DNA of 64,000 bases, from assembly GCA_973895155.1 (NCBI GenBank), contig OZ316894.1, positions 11,339,892 through 11,403,891 on the forward strand, in the 5' to 3' direction. The notes beneath the pieces are model-generated. The model was given only the letters and a program-made list of their open reading frames with translations, was not told the origin of the DNA and searched no databases. The stretch comes from Marsupella aquatica. Its lineage: Eukaryota > Plantae > Marchantiophyta. Every line of letters starts with the position of its first letter. Position 1 is the first letter of the stretch. This document shows, piece by piece, positions 1 to 64,000 of the stretch. The translations under genes were made by a program, and so were the position numbers.

Positions 1-30
1 AGTTATTGGATGTGACGTACCCTAGTTGTA

Positions 31-3000
31 ATGGACATGACCGGGGGCGTGATTCAGGACCTACCTCCTGGGAAGTCCTCCGCATTGTCACTTGTTTGGA
101 CTCTTAATCAAGCTATCATTCCTTGGGAACGCCTGACAGACTTTAGGGATGGGGAGGGCAGAAGAGATCCTAAATTTGAGACATCTTTTTACATTAGGAC
201 TTCAAAGAAATCAGATTCTGAGAACACAGATTGGGTAGAGTATAAGATATTCTGGTGTTCTTATGGCCCGCAAGAACACAATGTCAATCTATGTGTTCCT
301 CCTCTCCAAGGAACACATCCAAAGTCAGGAATTGGGAGCAGGCCACGTCTATGCAAAAAGAACTTCAACAATCACGCAAAAAGGAATTGTCAATGTCACT
401 TCATTGCAAAGAGATTCAAGATGATCCCTGACGCTATTCAAATCACGTATAGTAATAGGTACAAACTACTTTCTGACTCAAAATGAACTTCTATGACTCT
501 GTTCTTGCGTTCCAATTTGAGTTTTCCTTACTGTTCTGCCACCATGTACTCTTCACATCATAGTAAGTTATTTGCGATATAGTGTGTGTTCTGGCATCAA
601 ACTTCACTAAAACTATGTGATGTTGTTACTGTTCTGTCACCAAACATCACTGAAATTGTGTGTGGTTATTACTGTTCTGGTTGCAGAATCCATTGCAACC
701 TTAGAGGTGACATAGTGCATGGTTCTTGGGAGCATGAAATGGGGCCGCCAACATGGGAGCCAAAGTGTAGTGTTGCTCCATGGCTGACCAACGAGTTGCA
801 AAAACACCTAGAAGACTTGTTGAGGGCAAAGTGGTCTGTCCTTGACATATATGACCTACACTGCCAGTCACAATTTGAGAGGGATGGTGATGATCGTGGC
901 CATAATGTCACTGACATGGAAGTCACACTAAGCTTTGATGGTAGAGACGACCTTTTGTCAAAACAGGACCTGCGAAACCTGAAGAGGAAAATTGACAAAG
1001 AGTTGTGGTTATGGGATGACAATGACCAAGCCTCAATGCGGAAATGGAAATGCCTTTACCCTGAAAGAGTTTTTCTTTCCCATGAGTACTTGGAGGGACC
1101 TCCAGAGCAGGAGTTCATGCTTGGACTCCAATCACCTTGGCAGCTTGCTCAAATGACAAAGTTGTCTCATGGGTCGGTCTTGACCCTGGACTCCACATTT
1201 GCAATTAACGAATATGGGGTCAGTTCTCTTGGTCCCTTTCCTACATTATCTTTTATTCATTTTTGTGATGTTATCGTGTGTTTGAATTACCGTTCTGGTT
1301 GATTTCTATGTTGAATGACATTACTGTTTTGGTTTTTTTTGTATTGACTGACATTACTGTTCTGGCATGTAACCTTAATTACATTTGTTATGATGATAGT
1401 TTCCTTTCTTTACTCTTGTTGCATTTGATGAACACCAAATGGGACTACCCATAGCGTGGTGTATACAACAGTCAGAGTCAGCAGAACATATTGGGTTGTT
1501 TTTACAAGCTATGAAAGATAGAGCCTTGTTGACCAAACCGGATTGGAGTCCAAGTTGTTTCATCATCGACTGCGCTCAGGCTGAAGTTAGTGCCTTACAA
1601 GTAGTGTTTCCTAACATCCCAATATACTTCTGTAGTTGGCATGTCAGAAGGTATGTTTGAAACCACATACCACGGACCATTCTCATGTTTAGTTATCATC
1701 ATCACTTATAGAGTCTTTCTGTTACTGTTCTACCCATTTCACTCACAGGTACTTCCATACAGGGTTTGGAAGGAGAATCTGATCAAGAAGGTTCCCAACA
1801 GAGCCAAGCTCCTAAACATGAATGATGATCTTGGAGATTTAATGTATGCTGAGACTGAGGAAGACATGCAAGCCTTGTGGCATGCCTTCAAAATTAAATA
1901 CAACTCTGAAAAGCTATTTCTAAAGTATTTTGAGGACACTTGGATGTACAGAAGAGGTATGTGGTTTGCTATTTGGGGTATGCCTGGCCATTTTAGTAAA
2001 TTCTTTGTTGTCAACATGTCCATTTGGTCTAAGGTTTTTGTATTGTATTTATATCTTGCCATGTATTTTATTTTTGCAATGTTTTTGTAGCTGTTCTGTA
2101 CTGCACAAGTTTGTGTGCCTTTGTAGCTGTTCTGTATTGCATAATATCCTGTGTCTCTGTAGTTGTGGAATACTTCAGAACTCCGCTTGGATCTCTGGTA
2201 CTTAATGTTCTGGCATGTCTTATATTCCAGCAAAGTGGATGAGGGTTGTTCGATCAATGCCCCGTGCCAACCAGAATACAAATGGTGCAATTGAAGCTTG
2301 GCATTGCACTTTGAAAAAGATGATAAGGAGAGTAATAGGGGCCATTGGAGCACGTCGCCTTGATCGGATTGTGAATGCACTTTTTCAAGTGATGCTTCCA
2401 TTCTTTTGGTACAAAATTTGGTGCAAAGCAAGGGGAAGAGTCATCAACTACAAGAAAGAGGAAATAGTCTTGAATAGTCTCCACAAGGCAGAGCATCGAA
2501 TGAAAGACCATCAGGTCTGTTTTCCTGATCCAACATTGCCCAATCAGGCAATTGTGAAAAGTTTAAAACCTCATGGGAGAGAGTATATTGTGCGCAATAT
2601 ATATTCAAACTTTCCTTCATGCTGTTGTAAGTGGGCTGATGAAGGGAACATGTGCAAGCACCAATTGAAGGCATTGCTAGTGAGAGGTTGTCAAGGTGCT
2701 GTCTTTGTTCAACAACTAGGTACCAGGTTTGGTAGCCTCATGGGTGGCATCTCACATTTGAATGCGGATGAGAACATCCTGACACCACCTGAACATGTAG
2801 AAGTAGAAGGCCAAGTCGAGCCTCATGCGGTTTGTGAAACAATGGAATCTAGCCTTCATGTTTCTGTTCTGCCTAAAGAGAACCCAGAGCGGTCCCTCAG
2901 ACAATCTGTGCAACAGATGTTTGATGAGATTTTGCTCATTGTGGAAGGGGATGCCCGTCTAATAGAGCAAGTATTCCTGGCAACACAACTTACTTTGAAC

Positions 3001-3099
3001 AAAGTGAAGAGCCAAGAACAAACTAAACACCTCTCAATGAAAGACAATATAGGTCCTGTGGATGCTTTTGTTAGGCCTATGGGTCTTACATCCAAGTGA
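31..3099 (+). CDS. MULE-type DDE transposase with SWIM zinc finger (5 exons, ~757 aa)
   Basis: GT-AG exons 31-458, 687-1218, 1400-1650, 1763-1956, 2231-3099 join in one frame (2274 nt). Motifs: WCSYGP, CQCHF, LDSTF (D), FIIDC (D), FCSWH, AIEAWH (E), SWIM CCCKWADEGNMCKH. The TGA at 3097 may be premature, since degenerate coding-like sequence continues to ~3550. Confidence 0.88.
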
Positions 3100-3780
3100 C
3101 GTCTAGGTGTTGTGGACATTTACCACGATTGGGAAGAGAGGAAGGAGGACTATGGCTTTGAGGACAACACAAACAAGAAAACAAGCAACTTCGTCTCAAA
3201 TAATTACTAATATGGTAAGTTCTATATTTTTTTGTTTGTTCCAATTTCTGTTCTGTCCTGTATGAAAAACCAAATAATTGAAGAGCGGTAACTTAGCTTG
3301 AATGGCAGGAGGAGGATGGCACAACACCATGTAAACTACCATCCAAGCGCAAAGTGGTTCGGGAATCTATCACGCAGCATCTGAGTAGGTTAGGCAAGGA
3401 ATTTAAGGACGGTAGGCGGTGACGTAGGACAGCAAATCAGTTCACTCCACCACTTCCTGCTCGTGTCATGCACCTTGGAGGTGGTGCTAGGGATGTGGAC
3501 ATAAACACCAATATTGACCTCAATGTATCCCTTCATGAGGAGGCTTCATGATAATGAAATTTGGTGCTCAGTGACCACACAACACTGCTTATTAAGAGCC
3601 TTTTAAAAGTAACTATAAGTTACCTAGCTATTGACTAAACTCATTGATCTTAGGCATACTTCACATCTTGTGTGTGCAAATAAGTGGACACTAGAATAGT
3701 CACATAAATGCAAGTGTATTTCTCATTAGTTGAATGTGAGGAGGACAATGACCGTCAAAGTCTACAAAGAATTTTCATAT

Positions 3781-4290
3781 GCCAGAACAATCACACAAAC
3801 ACGAGAAACAATCATGGGTCACAAACGCGGGGCTGCCAGAACACTAAAACAAGTGCAACAGTACCCTTATACTTGTGCAAACACGGGGTTGCCAAAAGAG
3901 TCACATGAAGATGACAGCCCTTATATTTGGGCAATCGCAGGGCTGCCAGAACAGTCACACAAACACAAAAACCCTTGTAGCTAGGCAAACACGAGGCTGC
4001 CAGAACAGTCACATGAAGATGGTAGCCCTATATCTGGGCAATCGCAGGGCTGCCAAAACAGTCACACGAACACAAAAACCCGTGTAGCTAGGAAAACACG
4101 GGGTTGCCAGAACAATCACACAAAGATGACAACCCTTATATCTGGGCAATTGCAGGGCTGCCAGAACAGTCACATGAACACGTACGACAACTCTTGTATT
4201 CATTGGGCAAATGCACGGCTACCAGAACAGTCACACAAATGTATAAAATGTAGTGGTGCAAAAGAACAATTGCCAGAACAGTCACACAAA
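3781..4290. repeat. ~54-bp tandem repeat, 10 units with dimeric (~108-bp) higher order
   Basis: GCCAGAACAGTCACA-type core at 3781, 3835, 3891, 3945, 3999, 4052, 4106, 4160, 4221, 4272. It lies between the 3' ends of the two MULE genes. Confidence 0.9.
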
Positions 4291-4480
4291 TTTGGCGATG
4301 TATCACGACAATTCATTGCAAGCTGGAGAGTGAATGTACAAAGAGCAGAGTGCTTTCACACTATTTGGTTTCTTTTAATGTGTAAATAACTTCATTTGCT
4401 ACTATATAGATAGTTGCCAAGAGGCAGGCATAGTTACATTGGACATGGTTCAACCATGACATTTCCATTGATATCTATGT

Positions 4481-7456
4481 CTAGTGGGCTCTATACTTCC
4501 CTGCCTGAACAGGCAAAGAATCCAATTCCAGGGGTGGGAATTTTTGGCAGTCAGTCATGGGTCCAATGGTCTCAACTGTGACATTCTTGTCTGACTGAAG
4601 CTGAAGGGCTCTAAGCTGAATTCTGGTGGTTGTTAACAAGTCCCAATGGTGAGGGGCAATGGGGATGCCATCTGGTCCAACCCAGCAATATAGAGATGGC
4701 GGCCATGGATGAGCATTGTCAATTGCCGGAAAAGGTACCGCTATCTTCCTGTAGAGCATAACAGAAAGTGTAATTAGCAAAGTCCTCTTGCCTACGTCAT
4801 ACCTATATTCAGAGGGAGAGAATGGTTGGCAAGGCACTGTTACCTTGTGTGGTAAACCCATAGGAAAACTTGGAGTTGTGTGTAGGACTTCCGCCTCTTT
4901 GCGTGTAGTGGTAGCCAGACTTGTTTGCCATTTTTGGTTGATATATTGTAGCTTTCAATGAAGGGGATGACCTGCCCATCACTACCAACTATAGAATTGG
5001 GCAAAGCGGGGACAACACGCAGTAAATTTTCTGCTGCATGGGTTAGCAGGAGGCCTAATTCAGCCTTCCACCTGATCATACCCCATGACTCATCGGAACT
5101 TGGTGGTGTGATGGTCGGGAGCAATCCTACCAGAACAGTGACGAGAACAATAGTAAGTTGAATTCATTCCACAAATCCACAGAAAATGTCGTAAGTAAAA
5201 GTGAAATGACCATCAGTCCTCCCTGAAGTCCTCTTATCTTACCTCCAATAGTGGCAAGAACCCTGAACTTCTCTGGGGTTTTTGTCCTTGATCCCTTTTT
5301 CCTGGTTGTTGGCTTCTTCTTGAGCCTTTTTTTCTCTACGGAAGGAGTACCCTGCAACACAAAACAGTAATCCATAAAGAGTCAAAATTGCCTATCATGT
5401 ATATGAACAGGAGCAAACAAAATTAAAATTGACAATGCCCCTAAATTTGAATGACATTGCAAGTCATAGCGACTGAACTGCAATTAACTTAGGGTGTTAG
5501 CACACTGAACTTACTACACATAACCAGCTTACTACACATAAGAAATTGAATTGAAATAAAGAGTGTTACCAGACAAAATTGAAATAAATTATACAGTGCT
5601 AGCAAGTGCCCATACCTTAGTAGTAGACGGCACATTGGTGGCTTGTGTGTTTTCAATATCCTCTGAATGCTCTGTACTAGTGTGTACTCCAGAAGTTTCA
5701 CTGCCTCCGTCTGGTTCTTGCTCTTTTGTGCCTCCACCTTCATTTTCGTAGGATTCTTGATCATCTGGGAATCTAGTTTCATTTTCAATGTAGTCTGCTT
5801 GTTCAGTGGCTTATTCGGAGCCTGATTCAGTGCCTTGGTCTCTTGCTTCGTTGCCTTCATGTTCAAAGGCGGACTCTTCATTGTTGGCTTGATTTTTGGC
5901 ATTCATTCTACAGGACTTCTTGTTCTTCTTCATCACCAGTACCTCAGGAGTGTTTCTCTCCTTCATGACTATCTTCATGTGAAGGCTCTGTTCCATGGCT
6001 GATAGTGTCGGGGTCTTCTTCCGTAGCTTCCAAGACTTCCTTGTCCGCCACTTCCTACCGACCAAAACAGCAATAAAAACAAACAAGTATGAATTGTCGG
6101 AAGGGAAAGCTTGCAAACCAGAACAACAATAGAAACAAACAAGTATGAATTTTCAAAAGAGAAAGCTTGCAAACCAGAACAGCAATAGAAACAAACAAGT
6201 GTGAATTTTCAAAAGAGAAAAGCTTGCAAACCAGAAGAACAATAAAAACAAACAAGTACAAATTGTCGAAAGAGAAAGCTTGTGAAATGGTACGTCAGCA
6301 ACAACCATCTTTTTTTGTTTCTTCCTCTGGGTGGGTTTGTCATTGTTACGAGCTTCCCTTCTTTTTGCTCTTTCTTCTCGGTCAGGTTGAACTTCTGCCT
6401 GCTGCTCCTTTGCATGCATTGCTTTTTTCTTGCTCTTGGATGTAGGCTTTGTTGGGGGGTTTTCTGTTTCACGAGATGGCTTCCCCTTAGCCTTCTGGTT
6501 CTGGTTATGTTTCTTTTTTGGCTTCTGTATGGGTTTTTCTATTACCTTTCGTGAGTGGAAGACATACTTCTCAGTTTGAAAATTGGTTTGCTGCAAGTTG
6601 CATTCAGGCATTCCATCATCGCTGCTCCAATCTTTGAGTTCACATTCCGGCAAACAGGCCTAACATGCAATCATTTGAAAATTCAGATCACAAGAAAGTT
6701 ATGGCAGAATAGAGACACAAACAAACAATTAATCATGTATGAGGCAGAGCAATTTGGTAAGCGACAAACCTTAGCACGCATCTCCTCAGGATCAATGTCA
6801 GGACTATGCTTATTCCAAAATGCCACTGTGTTGTCCCTAACACTAGACAATGTGCTTGTGAAGGCAGCCAATCGCCTCCAGTGTTGGTACCTTTCTGTTG
6901 CCTTCTGAACTATCCATTTGGTTTCATCCCCCTCATGGTTGATCTTCAAATTATGTGCCCAACGTAACCACCATGTCAACTTCTGCCTCTTTTGCTTCCA
7001 CACCTGTCCACGAAATGACCCAAGTGTTGATTCTCTATTATGTTCAATCGCTACTGTACTTGGTGGATTCTTGAACATTTGCATGCCAGAACAGTGAACA
7101 TGACACAAAACATCACATAAATGCTGTCATGGCAGAACAATCACATATAATGCAAATAAAGTTACACACCTTTGTCGGGCTGAGGTCTTCGGACGACCTT
7201 TCTTACATTCTCCTGGGTTCATGCGATGTAAGGATCGCATGTGATCCAGGAAGGAGGTTCTTCGGATGAAATGTGTACAACTACCATCAGTCATCACCTT
7301 GCAAACATAACCAGATCTTGAAGTTCTGAGAAAGGAAGGGTTTTTCTGCCGGACCCAATGCACATTCTCTTGTGCCTCAGGAAATTGTGCCCATACTTCA
7401 GGTGGTGGGACAGGCAACTTGCTTTTCCTAGCCTGACTTGAAAATGACCGAGGCAT
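4481..7456 (-). pseudogene. MULE accessory gene (C2H2-like finger + AT-hook-like motif, acidic middle, unknown C-terminal domain), disrupted
   Basis: Putative exons ~7456-7170, ~7071-6770, ~6659-6294, ~6055-5617, ~5351-5212, ~5126-4481 with GT/AG borders. Motifs CKVMTDGSC-x12-H-x4-H and KKGRPK. The acidic exon has stops and a frameshift, and there is a frame change near 4860. Confidence 0.6.
6062..6285. repeat. 56-bp tandem repeat x4 (in an intron of the accessory gene)
   Basis: AAACAAGT anchor at 6081, 6137, 6193, 6250; units carry ACCAGAAC-like sites. Confidence 0.88.
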
Positions 7457-7977
7457 GGTCACAACACTATAAAATCGTCGAGATCACACTCACTGCAGAA
7501 TGAGCAACTTGCTGTCATAAATCCAGAACGGTAACACAAACAAAGAGTTTAGAGTGTAACTTTTATGAAAAATGATGATAACATGGCGCAAGTTGCAAGC
7601 TTAGTGGGGAACCTTCCGGCCCCGATTCCGCCACAAAATCTAATCGAGAAGAGCATGGGGATGGTTGTCTAAAAAAAACACACCGTCGTCGTCATTGCAA
7701 GGGGCAGTGTTGCGCCAATCTGCTTTCCAGCCGCACAATTGTCGAAACCCAAAAGAGCTGAAGTCTATGGCAAATTGAGGAAGTTACTGTCACAAAACCA
7801 GAACAGTAACACAAATAGAGAGTTTAGGTTTATGAAGAACGACGATTGCATAGTGCAAGTTGCAAGCTCAAACAGGGGACCTTATGCCCCACGCCACAAA
7901 ATGCAAGTAGCATGCATAAGAAACACAGACTGACAGACTTTCTCATCAAACACAGAGTCTCTGCAGGTATTTGTGAA

Positions 7978-8109
7978 GCGTTCACAAGGAATGATAGCTT
8001 GATTAAGAGTCCAAACAAGTGACAATGCGGAGAACTTCCCAGGAGGTGGGTCCTGAATCACGCCCCCTGTCATGTCCATTACAACTAGGGTACGTCACAT
8101 CCAATAACT
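7978..8109 (-). repeat. Inner part of the right inverted repeat; reverse copy of positions 1-132 including the first ~33 transposase codons
   Basis: ORF 7882-8079(-) begins MDMTGGVIQDPPPGKFSALSLVWTLNQAIIP, versus MDMTGGVIQDLPPGKSSALSLVWTLNQAIIP at 31(+). Confidence 0.92.
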
Positions 8110-11100
8110 GTGTGGGACTGGTAGAACGACTACACAAACACCATTGTTCTAACACATTTTACATGGAAAGAGATGACGGAGGCAATCTGTCCCACGATCA
8201 ATGCTCCTCAATAGTGATAGGGTCCACACATGCAAAAAGTGCACTGCAACGTTGCCAGTAACCTGATCTTGATCTTCTCTTGCTTGGGGCAGAGGCGCCA
8301 AGTACAGATTGCTGAACACTACTGAGGTGCTTAGTGAAACAAGAACCTAATACGAAAGACATTGTTAACATAATCCGTGGTGAAGGAAAAGTAAAAACAT
8401 ATATGCACAGTGGAAAAACACTGACAATCTTAACTGAAAAGGCCGAATCGCATTTGATAGTGCGGATGGGAGACAAGAAACAAGAGCTCAAGACTCTGCA
8501 AACTTCGGGCAGAACGCTCGCGCGCGCTAGAAAATGATATGACGACAAAACGCACAACGCTGCACATTGAGTATTTCCAGCAGCGGGACCACAATGATAA
8601 CAACTGAGAATGAGAACATGTGACAAAAATAGAGGAGGATTGGAGGCCGGGAAGCGTGTCCCACGCCCTAAAGGTCGTGAAATTTGAAATGGACGGAAAT
8701 TTTTAGTTCGTCGCCGATCGAGACTAATATATTTCAAGTGCGCCAGAACGATGATTGACGGACGCACGAGCTTGCGGGCAACAGCATTGGGATTAGTGAC
8801 GGGCAAGGTACGAGGCCCCAAGAAGACTGGGGAACTTTAATGCGATGTTTGATTTAACCCGATGTACTAACATCAGTTCATGTGTGTGAAAATAATATTA
8901 AAATAAAATTCATATGACTCGCACGAATTGTCAGTAAACCTGGAACTTGGACAATCTTCAATTAATATTAGTTACACTAAGTACTACTGGTGAGCAATGT
9001 AAAAGTGCCCCGCAGGGGAGTACCCCTATTGAGAGTACGGTCCCTAGAAACCTAGAGAGGATCAATATCGACCCTGCTGTGAGAGCCGTACCTCCAGTAC
9101 CGGCACTACAGGACAACGAGAGGATCAATATCGACCTGGCTGTGCGGTTCAGAGCTCCCGACTGCCAGGTGTGCCATCTGTACGTGGAGGGTTCAGAGAG
9201 GAGCGATGGATCGCAGCCCGTGCGTCACCGTATCTGCCATGTGGCAAGTGGCACCCTCTCATGAATCGTCAACCGCTAGACTGTCCGCTGTGCCAGTTGG
9301 AAGATTGCGTTCTCTGGTTCACAATTAAAGGGGCTCCGCTCACCTTATTTTATAAGGGGTTTTTCTTTTTGGCTAGCGTGTGACAAACTTCACCTTGCGT
9401 GATAAGTGCCTTGTGTCCCACGGAGAAGATGCCAAGAATATTATTTATCACATTTTACTAAACTGATTTTTTGTGACAGATACACATTCATGTCACCTTG
9501 TGCGAAAGAAAAATATTAAGAATATTATTTATTCTAGTCTTATCATAATGATTCCTGACAAGCAGATCTCCCTAGATTGAATTCAAGGCGGCTAGATTCT
9601 TGCTACTTAGGTTTGTGACTAACTGAAGTTTAGCCAGTACCGGTGAAGTCTATTTAGAGCAATAGAATCCAGTTAAATTTAGGAATGGTAACAAGCGCTC
9701 AATCAGCCGCTTTCTATGCCCTCCAGTCCACCACCGAATCCGAGGGGGGATAATTCCGCTGTGGGAAACCAATAAATCAGGTAGGGTGACTCAGGTAACA
9801 GTAATTATCCCAGATTATTTCCTGGCCATTCAGTGGTGCCCATCCAAGTGGATCTCCGACTTGTATTATTACGTACATCAAAACTCCAGCTACTCCCCTC
9901 ATTTGGCATCCCCCCATTTGGCACGCGCTTTTTACTTTCCTTTTCCTATGTTTTTTCTTTTTTGTCTAGAACGGCAAATTGCATTGGAAATATTATTAAA
10001 AGGCAAACATTTTTTTAATTTTTTATTTTTTATAATAAAAATTTTTATTACTGAAAAGGCCCCAAGAACCCCACAGCCAGGACCAGTGGGGGGCCAAGGG
10101 GCGAAACCCAGCAGCAAGCAAAAGACCACAGGCAAAGGCCGCAGCAACACCGGTGCCCAATAAACAAAGCCCCTGGGCCCTAGGTCAAGACTTTAGGGCG
10201 GGAATGAGTCCTAGTCAACCATCTACTAATGGTCAAAAAATGAATCCACCTACAGTCCCACATCCAGTGCACAAAATGGCATCCCAATGGATGCGCCTCC
10301 AATGAGAGAAAGCAAAGGTAATAGGTTCAGAATAATCCCACCTAGTATACTTACTATTGTGGTAGATAAACATTACTTTTAGTTTTACTCTGAACTAAAT
10401 ATACCCAACGGAAAGGTCCTACACAGGATTAGAACATGAGGTACGGTACACCACACCAAATTCATCCCTCACTAAAACATTGGTGGTGAGCTTGCACTAA
10501 GAAAGCCCTTTTAAACTGGGAAGCTTTCAGGAATTCTGTAAATGAAAAGGAATTTTCTCCACGTTTTAGACAATGATATTAACACGATCTCTTATTGCTA
10601 GGTCAAGTACCATAATATTGTGGCATCACCTAATAGTGATTGGTATCGGCGGTACACATAGTGTCAATATCTACAACAGTCGTGAGATATGGGAAACATT
10701 TACCCTAAAAATGGCACTACTATATGGCAATTTATATAACCCTCCCAGAGTGCCCGATGCTCTTTTGATGATTAGATTTTTTTAGTTATTTTACGAGCTT
10801 GCTTTTAGTTCCTTTCTATTTGAAATTGTCTTTCAGTTTTCACAAGTTTTAGTCATTCCTTTATCTGGAAATTTAGATTTTCATTTACCTTTTTTGGTTT
10901 TGAGAGAATTTTTAGAATAATTTTTAAATCCAGAAACTTTGTAGCTGGTTGAACCAGGGACCCTTCCTTTTACACACCAGTGACTAGCCCAACAATATGT
11001 AGACTTTTCTTGTCTGATACTAATGGGCTCACAACACTCTAGTATGTATCACAGAGAAGATAGAAGGATGGGCAATTGTAACAAAATAAGATCTATTTTC

Positions 11101-14100
11101 GGTACTCACTTTGGGTGCTTCCAAGTTGAAAGTTGCTCACTCACTCAGAGTATTGAATTCAGGATGGAGAGTGGGATTTTTGCAAAAAATTACAAGTCTT
11201 TGAATGTCATGGAATTGTTTGTTGTTGGCCTGACATCACATGCTCCTTCCTACTAACAACTTCTTTAGGTTGACCTAGGTCTGCCATGGAACCTTGCGAC
11301 TAGGAGAGATAGTATCAGGCCCCCATAGCCAGAACCTGCTTCATGGAGTCTTGGAAATACTGGAAGGAGGACATACCATTTGCACAATGTCTCACGAGAA
11401 AGTGATACACCAGGCGGCACGTGGGACGTGGTACAGTTTGACTGTGCTACATCCTTGTTGGAGGCTGTGTCCTCATGCAAAACCAGGAGGCTCCTGCTCA
11501 TGTGAGAGCCAATCCCACCAATGGGTTACATATAGATTCTTCGTCCCTTCTAAGGAGGTAGGAAAGCTTCATAGAGGTTACTTAATATTACATTAAGAGA
11601 TGTACAGGACTCCCACTATGGTAGCCCCTCCAACCATTTATTTTGAACCATTTTGTACACATAACTGGTCTACTGGCTGGATTGCCATCCATCACAACAA
11701 TAGCTTGATACGTAACTTCTTCTTCCCTAGTTCCTAATTTATAAAGAGGAAGGAAAAGCTTATATTTTTTGGGTAATGTGACATTGAGAAGCCCCCAGAA
11801 TCCCAAAATCCTTTGCAAAAGCACAGGTCTGTGTATGTGCAAAGCAATCAGGCAGGCGCATCAAGAAAACTGAGAGGAATTCACCTGGAGTCCTCACCAG
11901 CACCTTGAGCGTTTCTGAGCTTGACCACACAAGAATGTAAAAGCAGATCACCTTATGATCCAGAGAGCATCTCTTATGGTTACTGGGTTGGTCTACTATG
12001 ACACTATGTTGACCAAACCCAGTAATGTTGCAAAAAAAGGCAACCCCAATAGGTTACTGGGTTTTTTGGTTAATATGAGCTACTCTATCGTGCATGGGTT
12101 TTTCTTGTTATATATACATTAGCTGCTCTATGGCGCATTGACTGAATACGAGTTTAGTTCCTAGGTTCTCCAAGATCTAATGATTAGTATCCAACTCTGC
12201 CCATTTCAGGAGGTACTGAAAAACTCAGAAAGAATTGGCCTTGCTTTTTGACACGACATTGCTGCTGTATACAATAGACTAAAACAGGAACATCTTTATG
12301 CTATATTTAATTTAATGTAAACAGTACAACAACTACTGTAGTGCACACCATAGAAAATGCTCTCACCCCTTGTTGCATGTGTTGCAGGACTTTACTAGAT
12401 CGATTGTTTGGCTTTGGTTGAATGTATTGTCCTACATTTCCTGCAGGGTTGCTGCGCCATAGCACTGACTTGCATGAGGCCGAGGCCATTAGGCCAAGGC
12501 CAAGTAGACTACCGCGGCTGTAATTGAAGTCATCATTCTATCTGTTTGGGGAAGACTTTCCTGCCATGCAGAGCATAATTCTTTCTCTTCAAAATTTGAC
12601 TTTATTAATCCCAAACAGGAGGTAACAGAATGTCGTTCACTGAATTACAGTCCACAACGGATTTGTCTTGCAGACCTGCTGGCTTGCAATCCCTCCTCAC
12701 CAGTTGGAGACTTCGAGTCCAATACTCCAGTCCACTTGTCTGCAACTTGTGAAATGGGTTCTGGACTGTCATGTGACTCGTCATGTGCACTTTCATGATA
12801 CAGAATAGTGAGTGCTACCTGGCGTCAATATTATCCGTCCGTCAGTGCAGGACACAGCCCTCTGATCACGAACCTGTCGCCAGTGAGTTAGTACTTGAAT
12901 GCTGCATGCAGGATGCAGAAGAGTGAAGACTTTTTATACAAGATCGATCAAGCTTACTTGACGAGTTGTGGCAGCTATGAAGAAGCATTACTAATCTACA
13001 CTGTAGTAGCTATGCAGCTACAGTTAATACAGTAACTTGCCCCTGTGTTCCACCCACACCTTTTCTGCGCAAGAACTTGATGGGGATGTATGGCAATGTT
13101 TGAACTAGGGTTTGGCAGTGTTTGAAAAAACATGTTTGCAACCATGCTGGACTCCTCTCCTGTTTCTGCTCTGCCTGGACCTCCCCTTATTATGTGCACA
13201 ATATTAGCACACTGCCAATGAACAATCAATACTGGGAGATATATACTGTAGTGTCCCAAAGGCAGGAGATAGAAAGAAAAGCCTCGGCACCTGAAGCTCA
13301 AGATTAAAACACTTAGGAGGGTCCTGAAGAGGAATTTGTCTAGAAGCCCTACAACAACTCCCAGCTTTTACAAAATGTGCAGCTGGTTTCATTGGGGAGG
13401 CCTCCCCTCCTCTCTTTTGGAAGCCTCATAGCACCTTATGACAAAATCCATTTAAGGACCAACAAAAAGGAAAGTGGTGAACAATTATCTGGTGGTAATG
13501 GACTTCGAGCACAAAAAGAACACGCACCCAAATAAATTAATACTAAGTAGACTATGTTGTTGTTCTGGTCATGGACAACCTAGGATGTGCTTCCACAAAG
13601 GTGTGTGTTTATTTAAAGCTTGGAAGAAAGGAACGCAAGTGTCAACAACATGCCAAGCGTGAGCTCATTATTCACCTAAACTTGGTGATTGTTTGATTAA
13701 ATGATTGGTCTTCTATTTTGTCTCCTCTCCTCTTTGGTGGGTACCCAAGCTATAGTGTTCTTTACTTAGAGAAATTCAACTGGTATTATCAATAGTTGCC
13801 CCTTACAGGGAAGGGCAAAAGCATCCCTCCATATTTCACTCTCAAGAGAAGTATTGGGGCAGCGACAAACTTAGAAAATTTGTTGGCTGAATTCATCATA
13901 TCACTGGCTTTTGGCTTCAAGTGTTCTCGTCCAGAGATGCTCTTAGAGAGTAATATGCAACCAAAGGTCTTGCCTGTGGTAAAACCAAAGGGAAAGACCC
14001 AACACTAATGCCCTGACTAATGCACACAGTTCACACACACAAGCCAACCAGCCAAAGTCCCTCGTGTGGTAATATACTGATACTTTGTTCTCTTACCTTT

Positions 14101-14233
14101 CAGGTTCTGTTAGAGCATCTCCACTGCTGCTCTTTCCGGCCCACTAAAGCGCGAAATGAACTGATGGAGAAGACTTCCGGTGAAATCTCCCCCTTTAATC
14201 CCCACCGGTGACCCGCCTTTGCAAATCTAAAGT

Positions 14234-14354
14234 GTCAAATCTTTTTTTAGCATGAGAGGCGGACATCAAACAAGCCTTCTGATTCAAACCTCCGTCAAAT
14301 CCTTTTGTAGCATGAGAGGCGGACACCAAACAAGCCTTCCAATTCAAACCTCCG
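14234..14354. repeat. ~60-bp direct tandem duplication
   Basis: GTCAAATC..TAGCATGAGAGGCGGACA.CAAACAAGCCTTC..ATTCAAACCTCCG occurs twice back to back. Confidence 0.85.
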
Positions 14355-17300
14355 TTCTCGCCCACAGCAGAAAAGACACATCCAATTCAATTTGTGTAGC
14401 ACATTTGCAGGCATGAACACACAATGGAGTTCAGGTTGAGAGCCTTTTGATGGGGTTGTGGACTACTAGTAGAACATCATGGTAACTGTCTCAATGCCCA
14501 AAAACACACCTCTAGTTGTATTCCCGTTTCTATTTTCTAGGAGCCTTGGCCACTAAACCAAAGCAGAATGATGCTCTTGCCTCGTCCAATGTAGAAAAAA
14601 TGTTGATGGAGTCTTGCATAGGAAATTGACTGGTTAGAATAATTGAGTCAACTGAACAAGTGAAGTCCAATAGTTGGACGTGAGTGGATATGGTTGGTAT
14701 CCCCTAAGCAAGGTAGCCATGGTAGGGTATTTTGCATTTGTACAATTAATTATATGCACGATTTTTCATGGTAATGTTGTAGAAAGCAAGTGAGACTGGC
14801 CTTAGAAAATACAGGAGGGGATATATTAGTTCAGTTTTCTTGAGCTCTTTAGTCACTGACTTGGTGTATTAAGCTAGTAGAAAACGGATAACTTCGGCCT
14901 TTCTTCAGGATTTGCAGAGGAGATAAGGAAGGAATGTAAATTTGGACCTTTATGGACTTTTTGAATGCAATATTTACTTATAAACTATCGTAAGGTTTTG
15001 GATAGCCATTACGTCTTTCCCGTATCTTAAGCGATGCTGCCAATTTCAAAGGTCGTTGAAGATCTGGCCAACGGAGTTGCAGCGTTCATTCAATTTCAAT
15101 TCAAAATGGCATACCTTGGACCTCGGTTTACTAGTAACGTAAGTAGAAATTGCATACCTTGGACTGCTCTAACATTTTGATTGGTTGGGACATCTAGCAG
15201 GGCAGAATACTTGATAACTTAGCTGAATTGCTAAAATTTAGCTAGATTCCACCTCTCTGAAAAGTATTGATTCTCCAAAAGCTGCTAAACTTGGCTAGTT
15301 TTTCCCCCAAATACCACAAAGAGGGAATCCAAGCGCAAGGGCTCACATCACACCTAGAGGGCATAGATACCAAGATATATTTTTTGCCAAAAGGTTAAGG
15401 TCACATTCTTCACCTCTGCATACATGCAAGTTGGTTCATTGCGTGTTAAATCTACATCAAATTAATGCGCTCCGTACACTAGAACATAAACTAAGACATT
15501 ATATTTATGATTTACAAACTAAATTATTTGAACAACATGTATCTTAGTTTACGTTCTGGTTGTCCCGCACATATATTTAACTCAAAGAATATTTTCACCA
15601 AGTGCACTAAGAAGACTTTCACCAAGCCGACTAACAAAGAAAACCCTTCAAAACTGAAGCTGCCTAAGGTGTTTGATTGGTTAGGACATGAAACACGGTA
15701 CAGTAGTGGGTTCATATTGTAGAGCTCGCTCCCAGTGCGAGCATGGTTGCCTCGTTGGACTAATGGGAGGCGAAGATGTCAACTGTCGAGATCCCCAGAT
15801 TTCTCCCCAGATTTTGTTGGTCGATGCTCAATCTGAGAAGTGATGGAGAAAAGACCGTACACAACGATAAAATCCATCCCAGGTTTCCGCAACATAAGTT
15901 TGTCTGTCGCATGGGGACGAATGGACGAGGGAGTGCTCACTTTTTGTGCTTATGCGTGTCATTCATCCAGATTCTGAGGACTGGTCTAGTGGTCTGGGGC
16001 ACGATGATTATTTTTATACGACGAAAAATGGCCAAGAAGTCCAAGCTGGCGGGGATTGGCATCATCGATTTCCAGTTTAGCATTAATTAAAGCACCGCAG
16101 TGGGATGTGGTTCCCAGAATTTTTTCAGCCCATTCGGTTAATGCCCTAAGGAATAAATTCGTCACGATCGTTCCATTTGTCGACATCAATTTACTTCTGA
16201 CGGCTAAATTACGGGCTTAATTCTAAGGATTTTTAAAATAGGCCACGATGTGCCTTTGTCGACCACAACTCATGTTTGACGGTTGAATTTCCCCCTATTT
16301 AAGGAGACCGATCTGATTGGGCGATGGATTTTGGGGGAGTTGGAATTTGCAAATCTTCGCCACTAGAACAGTAATGCTAGAATCCTCCCATCACGGCCCC
16401 CTCATGGCCAGGCCTTATTTTTTAAGGATTTTTTAAAAGTTCTGAATTATGCGGGACGGGTTATCTTGTCTCGATATCAGATGTTAAGAACATTCTTGAT
16501 ACATTTCCTAAATTTAATTTCGATGGATAAATTTAACGGGCTGATCTGATTGGGTTCACAGGGACTTAGAATTTGGCAATTTTTGGCTTGAAAAGAAATG
16601 TTGGAGGCCTCGCATCCTCATGTCCAGTGGTACATAGTTTGTGTATGTTGTGTAAATGATGATAATTCATAACATCTACATGCACATGTGCACTGTCCAA
16701 AATACAAGTACAATAGGATCCCTTCTTTTTAGTTCTTCTTCCCAATACAAAAAATTCATGAACTAAAAAATACACAATAGTTGAATTTTTTATTAGTTGT
16801 TTTCTCTGACCATTAACAAAAACACCCCTGGCACATATGTGCTTCCCCATAATTAAACCCCCCCCCCCCCTATAGGGGCCCTCCTTGCACACCGCAATGC
16901 CCTAGCATAGGGCTTGTAAATATATAAATAGTCAACACAAAACTATACTTGTAAACCCCACAATGTTTTGGTAAGAGTACTTTAGTACACTTAACTAAAG
17001 GTTAAGAGATTGTTGTTTTAATTTTAGGAGAAATAAAGCAGCATTTTAATAAGAGATTTAAAGCTAGGATGGAATCTCTGGTGACACAGGGCACCTTTGG
17101 ACCACATTCTGGTGGGCCATAGGAATGTGGGGCTCATACCTTGATAATTAGGAGTCCCAAAATAAGGGTGGCTTTACAAGACATTGGGGGGCAGTTTCCA
17201 CGTTTTCCTTACTCCCAGATCTGATCAGGACCATCCATTCTGGGGAACGTGATGCTTTTCACTGTTGGGGGCACTTTCAACCTAACCTGTTAACTATCCT

Positions 17301-20300
17301 ACATCGAATGGAGGGGGCCCAATTTTTGCTTATGTGGAGCACTCTATTATCTAGATTTTAGACCACCTCTGTTCGAGGTCTCTTTGTTTGGTCCCTTGGT
17401 CCATTCCTATTTCAAATCATTTGCATTAAAATTGGACCCACAAGTCCCATAAGATATTTTCTTGTCACATCTGGAAAGACTTTAGCCAAATAATAAGTAA
17501 CATTCAGGTGCAGTGGGTCCTCAATCTGTCTTTTGGCAAATTAATCTAGCACCACTGGCTGCACTTTGCTTTACAAGACCTTGGGGGCCATAAAAGAATT
17601 GATTTCCAAAAATGCTTTTAGCCCCCAACACTACATTTGGTATATGCAATGGCCCTCAGTTTGCTTTGGTGGAAAAACCTCCCAATAAGTCTTGTAAAGT
17701 CATTCTAAATTACAGATTTGCACCTTCAAGGCAATTAGAGCTGATTTCCATAATCTTGGTCGGGGAATTTCATTTTGCCAAGATGAACCATTGCCCACCC
17801 TCCCTCAGACCTTCCGTGCTTTTTGGAAGTGGGGTGGACTTTTGGCTCCCTCTTTGGGGGTTGGGGCAATTGATTTGGTGGTGTGATCCAACTGTCCACA
17901 TGATTACTGCTTGTTGGTTCCCATTTCAACATTTCAATATCTGTGTTTCTCCTGTATTTTGTTTTGTTGATTTCTCACCTAAAGTTTGCATCGAGATGGT
18001 TTTGCTTTCCCCTTAGGGCCTTGCTTAGGGGTAACAACACCCCAAACGGATTGTGAGAGGCTGGCAAGGAGGGGAAAGAGAGAGAAAATTATGAAAGGGT
18101 GCGTTGGGATGGAAGGAATATGGAAAATGGAGGGGATAAGTAAGATTAGGTTCAGTTGTTTTCTCTTCCAAAACCTTTTGCAGTGTGTGCCTCAAGTCTA
18201 CATATAGCTTGGCTCTCACTTCAACTGTAGTCATAACTCTTGCCTCTACTGTTAACCCAACTTTACCTTGCTTTCAATTTGCAATCATCTGCCCAGCTTG
18301 ATGATACCTGCTTTCGCTTTGCAATCATTTGCATCATTCAACAATGGGAGATTCCATGTAACCACATTTCACAATGCGGCACTTTTCACAAGGACACACT
18401 TTCTCTGCCAAAACAACAACAACCGGACATGGCATGCAGTAACAACAACATAACAACTGAGAGACGCATTGGCATTGGGCTAGTAACACAGAACAATATA
18501 CTTAGCTCAAATGCACACTTGTATGCCAGATTTCCAAAGAGGTTTGTTTAATAAATAGGAAAAACATACCTTCCCAAAAGCTGCATGCACGCATTTGTGA
18601 CATTTCTTAGGAAGCCAGGAAGGTTACTTTAGGACATGACTTGACTTGAGGGCACACCACCACGTGCAATAACAGCCGGCTTTGTGTAAAACACTTTCCA
18701 AAACTACCGTTGCAAAGTGTGAACTTTGGAGGTGTATGTTGTGTAACCGTTCATACACCATTAATAATGGTGATTTTGGGTTGAAAATAGATTTACTAAT
18801 CACATCAAAATTTCTTGGACGTTCTGTCAAACCTCTAAATTATCCTCAAATGTTGTGGAACCGTTTACTTCACCATTAGTAATTGTGATTTTGGGCTGAA
18901 AGATAGATTCACTAATTATTTTTCTTGGACACCGTCAAATCTCTAAATTAACATCAGCCACCAATGTTTTGCGGCATGTATCCCATAATTACAAAAACAT
19001 GATTAATTATCTGGGGCAGGTGTATCTGACGGGATTAGGCATGTATCCCATACAAACAAAGCAGGATGGCTAAGTAATTATCTTGGGGAGGTAAATCTCA
19101 CGGGAATGGATGGGAGGCCAGATGCTATGTAGGCTCTGAATCTCCCCAGGCAGGCATAACCAGTGTATCAGACAACTAAGGGAGGCCAGATTTTTTTATA
19201 ATAAATTCTAACATTTTCAAATCAGAAATACCGTTCTATGGATCTATAGACCCTAAGATGGGCAACTAAGATTGCTACATCCAACATGCAAATTTCAACG
19301 GTTCGTATCCAACCCATCATAACCAATCAGATTCAAAGGATGCAGTTTTTCAGTTTTCAGGGAAAAAACACCAATCCTTTTGGAATTGAGCCCCTGATTG
19401 CATCGGGTAATTGTAACGTGCGAGCAAACAGTAAAAATTTTACTCGCACAAGCAAAAAAAATTCCTGCATGACCCCTGTTTTTCTACATGCAACTGCCTC
19501 GCTATCAACTCCCTGGTTGGTAACATCCCTTTTGGGGACTCCCTTTTTGCTAGCGAGCTGGCTAGCAATCTGGAATCCTTAAAAAAACACAAAAAATGTA
19601 AAGGGCACCAAAAAGCAACTGATATTTGGAACCATTATTGTCTCACTATCAAAATCTCCTCGCTATCAAAATCTCCTGTTTGCTCGCAACATAGAATACC
19701 TCGATTGCATCGCCCCACTCTTTGCAAGGGAAAAAAGATGTGTTCAACATACTCTCTTGGTGTCAAATGCAGGGGGGCGCTACAGATTATTTTTAGACCA
19801 CCACACGCCATGGCAAAAAATAACCCTAAATAGTATCCCTTCCTAAATTTGTGGCGCAATATGGTAAGGGGGGGGGGAGAGAAATATTGGAGGAAAGTGA
19901 AAAAAGGAAAAGTCTTGTACATTTCCCCCTTTTAAATGCTAGTGGCGGTTTAAGAAAAAACCACCCATGAGCAAACCACACAATTGGCCTCTTCTATATT
20001 TACAGACTTGTCCCATGTACTATTTGGTAAGCTTTTCATAATCAAATAATTTTCTAGACATGTTTTCAATCCTCTCTTCACCTTCCAAGTAAAACACAAT
20101 TTTTGGATATAAAATTTGTCCTTTGAGACTGATCAAAGATGCATATTTCTCAATCCAAGCAAGCATTATGCTATTCATATGGAGTGGTCATTTTATGATA
20201 TTTAGAGGGAAGCTTGCATGAGGCTATTTTATCTCTTATTTCCTGAAAAGAGAAACCCCCCTCAAGCCATGAAAGGGTGGATGAGAGGAGTTCATGGTAT

Positions 20301-20873
20301 TATGACGGCTAATTGGCCCAGTTTTTTCTCAGTTGTCACTTGGCTTTTGAGGGAGTAAGTTGTCCATTTCTGTGTATGTATGATCCTTACAACCCCTATT
20401 CATTTGCTTTCACACTATCCAGACAAGCCCAATTGCCTTTCAATAATGATCCTCCAAACTATTGTCAGTGCTATTTCAGATTTGTGCCGTAATCCTGACT
20501 TTTTCTTGAATCCAAAGAGGAGAACATCAACCCTAAACAATCAGACCTCAAAGATGATCAGCTGATAGTGATATATCAAGTTTGACAAGACATCCACTCA
20601 ATTACTTTGTTTCACCCCGTTGTTTGTTCTTTAATAGTTTACTTTCCAAATTTTTTGACCTTTGACTCACGGGGTCTAACTTTTTCATCTTACCCATCAT
20701 ACACAAAAAGTTGTGATTGTTTTTTGTTGTAAACATTAATGTTCCAATTTGTGATTGAATGTAATGATGTGGCCGCACGTGGTGCCAGTGATTTGGAAAG
20801 AATTTCCCACTGGTCCCTAAATATCAAACTACTGAGTGGGGACTAAATAATATGAGCCCGAATGCCCATTCAT

Positions 20874-21014
20874 GTTAATAAAAATGATGACAAAGATCAT
20901 CATGCATGACCATCATTTTGACCCATCCTTTTTTTCATCCACATAATTTTGGTGGGGCCCTAGAGTCAAGGTCTAGGGGCTTCACTCTTGAAACCTAGAG
21001 CCTGACTCTAGCTT
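20874..21014 (+). repeat. Dispersed hairpin-containing repeat (MITE-like), copy 1
   Basis: Similar to the reverse complement of 47721-47879; internal inverted arms CTAGAGTCAAGGTCTAGG...CCTAGAGCCTGACTCTAG. Confidence 0.7.
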
Positions 21015-21607
21015 GTTATGGCAATTTGTTAGTAAGATTTCCTCTTATTGTATTGTCTTAAATTTATGTTTGCGTGGAAGGAAATGAGTGTGCTTTTAGC
21101 GCTCTTTAATTGTATAGCTCCTACAACAAAATTGTGAGATGACCAAAGAATCTTTTTGAAAAGTGCTACCTTCTTGTCCTATAAAAAGGTACGCTATCTA
21201 AGGGGGCGCCTGTGGCTTTTTGCACATGGAGCACTTAGAGTTTGGCCTCAATTATTAGAGTGCACATATTATGACATCCATGTAGAAGAGAAGAGATAAT
21301 ATAATGAAATGATGAGTCTCCCTTTGTCTTTTTCTCAAGTTTCTGACTATATTATTGTACATTTATGCAAGTGTATGCACACTCGTAACATGTGGAATAC
21401 CTGTGCCAAAGCCATTCAATGGTGTTCAAACTTCCCCTTCCCCAACAAACTTCGAACAAGACTGAAACAATGAAGTTAAGGAACTTAGAAGTTTCTTTGC
21501 TCCAGTTTTTTAACTTCCATTTCGATCAGAGGATCTTGTTCTGTTTCTACGTCAGCTCGCTGTTGCAAGCATGCATCCATGATGAAAGAGGGTATCACAA
21601 TATAAGG

Positions 21608-21905
21608 TGTAGGATAAAAACAGGCAGCATGATATCTCCAAGACTTGCAACACATATCACACCAGTAACCAACACAAAGATATGTGGTTTGCCCTTTACT
21701 CGCTACATCCACGGTTGCACCAAGACCTTCACTATGAACATGAAATGTACATCACCATATTTCCATGGTCCAAGCTCTCTATCTTGCTATCTCTCTCACA
21801 CACCAAGTTTTCAACTACTAAGTGTTCTCTCTCATGAAGAGTCTACTTAACTCTGGTCATCTTACTCTAGTTAACCTAGCCAAAGGTTGAGTCAAAACCC
21901 TAACA
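21608..21905. mobile_element. Possible solo LTR
   Basis: TGTAGG...CCCTAACA termini, flanked by TAAGG / TAGGG (4 of 5 match to a TSD). Confidence 0.35.
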
Positions 21906-24249
21906 TAGGGTGCCCAATTCTGGGATACACAGTGCTATATTACTTGGACTTTGTTCAGGCCGCCTTAGCTTGAAAGGGTTATTGTCATAGCTTCAATTAT
22001 TGATTAAGGGTCCACAGGTAGTCAATATCTGAGTGGGTAATTTTTGGGATTTATTTATGGTCTTTCAGCAAAACAGCTGAGAAACCCATTCTTAATGAGA
22101 TCAACAAACTTTTGGGCAAGGCTTGCTTGAAGGCAGGTTTCCCTTGGGAAATTAGCGGCCCCACTTCCTCCCCCTCTTCCCCTTGGTCTTTGCCTGCATG
22201 CAATTTCTAATGTGTTTTTCTTGGCTTTTGTTTTTCAAAGTGTCAGGGCAAGTGTCTTCATTTCCCTTTCTTGGGGAGCATTACTGAACCATGAGGATTT
22301 TGTCCTTCTAATTGAAAAGCCTTGTCACATTTAATGAAAAATAAATCTTGACAGAAATCAAATAAATATGGGGCAAGCGTCCTCACTTTGTTGCATATTA
22401 AAGCAAGGACAAAAACCTTCATACCCGCCTTCACAACATCCTTAGATAGAAGAGAACCTTTCAAACCTCATCCTACAAGGGGCTGCTAGTAACCTAACCG
22501 AGCAACCAACAACTGACTTCTTCAATTTACAACAGCAGACAAAGTTGAATACAGGGCTAATATGCCCCCAACATATCCTTGAGTGAGCCAAGACTCTTTC
22601 CAAGTTGCTTAATTGACCCCCTATGGACTGTTTCTTACTTAATCAACGGGGATGTTCAGATCTGCCCCAATCGACCCCCTCTCACAATTTCTTACATATA
22701 GTTCTTGGGAAGAGCAGTATCTCGAGCAGTATAGGGAGACTTTACCACAGTGAACTCTAATTACCTATCATATGAGCCCGTGGTCTTGTCCGTGGTATGC
22801 TGCAATTATGTCGAGATAAGAGTCGGCCCACAATCCACGCGTGATAAGATCGAATGACATCGGACGTAGTCGTGTATACTTTTGTATTTGAAGACAAAAC
22901 TAGTATGGTCTTCAAACATTTAGGGGTCTCCAGCAGGGTCTCCATTTGTATGAAGTTTAGAGGTAATAAACCCATAATGTTCATATATAGTTGCTTTGTT
23001 GACAATCTTTATCAGTGCATTCCACTAGAGACAAATCTATGTTTGGATCTCACTCACAGAAAATGCTTTGCTGGATATCTTTGACACAGATTAATTTGCT
23101 AAATTGGCACACTTGCGTTCAAAAATTATTAAAATTTCTCAAAATGTTTCCAATCTTTATACTGCAAGACCATTATGACAGCCATGAATCCAAACACTTG
23201 TAAAATTCTCCAAAATCTTTGAAGTGTTTGTCGTTTTGAATTTGAGTTGCCTTTGCTTCCACTACGAGCAATTGAACTCAGACACTTTGCACTATGTACT
23301 CTCAACAAAGTGTATTCACTAGAATAAACATATCAACAACAATTGATGACAACATCAAATTCTTACGCACTTTCTTATAGGCTTTCCCATCAGTTATCCT
23401 GGCCACATCCTAAACCCATGTGCAATTGCGTCTTGTTTTTGGGCACGCTCTATCACTATAACACAATGACCCTCTTTTGCGAAACACCCTCCCTCGCATG
23501 CAACAAAGGAAATAATATCAGCCAACTCCTTGTTGCGAAACGCCGCGCATCTCAACATCGTCGCTCTTTTCCATGCCCACACCTTTGCAACCGGACCTTT
23601 GCAAGAGCTTCGCACTTTGCAACTGTTTAAACATCGCACACAAGTGCGATGCCATACCTCTCGCAATATTTGTGAAGCAGGCACTATGGGCGCGTTTGCG
23701 ATTCGACGAGCAACACTAGTAAATGTAGCGATGCTGAAATCATTGCCAGATTGCGATATAGGACACATTGGTAGATTGCGAGCCATACTATCTCTCCATA
23801 CTGCGATACGTTTATGTTCGCTCCATTTGAAAAATTAAACACATCTGAAATGTGCGGAAACTGTGTGTTCGCATATTTGCGATTTAAATAATGTCGCAAA
23901 CGTTGCGAGGATGAGTGTTTAGGAAGTTTTGCGATGGTTGTGTCTTGGCTATTTGAGATGACAGCTGGTTCTCAAGGGTTTTGCAAAAGGTATTTTTGAA
24001 GTATTAGGGTATAATAGGGTTTAGTGGTTTAGGGAGACAATTCATACAGTTGAAGGAGGGAGAAAAGGGATGTAGGTAGACCGGAATGCCGCAATTAAAA
24101 TGGCATTATTCAAAAAGTACAAAAGTTACAAAATGGAAGGGTAAGAACCCTTAGCTAAAAGTTGCATGTCCATGCTAATCCCTATACATGTGAACTACCT
24201 AAGTCTCTAGGGTAATCTACGCACCTATCTAGATAGAGCTAGAAAGGAG

Positions 24250-26300
24250 AGTTCATGCCCCTCCTTGACTTCTTCCCCTTGGCCTTCTCCTTGCCCTTGC
24301 GTGCTCTTTGAGGGGGACCGGGGCCTCCTCCTCCTCTTGGTCTCCCTCCTCATCCTCATCCCCATCACCATCCCCATTCCCATCCCCTACCGCACTACCA
24401 CTCGCAGCACCAGTGGAGTGTGCTGATGCAAATGACAGCTCTCCAGTGCTAGTTGGCCTGACTCGACTAGCAGGAGCAGTGCTCCCCTCCCCTGTCCCCT
24501 CCTCATCCTCATCGCTACTATCACCCTCAGTATGGGAGTCACCATCATCATCCGGTCTCTGTTACATTAGCAAACCAGCCATGCATTAGTCATATAGAAC
24601 CTTACAATTCAGTGAATGACATAAGAGGGAATTTTTCATAAATGCAATCAACACATTAACCTGAAAATTAACGGTCACCAATAATTGATCAACTTGCTGA
24701 AAGAGATGCTCCTTCCCATGTTTATGGCCCACCTCCATCTCAGCCGCTGTGATCTTCCTCTTGTACCTCTTGTACTAACCAAAACAAAAACCGACACAAT
24801 TGGTCAAAACCAAGCAATAACGGCAAGCCAAAATGCCTTAAAACAATTAGAGGGGTTAATTAGGTGCTGGTGGGGTTGGGGCTTAGGTTGGGGGTGGTTT
24901 TACAAGGGTGGCATGGGGGCTTACAACCCTCAAACAACACTTGAACGTTTTGAAATTTTCAAAAATTCAATTTTTTTGAATTTTCCAAGGCTCCAGCTTT
25001 GCAAACGTAAGGGAAAACTAGGTTGCAAAAGTGATTGAGATGGGCGTGGCTTTGCAAGGGCATTGCAAAACTATTTCCAAAAAAGTGAATAACAAGGTTT
25101 GCAAAGCGACGCGCATCGCCAATGCTTTGCAAACTCTTTTATGACGAAAAGTCGAAAGGGAAGAAAATGTACGTGACCTAATCTAACACAACAACTCCAA
25201 TTGGAAGTACTTGGTGCCACAGCAGAAAAGAGTTGGGGCATTGCAGGTGTGTTGGAATAGAAATTGGAGGAGTAAGAAGTCAAGAGAGGAGAGGGCGATG
25301 CACTCACAAATGCTGCTTTGAGGCCGGGGAGGCCACCTTGACCAAGCCTGTGGGTGATGTTGGGCTTGTCTCGGACTCTCTCAGCTGCCTTCAGGAACTT
25401 GTTGGGTGGATCTCCCACTTCTGCTACAACCTGCTGCAATTGGGCCACCTTCTGCTCCATCATCTTCAGGTCACGGTCAGACTTCCCGGGCCTTTGTCAA
25501 CTTCTCTGTAAATTCATTCAGGACCCTGGCTGCTTTCAACTTCACCTTCGTGGCGTAGAAGGCCTACCAGATATCTTCTGAGAACTGTAGCAGCCTCCCC
25601 AAATTCCTGTACTCAGGACTCCAGATCTCTCAGGTGAGCTCTGATCTTCATCCTGTCATGGTATCGTGCTTGTGACATGGAATTTGAGATTTTATCAGTA
25701 AGCCATTGTGAATCCATCTCTCCTCCATTTTGGAATGCATCTTTCACCTGATTGATCACTCGCTTCTGCTCTGCCTTGGAGAGAGTGCTCGACTCGACTC
25801 CTCTTGCAAAATTTGTGGACACAATGTGTCTGATTGTGCTCTTGGCCCCATTGTAAGCAAGCTCTGTGGGAATTCCCTCATCCTCTAATGTGATCAGAGG
25901 CAGCTTCCTCCTTGCCTCCTCCTTCTTTCTCTGCTCCTCCCTCTGTTTCCTGATCAAGTCTCTCTCATCTTTCCTCCTCTTCTTTTCCAAGGCTTGAGGG
26001 GAGAGTACTCCAGCCTGAGCTCTCTCATCCCTCTTTCGCTTCTTCTCAGCGGCCTTCTGCTTGGCTGTCCTCCTTTCTTCCTCCTCTCTTGCTGCTTTCC
26101 CTGCACTGAGACCAGATTGCAAGGCCTGGCCCAATAATGCACTCAACCATGCAAGCCCTGCTGGAGAGGTGAAATCAATCTTACTCAACTGCGCAACCGA
26201 GAAATGGTCATCCACCATCTTTGGAAGTCGATCCTCCTCCTCTTGGTTGCCTCCGCTGCTGCCAAAAGCTCCTCCATCACCTCGATCCAGTTCCCCCTCC
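24250..26300 (-). pseudogene. CACTA accessory TnpA/PTTA (Transposase_24)-like gene, disrupted
   Basis: ORF 25613-26539 (charged coiled coil) continues through a frameshift and stops into ...NITHRLGQGG (PTTA-like H-x-x-G motif), then a small exon at ~24660-24775 and an acidic last exon at ~24570-24250. Start codon uncertain. Confidence 0.6.
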
Positions 26301-26619
26301 GCTTGCCATCGCTCCTCCCTTGCCTGTGCAGCTCTCTCCCAAGGCCCGCAAGAAATGGATCTGCCTTGTCCGCGCTCGGCAAATGATAAGGACAATAGAG
26401 TTAGGGTTTGCGAAGTCATTCTCATCGCAGTTTGTGGTGTTTCTACCTTCTCAACCAGCTTTGCAAACGCTATCTTTGCAAAGAATACAACTTCACAAAC
26501 GTGTTTGCTATTGGGTTTGCAAAAACCCCCATCTCGCATGTGTATTTTCTGTGAGCAGGGATACTAAGAGGGGTAATAAACATTAAATTTGGTACAAGTA
26601 ATTCATTGGATGTGATCAT

Positions 26620-26960
26620 ATAAGGGTTGGGGGGTTAAAAGTGCTGACATTGGAGGGTAAGAGGAGGGGTCTTATGTTACGGCTTTTGGGTTTGGCCTGG
26701 TTGGGGGGGAGTGTTATTTCAGAAGGTTGGGGCTTATATTGGAAGGTAAGAGGCGGGGATTTATATTTTGGCTTTTGGGTTTTGCCTGGTTGGGAGGGTT
26801 TTTATTTTATGAAGGTTGGGCTTAGATTGGAGGGTAATATGAGGTGTTTTATGTTTTGGGTTTGGCCAGGGGATTTCATTTTATGAATGTTTGGCTTATA
26901 TGTATTGGAGTAAGAGGAGGTGTTTTATATTTTGGCTTTTTGGGTTTAGGCCAACTTAGG
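26620..26960. repeat. Degenerate ~70-bp tandem repeat x~5 between the divergent CACTA genes
   Basis: Recurring GGTTGGGCTTA.ATTGGA.GGTAAGAGG..G...TTTATATTTTGGCTTTTGGGTTT. Confidence 0.7.
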
Positions 26961-27556
26961 AGGGAAAGACAGGTTCTATTTTCATGGACACTTGGCTTAA
27001 TTTTATGGTTACTTATGAGGGCAAGTTCTAAGAGGTTTTTATGCTAACAATTGAGGAGAAAACCCATGTAATCATGATACAGCCCAGGGACATCACTACT
27101 TCCTCAACTTTTGTCTAATGCATATGCATTGTGGAAACCCGGGTATCTAAAAGGTATAACATGTATGTAGTGTTGTTAGTGGAGATTTTTCATAAACCTT
27201 GCCATTTTTTGTTTTGCAAGAATATATAATTATATATGTGTAACTTATGTTTGGGGTTCCACAACTTGAGAGATGCTAATGACTATCCAAAACTTACATT
27301 TTGTTTCCAGTATTTTCCTTCTACTTCTAGATTTGGCTCATGTTCATTGAGCCACACGACCTATAGGCACTATTGAGCCCGGGTCTCATTCAGGTAATTC
27401 ACTAACCTAATTCAGGGCTTAGACCATTACAATTTTCCCAAGGGTGACAATGTGATATTTTTGTGCATGAAACTTTCCTTTGGGTTTCATGCTAAACAAA
27501 AAAGGGTTTTTGTAGTTTAGTTTTAGGATATTTTTTGGCCGAGAGGGATTCTAATC

Positions 27557-28740
27557 ATGCCCTACATGCAATGTAATGTGGCAGTGGATATGTCCTCCTC
27601 CTCTGAACTATCCAGTAGTGAGTACTCCTCCTCCGATGATGTACCCCCTCCTCCTCAACCTGAGGTTACCGGTCCTCGTGGTCCTCCCTGGAGACTTTGT
27701 GAGTGCACCAGATGTGTGGGCCAAATTTCTCAAAAATCTTATATGTGTGCTCAACATATTGAGAGGTATGGACGTCACAGGGGTCTTACTCCGGGGGCTT
27801 CTTCATCCCATATGGTACGTGGATTTCAATTGTTTGCCATTTTTTCCTCATATTTCATAAGTGAATCAATGTTTACACATATGTTTTTTGTGGGTTTTTG
27901 CATGGAATAGGGATCCAGTATGCGTAGACCGGTGACACCACCACCCTATGTCCCATCACAAGGAGTTTTAGATGCTATAGGCAATGCACTTTCACAAGCC
28001 TTGGGTGTAGGGATGAGTACCAATCATGGGACTAAAGAGGAACAGCCTCATGTGCCCACTGAGACAGGAAGACCCCGGTCCAGGTCCCAGTCCAAGAGGA
28101 GGCCACAAGCACCCAATGACCCATCAAGAACACTAGTTGAGGGTAGGTGGGGCATTTGTTCATTCACTAGCAAGTGTGCCTCTATCATCAAAGATTGGGA
28201 TCCTATGACTCTTGGCTTGCCTTATTTTCCCAGTTATGATGAGGAGATTGTGGTTTGGGGTAGACGTTGGATTGTGAAAGCTTCCACACTTGTAGAGAGA
28301 CACGGATATGGAGTATTTTCTTGTGAGGATATCATCATGGATGATGGGAGTGGGTCAAGTATTTGTGGTAGAGAGGGTCCTACTTTGCTCCCATACGGTG
28401 GACCCATCTACAAGAGAAGACACTGGAACATGATCCTTGCACAACATCCTGAGTGGAAAACATATGCCCTAGAGATGGATACTTTTCATGGTAGCACTAG
28501 AAGGTATAGTGAGCAGCGGGTGATAGACGTGATCCTGTACGTAATGGGAATATTGTTGGCTTTATAAATAGTACTGTGGGGACTCGACCCAAGCGTAGGG
28601 CCAATTGTCAGTGGGTTTTTACTGATGGCCCAATGCTGGCACCATATGAAACGACATATCATAAGGACCATTGCTTAGTTCTTGCCACTAGGACTATTAG
28701 AGCTGAAGATGAATTATTCACACACTATGAGTGGGATTAG
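27557..28740 (+). pseudogene. CACTA-encoded SET-domain protein (lysine methyltransferase-like) with an N-terminal transposase-associated Zn motif; one 1-bp frameshift
   Basis: Exon 1 27557-27814 (CECTRC..C..HI..YG), intron GTACGT..AATAG, exon 2 27911-28740. SET motifs: VKASTL..HGYGVF, LPYGG, ID[G]DPVRNGNIVGFINS, NCQW, LVLATRTIRAEDELFTHYEW*. Frameshift at ~28529. Confidence 0.8.
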
Positions 28741-28988
28741 GGAGCCATGTCATACATCCTCTTGTACCTTGTGTGGACTTCACACTTATCATTATATACA
28801 TGTCCTCTGGCCTCATTTTGGAGTAGTATAATTTTGGTGTGGCCCTTCACTTAAGTTCTTAATGTGAATGCATGCATTCAATCCTTAAAACTGATTGTTA
28901 ATTTGTGTTGAATGAATGGTCTGAAGTCTGTTTTTGTTGTACCTGGTGAAATATACATCAAGAGGTTTTTTGGTTGTGATTTGTGTAG

Positions 28989-31900
28989 AATGTGCAACCA
29001 TCTCAACAAATGTTACCACGAAGGTTGAGAGCAACATATCGGGAGATGGGCATGCCAGAAGAGGGAGAACCATCAGAGAGTGATTCCTCATCAAGTAATG
29101 ATGTAAATGATCATGGTGATGAGGAAGCAACACCTCAGACTGATGACCAGGTCATGCATGACCAGGACAGAGCCATGGATGACTTCATGGTTGATTGATT
29201 TGGTGCTGCTGTTGAAGATGGTGTCCCTGACATTAGTGTTGAAGAAGCTGCCCCCCAAAATGACCCATGACCACAACATACTCCAGAGGGACAACAACAA
29301 TGGAAGGAGGTTGAGGAACATGCCCGGACACCTATCTTTGAGGGTGCTCGGTTGAGTCATTTGTCAGCCATATTGGGGTTGTTGAACATTCAGGCCAAAC
29401 ATAAGGCAAGCAATTCTATGTTATCAGACATATTTGAATATTGTCATGACTTGATGTTACCCTTGGAGAATGTGTTGCCTGGAACTTGGAAGGATGCAAA
29501 GAAGATTCTCTCATCCATTGGCATGGATTACCATATCATTCATGTCTGTGTGAATGATTGCATATTATTTCATGGGGACAAAGCCCATATGACAGAATGC
29601 ACAGTATGTCATGAGCCACGGTATGACCCAAACATGCTAACTGGGAAGGCGCCAAGAAAAGCAGTTCGTTGGTTCCCCATCATTCTTCGCTTGTTGCACA
29701 TGTATAGATGTTCTGACTTGGCCGAGTTGATGGTATGGCACAAGAAGCATTGTTCGGAGCCCGGTGTGATACGATTACCAGTTGACTCTCCTGCTCATAA
29801 ACATGTGGAGTCAACATGGCCAATTTCCAGCCAGATTTTGAGCGTGACCCTCTACATGTGCAACTTGGGTTGGCATCAGATGGGGTTAGCCCTCATTCAC
29901 TTGGAGGGAAGGGGAGACCTACATCAGTTTGGCCAGTGGTTCTCATGAATAATTACAACCTTCCACCATGGTTGTCCATGAAAAAGGGCTTTTTATTGCT
30001 ATCTTTGATTATCCCAAGGCGAAAGAAGGTGACGAACATGGACACCTATTTGGCATTAGTGGTTGAGGAACTCCAAAAATTATGGGATGGAATATGGGCA
30101 TATGACAGTCGAAAGACTACAGGGGGTACCCCACGGGTTTTTAAACTAAAAGGGGTTTGTATGTGGACCATGCATGACTACCCAAGTAAGAACTATGAAA
30201 CTACAACACTTTTTTGTTTACATCCAACATGATATGATATGGATGTTATCCCCTCATTTCCATGTGCTAATTCTACATTATGTGTGTCTATATGACCAGG
30301 ATTTGGCTTTGTGAGTGGGTTGCAAACCCAAGGCTACAAGGCTTGCTCCACTTGTGGCCCAAGTCTTGGTGATATAGCCAAGTACTCATCACACCTTCAC
30401 AAGATTGTTTATCTTGGGCATACAAAGTTTCTGCCAATGGGCCATCAGATGAGGTTTGACCCACTACTATTTTCCTCCATTGATATGCCCTTTGTTGATG
30501 AGCGTGATATACCAAAGCCAACAAATTTTGCACATTGGAAAGACTTGGCTGATAGTGGCAAACCCGAAGGATCCCATGCAATTTGAGGGTAGCGGGTTGA
30601 CTAGATGGAGTATATTAACCACTTTGCCTTATTGGGGAGAGTTGAAGATCCGCCATCTATTAGACCCCATGCACATTGAGGGAAATGTGGGAAAGGCTTT
30701 GATAAAGGCTTTCTATGGAGAAAAGGACACTAACTTCAGGGAGGCTTGTGAGTATCTTGAGATGCATCGAGATGTATGGGTCACAATTGATCCTATCACA
30801 TGGATAGAACATCGACCTTCAGCCCCATGGGTGCTTCCTGTTGGCCAGAGAAGGGAGTTTAGGAATCGTATAGGAGGCATATGGTTTCCTACTGGTTATG
30901 GTGCCAATCTCTGGAAGGCCTTTCGGATGGAGGACAATCATAAGTGGCCAATGTATCTCAAGACGCATGACTATCATCGGTTATTGCAGCATATATTGCC
31001 CATGGCCATAATAGGTTTGGCAAGTTCAGAAGTGCAAGATGCCATTTGGTCATTGGGAAAACTATTGAGATGGGTATGTTCTAAGGAGATGTACTGTGAA
31101 GAGATCCCTGGAATGGAGGTACTGGCAGCAGAGGTGGTATGCAAGTTAGAAAAGGCCCTTCCTCCTTCCTTTTTTGATTGCCAAGTGCATTTACTCGTTC
31201 ATCTTGTTCATGAGGTGGCCATTGCTGGTCCTGTGCATTGTCGGTGGATGTATTGGTTGGAACGATACATGGCAGTATTAAAGGGTTATGTATGTAACCG
31301 GGCACGGGTTGAGGGAAGCATGGCTACAGGATACTTGGCAGTAGAGAGTATGTTCTATTGCAGTAACATATTGGCCACAATTGATTGTACCTCTCCCCGT
31401 ACTTGGGTAGAGGCTCCAGAGGGAAGATGAGGAGGATCGTTTAACAGGTGCTATCAAAACCCGCATGTTGACACCAGTGGAGTTGAAACAACTAACCACA
31501 TTCATGTTGAGTAACAACACTATCATGGAAGAATGAAGGGATTTCTATGAGGATGCCAAAAGTACTAGTAGAAGACCAAGGATCTTTCCAACGTACCATG
31601 ACTACATGAAGGAGAAGTTGGTTGAGGTGGATGACATGGTAGCGAGGGGAGAGAATGTATTACATTTTCCAGCTATCACAGATGACGTCCGTACCATTAT
31701 TCATGGTCCCTTGAGAATGGTTACAACAAGGACGGCAATGTGGACACAAGGGCGGGCACAAGGGAGACATTTCAGGTTATTTCCAAGTACCTTAGTAACC
31801 TTTCATCTATGGTGATTTTAATTTATGTGTAATACAAACACATATATTGAAGAGACAATTTTTTGGCATGTGATATTAATTGTTATATATTTATGCCTAT

Positions 31901-32425
31901 TTTTGTAACATGTCCTTATGGTTTGATGGATTTTAGGGTTTCTTCCCTTGATGAGAAGAGGGGTCGTACCTTTGATTGTGGGTTTCAAGGACAATTCTCT
32001 TAAGATTCCCGCAACAATCCCCATGACACAAATATTATTCGAGATATTGTGCCACATTATGGAAAGATAGAGGAGATCCTAGTGATATCTTATGATGCAC
32101 AATCAAAGTTTGAAGAGTATGTCTTCAAGTGCAAGTGGTTTCAAAGTGAACCTTGTAGGTAACAATCCCACCGTGCTTCAAGATGAGTGTGGATTTACAC
32201 GGCTAAAGACATCTGCCACTAGTTTCCAGCCATCTCATTGGCAAACATCAGAGCTGTTCACTTTTCCAAGTCATGTGGAATAATGTTTCTATATTCCATA
32301 CCCCCCAAACCCAGAGGAATGGTCACTTGTCATCACATATGTGCCACAATCTCATTCAGTTGTTGGGGAAAAGCCAGATATTCTGGTTGTGTCCCAACCT
32401 GAAGAGAATGAGGACCAAGTTTGAG
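28989..32425 (+). pseudogene. CACTA TnpD/Tnp2 transposase (Transposase_21, DUF4218-like, DUF4216-like), decayed
   Basis: ARTPIFEG..LSHLS, IHVCVNDCILF, LGLASDG, WPVVL..YNLPPW, TMHDYP, LDPMHIEGNV, LKTHDYH, VHLLVHL..E...GPVHCRWMYWLERY, DECGF. Several frameshifts (~29198, ~29820, ~30570, ~31425) and in-frame stops. Confidence 0.92.
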
Positions 32426-32689
32426 GGGTATATGTTATGTGGATATATAGTTAGATTTGAACATATGAGGATCTCTCTTCTTGGTTGGAGAAATATGTGT
32501 TTCTAAATTATTAATAAATTTATGTTTGCCCAAATCAATCTTGTAAGTATATCAATTTTAAATGTGACTTGTTTACATCTTCCATCCCCACGGTCCCATG
32601 TACACTCCCACACCTTTTGGTACACTTTATGAAAAGAAAACTCATGTCGCTTGTAGTCATTCCTCCTCGTAGCTTTCCTTCTCCCACCC

Positions 32690-33145
32690 CCTAGCCTTTC
32701 TCTCTAGTACTTGTACCCACCTCCCTCCTCCCCTTGTCTCAACCCCTTTCTTTTTAAAACCTATACATTCCCTCAATTGTTTTCCACCTTTCACTGTCCC
32801 CAACCTATGCTCCTCCCTCCTTGGCTTGTCCCCCTCCTAAACCTATACCTTCGACCCTCCCTCTCTCCTCCCTCCTTTCCTTTTCCCTCCCTAAACTGTA
32901 GGTAGGTACGCTCCCTCCTCCCTCATTTCCTTGTGCACCCTAAACCTCCCTCCTCCCTTCGTTCCTTGTCCGCCCTTAAGTCAACCCTTCCTCCTCCTTT
33001 TCTTCCTAAAGTGTACCTCCCTAAAACTGTTTGTACCTCCTCCGGGCTCCTCCCTCCTCCGGGCTCCTCCCTCCTCCGGGCTCCTCCCTCCTCTCTCCTC
33101 TCTCCTTGACCCTCCTTCCTCCATTCCTTGTCCCATGCCCTTTCT
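32690..33145. repeat. CT-rich low-complexity tract inside the CACTA right arm
   Basis: CCTCCTCC runs and (CTCCTCCGGGCTCCTCC) repeats. Confidence 0.7.
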
Positions 33146-36100
33146 AAATCTGACAAACCCCAAAACCAATTTTCCAAACCATTTTGCGAACCCCCACCCA
33201 TCTCAACCTCATGGCTAAATTAGCGATTCCCATCTCATCGCTAGATCCCATCCCAATAACATCGCTACATTCCGAAACAACGCGCATCTCAACTTTCCGA
33301 AACTAAAACCTTCTCTAAAAAGAACCACTGAGGCACCATGATTTTGCGAGCCACCCCATATTGCAATGTGGCAATTCCCTAAGTTTTGCTGTATTGCGAT
33401 CAATTTTGCTTCGCACGCCGCTTTCCGACCACATAAGTATCGCACTGTTATCGATTCATTCGGCGTCGCAACTTGTTTGCAAAACGGTAAACATCGCTAT
33501 TACATAGAATGCTCAAAGGTTCAGAAACATTTTGCGAGATGTTTGATTTCGCAAATATTTGCGAAGAGGTTTGTGTCGCAAACAGTGGTTGCGATGGTTT
33601 TAGTTTCGCAGTTTGTTTGCATCGCAAGATGAGCGATGAACGGTGCTTCGCGGTGTGTTAATCCCCTTGTAAATGACCTTCGCAAAAATGGCAAATATGT
33701 AGTAGTGTATCTTGTAGTGATAAAATGTCACATTAAAGAATGTCCACTTCAAGTAGATCCCCCTCTATGCCAAAGATGCACAATGACATCAAAATCTCCA
33801 ACATTGATATCCCTAAGTGTACCTCACACCACTACAATGTCATCTAGATTGCATGCAAACTCTAACGAAAAGAGACTGAGCTTCCCAATAAACCCCAATA
33901 CAATAGATTCCCCCAAACCACATGACCAATAAAAAGCATCATGACAGAATCTGAAACAATGAACATTTGGACCAAGTTATGTGAGGACAATTCAATAATG
34001 AACATCTGAAGACATAACACGTATTGTCTTCACATCATTTCTGAAATCCTTGATCATTGCCGTCATGGCACGGCCGACCCTAAATCAAGCATTTGACGGT
34101 TTGGTTAAGTCGCTTGCACCCACGGACAGGTTCAGGTAGACTGCAATTACAGTACATGGCATGTCATGAACCATAAACTATCAAAGGGGGTTGATTGGGT
34201 AACAAACATACTTTGGGGGGTCGATTGGGGCAAATTTGAACATAGGGGGTTGATTAAACCGGAAACAGTCCAAAGGGGGTTGATTAAGCATATACCTCCT
34301 TCTAAATAGCTTCCACAAATTAGACTTGTCACCTTATGTATTGGTCTGGCTTTTCTTAACTACTGTTGTTTAGGGTTGGCCACATTCCTTGCAATATGTG
34401 TGCTCTTGTAGATAATTTGTGTGTCGCTCCTCACTCAATTTGCCTGTCTGATTTTTAAGTCTTCTTATCCATGTTTGACCGAATCTCTCTAGCCAACTTG
34501 CATATCTGATTTTTATGTCTTCTTGTCCATGTTTGACCAGATATTAACTCTCTTGACTACGATTCACTACAACTACAGTAGTATGCTATGCTCTTTCCGA
34601 AAAATATGCTGTGGTTTAGGGATTGCAGTTACGGTGTGCCATGTGCACCTCACTGTGGTGATAGTTTTAATCAATGATTGTAACTGTAGTGCTGTGTGTG
34701 TGAGTTGTGGGGGGAGGCAAAAGGCCACGGCACAAAGCCCAATACTTTAAAAGAGGCAAACGTCAAAAAGCGACTGTAGTGCTTTTATATATTGCAAAAA
34801 AGAATTAGTGCAAACCATAATGCCGTGTCTCATTTAGAAAACCTTATATGGTTGCTCCAACTTTAAGCAACCTTATGGTATTAAAAAGCTTTTAGAATTA
34901 TTGCATCCAGATAAACCAGAAATAGCAATTTTCTTCAAGATAACGAAAGGTGCGAGGATAGGGAAAAAGAAAGTGTGTGACTTGTCTTTTAGTGGTTTGG
35001 GCTAAAACAAATGTTGATGTTAAGAAGAATAATAAATCATTCCTCTTAGAGTCATGAACCACCTTAAAGCAAAAATTAACTTGGTACCTGTGCCCCCTCA
35101 AAAAGATTATGATATTAAGAAGAGTAATCAATCGTTCCCTTTAGAGTCAGGGATGGATTTTTATGTACAACCATAAAGCAAGTTTTGAGTGACTTGGTAC
35201 CTGTGCCCTCTCGTCACTTTGCTTCACAAAGAGTTGGGCTCACTTTTAAAGCCCTCCTCACATGTCATTTTTCTATTAGACAAGTGTTCAGCCTCTAAAC
35301 GATTATGAATATTTTCAAAATAGTTGTGGGCCTTTCATGATGTACTTCTCACATAATGACTTCAGTTACGGAGACATAAGTTACTCAAAACCATAAAGTT
35401 AGGAAACAAAATTGTGAAGATTAGTCAAAAGTGGAGGGTTGGCACTGTTGTGAAGCCTTTCTCTTTCACCCTCTATAGTACAAAGAGATAGTGGGGTATC
35501 TCTCAGACGTGTACTAAATGTCAGCTAAATAGTACTTGTGAACAAGGGTATATAAAATAAATATAAGGCTAAGGAGGGTTCTAGGAGAAGAAAGAAAATT
35601 AAAGCATTACTAGGGGGCAAACACAATTTTCAAGTCAAATACAAAACAAAAATCTCAATGAGAGAGAGTAACCTGAGTAGAGTCTTGAACAAGGTATCAC
35701 CTGATAAATCGAGGCCAAAGCCAGAGAACGGAGCCAACCCACAATAGGACCTCATCTTGAAGGAAGCACAGGACTACCAAGATACATAGGGCAGTACAAA
35801 GCATCCATAGCCACTTTGGCCTAGTTGCCAGCTCAGCTGGCAAGGCCTACCTCTGACCAGCTAATGTCAAGTTCAATTGATACGCAACACTACAGCTCTT
35901 GTGTTGACACACCTTTGGTGTGGCAGTGGGTTCCAGTATACAACTTACATGAGTTGTGCTCCAAACCCTGTCATGGGGATTTGGAGTGTTATGCATCTGC
36001 GTTTCTTTTAGTATTGTCTGTGAAAAATTAGAACAACAGGAAAATAGAAAATGGGGTTTTCCCCCTACAGGCAAGCCTGTTTTGTGTCTCATGAGTGGCT

Positions 36101-38977
36101 TATCCTAAAAAGAGTTTTAAAAAGCAGCGTATATGGGGCACATGCCAATGACAGGGATATTGCAAGGCTGCCTGTCTATTGCACAGTTCAATGCCTGTCT
36201 ATTGCACAGTATTGTTGATAGTAAGTGATGTTGAAATAGTGTTGACAAGCATATTAAGTGAGATGGCCATGTAGTAGGACATTGCAAGGAGTTGGCCAGT
36301 TGCCCTGGCAATTGGATTTCAAGGAGTAGGCGTGCGGGAAGAGTGATAACCTGGGCGTGGAAAAGTTAGTACACATTAGCAACTTCAGGCTCATCTCATG
36401 ATTTGAGTTGTCATCTTTGTATGATTGCGATAATATGCTCCCAATTTTTAATGTTTCTCAAATTCTTGCTGGGGCACCATAGAAACCCACCTGATTTTGT
36501 ACAGTAGATAAAATTTCTAAGCATGACCTTTAACAACTAAACATCATCCATATAGCACTAATTCCAAAAGCAAGGCCACTAGCTACAGCAGTTATGGACC
36601 CTCACAGGGAAGCTCATTTCAAAATCCTTGGCAGCACTTGCTGCCATGTACAATGAGCTCTATTGATCACAAACAAGAAAGGCTAGCTGTGCAAGAAGAA
36701 CACGGAGAAGAACCAACCCTAAAGATTTGTGTTTGAGGCAAGGCACATAAATGCATTTAGACTTGTAACAGTCAAAACAATGGAAACCAAAACATAACCC
36801 TTCAAAGAAACAACGAAGGGGTAAAAAAAATTTAAAAATTGGATGGGTTATGATTGATATTTGAGTGCTTTCCACTAATGTATTTGAAGTTTCTATTTGA
36901 TTCAAATTTTTTTGAAGTAGCCATGCCTTTGACTACTATAATATTTTGCATGGACCATATGGATAGAGGAGTATCAAGGGAATGTAAGAAACCTTTCGGC
37001 TACTATGGACAGAGGAACACCAAGGGAATGTCACAAACCCTTTGGCTACTTGAGCATTTTGCATGGATAGTACTGAAATGTTACTTGGATTGTATGGACA
37101 TAGAAGTACCAAGGGAATGTTTTGCATGGTTCTACTTCTACCGTGAATAATCTCCTCTTTGTCTTTAAAGAAATTGAATGTGTCATTTCTAACTTGAAAC
37201 CCAGTTCATTTAGAATGCTCCATAATGAAATATTTGTCTTCTAATCTTCATATTCAGAACTTTTCGAACATGCAACTCTTGATTACTCCAACTTGTTCAA
37301 TCCTGTGTTGACTAACATCAAGCCTACATCACCAAGGGGTACTCAAACTAATTACTTCAGTAATGCCAAGCCCAAAGGGATAAATATTATCTTGGACTAC
37401 TTTGACAACCCTGTTGCAAAGTGTTACCATGTAACATTGATTTGTACAACAATATAAACCTTACCTTTGAATTTGGCAGATTGGATTGATTTATTGAAGA
37501 GCTTCTGGATCCCCATTTAAGCTGAAAGTTTTTCTTTATAGGCTCTGATGTCCAATCTATTGCCTGACAAAGTTTGAGACTTTTTTGAAATCATTTGCTT
37601 CATTTCCAATGAACACAAAGATGGTCTAATATTCTAAATCATGATCTCACTTTACACTTAAAAATTTTCATGTGGGGCAACCGTAAATGGGTGTTCCTGA
37701 GTATGGCATGACATCTTTCAGGTTAGAGGTTGGCAAGTGGTCAAGCTACCCAGGAGACCAGTTTGTTAATGTAACTGAAAGCGGCTGCAAACCGTTAGGA
37801 CACCGTTACAGGTTGCATTTCAATCAAAAGTGTAAACAATCTTATTTTAGTCAATTAAATGTTCTGAGCAAGTCCATCCAAGTTTTGCTAATCCATCTGG
37901 GCTTCATAGACAAAGTGGAGGTCCATCCGAGTTTTAGTTTCAGTGTACACTACTCTAAGTATATTCATTATCCCCATCAATATAAACGGAAGAGGTTTTT
38001 CAGCATCTCACAACCCATCTTGAACATCTAGAACTGAATGATTGGTTGAAATCCATGGGATAGCCATGAGCCATTCCCATAAGCACTGAACTCCTGGGAG
38101 CCATAGTACCAAAAAATTAAATGCAGCACTGAGAGAATTTTCTGGACAGCACTCAGCATTAATGCAGAAGCAGGAGCAAAATCGATAGCACTTCAAGCCG
38201 CCATTGGGAGATATAAGTTGTTAATTACTGAAAATTATATTTGTAACAGGTGACAAGAGTGGATGCTAATATAAATTCAAAGATGGGCAAACAAAATTCC
38301 CCAAAATATAGCCTACAGGGTTTTAGTACTAAGTTGGCTGCAAAACTAGCAGAATATATTCAATGAGGTATTCCTCAAATAAATTGGGCCCAGTTACTCA
38401 CATTTTGTAAGTGGGTTAGTATTAGCTCAACTTCATGTAATTGGCTTGGGACTTCCAATGCCACACGGTGAGTCACCATTGGCTACGGGTTAACCTGCCT
38501 CTCTCTCCCTTTTCCCTGGTGCTGCTGGTTGGAGGTGAAGGAAGAGTTTGCACTGCCTGTCAAGGATCTACTAGTTACATGCTGGAAAGTTACATGGTCA
38601 CACTTGAGCTATTGGATAAGATCCCAACCAGTTTATTTGTACCAATGTCCATTTTCAAATGCTTGTGACCTCATTTTGGACCCAACACCCTGGCAAAATT
38701 CCCAAAATAAAAGTCAAGGGCTACTGAGGACTAAATTAAGGAGGAAGGTCAAATAATGTGGTTATATTCATCCAATCAAGGTTTTGGAAAGGCCATGTGC
38801 AAGCACCACAAGGGTACTTTTAATCAATTTGACTGATTACGATTGATTTTTTTATAATTAGTACTGATACCAAGGGGAAGTTTTCAGGGAAAAAGACATG
38901 ACAAGGGGTAAAAATGAGAGGTGGTCTGTTCACAAGTAGGTTTCATTTGTTTACATATTGTGAGGGCCCAGAAAGCT

Positions 38978-39335
38978 ACTGTTAACCTAGGATGTGGTTA
39001 CATGCGTATGGGCAAATTAATAACGAGTTGATAAGGGAAAGAGATTAGTGAGAGAGTAAGTTGTTGTTTAACCTAAGAAGTGGTTAGATAAGTATGGGCA
39101 AATTAATAATGAGTGGACGAGAGGGAGAGTAAACTGTTGTTAACATAGGACTTGGTTAGATGAGAAAATTAACAATGTGGAGTCTATGCTATTGTTAACC
39201 TAAGATGTGGTTAGATGAGTCTCAACAAATTGACACTTATTGGTTGAGACTAAGTTGTTGATAACAGTGGACATGGTTAGATAAATGGGGGAAAATTGAA
39301 AATGATTGGATAGGAGAAAGTCAGACTAAACTGCA
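38978..39335. repeat. Degenerate 60-80-bp tandem repeat x~5
   Basis: Recurring TGTTAACCTA.GATGTGGTTAGAT...G.AAATTAA.AATG. Confidence 0.65.
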
Positions 39336-41353
39336 ATGTTTGTGCCATTAGTGCGGGTATGAGCTAGCTGCAAACACGGAGGAGGGGAGGGGTTAGTAGG
39401 TACTTGCTTTAAATTTTCTCCTCGCAAAAACAAATGGGTTTAAGATTGCCCGGCTCACAATAGATCAAAGAAGGCTAAAGAAGGGAAAAGGAACATAACT
39501 AAGGGAGGGGATGCAAAGGCCAAATAGCCTTAAAATCAACGACAGCCAAGCAGGTAAGGAGAGCTCCACCAGCATTGGTTCATCAAAGAATCAGTTCAAT
39601 TAACTCAAGCTGTGTGAGTAGCCAAAGGCTGGAGTCCCAACAAAATATGAGAAATGCAGTTAAATGAAAGAACATGGAGACTATAACAATGTGTGCTGCC
39701 GAACTAAAGATTCCAAATAAGAAAATGTTTATTTTAACTACAATGACATGGAATTAGAGACTTTCATACCAGGAGGATTTTAGTATCCCATCCAAGTTGA
39801 CTTGTTTGGATGGAGATCCTCTCCGGGGCTTACTACTCCTTCAATAAAACTCAAATTGAATGATGTGTTTCTCCTTGATCCAGGCAAAACATTTGGAATG
39901 GAGATCAAATTGTTATAGCTCCCCGATACAAAATGCCATTTCAGCTTTTTAATGCATCATTCAATATATATCATTGATCAAAACCAAACCCTGGATGGAC
40001 CGAGAAGTTGTTCATGCCCATTCCGATGGACTCCATGAAGTCATCAACCAGCTTACACTGAAAAAGAGAGACTGACTGGATTTTGGATAGTGTTTGGGAA
40101 GGATGTTTCACTTTTGCAAAGGGTCCATGAGCAGTTTGGGTCTGAGCAATGAAACATGCTTCCAGGTTGTTGTTTTTGTTTTTATAGCAGACACCATATT
40201 TATGCCTGGGTGCGCTGCATGATAGCAACACTAAATTCTGTTCTGGCGTTGTCTCACAGATTGAGACAAAGTCAAAAAGTCATTTGAGCACCTCCCAACT
40301 GATCTATAGAATGGTAATCTCTCTGAAATGGCTGCAAATGGTCAGGAGCATGTTTATAAGTCACAATTCAATCAAAAGTATAAAAAGTGCTATTTGAGTC
40401 TATTTTTAACACTCTAAGAAAGTCCATCTAAGACTTTTCAGTCCATCCAGGCGTCACAGACAATGTGCTGGCCCATCCTGGCTTCAGACTCTCGTTACAT
40501 CACATGTAAATTATGTATCCTATCCAAGCAAATCATTTGAAGCTATGCCAGACTTTTTACTTTGTTGCTTAGTAGGGTTCTAGTCCTTGTCTTTGTTCTT
40601 CAGCCCTTGTTTGGGACTCTTGCTCAATCTTCCCTTTGTTTTCCCTTTGCTTACCCCTTTTTTGACCTTCTTGCCTTTTGGGGATCCTGTCTCCGGGTAA
40701 GGCGCCTTTTGTTCTTGCAATCTCCTATTTAATGGAAGCTTCTAGCTCCCCCACCCTATACAATTACATTACAATAGACCATAAAGAAATAACAGTTAGT
40801 CTACAGATAGATCTTTAAAAGAAAACTTGTTGCAGGCAAGAAAGAAGCCCCTCGCTTTTTGCGACAGAGAACTCGTTCGAGGCAAGAAAGAAGACTCACG
40901 CTTTTTTTGACCTCTGGTGGGACCGTGGGGGTAAGTGAGTGGATTGCAAGCCCCCCATTAAATTAATCATATACACAGCATAAGGGTACCCCAGTACCCC
41001 AGTACCCCTCCGCCCCTCGAATCCTTTCTCTGTTCCACAGAAGCTCAGAAGATCTGATGATCCAGAAGAAGAAGAAGAAGACGACAGTCAAGTCGAAGAC
41101 GAGTTTTAGTCCAGTCCAGTCGAGCAGTCCGTCCTGGAATAGGACGAAGAGGGTAAGAGCAGAAGCAATTCCTTTTCGTTCTCTGGATTGACTTGCTGAC
41201 CATCGAGCGACTACAAGTACAAAAGGGAAGGAGGAGGAAATGAGCGAGTATAAGTACAAAAGGATCGAGGAGGAGGGCAGGAGACGGATTGCCACTAGTT
41301 GACGCAGTTGTTGCGAGGCAAGAGCTTGTCATTAAATAACGGAGAGGGGACCC

Positions 41354-41400
41354 GAGAGAGAGAGAGAGAGAGAGAAAGAGCGAGAGAGAGAGAGAGAGAG
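41354..41400. repeat. (GA)n microsatellite upstream of the bHLH gene
   Basis: Direct GA run; GAGA tracts are known BPC/BBR binding elements in plants. Confidence 0.85.
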
Positions 41401-41796
41401 CAACAGTTGGTAGACAGAACATAGAGTGAAGCACAGACTTCGAGGTAATCACAGAAGGAGGAGTGCCAGCCTTGCATTGAGCAGGTGGGTGTTGTTTTGC
41501 AGTAGAGAGCGAGCAAGAGAGATGTTGTAGTTGTTGCTCTGTACAAAAGAAGAACGGCAGGGAACGAGAGAGAGAACGAGAGAGAGGCTTTGGAGAATCA
41601 GAGGACCGTGCATTGCTTGCTGGGTCTCTAGGGGGAAATCGTTTTTCAGCGAGTTACATGGTGCAGGGGCGAGGACGGAAAATCTGGTGTCTGTGGATTG
41701 CAGACAGAGAGAGTGAGAGAGGTCCGAGGAGGAGAAAGTATCGATATTATTGTGGTTTGACTACTGCTGCTAGTACTACGACGACGTCGAGAAATC

Positions 41797-42669
41797 ATGC
41801 CCCCGATGGATTCGTCGGCGTCACTATACTTCGATAGCTCCTGGATGATGGATGACACCTACCCGGATTTATTCGATGAGAAAGGGGAAACTGACCTCTT
41901 CTCAAGACAGGCCATGATCGCCACCAGTTTCGCAAACCCGAGCAACAGTAGCGAATCGTGTATGTCGAAAGTTGAGAAGGTGGTAGGCGGCGTTTGTGTC
42001 AGCCCTTCGCAGTGTATGGCTGATATCAATGCTGCGATAAGTACTGCTGGCTGCTTCTCAACGAATCCCTTGCTCTACGACGCTCTCCCAGCCCCGAGCA
42101 ACAGCGGCGAATCGTGTATGTCTAAAGTTGAGCAGGTATGCGGCGTCGTTGGTGGCAGCACTCAGCAGCACATTATGGCCGCTATCAATGTCGCGCTAAA
42201 TTCTGGTGCGGCAGACAAATCGATTCCTGCATTGAGGGAAAGTGCTATGGCGGAGCAATTTGCTCAGACCGAAATGTGGAAGGCTCGGGGTCCCGGAGGA
42301 TTTGATATGAACCTTGTGGCGAACAGTAGGCCGAAACGACGTAATGTGAAAATTTCCAAGGATCCGCAAAGTGTGGCTGCCAGGCATCGGAGAGAGAGGA
42401 TTAGTGACAGGATTCGTATTCTTCAAAGGCTGGTACCCGGCGGCACGAAGATGGACACTGCTTCCATGCTGGACGAGGCCATTCATTACGTGAAGTTTCT
42501 CAAGGCACAATTACATAGCCTTGAGAAGGCCAGCAATACACACAGTACTAGTTTCGATTCTCGCCTGGCTTTCGCGGCAAGCTCATTGTACCGTAATGGT
42601 AGCATGGCAGGGGTACCTCACAGCACGCTGGGGATTGATTACTCACCAATGCAAAAGCACGTACAGTAG
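41797..42669 (+). CDS. HEC: HECATE/INDEHISCENT-like bHLH transcription factor (subfamily VIIIb), intronless, 290 aa
   Basis: [59 protein letters not shown] is the VIIIb signature. Start is ATG 41797 or 41806. Confidence 0.95.
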
Positions 42670-45600
42670 TTTCATGATGAAATCAATTGAATGCTTGATT
42701 AATCTCAAGTCATGTTCAATTCCATATGTGGTTCTGTCATGAGGACGTCTTCGAATTCAGAGGCACAGATCGATAGCTCTCACGCAGAATGAAGACGCTG
42801 GACGTTCAATGAACCAGGATGTTGATAAACATGTATATCCTTTCTCATTCTCCTCGGCAGTCTAGGGAGGTCAGGGGGGAATAGTTCTCCGTAAGTCACG
42901 CACTTGAGCAGATTAGGCGCAGGAACTTACACCACTGTCCTCCAGGCCGATGCCTGTTTTTCAGGAACTCCACTGTCACCGTAGACTACTTCTGTTCATG
43001 GCTCTCAAATTCGATTTAATTTAGTCAGAGAAAATCTCGATACCTAGCTAGCCTGGGCAACCAAATTTGTTTATACTTTCAGCTTTCTATTGGTGCATAT
43101 ACGAGAGCCCTTGTGAGAGTCTTATCGAGTAGACCGTCAGCTTATAATTGAGCGAGCTGTTTTTCCGCTGGTGCTTCGCACGGCAAGCTTTTTCGTTTCT
43201 CGACTTCCGTTTCGATTCGTTCCGGATGATGATGATGATGATGGTGATGTAAGGCGCCCGGCCAGTTCTCCTGTTTGGAACGGCCCGGGTGGTAGAAGCC
43301 TGTGGCTGCCAAGTGCGGCGGTCCCATAGACCTCAATGATTGTGAAAGACTGGTCTCGGCGATGCCGAAACCTTGCCATGTATTCTCTTGGTTGAATAAT
43401 ACAAGCGATAGGCTGGGTGGTGATAAAACATGTGTTTTTGATGAATGTTTATCAACTCGGAATGCTGTCAGTAACTTTCTGCGGTGGGACAAGGTGATCA
43501 ATGCTTTACAGTGAATAGCTTAAGAACCAAGCTTGGTGAACTCAATCACTTTGCAAATCGTGACCGTTGCTCGTGTTTTGGGTGAAGGCTCTCGTCATGT
43601 TGGGAGAACTGTGGTAACCATGAAGGCTGCTTGATGACGTATGTGCGTGCGATCCACTGTGGACTTGCTTGTTCTCGTGATGAGGGCCCCCAGAAACGAA
43701 GAAGTGGCTCTGGCAATATAGACCTGGTGATCTTAATAGATGGTAATCATAATAGATCACTCTCGCTACACCCAAGTGTGCCAATACAATTCCATATTCC
43801 ATTACAATCGTTCGGGCAAATTTGATTTTGTTAATGGAGCTGTTGAGCAGCTGCGAGTGTAATCACGAGAGTGGCTGGCCACTACCACTAAGCCAGATAC
43901 AATAAGATTCACTTCATACGAAGGACAAGATTGTATCTAATCTTCCGGCTAAATCTGAGCCCGTAGCAATTAGATGCCCCTCGACTCTAGTGATGAGAAG
44001 ACGAATGTATACCTGGAGCAATGAGAGCAATTGAGTGGACACATGCAGAACTTCTGAGCTGGAGTAAGATGGTTTCTGATCAGGAAGATAAAAGAATGGG
44101 GTACTGAGTGAGAGCCAATTGCGATCTAGCAGACTTTGATATTGTGACTTCGAGAAATTATGTATTCCAAGTGCATTCTCCTCAAGTGAACCCCTCATAT
44201 GTAAAGTTATCTAATAGGGTGTCTCAAATATAATCAGCAGGGCAGTCCGAGTTTAGGTTGGGGGAAGTGGCCAAAAAATGCAATGCACTCCTTGTGCCTA
44301 GCCTGCACACTTGTGTTGCGAGTTTTTACCATGCTGGCCAGTTCCCCCCACCATGGCCTGGCTGTTAAGGGGCCACAAAAAATGAACTCAAATAGTCTAT
44401 GCACCACAAACTCACCCCAGGCCACATTAGTGGCACTGGCCCTATCCTGAGGATCTACATTGAGACCCTTTAATAACCACAATTATATATCATGTTCCAA
44501 AATTACAAACAGTGCCTAAAACGGAGACAGGATCCCATAGGCTGGAGACCCAATAAAGGAGATAAAACCACAGAAAAGGGAAGACAATCAAAGCCAAAAA
44601 GCCAGCAATAGCCCCCAATGAGCCAATGAGCGCAAACTAACTAGAGCTCTACAGTAACAACAAACTGAAAGGAGTGGTAGAATTATGGAGGAAACCACAT
44701 AGGAGGGTTCCCAAGAGGAAATTGCCCCCTAAAACCAACAGCCTCAGATTTACGGAGAATAGTGAATATTTGAGCCTTCTAGAATGCAATAACCACCCCA
44801 TGACAGAAGCCCATGAGGACTGAAACTGGAGAATAAGGCCTTTGCCCTCATAACCATCGAAGAGGTGTTTTAAGTCATGGGCAATATACATATTCACATA
44901 GGTAAGAAACATATTCTCAAAAGTAGTCAACATACAAACTCACTATTGAAACATAGCAACTTGCAACTGTGAGTATCTTCTTAAGTAAGAGGGATGTAGT
45001 GGCCTGCTGGTGCCCCCATCAATGTGGTTCACGCGGAATAAACATAAATTTAAAATAAAAAAGTAAGAGTGCTGTCAAACTTTACATTTCCTGTATTTCT
45101 ATCCCTCCAATACTTTTGTTCTTGATGACATAGTATTTTAATTTACTGATACAACATGTATGAGACCCTTCATTCAGTGATCCAAATTGTAATTTGACCT
45201 TGATAGACCTTGAATCAACCTACCCAAATTTAGGGGTCTTATCAAGCAACACTGTTCATTTTGGGGTCCCATCCTATTTGAAAAACTCAAAACTCGGAGG
45301 GGCCCACTCAATTACTCATGAATCCATCTGTACAAACTTATCCACGCACAAAATTCTGTGATCTTAGGTTGAACTGGCTTCTTGGACTGTCTCAATTTCT
45401 TTCACTCACATTATCAACCTACTGTAGTCCTCGATCAATTTTTGTTGTTGTTTCTTCTGGAGAACAATATTTTGCCAAGAACGAGTAGTCTAAAATTCAG
45501 GTAGAATTCTTCATGCATTTAGTTTCTCCTCAGTAATAATTGCAATGTTTCTGATCTCCTAGTCAAATGAATTCCTTAACATTTGTGCATTTAATTTCTC

Positions 45601-47720
45601 TTTGTTGGAGCTAACCAATTCCCGGTTCCATGCGAAATCAATTATTTTACAAGCTGATTAAATTATCTCTCCAGCACTCATTCATTGCCAGTGCCACAAA
45701 ATGAACAGTGAACTGACTTGAGCTCAACACATCTCCCTTTTTCTCTTTGTTCACACAACCCAATTTGGCCAAGTGTGCGTGAAGTACAATAGCGAGAACA
45801 TATGTACACAACCCAAATTTGAGCAAGCACGGGTCTAGTACAACAGTGACAACAAAAATTTGTATGCACCCCTTAGAGCAAGTCAGGTGACTCTTAATGG
45901 GAAGTCAGAATTTCCTAGAAGGAACCCCTCAACCGCCAATGTGCATAGTAGTTGTAGGACATGGGAAAAGCAGACGCATGCCTTTGGAAGAGTTACAAGT
46001 TACCCGTAGCTCTCATTATAAAATGCACATGGTTCAGTTTCAGTGTGAATGGACTTTGGTTTTATGGTGAGTACACTGTTCACAATTGGCAAGGATGCAC
46101 AGTAGCCAACACCGAATGGGGCCCTTTTATATGGGCAGGTGTGGCTTAGAAAAAGCCCCCAACTGGTAATGTTGAGGGTGGTGGTCTTGTAGGGCATTAA
46201 GAAGAGCCCAGTCTCTTTTTTTCTGTATTTTGTTAGGGAGCCAAGCTGAATACCCCCTTCCCACCCTCAGAGCCTCCTTGCTATTATATAGGATAATCTG
46301 TCAGATTCTCCTAGAAACATGGAGTCACTATGAGGGTGTGTCAAACCAGCCCCATAACTCACATACGGCCAAGGCCATAAAACTATTTTATGCCCAGGAT
46401 GTAAGTCATTACAGGCTACCTAATTACAAGCCCCATAAGAATCTTACGGCTGAAGAGTTTGGCCCATAGGACTTTGTTTGTGGCGATCTTTTGACACCCT
46501 ATTCCTAGGACCTGGTGAATGAATCATATCCATAGATCTGTGTTTGGCAAATGGCCTCAGCGTTTCAATGATTCTCCCTTTATATCATTAGCCACAGCAA
46601 TTTGGAGGTAAGATTTTGCCAGAAGCTTGCCTGGTGTGTATTACCCTGTGGGTTCCTTGTCAAATTAAATGTCATGGCAGACTTTTAAAATTATTGCCTT
46701 GTAAGGTAAGTAGATGCCCACCCACTATGGTCATTGTCATTTGAACTGTACTGGCCAGTTGTTGAAGTGGGGTGGAGATGCTCTAAGAAAACTGAACTGA
46801 CCTTGGCTAATGGAAGGGCTTGCAGTTTGGGTTGAGTATGCCCACAACATATGGAATTGAAAAATACCTTAGCCTGTTCATGGGATTTCAGCCACTACTG
46901 TTAATGTTTGTTGACTAATTTAGAAACTGCATAAAATAGCTTGCCTCCATATCTTTAACAAATCACCACCTGCACTTGGGGATGAGATCCATAAATTGCC
47001 ACCCACTGCTTGACATGCTGCAATACCAGGTGCAAAGCTGCCAAGTGCAGGGCAGTGAAATTTGGGACTGCATACATTTTAGTAAGTGCTCACTCACTGG
47101 AGTTTTCTTCCTGCTGCGAGTTTGATTTTCCTACAGGAGTTTGAGTGACACATTGCGGCTGAAATCTTGTTGATCACTATGGAAGAGCATTTTGCATTGT
47201 CTCATTACAAGTGACAAGTTACGGCTGGAAGATTGCTGATAAATATGGAGGAGCATTTTGTGCTTGCCTACTAGGATGACCGCAAATGCTGCCAAATGTA
47301 GCAGCCACCTATTCCCATGTGGGTGATTGGCCTCCATCCGTTATTTTGGAGATATGTGTGACAATGGCAAGCTTCGACTGGACAAACACAACTGCCAAAG
47401 AAAAAAATGGAGGTCATAACCCTTTTCCAGCCATTGCTGGAAATACATACAGGCCCCTGGAAGTGCATACTTAGGTGGCCTAAACATTGCCTGAAGGAAT
47501 GAGCTAACAGTTTTGTCTAAATTGAAGGCCAGAGGTAGGGAAACCCTTCTCATCCAAATACAATACAAGGGCAGGGTTCTATTGTGTTGCAAACATGTAA
47601 CTGGTAATAACCTGTGTTTTCACTGTTTTTTACAAGTGTTTCTCTGAAATGTGTAACTTATGTTCATAAGAAGTGGAAGGGCATACCTTAACCTGTATCT
47701 TATATAAAAAGGCGCAAAGG

Positions 47721-47879
47721 GAAGCTAGAGTTGAGGTCTAGGCTTCTACAGTGAAGCCTCTAGACGGTGACTCTAGGGCCCCACCATAATACATGTACAT
47801 AGAAATGAGTATGTTAGGATATGTATGAGTGTTAAAATGATGGGCCCAGGCATGATGGTTTTTGTATCATTTCATTAAC
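47721..47879 (-). repeat. Dispersed hairpin-containing repeat (MITE-like), copy 2
   Basis: AAGCTAGAGT...GTGAAGCC.CTAGAC..TGACTCTAGGGCCCCACCA matches the reverse complement of 20950-21014. Confidence 0.7.
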
Positions 47880-48138
47880 CTTCAAAGAACTGGAATATAT
47901 CTTGTTGACACTTTTAATAATAGTTCTCTCCTCTATTCACTTTCAAAGAACTGGTAGTCCAGGATAGTTTGAATAAGAGTCAGTAGTTCTATTTCCTATT
48001 CAAACTCTAAATACCCCTATGTAATTAGTGGTAGTAAAGACTACTTGCAGTAAATAGTCTAGACTGAGGCTTAGCAGCTGAATTGGGAGAAAACCCTCTC
48101 TTCTAGATTGTTGTCACTCCATACCATGATAAAGCCAA

Positions 48139-48165
48139 CTAGTTCAATACCCGTGCGTTGCACAA
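48139..48165 (-). mobile_element. Helitron 3' terminus (element extends to higher coordinates; 5' end not located)
   Basis: Minus strand reads GTGCAACGCACGGGTATTGAACTAG|T: a GC hairpin followed by CTAG then T. Confidence 0.65.
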
Positions 48166-50108
48166 AAGATGTTGTGAAGAAAAATGATGTTGTGAAGAAA
48201 AAAGATGCTGTGTTGCCCAAGATGTCATGAAGAGGAAAAATGTTGTGTGGCCCAATATGTCATGAAGAAAAACTATGTTGTGTCGCTCAAGATGTTGTGA
48301 ACAATAAAGATGTCATGAAGCTTACTTTGCTTTGGCTGCCTTTTCAAAAACCATTTTTGTCACCCCTTGCATCCCAAAACCCCATTGGCAACCCCAAATT
48401 TTTGGTTACTTTAAGCATTTAACTTAAAGTTGCTGCAGCCGCTTACTTGGCTTTGGCCAGTGCCGAGACCTCTTGGGGCAATGACATGGGTCAGTCCACT
48501 TTTCAACAGACCTTGGAACCCCTTTGGTAACCTCAATCATCCAAGCTTACTCGGATCCTTACTCGCCAACGCCATGCCCCTTGGGGTGGTGGTGTGCTTT
48601 AAAAATTTCCCAACAATGGATGTTTGAGAGGAGGTGGTCCCCTCATATGTACATCTGGGGACCTGCCACCCTAGGACCACATTTGGTCCCAATATTTGGC
48701 CCCCAACCCATGAGTTTTTCAATTCTAAATCGTGTGGCAAGGGATAAAGGCAAGGCTGCCCCTCACCCGGGAGTTGGAACCAACCCAAGGGGTTGAGTTA
48801 GGACTGGGGAGGGCTGCCCCCACACTGTCCGAATTCATAGTGCCCTGGCCCAACACCCCTAGCCACACACTGACCGAGACCCTGATATGCCGAGTTCAGA
48901 CACCTGGACCCAAAGCCCCAAGTTCAGACTCTGGGACCAAGTTTGAGGCAAGTTGAGTCGTCATTTGAGGCGTTGTTTGGCCAAGTTTTACCCAAGTTTA
49001 ATTGTTTGAGGGCCCACGTCATTTGTCGTCGGGTATTTGTCATTTGTCATCGGACTTTTATGGTTGGGCGTTTGAGGCAATGCACCCCTCTCCATTGGAC
49101 CGCTAGTTTTGGTCGGGCGAGTCATGCGACTCAATAGGGGGTTCTAAATATCTCCCGCGGGCGATACAAAGCGGGCTGAGATGGATGCCCCAAAATGCGG
49201 ACGTTGGCCCATGAAGTGGGCACCCAACTTTGATAAGGACAATAATTTTAAGGCCCCGCATCGCCTACTGTGTAAGTCTGCATACAAAAAGTATTGGGAA
49301 GTGACCCTGTCACGGCCAATGGGTCAAATGCCTTAACCCCACTGTGCAGACCTGCCTCCCACACTTCCACACACTTTTTCCCTATGGCCGTTACTCCTAT
49401 AGATGGGCCCCCTCATGCAGGTCCTCGGGGGCTATTTGAGACCTATTAACTTGCTCGAGGCGGAAGGGCCACAGCAAGTCAGGCAAAGGGGTCCAAACAA
49501 GTCGGGCCATAGCTTGTCGCCTGCACGCGTTTGTTCCTTGGGCATTGCTCGTCGGGGCATATTTGGCCGCCTGAGGTGGTCATCAGCGTCAGGCAGACTG
49601 CAAGTCCAGACACAAACCGGAGGGTTGTGGAGGGGAGCTGGAGAGAGGAGGGTCAGACGGTGAGGCCTCGGCCAAGCCTGGACGTAGTCGGACAGGGAGG
49701 CAGCGGGTGCGAGGCAGCAAGGGTGTCTGGTCGCAAGGCATTGTTGAGGCAGCGAGGGCATAAGGGCATCAAGGGTGAGGCTGCTAGGGCATAAGGGCGT
49801 CGAGGTGTCGAGGCTGCAAGGGCGTCAAGGGGAGGCCGCGAGGGCGTCCGGCGTGAGTCAGCTGTGTTATGGGTAACTGCATCATCAGCTCATGAAGGCA
49901 AGGCTACAAGGGCATTCGGCCGCGTCACAGGTGACTGCATCATTGGCTCATCAAGGCAAACTTGTTGTCAAGGGCCTGCATCAAGGGAATCAAGGAAATC
50001 ACCATTTTCTTGGGTAGCATCCCTTCTTCTCTTTCCCCATTTTGAATTTTTTCACCCAAAACAACCCTGTAAATTGAAATGACTTCCACACCATTGTTTG
50101 ACACAACA

Positions 50109-50179
50109 GTTTATTATAGTTCTTGATCATTAAGTGTTATTCTAAGTCTGAATTTGGCTGTGGGGTTCTATGACACCTT

Positions 50180-50216
<37 letters not shown>

Positions 50217-50425
50217 TGTCCCGTTTATTATAGTTCTTGATCATTCAGTGTTATTCTAAGTCTGAATTTGATACCTTGGAGAGAGAGAGAGAGAGATGAT
50301 AGGTTGTACCGTTTATTATAGTTCTTGATCATTCAGTGTTACTCTAAGTCTGAATTTGGCTGTCGGGTTCTATGTGCAATTACAGGGACACCTTGAAGAG
50401 AGAGAGAGAAAGAGAGAGAGAGAGA
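50109..50425. repeat. Three ~90-115-bp tandem units, each ending in a (GA)n run
   Basis: GTTTATTATAGTTCTTGATCATT.AGTGTTA.TCTAAGTCTGAATTTG at ~50109, ~50223, ~50311. Confidence 0.85.
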
Positions 50426-51954
50426 ATGGGATTTGATGGGTTGTCTAGGATCAGTGGAGAAACTGTCTGGTGGACCAAGACAATCACGTTTAAAACGAGG
50501 CTGAGTGATATGCATCTGACAAGAGTCATAAATGTTGCCCATGGGAGTGGAATTGTGTGTAAAATCATTGGGAATGATTAAAAAAGAGATTTATCGTGAG
50601 AACTGTGGCAACAAAAGGAATATACACCTGCATGGGGAGAGAAGAACCGAGAGAGAGAGAGAGAGAAACATGGAAACAGAACCGGAGAGAGAGAGAGAAA
50701 ACGAATGGCGTGACAGCCAGAGAGAGAGAGAGAGATCAGCTCTCTGCACAATGCCGCTAAGCTGCAAATTTGAGGCGTGGAGCTCGAGGCTCTTGGGGTT
50801 GGTACTAGCACGTGGGAGATATCCAACTTCTGGCTCGCCATCGAGCCAAACTCTAGAACAAAATAATGTCCAAGCTTATCAACTTGCCCAGTACTGATGA
50901 GCTCTTTCACTCAGTTATGGCTTCACCATCATGGCAAACGCTGACTTTGCCAACACGGTACCCCGTTGCAGACCGTTGGGAACCAGACCCACATGTGTGA
51001 CAACATTACAGGTAGTGCGATCGGAGTACGACTAGATGCGAAGTTACCATGCTCCAATCCAAAACTTGAGCGAGAGAGAGAGAAGAGAGAAGAGAGAGAG
51101 ACGACCAGATGCGAAGTACCATCCTCTATTCCGAACCTTGAGGAGAGAGAGAGAGCGCATTCCGATTGGTTATGAGTTTAGAAAGAAGAGGATGTCTGTG
51201 AATGGGGAAACCTACTACACTCAACCACAAGGATTTCGTGTCTGTGTCTCTTCTGTACAATTCGATGGACTGTCCAAGCTTGATTCAGTGGGAATGCTTG
51301 TCAATGCCAGAACTCCCAACCATTCCCAGTGACTCCCACCCATCCCAGACTTCTTAATCCACAGCGCTGACAATGTCGAGAAGAACAGACCCGTATGAAG
51401 TTAATTTGATGGAATTCCGATGCAAAGTGAGGGAGATCTTGGTAATGCATTTCTTGGCTGAAGATCGATCAATGTGAAGATAGTGAAGATGGGTTAATGT
51501 GAAGATAGTTTGATAATTTCGATGGAGTGTAGCCAGGGAGGTTCTTCAGCGAGGCATTCCCTGACCAAAATAATGGACGGTTGGATGATTGACATACGGG
51601 TGCGAAGAGACAGACAGGGTCTTAGTGAGGCACTGATTTCCGGTGCGTCGATCACGGTCGATTGCGGGGCATGCAGTCATGCACAACACAGCTCGAGCCG
51701 CCACCTACACTCTGTTATGGAATGGAACGGCGTATTGATGAGGAGATCTAGGAGACCATGTGGGTCGAGATAGGGTATCGGTCGGAGACTTGAAGGGGCC
51801 ACGTGCTATTGTGATCATTTTGTGTGCGTTGCTTTGTACTTTTGTGCGTGCGCACATCCATGATTCGCGGTACGAGCTCCGGGTTTCCGGATCGGAACAG
51901 TCTTCGTTTGGCTTTTGCAATTGGGCCCGTAATAATTGGAAAACTGGAATTCCA

Positions 51955-52140
51955 TTTGGATTTGATTTCTCACAGCCAGGGTCTCTCAATTGGATGGGAT
52001 TTCACAAACTTTCCATTATCGGTGTTCCATATGGATTTGATTTCTCACAGCCAGGCTCCTTTCCATTATCGGTGTTCGATTTCTCACAGCCAGGCTCTCT
52101 GAATTGGATGGGATTTCACAAACTTTCCATTATCGGTGTC
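51955..52140. repeat. Mosaic local duplication
   Basis: GATTTCTCACAGCCAGG x3, AATTGGATGGGATTTCACAAACTTTCCATTATCGGTGT x2. Confidence 0.8.
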
Positions 52141-52909
52141 CGCAGTCTTTGTGAACCTTTCAAGCAGGTTTCAGGAACTGAGCGTAAGCCAAAGGTGCAT
52201 TTTCTCACCGTGCGTAACACGGCAAAATAATACACAAGTCTTTCCCTTTCTGGTTTTGATTATTGTTATGATCATGTACGGGTTTGATCGTCATCGTTAT
52301 CGGTCCAAGCGTTGCAAAATATTCATGCATGACCCTGTACTTTTTACTGTGACCTAGTCTCCTGGCTCCGGCAGAAATGATTGCGCCCTAAATATATTGC
52401 GCAACCATCACAATAAAGTTACTTTTCAAGCTCTGGATATAGGAATTTGAGATGAGACATGACTGTACCGGCTTCTACTCTTATTCTCTCTGAGCTACAG
52501 TTGTTGGCGAGATGCATGATGGAAGGCATCATTAAGTCGAAAGGTACGACATTCAAAGCAAATTCACATACAGTGCTTCAATTGCGGAGCCGTTAAAATA
52601 AGTTTAAAAAGTGCACACTCACAAACGGGACTGATCTAGTGTCTCGCAAACAGGGGAGCCTCCACTTTCGCAGTGGACCTGATCTAATGATACACCCGAC
52701 CACCTCACTGGTGTATCGAAAATATAAGACTTTACATTACATGAACTTGAATCTCCCTCGTCTGCTTTATGGAGAAGGGTCCTGCTTGCCGTCTTTTGCA
52801 AGCAAGGAGAGTACATTTCAAAGTGAAAGCAGCCCTTCAGCTGACTTGGCATGGGGATAGACAACAACACAAAAAGCTAATACGAAAGTTGAGTGCGTGG
52901 TGGATGTGT

Positions 52910-53051
52910 CATGTTTGGAAGACATAGCTTGGTTTGGTTTGCATGTTTGGAAGACAAAGGTTGGATTGGTTTGGTTTGCATGTTTGGAAGACAAAGGTTG
53001 GATTGGTTTGGTTTGCATGTTTGGAAGACAAAGGTTGGTTTGGTTTGGTTT
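52910..53051. repeat. 37-bp minisatellite, ~4 copies
   Basis: GCATGTTTGGAAGACAAAGGTTGGATTGGTTTGGTTT at 52941 and 52978, a shorter copy at 53015, and a shorter first unit. Confidence 0.9.
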
Positions 53052-54638
53052 GACTCCGTACTCACAGGCTGTCTGTCTTCCCGAGTGACGACACAAGCTG
53101 TCGTCTCACCAGCTAATCTGTGCTGTTTACACCCTAAAACTAATCTCACACCATAGAGGAAGTCAAAGGGCCGCAGACCAAATTTTATCCAATTCTAACT
53201 AGTTGAAGTGCATCTTCGGTAGAATGATGTACTGCTGTAAGTACGTTATAAAGCAACACTCGGATGCCATGCATATCCGGTTCTGAAGGCCAAAGTACAC
53301 AGAATTTGATCCTACTGTAGTGCACGTACAAAATCCAATTCGTTAATCGGTTACTCTAGGCCGGAATCCCACTTGGCCCAAGTTGACCAGGTTTACCATT
53401 CGCTGAATCCCGCAATAGTAGGAATGTCCTGGCTTCGTACAGAGAATGACGCTCAGACTTATTCCACGGTACGGGCAGGTCCCATATAATGTGAAAATTT
53501 TGCTCCCTTGCTTGTGTACAAACAAATCCCGTCCCGGCGATCACCCAATCAAATTCAGGAGGTATCAAGATTCACATTTTTGTCGAGTGAGAAGAACAAG
53601 CGTTACTCAGACTACGCGGAGTTCACTTGAAAATTTCTAGTTATTTTGAACTAGAGAACCAGTCATTGTCCTTGAGAAGGCAGACATTCAAGACAGTACA
53701 ACTCCCAAAGAAAGAAAACTTGAAGAGCCTACTGCATATCTCAATTTCAGCTCTGAGATCAAAAGCAATCTCGGTAGTTGTACCATGTTGCTTCTCAGTG
53801 GCATAAGTCACGCTGAAGGTCAGGGATAGAACAAAATTCATCACTGTACTTCCTACACCAACAGGAGAGGACGCTGCAGTTCCCAAATTCGGCTCTTAAG
53901 TGGAGAACGTGACCGAGGTTGCTTCTCTACTCCCGAGTAAAGCAACAACTTCAAGTGTCAGATCACAATGAAGTGCTGTATGTGTCAAATTTCATTGGGC
54001 TTGGTAAGCACACCACTTAAACTTTGGGTGTTTTGGAGAATCTGCTGGCTCTTCCTTTACTTCCAAATTGATGTCCTGGAGTTGGCAATTCCCAAAATGG
54101 CTCTGTGGGGCTGTGCACCTTGTTGTTCGAATATGTTTGCTGAAGTTGATGCTTCTCAGTGGTGCTAGAAGTAGGGATTGATCATTGGAAGCTACCACAG
54201 TGCTGCTGCGGCATTCATTTTCGAAGCCAGCTCAGGTATACCAACATTGTAGCCAAACGCATACAAGAGCATCCAATGGTGCTAGAGAAGTTCTACTGTG
54301 GAGGTATAGTCATGGGCAAAACCTGTCAAGCCTTTGGAACGATAAACATCCGCCCGTCAGTAGCTTTATGGAAAAGGATGTCTCAGAGGATACACAATCT
54401 ACAATTTCGAAGGTGTGTACAAACTCCTTTGTTGAACAGTTCGTCCGACATACGTGACCTAGCTAATTCGAACGTCAACTACAAGTACAGCAAGCTAAGC
54501 TGTTATGAAATCCCTATGGAGGAGATAGAGAAGGAGATCACGCATCATTCAGCAGTCGGTCTACCAAAACGTTCATGTGAATACTTAACTCGGACTCATT
54601 CTCCTTGCGGTTCCTGAAAAACTCCTTGTTAATCGATA

Positions 54639-56982
54639 CTAATCCCCCTGTGGTTTATCTTGAATCTGCAGACTGATAATATAGGCAACCAGGCCCACAT
54701 ATGGAACAAATCGAAGAACTTCTACAGTCTCCCTACTCTCTACCTTCAGGTTGTCAAGATTGTCACCGATGAGCCATGGTTGGAAGAAGGTATAAAGAGC
54801 AATATCCCAAAGAAAAGCATATGCAAGGCGTTCACTGCCTACATAGTTAAGAAAGTAATCCCATCGCTCTCCAAGAGCACCGAAACCACCCTCGGGTCGA
54901 CCAATGAAACCCCACACAACGGAAATCAAGCCGACTGCTGCACCAGCAATACCAATAGCGTATGCTCCCTTTGTCACTCCTCTGCTCAAACCTTCAAGTT
55001 TGATCCCCCGACGCCGTGGAGCTTTGCCCCTCTCTGCTGGCGAGCTATTTAGCCTGATAGCCATGTATGGTGCAAGAACAGCTGCAAAAAGAGAATGAAG
55101 GGTAGTAAGCCGACACCTGCTCGAGAAGGCCAAAGGAATACCTTGAAAACCAGGCCCGTGACCAAAGCTATGTGGTCACAGTAACTGAACCTTAAAACCA
55201 AATTACTCATGTAACAACAAAAATATGGCTCCAACCAAACTAAAACTGTATAAAGTATATAGGCATTATGGCTTCCATCCGACAATACATTCTGGGCCCA
55301 GTTTCGGGCCCCCATCACAATAAGGAGCTAAAGTTAGACAAAAACAATTAGGACAATTAGCAAATCTGCCTCCTTGCAAGACTGGGAAGTGACGTTCCCT
55401 ACTGTTTGTCAGGAACATTTGAATTATCCACAGGGTTTCCAAAGACCCTCCATATCTATCTCGCTTCCTGTCCGTAAACAGCAACGGTGCAAACAAAAGC
55501 GTCCAGCCGATTACAATGTTGAACAGAGCCTCTGCTGTCTGCAAACCAGTCCAAAACCGTTGGTGACATGTACTTGTGGTCATAGAGGTTGGACAGGCTC
55601 AAGCGGCTCTGTGCAGCAAATCACTCTGAGTAAGTGTCAAGATGTTAAGAGAGATTACTTACTGGATGCAGCACGGGAGCTGCCAAACCATGAAATCCTG
55701 CTGCTCTGTCCAATTCGACACCAGGAACGTTTTAAGCACTCTGGGGCATTACGAAGTTGTAGCATTTTGGGTGTTTGGCTACAACTGAAAAGACAATATT
55801 TTGTCCATCACTTCTAACAATAGCAGCAGTCCTGAGCAACCTGCCTGATAGCTTACACTCCTACATGTGATCATCAACATACTTGACAAAAACATGCAGG
55901 CAATGCACCCGTTGAAATTAGCTTAATTCTTCTACAATGAATCACTCATGCCGAATTGAACTGTCGCAGATTTGGTTAGTACCAAGGTGATTAATCTGTC
56001 AGCTCCGGTGCATTTAACCATAGGTATCCCCGAAGGAAGACTCCAAAGGATGTAAAGCAAGTTGTCATATAAAAAGGAAAGCAATTCCGAGACGAAAATG
56101 CCTCGAATTGTCCTAACATCATTTTCGTTACGCGTAGTGCAAGACAAAAACTATCATGGAAAGGGAGCAACAGTGACGCACCAGCATTAGTCAAGCTGCT
56201 TGCTAGCGGAAGCACGAAAAAAAAATTGAGCGATAGATCGATGAGCATTTGGATTGTTGATGGGCTGATGGCCCAGACTGGATCACCCTACATAGAGTAG
56301 TAGCCTCATTAGACGGCCATCTGATATTCTTTCGCTCCTCTCAGTAACCCAGTTATGTGTGTCTGCATAGGGAGTAGTACGGTCTAGCGATTCATCCTGA
56401 CAAACCATACATCCCAACGGAGCACAGGTACAACAACTCTCCTCTGGTGATTCGGTAAGAGATTCTCACAGGAGCGTATGGCAGAATAAAGAGCCATATG
56501 ACGTAGACGACAGCCACCACCCAGCATCCAATTTGCCCTACTCCTCTTGCCAACGGTCCACCCTTCTCATCAAGTCCAATGCCAGCTTCTGGACCTTTAT
56601 CAGCATCCTGCTCAGAGTCCAGTTTAACTTTGCAAATAAAAGGAGATACTATCCTGTCGTTACCCCGCCCTTGCCTCGGCCCCAGACATGCTTTTGATGC
56701 ACTTGCAACCCTAAACCTACTATAGATCTCGCCCAAGTGTGGATTTCCAAATCCTTCTCTTCTCGCCGATAGTTTCGGACTCTGCCTCAAGAGGGTGTTT
56801 GTAGGAACATTGTTTTGAAGATAAGGAAGATGTCTGCCCCGAGGTATTCCGCAATGGCAACCGGGCCACCCGGATATGTTTGAAATAATTGAGCGATTGA
56901 CATTCCCGGGGAGGTAGAATGGCGATATAGACCACGGTGCCTTTGAAGGAGAAGAACCGCTCAAGTGGCACCTTAGCTCCAT
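54639..56982 (-). CDS. Conserved uncharacterised multi-pass membrane protein, probably plastid-targeted (5 exons)
   Basis: Exons 56982-56470, 56287-56182, ~55702-55665, ~55538-55403, ~55081-54639 give LPYAP|GDPVWAI..LSLNFFFVLP..|APVLHP|TAEALFN..GW..LFAPLLFTD..MFLTN|..LAPYMAIR..SERLAYAF.WDI. The N-terminus is Ser/Arg-rich and transit-like. Confidence 0.85.
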
Positions 56983-58535
56983 CAATTACCTTCAGTTGCG
57001 TGAACTGATGCTAAATTACGAAAATGTATAGCACTGAGGACGAGCTGCCGGTAAGCAGGGGCCTCCCTGCTATGCAAAATCTCTCTTCAATCTCGGCCCA
57101 TCGACATATGGGTCCTAGATTCAGCCACGCCTCCCCTCCCCGCCTTTCTCACAGAATGCTGCTTCGCTTAAATGGTAAGTGAAGATGTTCTCTTGATGAA
57201 TTCCAACGACGGTGGCCCCGCGGTTCGCAGTCACGGACAGACAGTTCAACCGAGCAGTAAAAGATCTCAATTCCACCTCGACGACAGAATCCACGGACTC
57301 TTCGTGGCCATTGGCATCCCACAAATTGTCACTAGCAGATTCATTCTGCTAAAGACGAACTTGGTTGTCGGATGGAAAACACAATGGTTCAGCTGGGCAA
57401 GCAACTACCAGTGCACTAGGAGCCCCACCAAACTCTAATTGTGGGCTGCCTGAAATTGTCACTACTAGGGCGTGAATTCGTTCCTACTTGTCTCCCATTC
57501 TACGGCTAATGTGGCTGATTTGTTGGCAAACTTGTCGGTAACCTCCAGCTCTGCTACTGTGGCTGTTACACATTATCTGGTTCAAATATTAGAAGGGCTT
57601 ATTAGTATAATTAACCCTTCCGGAGCTTTGCATTCACGGATAAATCAACACCTGGCTTATCCAGAGTTCGTGGTCCAGCTCAATTGCAAAACTAGCGGAG
57701 TTGTAATACTAAGAAATGGGGCACTGGGGTTTCACATTATAAACCTCAATTCGGCATGAGTATCATTTGTGAAGGGCAACGTGTAACCCTTGTTTCTACT
57801 GTTGATGGATGATCTAAGGCAGGAATTACTGACTTGGGTTGTCGCTTGAAAATGAATGGATACTTCACCGCGATGGCATATTCTTAAATATAGACGAACT
57901 TTCTGTCCACGCAAAAATGCTCATCTCTGGCTTTCAAGAATAGGTCAATTCTAAGGAATTGATCGTAAAGTGTTGGGTATTGCCTGCTGTCTTTGAACTA
58001 CTAGATTGCTGTCGGCATATTCTTCGAAGCTGTCCCTCAATCATTTTCTCCTTCGGGACATCCATACGTACCTTTCGTGATCCGCGTTCATAGCAGTTTG
58101 ATTCCTAGACAGGTCCACTTGGTGATGCGGGAGGTCAACTAAGTGCTACCATTGAATATTGTGCAAATCAAAACCTCCTACACATCCAGCTTCGCTGAAA
58201 TTGGTCTCCGGATTTCAGGATTAAAATCTTTCGTTCGTTTCTTGATAAGCCTATTCAACTCAATTCTTGATGATTAGTTTTGCAGAACCCTTGTGGCAGC
58301 CATCTCTTGACCACAACTTAAAATAAAGGAGAAATACGCAATCGCGATAGTGCCCACCCCTATAGGGAATAAATGAATGACTAGATTTCTAAATGTCCAC
58401 AGATCCTCAATCGGGGAAGTGGAGAGAGAACGAAGGAATATTCATTTCTATACAAGCTTGACAGGATGAGGACTAAAAGAGCGACAGTACACAAGCAACC
58501 TGAACTGCTGCTACTGAGTGGCTCAAACACGATCA

Positions 58536-60262
58536 CTATGATGTTCTTGCAAGGGGTAGTGATATCTTGAGCGCTGCAAGAAGGCTTTGCATGATCAGTG
58601 GTTCCCCGGGAGGCACAGAACCCTTCATCTGTCCATTCCGAATAGCTCTAAACATGGCCTTGGGTTGGTCGTCCGATTTGGGAGTAACTATGACATCGAT
58701 GTGGACGAGATCCTCCACCTTCCCCTCGATGACCCTTATGTATCCAAGTCGAACTCCACCTTCAATTCTATCCACCTTCAGATCACAAAACACAAGAATC
58801 TCAGCAATATATATACATGCGAGAAGAAATCGTATCCTCCTTTATTACTCGTTTAGGCAACCATAAAAAAATCTATGCCTCCAGGAGATGTATACGTCAA
58901 GAGAATAATCCCTCCACAGATAGAGCGAGTAATTCCTGGGAGGAAAAGACCGTTACAGAAATAAAGTTTTGCCATAGCAATACGAACAAAGAAAATGACT
59001 TAGTGGAATGTGAAGTCCTAGAGCAGTAAAGCATGCCCATGCAAACCAAAATGTAGGACAAGAAAAAAGAAGTAAAGGCCTTCTGCTGATTACCGGCAGA
59101 ATATCCAAGACAAGGAAGCGAGCAGAAGGATCCTCATCAAGTCAGAGAGAGGAAAGCAGAGAATTAAAATGAATTCAACTCAAATGAACCTGAAAAAAAA
59201 GAGAATTGAGATGGAGGAGAGACAATTTCAGGAAGTACCTTTAAAGGAACTGGAAGAGGCAAATTTGCATTTTGAGTAAGATTGGTTCCCCACTGTACAT
59301 ACGAGAGCAATGTCACATCCGTCCCCATTACTGGATCATTAAAACGCCTAATCAAGTCTTTTGTGCACAACGCTAGCGATTCTATTGAAATGTAGATGAT
59401 TGAGAATATTCGTGTCACACCTCACAGGCCTTAGAAATTTACAAATTTACTCTCAAACTCCCCTAAAGACTGACAAAGACAAGCAGGCACGCGGTAATTT
59501 CACTGGCCCATAAATTTCAAAACCAGATAAATAAATAGATTACAGTCCACTTTCCATACTGCAATTCCTCTACCTCGCCCCCAACATCCTCTCCTGCTGT
59601 AAGAGAAGTATGAGATAGTGTCACCAGCTAGAAAGACAGTTCTTTATGGCATCTTCTAAAATTTAAATGTCATCCTTGAAACTAACGAAAATTGACAGCA
59701 TAACCAACAGAATTATGCATTTAACTCCGTCAACTCCGAAAAACATGAGAAACCACAATGGAACTATTTCAAACAAAATGCAGGTCAAATTCAAAGGCAG
59801 AGAATTGAAAACAAGGCACCAATCAAAACAATTGCTGCTAATTCGATCATCGGACTACTTGCAGTCACTTCACAGAGATTTAAATGCTCGCAAACCTACC
59901 TGATACAGAAGAGTTTGCAGCTTCTTCAAATCCACATCCTGCGGCAACTGAGCTGTCCCCAGAGTGATGGGGGGACCCCATTTTTCCTCGGTGAGAGCTG
60001 TTTCTTTCAACCCTGCGTTGACTCTCCATAGCTGCTGCTGGAGGGACCTTCCTGAGTGCCAAGCGACGATCCTCGTCTTGCTGGATTGTCGCAGTACAAC
60101 ATCTGCAAAACCCCGTCCATCTCGATCGACAAACCCGCCTCCAGAAGATCTAGGAGAAACGCATTGACCTGCTACTGATTGTTGGGAAGTGCCCAACGCG
60201 TAATTTGTACATGAGACTGTAGAAATAGAAGTGGAAATGCAACTTATTGAGATGGACGCCAT
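58536..60262 (-). CDS. Conserved uncharacterised plastid-targeted protein (3 exons)
   Basis: Exons 60262-59900, 59292-59239, 58775-58536 are in frame: MASISIS..LGTAQLPQDVDL..LLYQ|WGTNLTQNANLPLPVPLK|VDRIEGGVRLG..FRAIRNG..PPGEP.IM.SLL*. Confidence 0.88.
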
Positions 60263-61343
60263 AGCCGTTGTTCCCTGTTTTATTTTCAATTGTCTTCTGT
60301 GGTGAATGCTGTCTGGTTTTCACGGAGGATTGGTTTCTCCAGCTGTGCCACATGGCTGTTGGTGGACGAGGGGAGTAGTGGGTATGTTTTGTTTTGCTTT
60401 TGGGTTAGCCACAAGTGCATAGGGTAGTGTGTGCGATAATGCCCCCAAAACGAGGGCTCTAGCTTAGTTTCGAGGGGATATTATTGTCCATAATGCTATT
60501 GACATAGGAATTTTTCTATTTTGAGTAGAAGTAGAGGAGAAGTTCCATATTGTGTAGATCCAAAATCTGACTTACTGAAAACTGCAATGAGAGAAATCAT
60601 GGAAGGCACAAAGAAGTGAAGAAGTGTCACCTAGATCTGATGCACACAGACAAAATGTTTAAACTTCCTAGTACATAACATTTTGAATTTTGATTCCAAA
60701 GATGACACATGAAGATGCATTTGATATGTAATAAAAGGTTTCTAGTGCTATCCTTTGATATTTGTCTATGGAGGAGTCTCTGTTCTCATTCATCGTAAGG
60801 AATTAGGTTCTCTGGTTACCATGGTTGGCATATGTATAATGTCAAGCAAAGACACAACTTAAAACAGCATGCCCATGACCATCCATCAAATAAGTGGTTA
60901 ACACAAAGAGCTATGTGGTTCATCTTCAATAAGACTATGTACTCGGAAACACATGAGTTTTATTACACTCTAGGCCCATCGGCCATACCAAGTCTCCGCA
61001 ACACACTCTCTCCTTATCTCTGAAGTGGCTCCACAACAATGAGACTGAGTTCCTCCACACAAGCAAACACTTGCTTGTGTATATAGAAGCAGCACGTACA
61101 ACCTACCCAAGTGCATGATTACGGTTGGGCTTGGTGAGGGCGCTGGGTGGCTATCCACTACTAAAGCACACCAAAGTTGCCTAGGATTGGTATTTTCACT
61201 TTTTATAGTCCTATCCAACATTTAGTGCTTTACTCTCATATGGACACACAAACTCTTTCATGATACTGTTAATTTTGGGTCAAGTGAAGGCTAACTGCAA
61301 GTCTTCTCGTACCCATCTTTTATTTATGAGAATAATTCAGGGA

Positions 61344-61408
61344 AAACTAAACTAAACTAAACTAAACTAAACTAAACTAAACTAAACTAAACTAAACTAA
61401 ACTAAACT
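61344..61408. repeat. (AAACT)13 microsatellite
   Basis: Perfect pentanucleotide run. Confidence 0.95.
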
Positions 61409-62116
61409 GGACTTGCTCTATCCCTAACTCAAAATCCCCTAAAGCTCAATCCAATCTAATTATCAAGTTTTTTGGTGTTACCTTGGTTCTGAAGACTAGT
61501 TAGGTTATTAGGTCTCATAGGAATTTTTGGTGTAGATTTTTGTTTCAATCTGCCTGAGACAAAATGTATCTTTTGTCTTATTCAATTTTTTGAAATTGTT
61601 TTTTCCCCCTCTATTGAGCCTGGATAGACCAAGGGTCTGTTCTTCCTATCCCCATGCATGGACTGTGTAAAGTCATCAGTCAATTTACACGGGAAAAAGT
61701 GACCAACTTCTTTTGGAAGGACTCTTCACTTTTGCTAAGGATACCTCAAGTAGTTTTCCCAAACACCCCAACCAATTGTAAACAGTTAGTTTTTGGCAAC
61801 CTTGTGCATTTATTTTGAACTGGGATTTACTAGATTGCCTATCCACACAAATAGGATGTTTAGATCTGTCATTCTTTTTGTCCAGCATAGATTTTTAATT
61901 TAAATAGAGAGGTAGTTCAGTTTACTACAAAAGTTGTCATAGGTCCCTGAAATTTGCAAGTACACTTGTCCCATGCAGCTGGCAATTGTTGAAGGTGGAA
62001 CAAGGAAATTGTGGGTGCTAAACTGATATAGCAAAGGGTACAGAAATTAATTTGCAGTAGAGAATGGATCATATTCTGTCCGGAGGCAGCCACTAATTAT
62101 TGAGCAGCGGTGTTGC

Positions 62117-63785
62117 CTGAGGGTGTAGTAAAGACAAGCCAATTCTCTCCACGGGTGAGATCAGTTGTATGGCCTAAAGGTGTAGCAAACTGGAGCCAAT
62201 TCTTTTCACAGGAGAGGTCAGCAGTGTGACCCAAGGGTGTAGCAAATCGGAGCCAATTCTTTTCACAGGAGAGGTCAGCGGTGTGACCCGAGAGTTTAGC
62301 AAATGGGAGCCAATTCTTCTCACGGGAGAGGTCAGCAATGTGACCTGAGAGTGTAGCAAATGGGAGCCAATTCTTCTCACAGGAGAGGTCAGCGGGGTGA
62401 CCCGAGAGTGTAGCAAATGGGAGCCAATTCTTTTCTTTTCACGGGAGAGGTCAGCAGTGTGACCCGAGAGTGTAGCAAATGGGAGCCAATTCTTTTCTTT
62501 TCACGGTAGAGGTCAGCGGTGTGACCCAAGGGTGTAGCAAATTGGAGCCAATTCTTTTCACACGAGAGGTCAACCGTGTGACCCGAGAGTGTAGCAAATC
62601 AGAGCCAATTATTTTCACAGGAGAGGTCAGTGGTGTGACCCGAGAGTGTAGCAAGTGAGAGCCAATTCTTCTCACAGGAGAGGTCAGCGATGTGACCCGA
62701 GGGTGTAGCAAATGGGAGCCAATTCTTTTCATTTCACGGGAGAGGTCAGCGGTGTGACCCAAGGGTGTAGCAAATCGTAGCCAATTCTTTTCACACAAGA
62801 GGTCAGCGGTGTGACCCGAGAGTGTAGCAAATGGGAGCCAATTCTTTTCTTTTCATGGGAGAGGTCAGCAGTGTGACCCAAGGGTGTAGCAAATCGGAAC
62901 CAATTCTTTTCACACGAGACGTCAGCCGTGTGACCCGACAGTGAAATGGGAGCCAATTCTTTTCTTTTCACAGGAGAGGTCAGCGGTGTGACCCAAGAGT
63001 GTAGCAAATGGGAGCCAATTCTTCTTACAGGAGATTGAGGTCAACGGTGTAACCAGGGTGTAGCAAACGGGAGCCAATTATTTTCTTTTCACGAGAGAGG
63101 TCAGCGGGGTGACCCAAGCCTGTAGCAAATGGGAGCCAATTCTTTTGTCACACCATTCTAGGTAGTATTGTAGTATATCATACTATCTAGATTCGTACGT
63201 GTGCTATATGAGCCAATAAGGTTCTATTAGGTTTGTGTGGGAGAGTAGTTCTCCTTGTGAGGCATTGGAAAGTTATCTTTTGATATTGAGCCTTGGAGAG
63301 GGGAGCTCGTGTTGTGGCTATGGTGGCTGAGAGCTCCTTCTGTGTAATATAGATTCCTTGAGTGCAAGGTGCGTTGGCTTGACATATGTGTGCAATCGGA
63401 TGAGACAGGATTGAGTGCGTATTGTTGACATCGATCGCTGGTTGGATTGTATTGAGATTATTGTGAATTTTGGACATGTGTGGACATGAGTTCCACTTGT
63501 TCTCCATTCTCTTATGTATGTGTGATGTATTGTGCTTAGTTGTGGATGCATGTGACAAACAATGTATGTTATGTAGTGATGTGTATGCACATGACACTTT
63601 TCATAGAAGAGGTCAGCGGTGTGACCCGAGGGTGTAGCAAATGGGAGCCAATTCTTTTCACAGGAGAGGTTAGTGGTGTGACCCGAGGGTGTAACAAACA
63701 TGAGCCAATTCTTTTCACAGGAGAGGTCCAAGGTGTGACTGCGGGAATAGCAAACTTAAGCCAATTCTTTTCACAGGAAAGATCA
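62117..63785. repeat. 57/62-bp tandem satellite, ~21 copies, interrupted at 63146-63596
   Basis: Unit GGAGAGGTCAGCGGTGTGACCCGAGAGTGTAGCAAATGGGAGCCAATTCTTTT(CTTTT)CACA. Confidence 0.95.
63146..63596. mobile_element. Solo LTR (451 bp) inserted in the satellite
   Basis: TGTCA...TGACA termini; CTTT duplicated on both sides; the satellite resumes in register after it. Confidence 0.75.
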
Positions 63786-64000
63786 TGAGTTGCAAGTAAA
63801 GTAAAAGGAGATTGAGAGAAGCCCAGTGAGGGAATAGGGTCTTAACGAGTGGAGAGCTCGGATAGGATAGGGCCACACACATGGCAGCCTTACAGCAAGC
63901 CTAATCGGCAACCTGGGCCATGGCGAATGGGACTGCCAGTTGTTTCTTTGGGCACGACCAGCACGAATCGAAGCACGAATTGGTACTGTCAGGCCTGAAT

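What the first reader, a model, noticed from the sequence alone, without database searches (positions are those of the whole stretch)
498..8752. Oriented short-motif array across the MULE plus an accessory Zn-finger gene: VANDAL/VANC-like anti-silencing architecture
Seen: (A)CTGTTCTG and close variants recur in transposase introns (e.g. 530, 628, 671, 1356, ~1724, ~2091, ~2127, ~3248). The motif appears in the opposite orientation, CAGAACA(GT), through the 54-bp array (3781-4290) and in the accessory gene's introns and upstream region (~5131, ~6119, ~6175, ~7087, ~7133, ~7523, ~7799). That is about 25 copies, almost all non-coding, and it is rare elsewhere in the window. Known: Arabidopsis VANDAL MULEs accumulate short VANC-binding motifs in non-coding regions via tandem repeats, and VANC triggers sequence-specific loss of DNA methylation. 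Inference: the minus-strand protein binds this motif, forming an analogous and probably independent system.
Basis: partly seen in the sequence, partly recalled or inferred. Interest (0 to 1): 0.85.

Follow-up and report, generated by a model that had tools for sequence, protein, structure and literature searches.

The report
Two-gene transposon with oriented motif arrays
A broken copy of a Mutator-type jumping gene, likely from a liverwort, repeats one short DNA word in nearly all its introns and in five unrelated tandem arrays, which likely serve as docking sites for a protein the element itself encodes, possibly to resist silencing, though binding is untested.

Summary
CTGTTCTG occurs 17 times in 1-8950 and once in the other 55 kb; 16 of 17 copies are non-coding. 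Near-matches lie in 11 of 11 modelled introns (0 of 4 host introns) and in 5 of 6 tandem arrays whose units are otherwise unrelated. Every non-coding copy reads on the sense strand of whichever of two convergent genes it lies in. The element is a multicopy MULE whose closest transposases are from liverworts. It appears to have long inverted ends, so its layout is MuDR-like rather than VANDAL-like. The second gene is real: exon 6 has four unnamed relatives that break off at the same intron boundary. It has no VANC/MAIN-type Pfam hit, and its zinc finger is only predicted. Best reading (0.45): the motif is a docking site for the second protein, a VANC/TnpA-like self-activation system of separate origin. 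Rivals are the transposase as binder, an RNA or splicing signal, a host factor, or neutral repeat history. Binding, methylation and motif-protein co-variation were not testable. The scan noted similar layouts before on other DNA (moss and fungal MULEs, other motifs).

The parts
31..3552 (+). MULE (DDE, SWIM) transposase gene, modelled exons 31-458, 687-1218, 1400-1650, 1763-1956, 2231-3214, 3309-3552; broken in this copy by a stop at codon 758
   Evidence: Pfam MULE E 1.7e-7 and weak SWIM; tblastn to P0001/P0002; splice sites; first stop; other copies differ at that stop
4481..7456 (-). Accessory gene, 7 modelled exons (7456-7170, 7070-6770, 6659-6294, 6054-5616, 5351-5243, 5126-4844, 4748-4481): predicted C2H2-like finger, helical Trp-rich segment, Lys-rich and acidic stretches, conserved C-terminal domain; broken in this copy (exon 4 stops and frame change, intron 1 acceptor)
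   Evidence: exons 5-7 join without a stop; exon 6 relatives
4844..5126 (-). Exon 6 of the accessory gene: conserved domain of no named family
   Evidence: 4 unnamed relatives at 28-48% identity, similarity ending at the same residue as the exon
7226..7303 (-). Predicted zinc finger, C-x7-C-x11-H-x4-H
   Evidence: sequence; AlphaFold2 single-sequence strand-strand-helix, pLDDT about 57-68 locally; no structural match
499..680 (+). Five motif copies in transposase intron 1, three in a 43-bp tandem array (587-680)
1286..1365 (+). 33-bp tandem array with three motif copies, transposase intron 2
1725..1732 (+). Motif variant, transposase intron 3
2086..2212 (+). 36-bp tandem array (two copies) plus one variant at 2205, transposase intron 4
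3248..3255 (+). Motif, transposase intron 5
3780..4290 (-). 54/107-bp tandem array between the two stop codons, nine motif copies at one mismatch or better plus one decayed
6061..6282 (-). 56-bp tandem array, accessory intron 3, three motif copies plus one decayed
4757..5367 (-). Single motif copies near the acceptors of accessory introns 6, 5 and 4 (4757, 5131, 5360)
6705..7140 (-). Motif copies in accessory introns 2 and 1 (6705, 7087, 7133)
7495..7868 (-). Duplicated ~105-bp block upstream of the accessory start, one motif each (7524, 7799)
7972..8849 (-). Probable long right terminal inverted repeat: its inner 138 bp are a 96% inverted copy of window 1-138 (transposase start); CpG-rich outer part; motif variants at 8744 and 8510; element end near 8849
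   Evidence: left end lies outside the window

Best explanation
This is a decayed copy of a multicopy Mutator-like transposon, likely from a liverwort, with two convergent genes and one ~14-base word (core CTGTTCTG) repeated through its introns and tandem arrays; the word is likely a DNA docking site for the element's second protein, which would then switch on related copies and likely counter their silencing. Shown: the motif, its non-coding placement, its polarity, unrelated repeat units around it, two genes, several copies. Inferred: promoters in long inverted ends drive both genes inward; the second protein (predicted finger, basic and acidic stretches, conserved C-terminal domain) binds dense motif clusters; tandem duplication multiplies the sites; the sites face one way in introns because the opposite strand carries two CAG words that would act as false splice acceptors. 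Untested: binding, and any effect on methylation or transcription.
For: Enrichment about 100-fold for the exact 8-mer and far above shuffles. 0 hits in 4 host introns vs 24 in 11 element introns. Motif in 5 of 6 tandem arrays of the element (periods 33, 36, 43, 54, 56) and in 0 of 11 other arrays tested. Flanks of 17 clusters are near background (32% vs 27%) while a core of about 14 bases is kept, so the word is retained in unrelated repeats. At 3 of 4 motif positions where displayed contigs differ, other copies are closer to the consensus than this copy (6710, 7140, 8751). The largest array lies outside any modelled intron. Eight independent spacings cluster near whole helical turns, weakly (p about 0.02-0.03, post hoc). 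The second gene is conserved across unnamed relatives. Precedent: VANC targets (PMC5735166 Results) and TnpA motif clusters (bioRxiv 2026.08.24.746577).
Against: No binding or methylation data. The finger has no Pfam, PDB-sequence or fold match. Polarity follows the transcripts without exception (35 of 35) and 16 of 22 intronic copies lie in the 3' half, five within 8 nt of the acceptor, as an RNA signal would. One perfect site (7087) is lost in the main contigs of runs X2 and X4. This copy shows C-to-T decay at CG and CHG sites, so it was not protected after insertion. A MULE transposase alone can do the same job (AtMu1). Phasing is not significant at 10.5 bp when tested around phase zero (p 0.32). 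Long inverted ends differ from VANDAL.
Confidence: 0.45

Rival explanations
1. The transposase itself binds the motif, through its N-terminal Cys/His domain, for self-activation or for pairing the ends; the second gene does something else.
For: AtMu1c transposase alone hypomethylates and activates cognate copies; MURA does so at Mu TIRs. Motif variants sit 98 and 332 bp inside the probable right end, and polarity also equals 'pointing inward from each end'.
Against: In those cases binding is at the termini, whereas here the best copies are internal and the terminal ones are two-mismatch variants. A distant transposase relative (L001) has no motif in its 1.4 kb, which is uninformative on the binder.
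Confidence: 0.14
2. The motif works on the RNA: a U/G-rich intronic word bound by the accessory protein or a host factor to control splicing or stability of both transcripts.
For: 35 of 35 non-coding copies are on the sense strand, with the switch between the two stop codons; present in every modelled intron; 16 of 22 in the 3' half of introns.
Against: The largest array is downstream of both stop codons; host introns of the same window lack the word; distance to the acceptor ranges from 4 to 180 nt; avoidance of CAG on the sense strand explains intronic polarity without RNA binding (inference).
Confidence: 0.17
3. A host transcription factor binds the word and the element has collected sites to be expressed in a tissue or under stress.
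For: Dense clusters of a short word are what any factor would select for; the variable second base recalls a MYB-type core (recalled, not tested).
Against: The word is nearly absent from 55 kb of flanking host and TE DNA; earlier scan notes report other motifs in similar two-gene MULEs, which would suit private binders (lead only).
Confidence: 0.1
4. No function: the copies descend from one ancestral repeat or intron seed, spread by slippage and conversion.
For: Many copies are in tandem arrays; a few cluster pairs share 55-58% of flanks; sites do decay.
Against: Mean flank identity is near background while the core is kept; five different repeat periods; both genes and the intergenic region carry it.
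Confidence: 0.14

Closest known systems
Arabidopsis VANDAL21/VANC21 and VANDAL6/VANC6 (Hosaka et al. 2017, PMC5735166; Sasaki et al. 2023, PMC10398659)
   Same: MULE with an accessory gene; 8-9-base motif in introns, intergenic and terminal non-coding DNA; same orientation at high density; carried by unrelated, dynamic tandem repeats.
   Different: Motif unrelated to YAGTATTAY or AGTTGTCC; no DUF1985, DUF287 or PMD hit in the accessory exons or relatives; VANC is described as dicot-specific and MAIN-derived (PMC13547354, passage); VANDALs have degenerate TIRs, this element appears to have long ones; function untested here.
Maize MuDR (mudrA + mudrB)
   Same: Transposase plus second gene; TIRs hold promoters (PMC6446971, passage). 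Convergent layout with repeats between the genes is recalled for MuDR, not read in a call.
   Different: Inverted repeat here probably about 880 bp and includes the first ~36 transposase codons; no sequence comparison with MURB was possible; motif arrays through all introns are not something I found described for MuDR.
Spm/CACTA TnpA and AtMu1 transposase (bioRxiv 10.64898/2026.08.24.746577)
   Same: Element-encoded protein binds clustered family-specific motifs and activates cognate copies.
   Different: Those motifs and effects are terminal; TnpA has tandem HTH domains in a different superfamily; AtMu1 has no accessory gene.

Membership tests
Mutator-like element (MULE) | MULE DDE transposase domain with SWIM finger | tested here: met
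   PF10551 E 1.7e-7, above cut-off; SWIM E 0.048, below cut-off; 40-76% identity segments to MULE proteins P0001, P0002
Mutator-like element (MULE) | Terminal inverted repeats | tested here: inconclusive
   138-bp 96% inverted match cut by the window start; contigs end near 8840-8849 and depth falls there; an opposite-strand joint 2391/8106 in three runs; left end not in the window
Mutator-like element (MULE) | 8-11 bp target site duplication | not testable with these tools
   left flank outside the window; no genome held
Mutator-like element (MULE) | Dispersed multiple copies | tested here: met
   152-695 contig pieces per run at several identity levels; long element contigs at depth 82-97 vs 11.6 for the unique flank in X1; depth is only a rough guide
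VANDAL/VANC system | Accessory protein with DUF1985/DUF287 (MAIN/PMD-related) domains | tested here: not met
   No such Pfam hit at E<=1 in seven accessory exons or four relatives; exon-wise scans lose some sensitivity
VANDAL/VANC system | Degenerate (non-TIR) ends | tested here: inconclusive
   evidence points to long inverted ends but only one end is visible
VANDAL/VANC system | Short motif dense in non-coding regions, same orientation, family-specific | tested here: met
   family specificity tested only against 55 kb of this window and loci L001, L002
VANDAL/VANC system | Motifs carried by tandem repeats | tested here: met
   5 of 6 arrays in the element; flanks unrelated
VANDAL/VANC system | Accessory protein binds the motif on dsDNA | not testable with these tools
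   needs EMSA, DAP-seq or ChIP
VANDAL/VANC system | Protein expression removes DNA methylation and derepresses cognate copies | not testable with these tools
   no methylome or RNA data; sequence-only proxies ambiguous
C2H2 zinc-finger protein | Cys2His2 spacing with strand-strand-helix fold | tested here: inconclusive
   pattern C-x7-C-x11-H-x4-H and predicted topology (mean pLDDT 52); no Pfam or structural match
Carbon-nitrogen hydrolase (nitrilase) fragment | Profile match to CN_hydrolase | tested here: not met
   Atlas lead 0.90; 11-sequence HMM gave no score, HHalign probability 0.3%, below top shuffles; positive controls 77-112 bits

The most novel reading that the evidence does not exclude
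Liverwort MULEs carry their own sequence-specific anti-silencing system, built independently of VANC and TnpA from an unnamed zinc-finger protein family with a new conserved C-terminal domain, and targeted to a private motif seeded in every intron; with similar layouts noted in moss and fungal MULEs, motif-array self-recognition would be a repeatedly invented transposon strategy far older and wider than Arabidopsis.
Probability: 0.35. Interest if true: 0.8.

Novelty: new variant of a known kind. Interest (0 to 1): 0.55.

Why it matters
Sequence-specific anti-silencing by transposon proteins is shown only in flowering plants in the papers I read (VANC, TnpA, MURA, AtMu1). A bryophyte case with an unrelated protein would show convergent evolution of the strategy and give a defined protein-motif pair to test in a tractable liverwort. 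It could also give a new tool for targeted demethylation. If the motif instead acts on RNA, it would be an element-wide splicing code, also unusual. If neutral, it is a curiosity.

Tried and rejected
No genome held, so no genome-wide motif count, left end or target duplication. No RNA holder listed; gene models rest on splice signals, homology and variant copies. Word-seeded protein searches found no relative of exon 6 or of exons 1-2; the full HMMER search found four for exon 6; the other 10 of its 14 hits were multi-stretch repeat proteins and were dropped (two checked). Pfam and NCBIfam gave no family for any accessory exon. PDB sequence searches gave nothing better than E 0.3. Foldseek and VIA-align (best Z 3.3) gave no match for exon 1; that is no evidence on the fold. 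Exon 2 modelled as two long helices, uninformative; its Atlas hits were below 0.9. The nitrilase lead for exon 6 was tested and rejected. A Ulp1 protease reading of exon 7 was considered by eye and dropped (no Pfam hit). The metagenome scan gave one 1.4-kb transposase end and one distant locus, neither with the motif, so co-variation was not testable. Rfam: 0 matches in 1-10000. CHG observed/expected is about 1.0 in the element against 0.64 in the CACTA transposase region, which would suit long-term protection, but age confounds it and many 2-kb bins elsewhere are as high; not used. The CAG/CTG count in introns is circular because the motif supplies many CTG. Tanaka et al. 2026 on VANC21 structure is not held. 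No complex prediction was run.
Full report
Observation. Exact CTGTTCTG occurs 17 times in 1-8950 (8 on +, from 531 to 3248; 9 on -, from 3947 to 7799) and once in the remaining 55 kb. The 7-mer TGTTCTG occurs 25 times against 7. With gene models in place, 16 of 17 exact copies and 35 of 42 one-mismatch hits are non-coding, and all 35 read on the sense strand of the gene they lie in; the polarity flips between 3248 and 3783. Against 300 dinucleotide shuffles of the non-coding pieces the counts are 16 vs 0.24 and 35 vs 5.0. Seven of 11 introns hold an exact copy and 11 of 11 a one-mismatch copy (shuffle means 0.12 and 2.3). Four host introns from two genes at 54.6-60.3 kb, placed by eye (two with approximate ends), hold none in 1964 nt, against 24 hits in 1812 nt of element introns. 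These p-values overstate the case because array copies are not independent.

Independence. Tandem Repeats Finder lists six arrays in the element; five carry the motif in their unit (periods 43, 33, 36, 54/107, 56) and one short AT-rich array does not. None of 11 longer arrays tested elsewhere in the window carries it (microsatellites and very short arrays were left out). After collapsing arrays there are 17 clusters. Their shared consensus is about GT(T/G)ACTGTTCTGGCAT; beyond it the flanks are 32% identical on average against 27% expected, with a few pairs at 55-58%. So one word is kept inside otherwise unrelated repeats.

The element. The + gene is a MULE transposase (Pfam MULE E 1.7e-7, weak SWIM). 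Its only two relatives found were from the liverworts Calypogeia fissa and Riccia sorocarpa, with segments 40-76% identical, so the host is likely a liverwort. The model has six exons and a stop at codon 758; contigs of three runs show another letter at that stop. Contigs of public runs pile on the element at several identity levels and thin out beyond about 8850; in run X1 long internal contigs have depth 82-97 and the unique flank 11.6, which suggests several close copies. Window 1-138 is a 96% inverted copy of 7972-8109 and is cut by the window start. Summed depth is higher over most of 8107-8834, and three runs hold a contig joining 2391 to 8106 on opposite strands. I infer a long terminal inverted repeat of about 880 bp that includes the promoter and the first transposase codons; the outer part is CpG-rich (observed/expected 1.23). 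The left end and target duplication are not visible.

The second gene. Seven exons on - from 7456 to 4481. This copy is broken in exon 4 and at the intron 1 acceptor, where other copies carry a canonical site. Exons 5-7 join into 219 residues without a stop. A full HMMER search with exon 6 found 14 proteins; four single-stretch hits (E 1.6e-15 to 6.4e-4, 29-48% identity) are unnamed fragments on short contigs whose similarity ends at the last residue of the exon, as expected from a shared intron. The other ten are repeat proteins. So this is a real gene family. Whether those four sit in transposons could not be seen. Exon 1 has C-x7-C-x11-H-x4-H and a predicted strand-strand-helix (mean pLDDT 52) with no structural match. 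No exon or relative hits Pfam or NCBIfam families of note, including the VANC and MAIN domains. An Atlas lead to nitrilases failed a profile test with controls.

How it may work. I favour a DNA docking site for the second protein (0.45). The layout meets each sequence-level feature that Hosaka et al. give for VANC targets (PMC5735166, Results read). The biggest array lies outside introns. Spacings of neighbouring copies (32, 55, 43, 33.5, 36, 53.6, 56, 46) cluster weakly near whole helical turns (p 0.02-0.03; not significant at 10.5 bp around phase zero; n = 8, post hoc). Among the differences displayed (40 of 114), other copies are closer to the motif at 6710, 7140 and 8751, but further from it at 7092 in runs X2 and X4. 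Against: polarity follows transcription without exception, 16 of 22 intronic copies are in the 3' half and five are within 8 nt of the acceptor, which suits an RNA signal (0.17). The reverse strand of the motif holds two CAG words, so splicing alone could force the polarity of a DNA site; this is inference. A MULE transposase can itself activate and hypomethylate its family (bioRxiv 2026.08.24.746577, parts of the main text read), so it is a candidate binder (0.14). Host factor (0.10) and neutral history (0.14) remain. In 43 displayed transitions where this copy has T or A and others C or G, the rates per available site in 1-7971 were 8 of 278 CG, 12 of 600 CHG and 8 of 2533 CHH (biased subset, and differences in the inverted repeat may be left-versus-right differences). 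This copy was probably methylated after insertion, which neither supports nor excludes protection of active copies.

Comparison. It works like VANDAL/VANC at the level of layout but is not a member: the VANC domains were not found, VANC is described as dicot-specific and MAIN-derived (PMC13547354, passages), and VANDALs have degenerate TIRs (PMC10398659, Discussion). Two genes with promoter-bearing TIRs recall MuDR (PMC6446971, passages; the convergent layout of MuDR is recalled). Searches for liverwort + Mutator + transposase + accessory + zinc finger, Marchantia + transposon + anti-silencing and MULE + intron + tandem repeats + Physcomitrella + second gene listed 1, 3 and 1 papers, none on such an element by title or abstract start; I did not open them for this. 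PMC5014426 was read as passages. No supplements were read; those of Hosaka et al. show motif orientation per gene and could bear on the polarity argument. The VANC21 structure paper is not held.

Earlier scan notes describe moss MULEs with a zinc-finger second gene and arrays of a different 14-base motif, and a fungal MULE with a convergent zinc-finger gene and phased intronic motifs. I did not check them; they prompted the phasing test and the wider novel case. Sequence look-ups found no related earlier finding.

Verdict. A real, strong sequence feature in a two-gene MULE with an unnamed accessory protein family; a new variant of known transposon self-recognition systems if the mechanism holds; function untested. 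Interest 0.55.

Noticed in passing
window 7972-8109 (-): The inverted repeat copies the transposase start codon and about 36 codons into the 5' region of the accessory gene, where it would form an upstream ORF; other copies have small insertions at 7908, 7912 and 7718 that could change its frame.
   Followed up: partly
window 2864: The single exact coding copy of the motif lies in the poorly conserved linker of transposase exon 5, near where the relative L001 appears to have an intron; a short unmodelled intron is possible.
   Followed up: no
window 27900-31430 (+): CACTA/En-Spm transposase remains (Transposase_21, DUF4218), with a possible accessory ORF on - at 25613-26563 and 74-89 bp repeats at 26649-26939.
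   Followed up: partly
window 62100-63785: Large 57/119-bp tandem array (about 17 units plus a second block of 3) with no gene assigned; it lacks the MULE motif.
   Followed up: no
window 41761-42669 (+): Intronless bHLH transcription factor ORF (Pfam HLH), CpG-rich.
   Followed up: partly
window 58535-60260 (-) and 54640-56990 (-): Two host genes with introns, one with DUF7148; used as intron controls.
   Followed up: partly
window 61344-61408: Perfect (AAACT)13 microsatellite.
   Followed up: no
run X2, loose end before 1757: A diverged copy has a different intron 3 sequence that still begins with the motif's 3' part (GTTCTG), a hint that the word survives intron turnover.
   Followed up: no
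L002 (18 kb metagenome contig): Distant MULE transposase in AT-rich DNA with many CTAC/GTAG-type repeats; possibly another motif-rich element or a microsatellite.
   Followed up: no

Follow-up and report, generated by a model that had tools for sequence, protein, structure and literature searches.

The window, a stretch of 64,000 nucleotides from the liverwort Marsupella aquatica, contains a full-length but decayed CACTA/EnSpm element with a SET-domain gene, the exons of a TnpD-type transposase and a further gene on the opposite strand (Table 1). The element has CACTA...TAGTG termini, and the motif TTGCGA/TCGCAA occurs 20 times within its two 500-bp ends versus 15 times in the remaining 63 kb. 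That the SET gene lies in a CACTA element bounded by a target site duplication (TSD), as a sequence-only reading of this DNA had proposed, is borne out by the TAT on either side and by empty-site contigs in all four public runs (4, 4, 3 and 2 contigs respectively), which join position 23450 to 33708 and skip 10,257 bases (10,254 + 3). These joints show the flanks to be a repeat that the CACTA entered and the ends of the element to be exact. A whole element of the same layout, with an ACA duplication, is also present in the metagenome locus L030.

Table 1. Features of the CACTA element and its genes in the window.
Feature	Position	Strand	Evidence and remarks
Left TSD copy, TAT	23451..23453	.	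Sequence; empty-site joint
Full-length decayed CACTA/EnSpm element, 10,254 bp	23454..33707	+	Ends, TSD, empty sites in 4/4 runs
Left CACTA terminus with subterminal TTGCGA/TCGCAA repeats	23454..23954	+	Sequence
Antisense gene, likely exon 3 (approximate), acidic then basic	24256..24561	-	Comparable low-complexity stretch, same location, in L005 and L007
Antisense gene, exon 2 (approximate)	24679..24774	-	Island of 77-83% DNA identity in loci; translations
Antisense gene, exon 1	25286..26389	-	Start uncertain; frameshifted near 25615
SET gene, exon 1: Ser-rich start, CxCxxC-x13-H motif	27590..27814	+	Gene-model match; dN/dS 0.06; phase-0 donor at 27815
SET gene, 96-nt GT-AG intron	27815..27910	+	Sequence; gene models from Calypogeia and Sphagnum are spliced this way
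SET gene, exon 2: Arg-rich linker, short pre-SET segment, SET domain	27911..28740	+	Translation, Pfam, homologues, fold
One-base loss breaking the frame in the window copy	28528..28530	+	Translations; extra base in close copies
TnpD-type transposase exons (Transposase_21, DUF4218)	28989..32424	+	Pfam; several stops and frameshifts
Right terminus with subterminal repeats, ending TAGTG	33207..33707	+	Sequence; near-identical end in locus L021
Right TSD copy, TAT	33708..33710	.	Sequence

A larger inverted repeat (22606-22679 and 34216-34290, arms 81% alike) was considered for the ends of the element and rejected, because its arms are part of the surrounding repeat of about 1.4 kb, which received the CACTA as an insertion; empty copies of this repeat were found in four runs.

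In the second exon of the SET gene, the motifs GYGVF and YGG are read in the frame from 27911 (open to 28567) and the motifs GN..GFINS, NC and LATRTI..EDELF.HY in the frame of 28513-28737. The two frames meet at the lost base, and with this base restored near 28529 all SET motifs stand in order, as had been claimed; intact homologues read IDGD across the break. The stop codon (28738-28740) follows three residues after the last tyrosine, and the post-SET Cys cluster is indeed absent. Contigs from close copies contain an additional base after 28528 or 28530 in 5/5 runs and, because these copies keep the base, its loss belongs to the window copy or to its assembly. Apart from the frame break, the window SET departs from 7 of 54 well-conserved columns, and the gene is therefore a decayed pseudogene copy. 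Full-length homologue models are 343-351 amino acids long, with a SET core of about 200 residues. An Arg cluster lies directly upstream of this core in 7 of 12 proteins, versus 0 of 12 farther upstream.

The exon was also said to be spliced to an exon of the transposon, and this holds with the finding of the short upstream exon and its intron; the exon-1 donor GT is present in 15/15 loci, in phase 0. The CxCxxC-x13-H motif of exon 1, found in 27 collected proteins, is likely zinc-binding. It may resemble the Cys/His motif of the transposase-associated domain PF13963, but exon 1 had no Pfam match and no usable Atlas match.

Downstream, the transposase is recognised by Pfam as Transposase_21 (E-value 4.7e-29) and DUF4218 (E-value 4.1e-32), with a conserved phase-0 acceptor at 28987-28988, and is broken at several places by stops and frameshifts. 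The antisense gene lies on the other side of the SET gene. Its first exon shows 65-79% identity to metagenome loci, while the likely third exon gave no tblastn match in these loci. The product is coiled-coil and helical with Lys/Arg-rich stretches, and a Pfam scan assigned it to no family; it is possibly a counterpart of TnpA or a DNA-binding partner, and a dN/dS of 0.11 (window versus the majority of the Sphagnum-type family described below) indicates purifying selection.

Intact homologues of the SET gene occur in Sphagnum, Calypogeia and Riccia. A search with the N-terminal half returned 17 of 126 candidate proteins at 51-75% identity (Sphagnum, Calypogeia fissa and metagenomes), and profile searches added many Riccia sorocarpa models at about 36-45%. 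One cluster at 90% identity comprises 360 member sequences, with five Sphagnum species among its 15 listed names. At an E-value of 0.001 or less, 226 proteins were recovered among 1.84 billion representatives; the best 150 of these, 20 of which were looked up by name, all belong to the SET clade of the window, and no close host SET gene is found among them. Distant members of this clade include P0250 (Ginkgo Gb_21150), P0287-P0292 (two of which are named Adiantum nelumboides), and P0210 and P0216 (Calypogeia). The Adiantum-type SET domain is repeatedly found attached to unrelated N-termini, of which one is retrotransposon-like; this hints that ferns may also have a mobile carrier.

The SET gene keeps its place beside the transposase. 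Among 41 metagenome SET loci, 23 continue for at least 300 nt beyond the complete end of SET, and in every one of these TnpD lies no more than 300 nt downstream; the antisense gene lies upstream of SET in 9 of the 11 loci with 2 kb of upstream sequence. As 40 of the 41 loci are copies, 91-95% alike, of one family from about ten assemblies, the 23/23 linkage represents one evolutionary event. This family is here called Sphagnum-type, after the likeness of its proteins to named Sphagnum sequences. Left CACTA ends were found with three different flanks (L005, L008 = L040, and L030) and a right end in L021. From Riccia sorocarpa, 10 models among the 312 collected proteins run from SET into TnpD; these are automatic gene models, 28-48% identical to the window in SET and 35-65% in TnpD. 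In a quick tree the TnpD-linked members are spread over three or more groups, each with its own support (SH-aLRT 95-100); as its backbone is unresolved, the tree is not used to name a donor or to order the events.

In nine loci (L023, L027, L031, L034, L035, L037, L038, L039, L041) SET is cut off mid-gene beside unrelated DNA, which in L031 is a LINE-like frame. These are outside the 23/23 count because they end too soon or are interrupted. Three of them, L023 (3169-3726), L039 and L041 (both near 10000), represent a single locus from three assemblies. Here, unrelated DNA of gene-like character leads in an open frame into the SET core, which is present from motif I on; in L023 the frame stays open to the stop, and the contigs end just past the core. 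It is possible, from this arrangement, that another locus captured the transposon SET core.

Selection on the genes was compared between families, with the window set against the majority codons of the Sphagnum-type copies. Here, the SET core has a dN/dS of 0.19 (95% interval 0.11-0.30; 200 codons; dS 0.89), and is thus under purifying selection; it is less constrained than TnpD (0.09), with exon 1 at 0.06. With a third family (L001) the SET value is 0.27, its interval again well below 1. Within the Sphagnum-type family SET stands at 0.84 and TnpD at 0.54, these two values coming from different locus sets, and the nearness of SET to neutrality is what dead copies would give. With the kept gene order, the purifying selection between families, and a SET fold for which no host subfamily stands out (see below), we are highly confident that the SET gene belongs integrally, as an accessory gene, to a bryophyte CACTA lineage and is not a recent capture of a host gene. 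The sequence-only reading had called the gene integral to the element and no host gene fragment, and both parts stand: the first on the TnpD neighbour in the 23 loci of one family and the ten Riccia models, and the second on the best 150 of 226 matches, none of which is a close host SET, and on the between-family dN/dS. It had also named two outcomes that would speak against it, namely the lack of a SET fold or HMM match, and a segment confined to this copy, near-identical to a host exon and evolving neutrally. Instead, both fold and HMM matches exist, and the segment is conserved across elements, has no near-identical host exon among these best 150 matches and is not neutral between families.

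Against the Pfam SET model the C-terminal half of the window protein alone has an E-value of 0.005, which is below the gathering score. Nine of 13 homologues pass this score; of the remaining four, one scores 21.7 against the required 22.4 and three are truncated SET-transposase models without a match. Structure prediction was carried out on the intact homologue P0090, which shares 151 of 203 aligned residues with the window, with an alignment of 96 sequences (pLDDT 93); an alignment of 16 sequences had given a fold with a pLDDT of only 36. Foldseek matched the P0090 model to SET domains (best E-value 1.8e-7) and structural alignment to the SET fold gave Z 12.1 with an rmsd of 2.5 over 124 residues, so that the predicted fold is the one claimed beforehand. 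Set1, EZH2, SET8, SET7/9 and LegAS4 all lie within one Z unit of the model, and with such a tie no host subfamily or histone site is indicated. Single-sequence and shallow-profile searches of solved structures returned nothing useful, while the profile search had LegAS4/RomA as its best match (E-value 4e-8), followed by EZH2 (5e-4). An analogy drawn earlier with the chlorovirus enzyme vSET gained no support, given LegAS4 as the best profile match and the tie of all SET subfamilies by fold. The matches listed in the profile, Foldseek and structural-alignment searches do not include vSET, which does not speak against kinship, and the SET folds of viruses score no differently from those of cells.

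The residues expected of a SET active site are near-invariant: the motif-I glycine (GxG) in 62/62 sequences, the motif-III asparagine in 61/62 and the motif-IV glutamate and tyrosine in 58/58. The position after the motif-III asparagine, which is the histidine of the canonical NH pair, is serine in 54/62. A small residue (T/C/A/V) precedes the final D/H-Y, and the window's subfamily ends three residues after the tyrosine, with tryptophan at +2 in 43/58. Legionella RomA/LegAS4 (PDB 5czy, 8swi) methylates H3K14, and six of its residues have been mutated to inactivate it (accessible text of bioRxiv 10.64898/2026.05.29.728679). It shares 28% identity with the bryophyte SET in the structural alignment, the highest among the matches listed, and both lack the motif-III histidine; unlike the bryophyte protein, it is a secreted bacterial protein with ankyrin repeats and a cSET helix. 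Mapped by hand on the sequence alignment, four of the six residues fall on conserved Tyr/Phe or Asn columns, one on Thr/Val and one has no counterpart. Since the bryophyte protein ends three residues past the catalytic tyrosine, the counterpart of LegAS4 Tyr231 and the post-SET helix are missing. The histidine is not strictly required, given that LegAS4 is active without it, and as the motif Gly, Asn, Glu and Tyr are near-invariant, intact copies are probably active lysine methyltransferases. The match to LegAS4 shows neither origin nor substrate, because by Z score it is tied with host SET proteins.

The AG acceptor opening the TnpD frame is present in 22 of 23 loci and, like the SET acceptor, is in phase 0. 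This conservation of splice sites, all in the same phase, suggests that SET serves as an alternative last exon of the transposase transcript. Counting against a shared transcript is a methionine at codon 8 after the TnpD acceptor, from which TnpD could start without exon 1; it is present in the window and in Sphagnum-type copies and missing in two Riccia models. Under the proposed layout, one transcript would start at exon 1, the exon with the putative zinc motif, which would be spliced either to the SET exon, giving a protein of 340-350 residues, or, with that exon skipped, to the exons of the transposase. A role in nuclear import or nucleosome binding is possible for the Arg-rich linker. By analogy with accessory proteins of other transposons, the SET protein would then act as a lysine methyltransferase on histone tails of the element's own chromatin, and the mark would keep the element transcribed and mobile, escaping silencing. 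This marking of its own chromatin to stay active is the reading that we favour, albeit tentatively. No DNA-binding domain able to aim the SET enzyme at its own element was identified. A wider proposal, doubtful as a whole though a serious candidate, is that of an old land-plant CACTA clade with its own histone methyltransferase as alternative last exon, in which splice choice would switch between a protective, perhaps unusual, mark and the transposase, and whose relatives reach ferns and Ginkgo.

An active lysine methyltransferase could also have a non-histone target, such as its own transposase, the antisense protein or a host silencing factor. The fold is compatible with this in showing no preference for a histone site and in including SET7/9 among its matches, an enzyme whose targets are not confined to histones; in addition, the partner genes are inherited together, and Lys/Arg-rich stretches occur in the antisense protein. 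However, the best profile match, LegAS4/RomA, is a histone methyltransferase encoded by a parasite, and published transposon SET genes are read, as proposals only, as modifiers of histones or chromatin, and we regard a non-histone target as rather unlikely. The same low probability is given to a SET-fold binder with little or no catalysis, a reader or decoy which would anchor the transposition complex on chromatin or sequester a silencing factor. The missing NH histidine and post-SET segment, the T/C/A/V before the final D/H-Y, and the presence of catalytically weak SET/PR proteins (PRDMs, MLL5, SUVH9) among the fold matches would fit such a protein, but cofactor- and active-site residues are near-invariant across sequences only 31-81% alike, and the activity of LegAS4 without the histidine again speaks for catalysis.

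More improbable still is a histone mark for restraint or targeting, by which the element's activity would be damped or its insertion sites would be marked or read. The fit to EZH2 and SUVH-type domains is as good as that to Set1, and the window copy, a single case, sits inside another repeat, as fits insertion into repeat-rich chromatin; restraint agrees poorly with the abundance of the family (360 sequences in one 90% cluster) and with CACTA elements making up 6.8% of the Sphagnum genome (PMC9946827). Lastly, a functionless passenger captured from a host gene by Pack-CACTA transduplication, a known process to which the broken window copy, the near-neutral evolution within the family (0.84), and the distant clade members in Ginkgo, Adiantum and Calypogeia could be referred, is hardly tenable against between-family dN/dS values of 0.19 and 0.27 with intervals well below 1, the constant place beside TnpD in mosses and in two classes of liverworts, the lack of any closely related host SET in the best 150 of 226 matches, and the possession by the element of its own transposase.

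Maize En/Spm has CACTA ends, a 3-bp duplication and subterminal repeats, and produces TnpA and TnpD from one alternatively spliced transcript. The bryophyte element shares the ends, the duplication, the repeats and TnpD, and the two-product transcript of En/Spm parallels the layout proposed here. To our knowledge, En/Spm has no SET gene; the bryophyte CACTA, in turn, has no Pfam match of TnpA type and carries its third gene on the opposite strand.

The novelty attached to the SET gene in the sequence-only reading was overstated, as SET-carrying DNA transposons have already been published, including Plavaka elements of the EnSpm/CACTA superfamily. In red algae, these have an accessory gene, PAG2, with a SET domain (PF00856), for which modulation of chromatin has been proposed (accessible text of bioRxiv 10.1101/2025.02.11.637652). 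Like the bryophyte element, Plavaka is thus a member of the CACTA superfamily with a long-kept SET accessory gene. PAG2 differs in having SET fused to an N6-adenine methylase, as part of a three-gene cassette in elements of 17-19 kb, whereas the window element, of 10 kb and from a land plant, has a Transposase_21/DUF4218 TnpD and a lone SET preceded by an exon with the zinc motif; Pfam scans of 70 homologues detected no N6-adenine methylase (PF01555). In Phytophthora, HarbingerS and MuDR families carry a SET histone-methyltransferase-like gene (PMC12730594) and proto-Helentron-Pi has a SET gene with a canonical Clr4-like domain (E-value 3e-24; PMC4067079). From the accessible accounts, these oomycete elements belong to other superfamilies and are alike in being DNA transposons with a SET gene; the canonical Helentron domain contrasts with the bryophyte CACTA SET, which barely reaches the Pfam cut-off. 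A functional model is offered by VANC21 of Arabidopsis VANDAL21, a transposon-encoded anti-silencing protein shown by experiment (PMC8616336). It is likewise an accessory protein acting on the chromatin of its element but, as described there, it belongs to the MuDR superfamily and promotes DNA hypomethylation, and is not a SET enzyme.

Transposon SET genes are thus known in oomycetes and red algae, while a SET-carrying CACTA in land plants was not found in the literature searched, to which Repbase Reports, preprint supplements and most subscription journals did not belong. The accessible text of the Sphagnum genome paper (PMC9946827) mentions no CACTA SET gene and that of PMC11982613 contains nothing bearing on transposon SET genes. 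For the oomycete and red-algal genes, the published accounts, in their accessible parts, report no test of function. The small, confidently modelled and intact plant copies make it directly testable whether a transposon writes its own histone marks. Many bryophyte models annotated as SET domain-containing proteins are transposon genes (360 sequences in the one cluster), and counts of chromatin enzymes in Sphagnum and Riccia can consequently be inflated.

Other features were observed in the remainder of the window. Inverted repeats of 138 nt, 96% complementary, lie at 1-138 and 7972-8109, and the frames between them give a weak SWIM match (E-value 0.05); the region 1-8109 is likely a Mutator-type element which starts at the window edge. 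Inside it, at 7465-7855, lies a likely non-autonomous CACTA of 391 bp, which has CACTA ends and is flanked by a CAA duplication. A host-like frame at 41761-42669 possesses a bHLH domain (HLH E-value 1e-7; SAC51/LHW types), and positions 62143-63785 comprise an array of 57-bp units with 62-bp variants and higher-order periods of 119, 295 and 352 bp.

Follow-up and report, generated by a model that had tools for sequence, protein, structure and literature searches.

Can one coding exon of a transposon serve two proteins, being joined by alternative splicing either to a SET-domain exon or to the transposase? The question is posed by a locus in a stretch of DNA of 64,000 nucleotides (the window, in which all coordinates are given), where an open reading frame running from 27557 to G27814 (258 nt) and encoding a Cys/His motif meets a GT at 27815 in phase 0, and where a SET-domain exon and then the exons of a transposase follow. 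The original prediction placed a donor at 27815 and acceptors opening exons at 27911 and 28989, all in phase 0, and the sequence bears this out: the AG at 27909-27910 (acceptor 1) opens the SET frame at 27911, after a 96-nt intron that ends in an in-frame TAG, and the AG at 28987-28988 (acceptor 2) is followed, from 28989 on, by N-V-Q-P-S-Q-Q-M in the frame of the transposase. The comparisons described below show that this layout of Cys/His exon, SET exon and transposase is a real, conserved feature, and make alternative splicing likely.

The setting is a CACTA (En/Spm) transposon. CACTA begins at 23454 and TAGTG runs up to 33707, with degenerate inner TIR bases, and the 3-nt target-site duplication TAT stands on either side. 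Contigs of three public runs join 23450 to 33708, skipping 10,257 nt (10,254 + 3), and it is this empty site, joined in all three, that fixes both the element ends and the duplication; the same three runs cover empty sites and introns and hence behave as DNA, and none of the 11 joints listed for them within 27560-29200 coincides with either predicted splice junction, which speaks neither for nor against them. The ends, the 3-nt duplication, the transposase domains PF02992 and PF13960 and the subterminal repeats together identify 23454-33707 as a CACTA element. The window copy is dead, because its transposase carries stops at 29196 and 29268 as well as frameshifts (near 29825, 30570 and 31425) and its SET exon has lost one nucleotide near 28528-28530, where sister copies have the extra base.

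The element also holds a conserved gene in divergent orientation, on the minus strand, which has no Pfam match and is possibly a TnpA-like accessory gene, the counterpart of TnpA. Between the two divergent genes lie three to four degenerate tandem units of ~88 nt each (26643-26947). An acidic ORF on the minus strand (24253-24561) is without a match in the 67 related loci. Outside the element, inverted repeats occur at 22606-22679 and 34216-34290, and since the flanks are deeply covered and hold empty sites, the CACTA element probably sits inside another repeat. Elsewhere in the window are a single-exon bHLH gene (41761-42669; PF00010), probably a host gene, and two long ORFs (583-3096), one with a weak SWIM match (E 0.05), which are probably a Mutator-like transposase fragment.

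Table 1. The CACTA element, its genes and its predicted splice units, in window coordinates
Feature	Position	Strand	Particulars
CACTA (En/Spm) element, decayed copy	23454..33707	+	10,254 bp; CACTA...TAGTG ends; TAT target duplication; empty-site joint
Left subterminal region, clustered TTGC(G/A)A repeats	23454..24000	.	sequence; clusters at 23500-24000
Divergently oriented conserved gene, main exon	25616..26236	-	further exon ~25290-25487; ~70% identity to most of 67 loci
83-nt exon, CAG/...CAG/GTA	27311..27393	+	stops in all three frames; putative 5'-untranslated exon
Cys/His exon (exon 1 of the original prediction)	27585..27814	+	acceptor 27585; start 27590; Ser/acidic tract; C-x-C-x2-C-x13-H-x4-G; phase-0 donor 27815
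Putative short intron to SET exon	27815..27910	+	96 nt; 31% GC, 46% T; public gene models n=32
Putative long intron skipping SET exon	27815..28988	+	1,174 nt; 980-1,064 nt in 8 related loci
SET-domain exon with own stop	27911..28740	+	PF00856; 1-nt deletion near 28528-28530 in window copy
CACTA transposase exons	28989..32424	+	PF02992 E 5e-29; PF13960 E 4e-32; putative introns 30186-30299, 31776-31936
Right subterminal region, same short TTGC(G/A)A repeats	33180..33707	.	sequence; clusters at 33000-34000

The Cys/His exon is coding. Against ten loci its core gives pS 0.52-0.70 and pN 0.10-0.15, a contrast that is lost in shifted frames and that marks purifying selection. Its read-through tail is not conserved; as the exon codes and the tail is unconserved, it is therefore spliced to at least one downstream exon. 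It had been taken for the first exon, beginning at 27557, and in both respects the picture has to be revised. The ATG at 27557 is not conserved among related loci, whereas that at 27590 is, and five bases upstream of this start the exon has an acceptor of its own at 27585 (AG in 49 of the 61 loci that could be matched there, 6 of the 67 being unmatched). Ahead of it stands the 83-nt exon, which keeps that length in 41 of 46 measured loci and also, counted by eye, in locus L042; its acceptor is conserved, and its donor is GT in 55 of 61 loci. A coding role for this exon was rejected, there being stops in all frames. On these signals the unit extends further upstream, and the Cys/His exon is the first of its exons to code, not the first of all. 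The exact length of the 83-nt exon and a palindrome within it, CCTATAGG, are kept in three lineages. The window shares another possible donor, at 27154 (27153/27154), with L042 and L046, and the segment is absent from L001, L022 and L023.

Searched against 1.84 billion representatives, the Cys/His exon gave 20 matches; of these, 19 appear to be this exon or a portion of it, and not one of the 20 continues into a transposase. The window exon shares 74-75% identity with liverwort models, 65-66% with two Sphagnum models and 59% with a third liverwort model; the host is probably a bryophyte. In its distant homologs unrelated sequence takes over close to the same position, several of them reading Q-V there, which fits a CAG/GT donor.

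How well are the splice signals themselves preserved? For the 67 loci carrying the exon that were fetched, each site was counted only over the loci that reach it. The donor GT at 27815 is present in 52 of 52 loci reaching the exon end, and conservation of both acceptors, as the original prediction anticipated, was found as well: the SET acceptor is AG in 29 of 33 loci (AA in the other four), and the transposase acceptor is TAG in all 9, always in frame with the downstream Met. Because 66 of the 67 loci form one close peat-moss-like family, these counts amount to about three independent lineages, namely the window, the peat-moss-like family and L042, the last of which ends before acceptor 2. 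The first Met follows its acceptor by 9, 9 and 15 nt on the SET side and by 21 nt on the transposase side (18 in L017, through a 3-nt deletion), all multiples of three. The segment 28741-29012 provides an internal control, in that only one of its eight AGs, that at 28987, is conserved (9/9, against 0/9 for each of the others).

Similarity to divergent relatives stops at 27821, just past the donor, and restarts at 28986, which is the TAG of acceptor 2 and not the Met (blastn with L046; records 8 and 22). Among the conserved phase-0 GTs, 27815 has the best consensus score. Two other routes were considered and rejected. One is a donor in the spacer that lies beyond the stop of the SET exon: none of the 25 GTs there occurs in more than three of nine loci, though the spacer aligns poorly. 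The other is read-through of the short intron, which would meet the in-frame TAG; that intron measures 101-121 nt in relatives. Between 27574 and 32378 the window is 70-74% identical to L046 at the DNA level, with the short intron still alignable at 59% and a SET dS of ~0.8. If the host is a liverwort, this divergence is low for the moss-liverwort split, and horizontal transfer may on that account have taken place.

On the transposase side, codon-level constraint is absent from the 21 nt that separate acceptor 2 from the Met at 29010 (pS 0.39, pN 0.32 on 6 codons), whereas the Met and the next 15 codons are near-invariant (pN 0-0.08); these figures leave out L042, whose contig ends before the transposase. 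A further transposase, P0148, also keeps P-S-Q-E ahead of its Met. Peat-moss-like transposases contain an extra insertion, probably an intron (L046 ~13100-13235, L044 ~4015-4170), which the window copy does not have near 30895.

Typical CACTA transposases have an N-terminal Cys/His motif. The transposase exon here starts without such a motif of the type found in P0154, a Cannabis transposase that bears PF13963, and the question arises of whether the Cys/His exon could supply it. The original prediction likened the exon to the transposase-associated domain, and the likeness holds for spacing and fails for score. C-x-C-x2-C-x13-H-x4-G spacing is found in 20 of 21 family rows and is that of P0154. 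Scanning with Pfam, by comparison, did not confirm the domain: the window exon has no Pfam match at E<=10, PF13963 matches three of seven aligned exon members (best E 0.068), and it matches five of 20 proteins at 12.8-15.2 bits (one, P0172, is probably unrelated), against a gathering cut-off of 27.7 bits. These weak matches all lie over profile positions 31-63, the Cys/His part. In the reverse direction, hhalign of the exon against P0154 returned a probability of 0.9%, and the exon's own profile, from which P0161 and P0164 (truncated) and P0172 (unrelated) were left out, did not score P0154 above shuffles. By sequence, then, the exon resembles PF13963 in spacing only, below the cut-off. We read it as a diverged N-terminal finger of the transposase, with predicted zinc binding; the Atlas offers a lead at 0.76 for this finger and nothing beyond.

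The SET exon is likewise maintained: against ten loci pS is 0.45-0.52 and pN 0.15-0.18, shifted frames lose the contrast, and purifying selection can be stated plainly. In the window, PF00856 matches the frameshifted SET tail weakly (E 0.005). Of four full-length homologs, three pass the PF00856 cut-off of 22.4 bits (P0002, 22.9; P0022, 26.7; P0081, 28.6), and P0003 falls just under it at 21.7. The Atlas neighbours of the domain are SET clusters, one of them from giant viruses at 0.96, which is a lead and not an origin; searches for relatives found none in viral contigs (0 of 44 candidates) or in prokaryote genomes (0 of 26). Named homologs, among 43 matches, all come from Sphagnum species and the liverwort Calypogeia fissa. 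The SET cluster of P0002 has 360 member sequences, many annotated as Sphagnum proteins. Sequence searches yielded no solved-structure relative, and two AlphaFold models had a low mean pLDDT (34.6 and 42.1), the second giving nothing in Foldseek at E<=0.001; both were disregarded. The cofactor and catalytic motifs of SET domains are G-x-G, N-H-S and E-L-x-x-x-Y; across 64 sequences GYG is kept in 63, the Asn in 64 and the final Tyr in 64. In every one of the 64 another residue stands in place of the N-H-S His, and because of this the predicted methyltransferase activity is not assured. PR-type SET domains likewise do without this His.

Public gene models offer another view of the junctions. Among 187 stored proteins, 70 match the exon pattern, comprising 36 read-through ORFs and 34 spliced gene models. 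The spliced models enter the SET exon in frame in 32 cases and out of frame in two, and none of the 34 joins the exon directly to the transposase. In four public models (P0059, P0063, P0108 and P0113) the transposase exon is reached from within SET, by junctions that differ and of which one uses acceptor 2. The SET part of P0003 runs for 112 residues without a Met. Such models weigh little, because gene finders tend to take the nearest exon.

What arrangement best accounts for these observations? That a shared exon leads to either SET or the transposase, as originally proposed, survives as the best reading of the conservation, set against the silence of the gene models on a direct junction to the transposase. 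We consider it reasonably likely that one Cys/His coding exon is spliced alternatively to the SET exon or, skipping SET, to the transposase. This reading is supported by the invariant donor, the largely conserved AG and invariant TAG of the two acceptors, the frame-keeping distances and the breaks in similarity at 27821 and 28986. Support comes also from the lack of a conserved GT in the spacer, the top score of 27815, the Q-V ends and the 32 of 34 models that use junction 1, and from a transposase exon without a Cys/His motif beside an exon that has the P0154 spacing and weak PF13963 matches. It is weakened because no model runs from finger to transposase, because the 21 nt before the transposase Met carry no codon constraint, and because both downstream exons carry a conserved Met close to where they begin and could be spliced from an upstream non-coding exon with a strong donor; the sub-threshold PF13963 scores, the non-significant reverse tests and the SET His replaced throughout weaken it further. 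Considered one by one, the finger-transposase junction is very probably used and the finger-SET junction probably so, with the use of both slightly less probable than the latter.

Finger-less products spliced from the upstream non-coding exon would be a real alternative, above all for SET. The finger could belong to the transposase only, with SET nested in its intron and produced without a finger, either by joining the 83-nt exon to acceptor 1 or from a start of its own, its Met lying about four codons in. A Met is indeed present 4-6 codons past acceptor 1 in the window, in the peat-moss-like loci, in L042 and in four of eight models checked, and the 83-nt exon has a strong conserved donor. 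Nonetheless, wherever the stretch from acceptor 1 to the SET frame varies in length, phase 0 is kept; P0003 lacks an early Met; no strong acceptor lies closer to the donor than acceptor 1; and 32 models, predictions though they are, use the finger-SET junction. We regard a nested, finger-less SET as rather unlikely. The converse, in which the finger serves SET only and an upstream non-coding exon is spliced to the transposase, whose translation starts from a Met of its own (29010), would explain why constraint begins at that Met and its 15 following codons and not in the 7 codons before, and why no public model joins finger and transposase. It would leave unexplained, however, that all 9 loci keep acceptor 2 in frame, even the one that has lost 3 nt, and it would deprive the transposase of the N-terminal Cys/His motif seen in P0154, which makes it improbable. 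Least probable is a single finger-SET-transposase chimera, for which a donor within the SET exon would be joined to acceptor 2. The four models that pass from SET to the transposase exon point that way, as do phase-0 GTs at 28520 and 28678, yet the four differ in their junction, the two GTs are Val codons with weaker consensus scores, and such splicing would cut away the invariant final strand of SET, whose end is the conserved stop.

If the finger exon is shared by alternative splicing, as we favor, a single pre-mRNA would run from an upstream promoter, via non-coding exons, to the finger exon. Splicing to the near acceptor would then yield a finger-SET protein of ~345 aa, and splicing to the far acceptor a finger-transposase, restoring the N-terminal Cys/His motif; competition between the two acceptors would decide which is made. 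The likeliest history would be that a SET gene was captured by the transposase gene, inside its first coding intron. As for a role, the likeliest would be that the finger binds element DNA or its protein complex and so brings the methyltransferase there. Such steering of SET to the element would be the plainest reason for sharing the finger, and we put it forward tentatively. More doubtful again is the fuller scheme of a self-targeted histone methyltransferase, in which the finger by which the transposase would recognise the element, placed on a captured SET domain, would lead the enzyme to mark copies of the element itself, with acceptor choice switching between chromatin writing and jumping.

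Comparison with known systems begins with maize En/Spm, in which the first exon, common to both products, does not code and an intron of tnpA contains the transposase frames. At the present locus, by contrast, the partner is a SET-domain protein and not TnpA, and it lies in an intron of the transposase gene, with which it would share a coding exon. What the two would have in common is a CACTA element that makes a transposase and an accessory protein from one unit by alternative splicing, as the available text of one source describes for TnpA and TnpD of maize En/Spm and of Arabidopsis EN/SPM3 and EN/SPM7 (PMC13547354). A SET domain carried by an element of the EnSpm/CACTA superfamily also has a precedent in PAG2 of red-algal Plavaka, where a DNA-adenine-methylase is fused to SET (bioRxiv 10.1101/2025.02.11.637652). 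As far as the accessible part of that account goes, PAG2 is an accessory gene besides the transposase locus; here a methylase domain is missing, the element belongs to a land plant, and the transposase gene encloses SET. Transposon-borne SET-domain genes are further known from HarbingerS, oomycete MuDR and Helitron families, as cited in PMC12730594 and bioRxiv 10.1101/2025.02.11.637652; these belong to other superfamilies, and an exon shared with the transposase is not mentioned in the portions of those texts available to us. The anti-silencing protein VANC of VANDAL elements may be likened to the finger-SET protein in proposed logic, as an element-encoded protein altering the chromatin of its own copies, but VANC is a separate MuDR gene that induces hypomethylation (PMC12730594 and bioRxiv 10.1101/2025.02.11.637652, in the parts available), whereas here the likeness follows from our reading of the gene. 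In the openly accessible literature searched, we found no description of a bryophyte CACTA element with SET or of a shared coding exon, and the accessible text of PMC4158355, PMC9946827 and PMC11982613 makes no mention of a bryophyte CACTA-SET family. Transposon-borne SET genes are thus already known, and a coding exon shared with the transposase was not found in print within that scope.

To our knowledge, transposon-borne SET genes are known only from sequence. A SET protein sharing the N-terminal finger of the transposase would, if true, provide both a concrete targeting route and a splice switch. The window contributes a further lineage that keeps the same splice signals, with an exon 1 nearer to liverwort models, and the transposon appears from these homologies to be common to mosses and liverworts. 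CACTA elements are among the most abundant repeat classes of peat moss, at 6.8% of the genome according to the available part of PMC9946827. Since the SET cluster of P0002 holds 360 sequences, many of them entered under Sphagnum, transposon copies may swell the number of host SET genes counted in peat moss.
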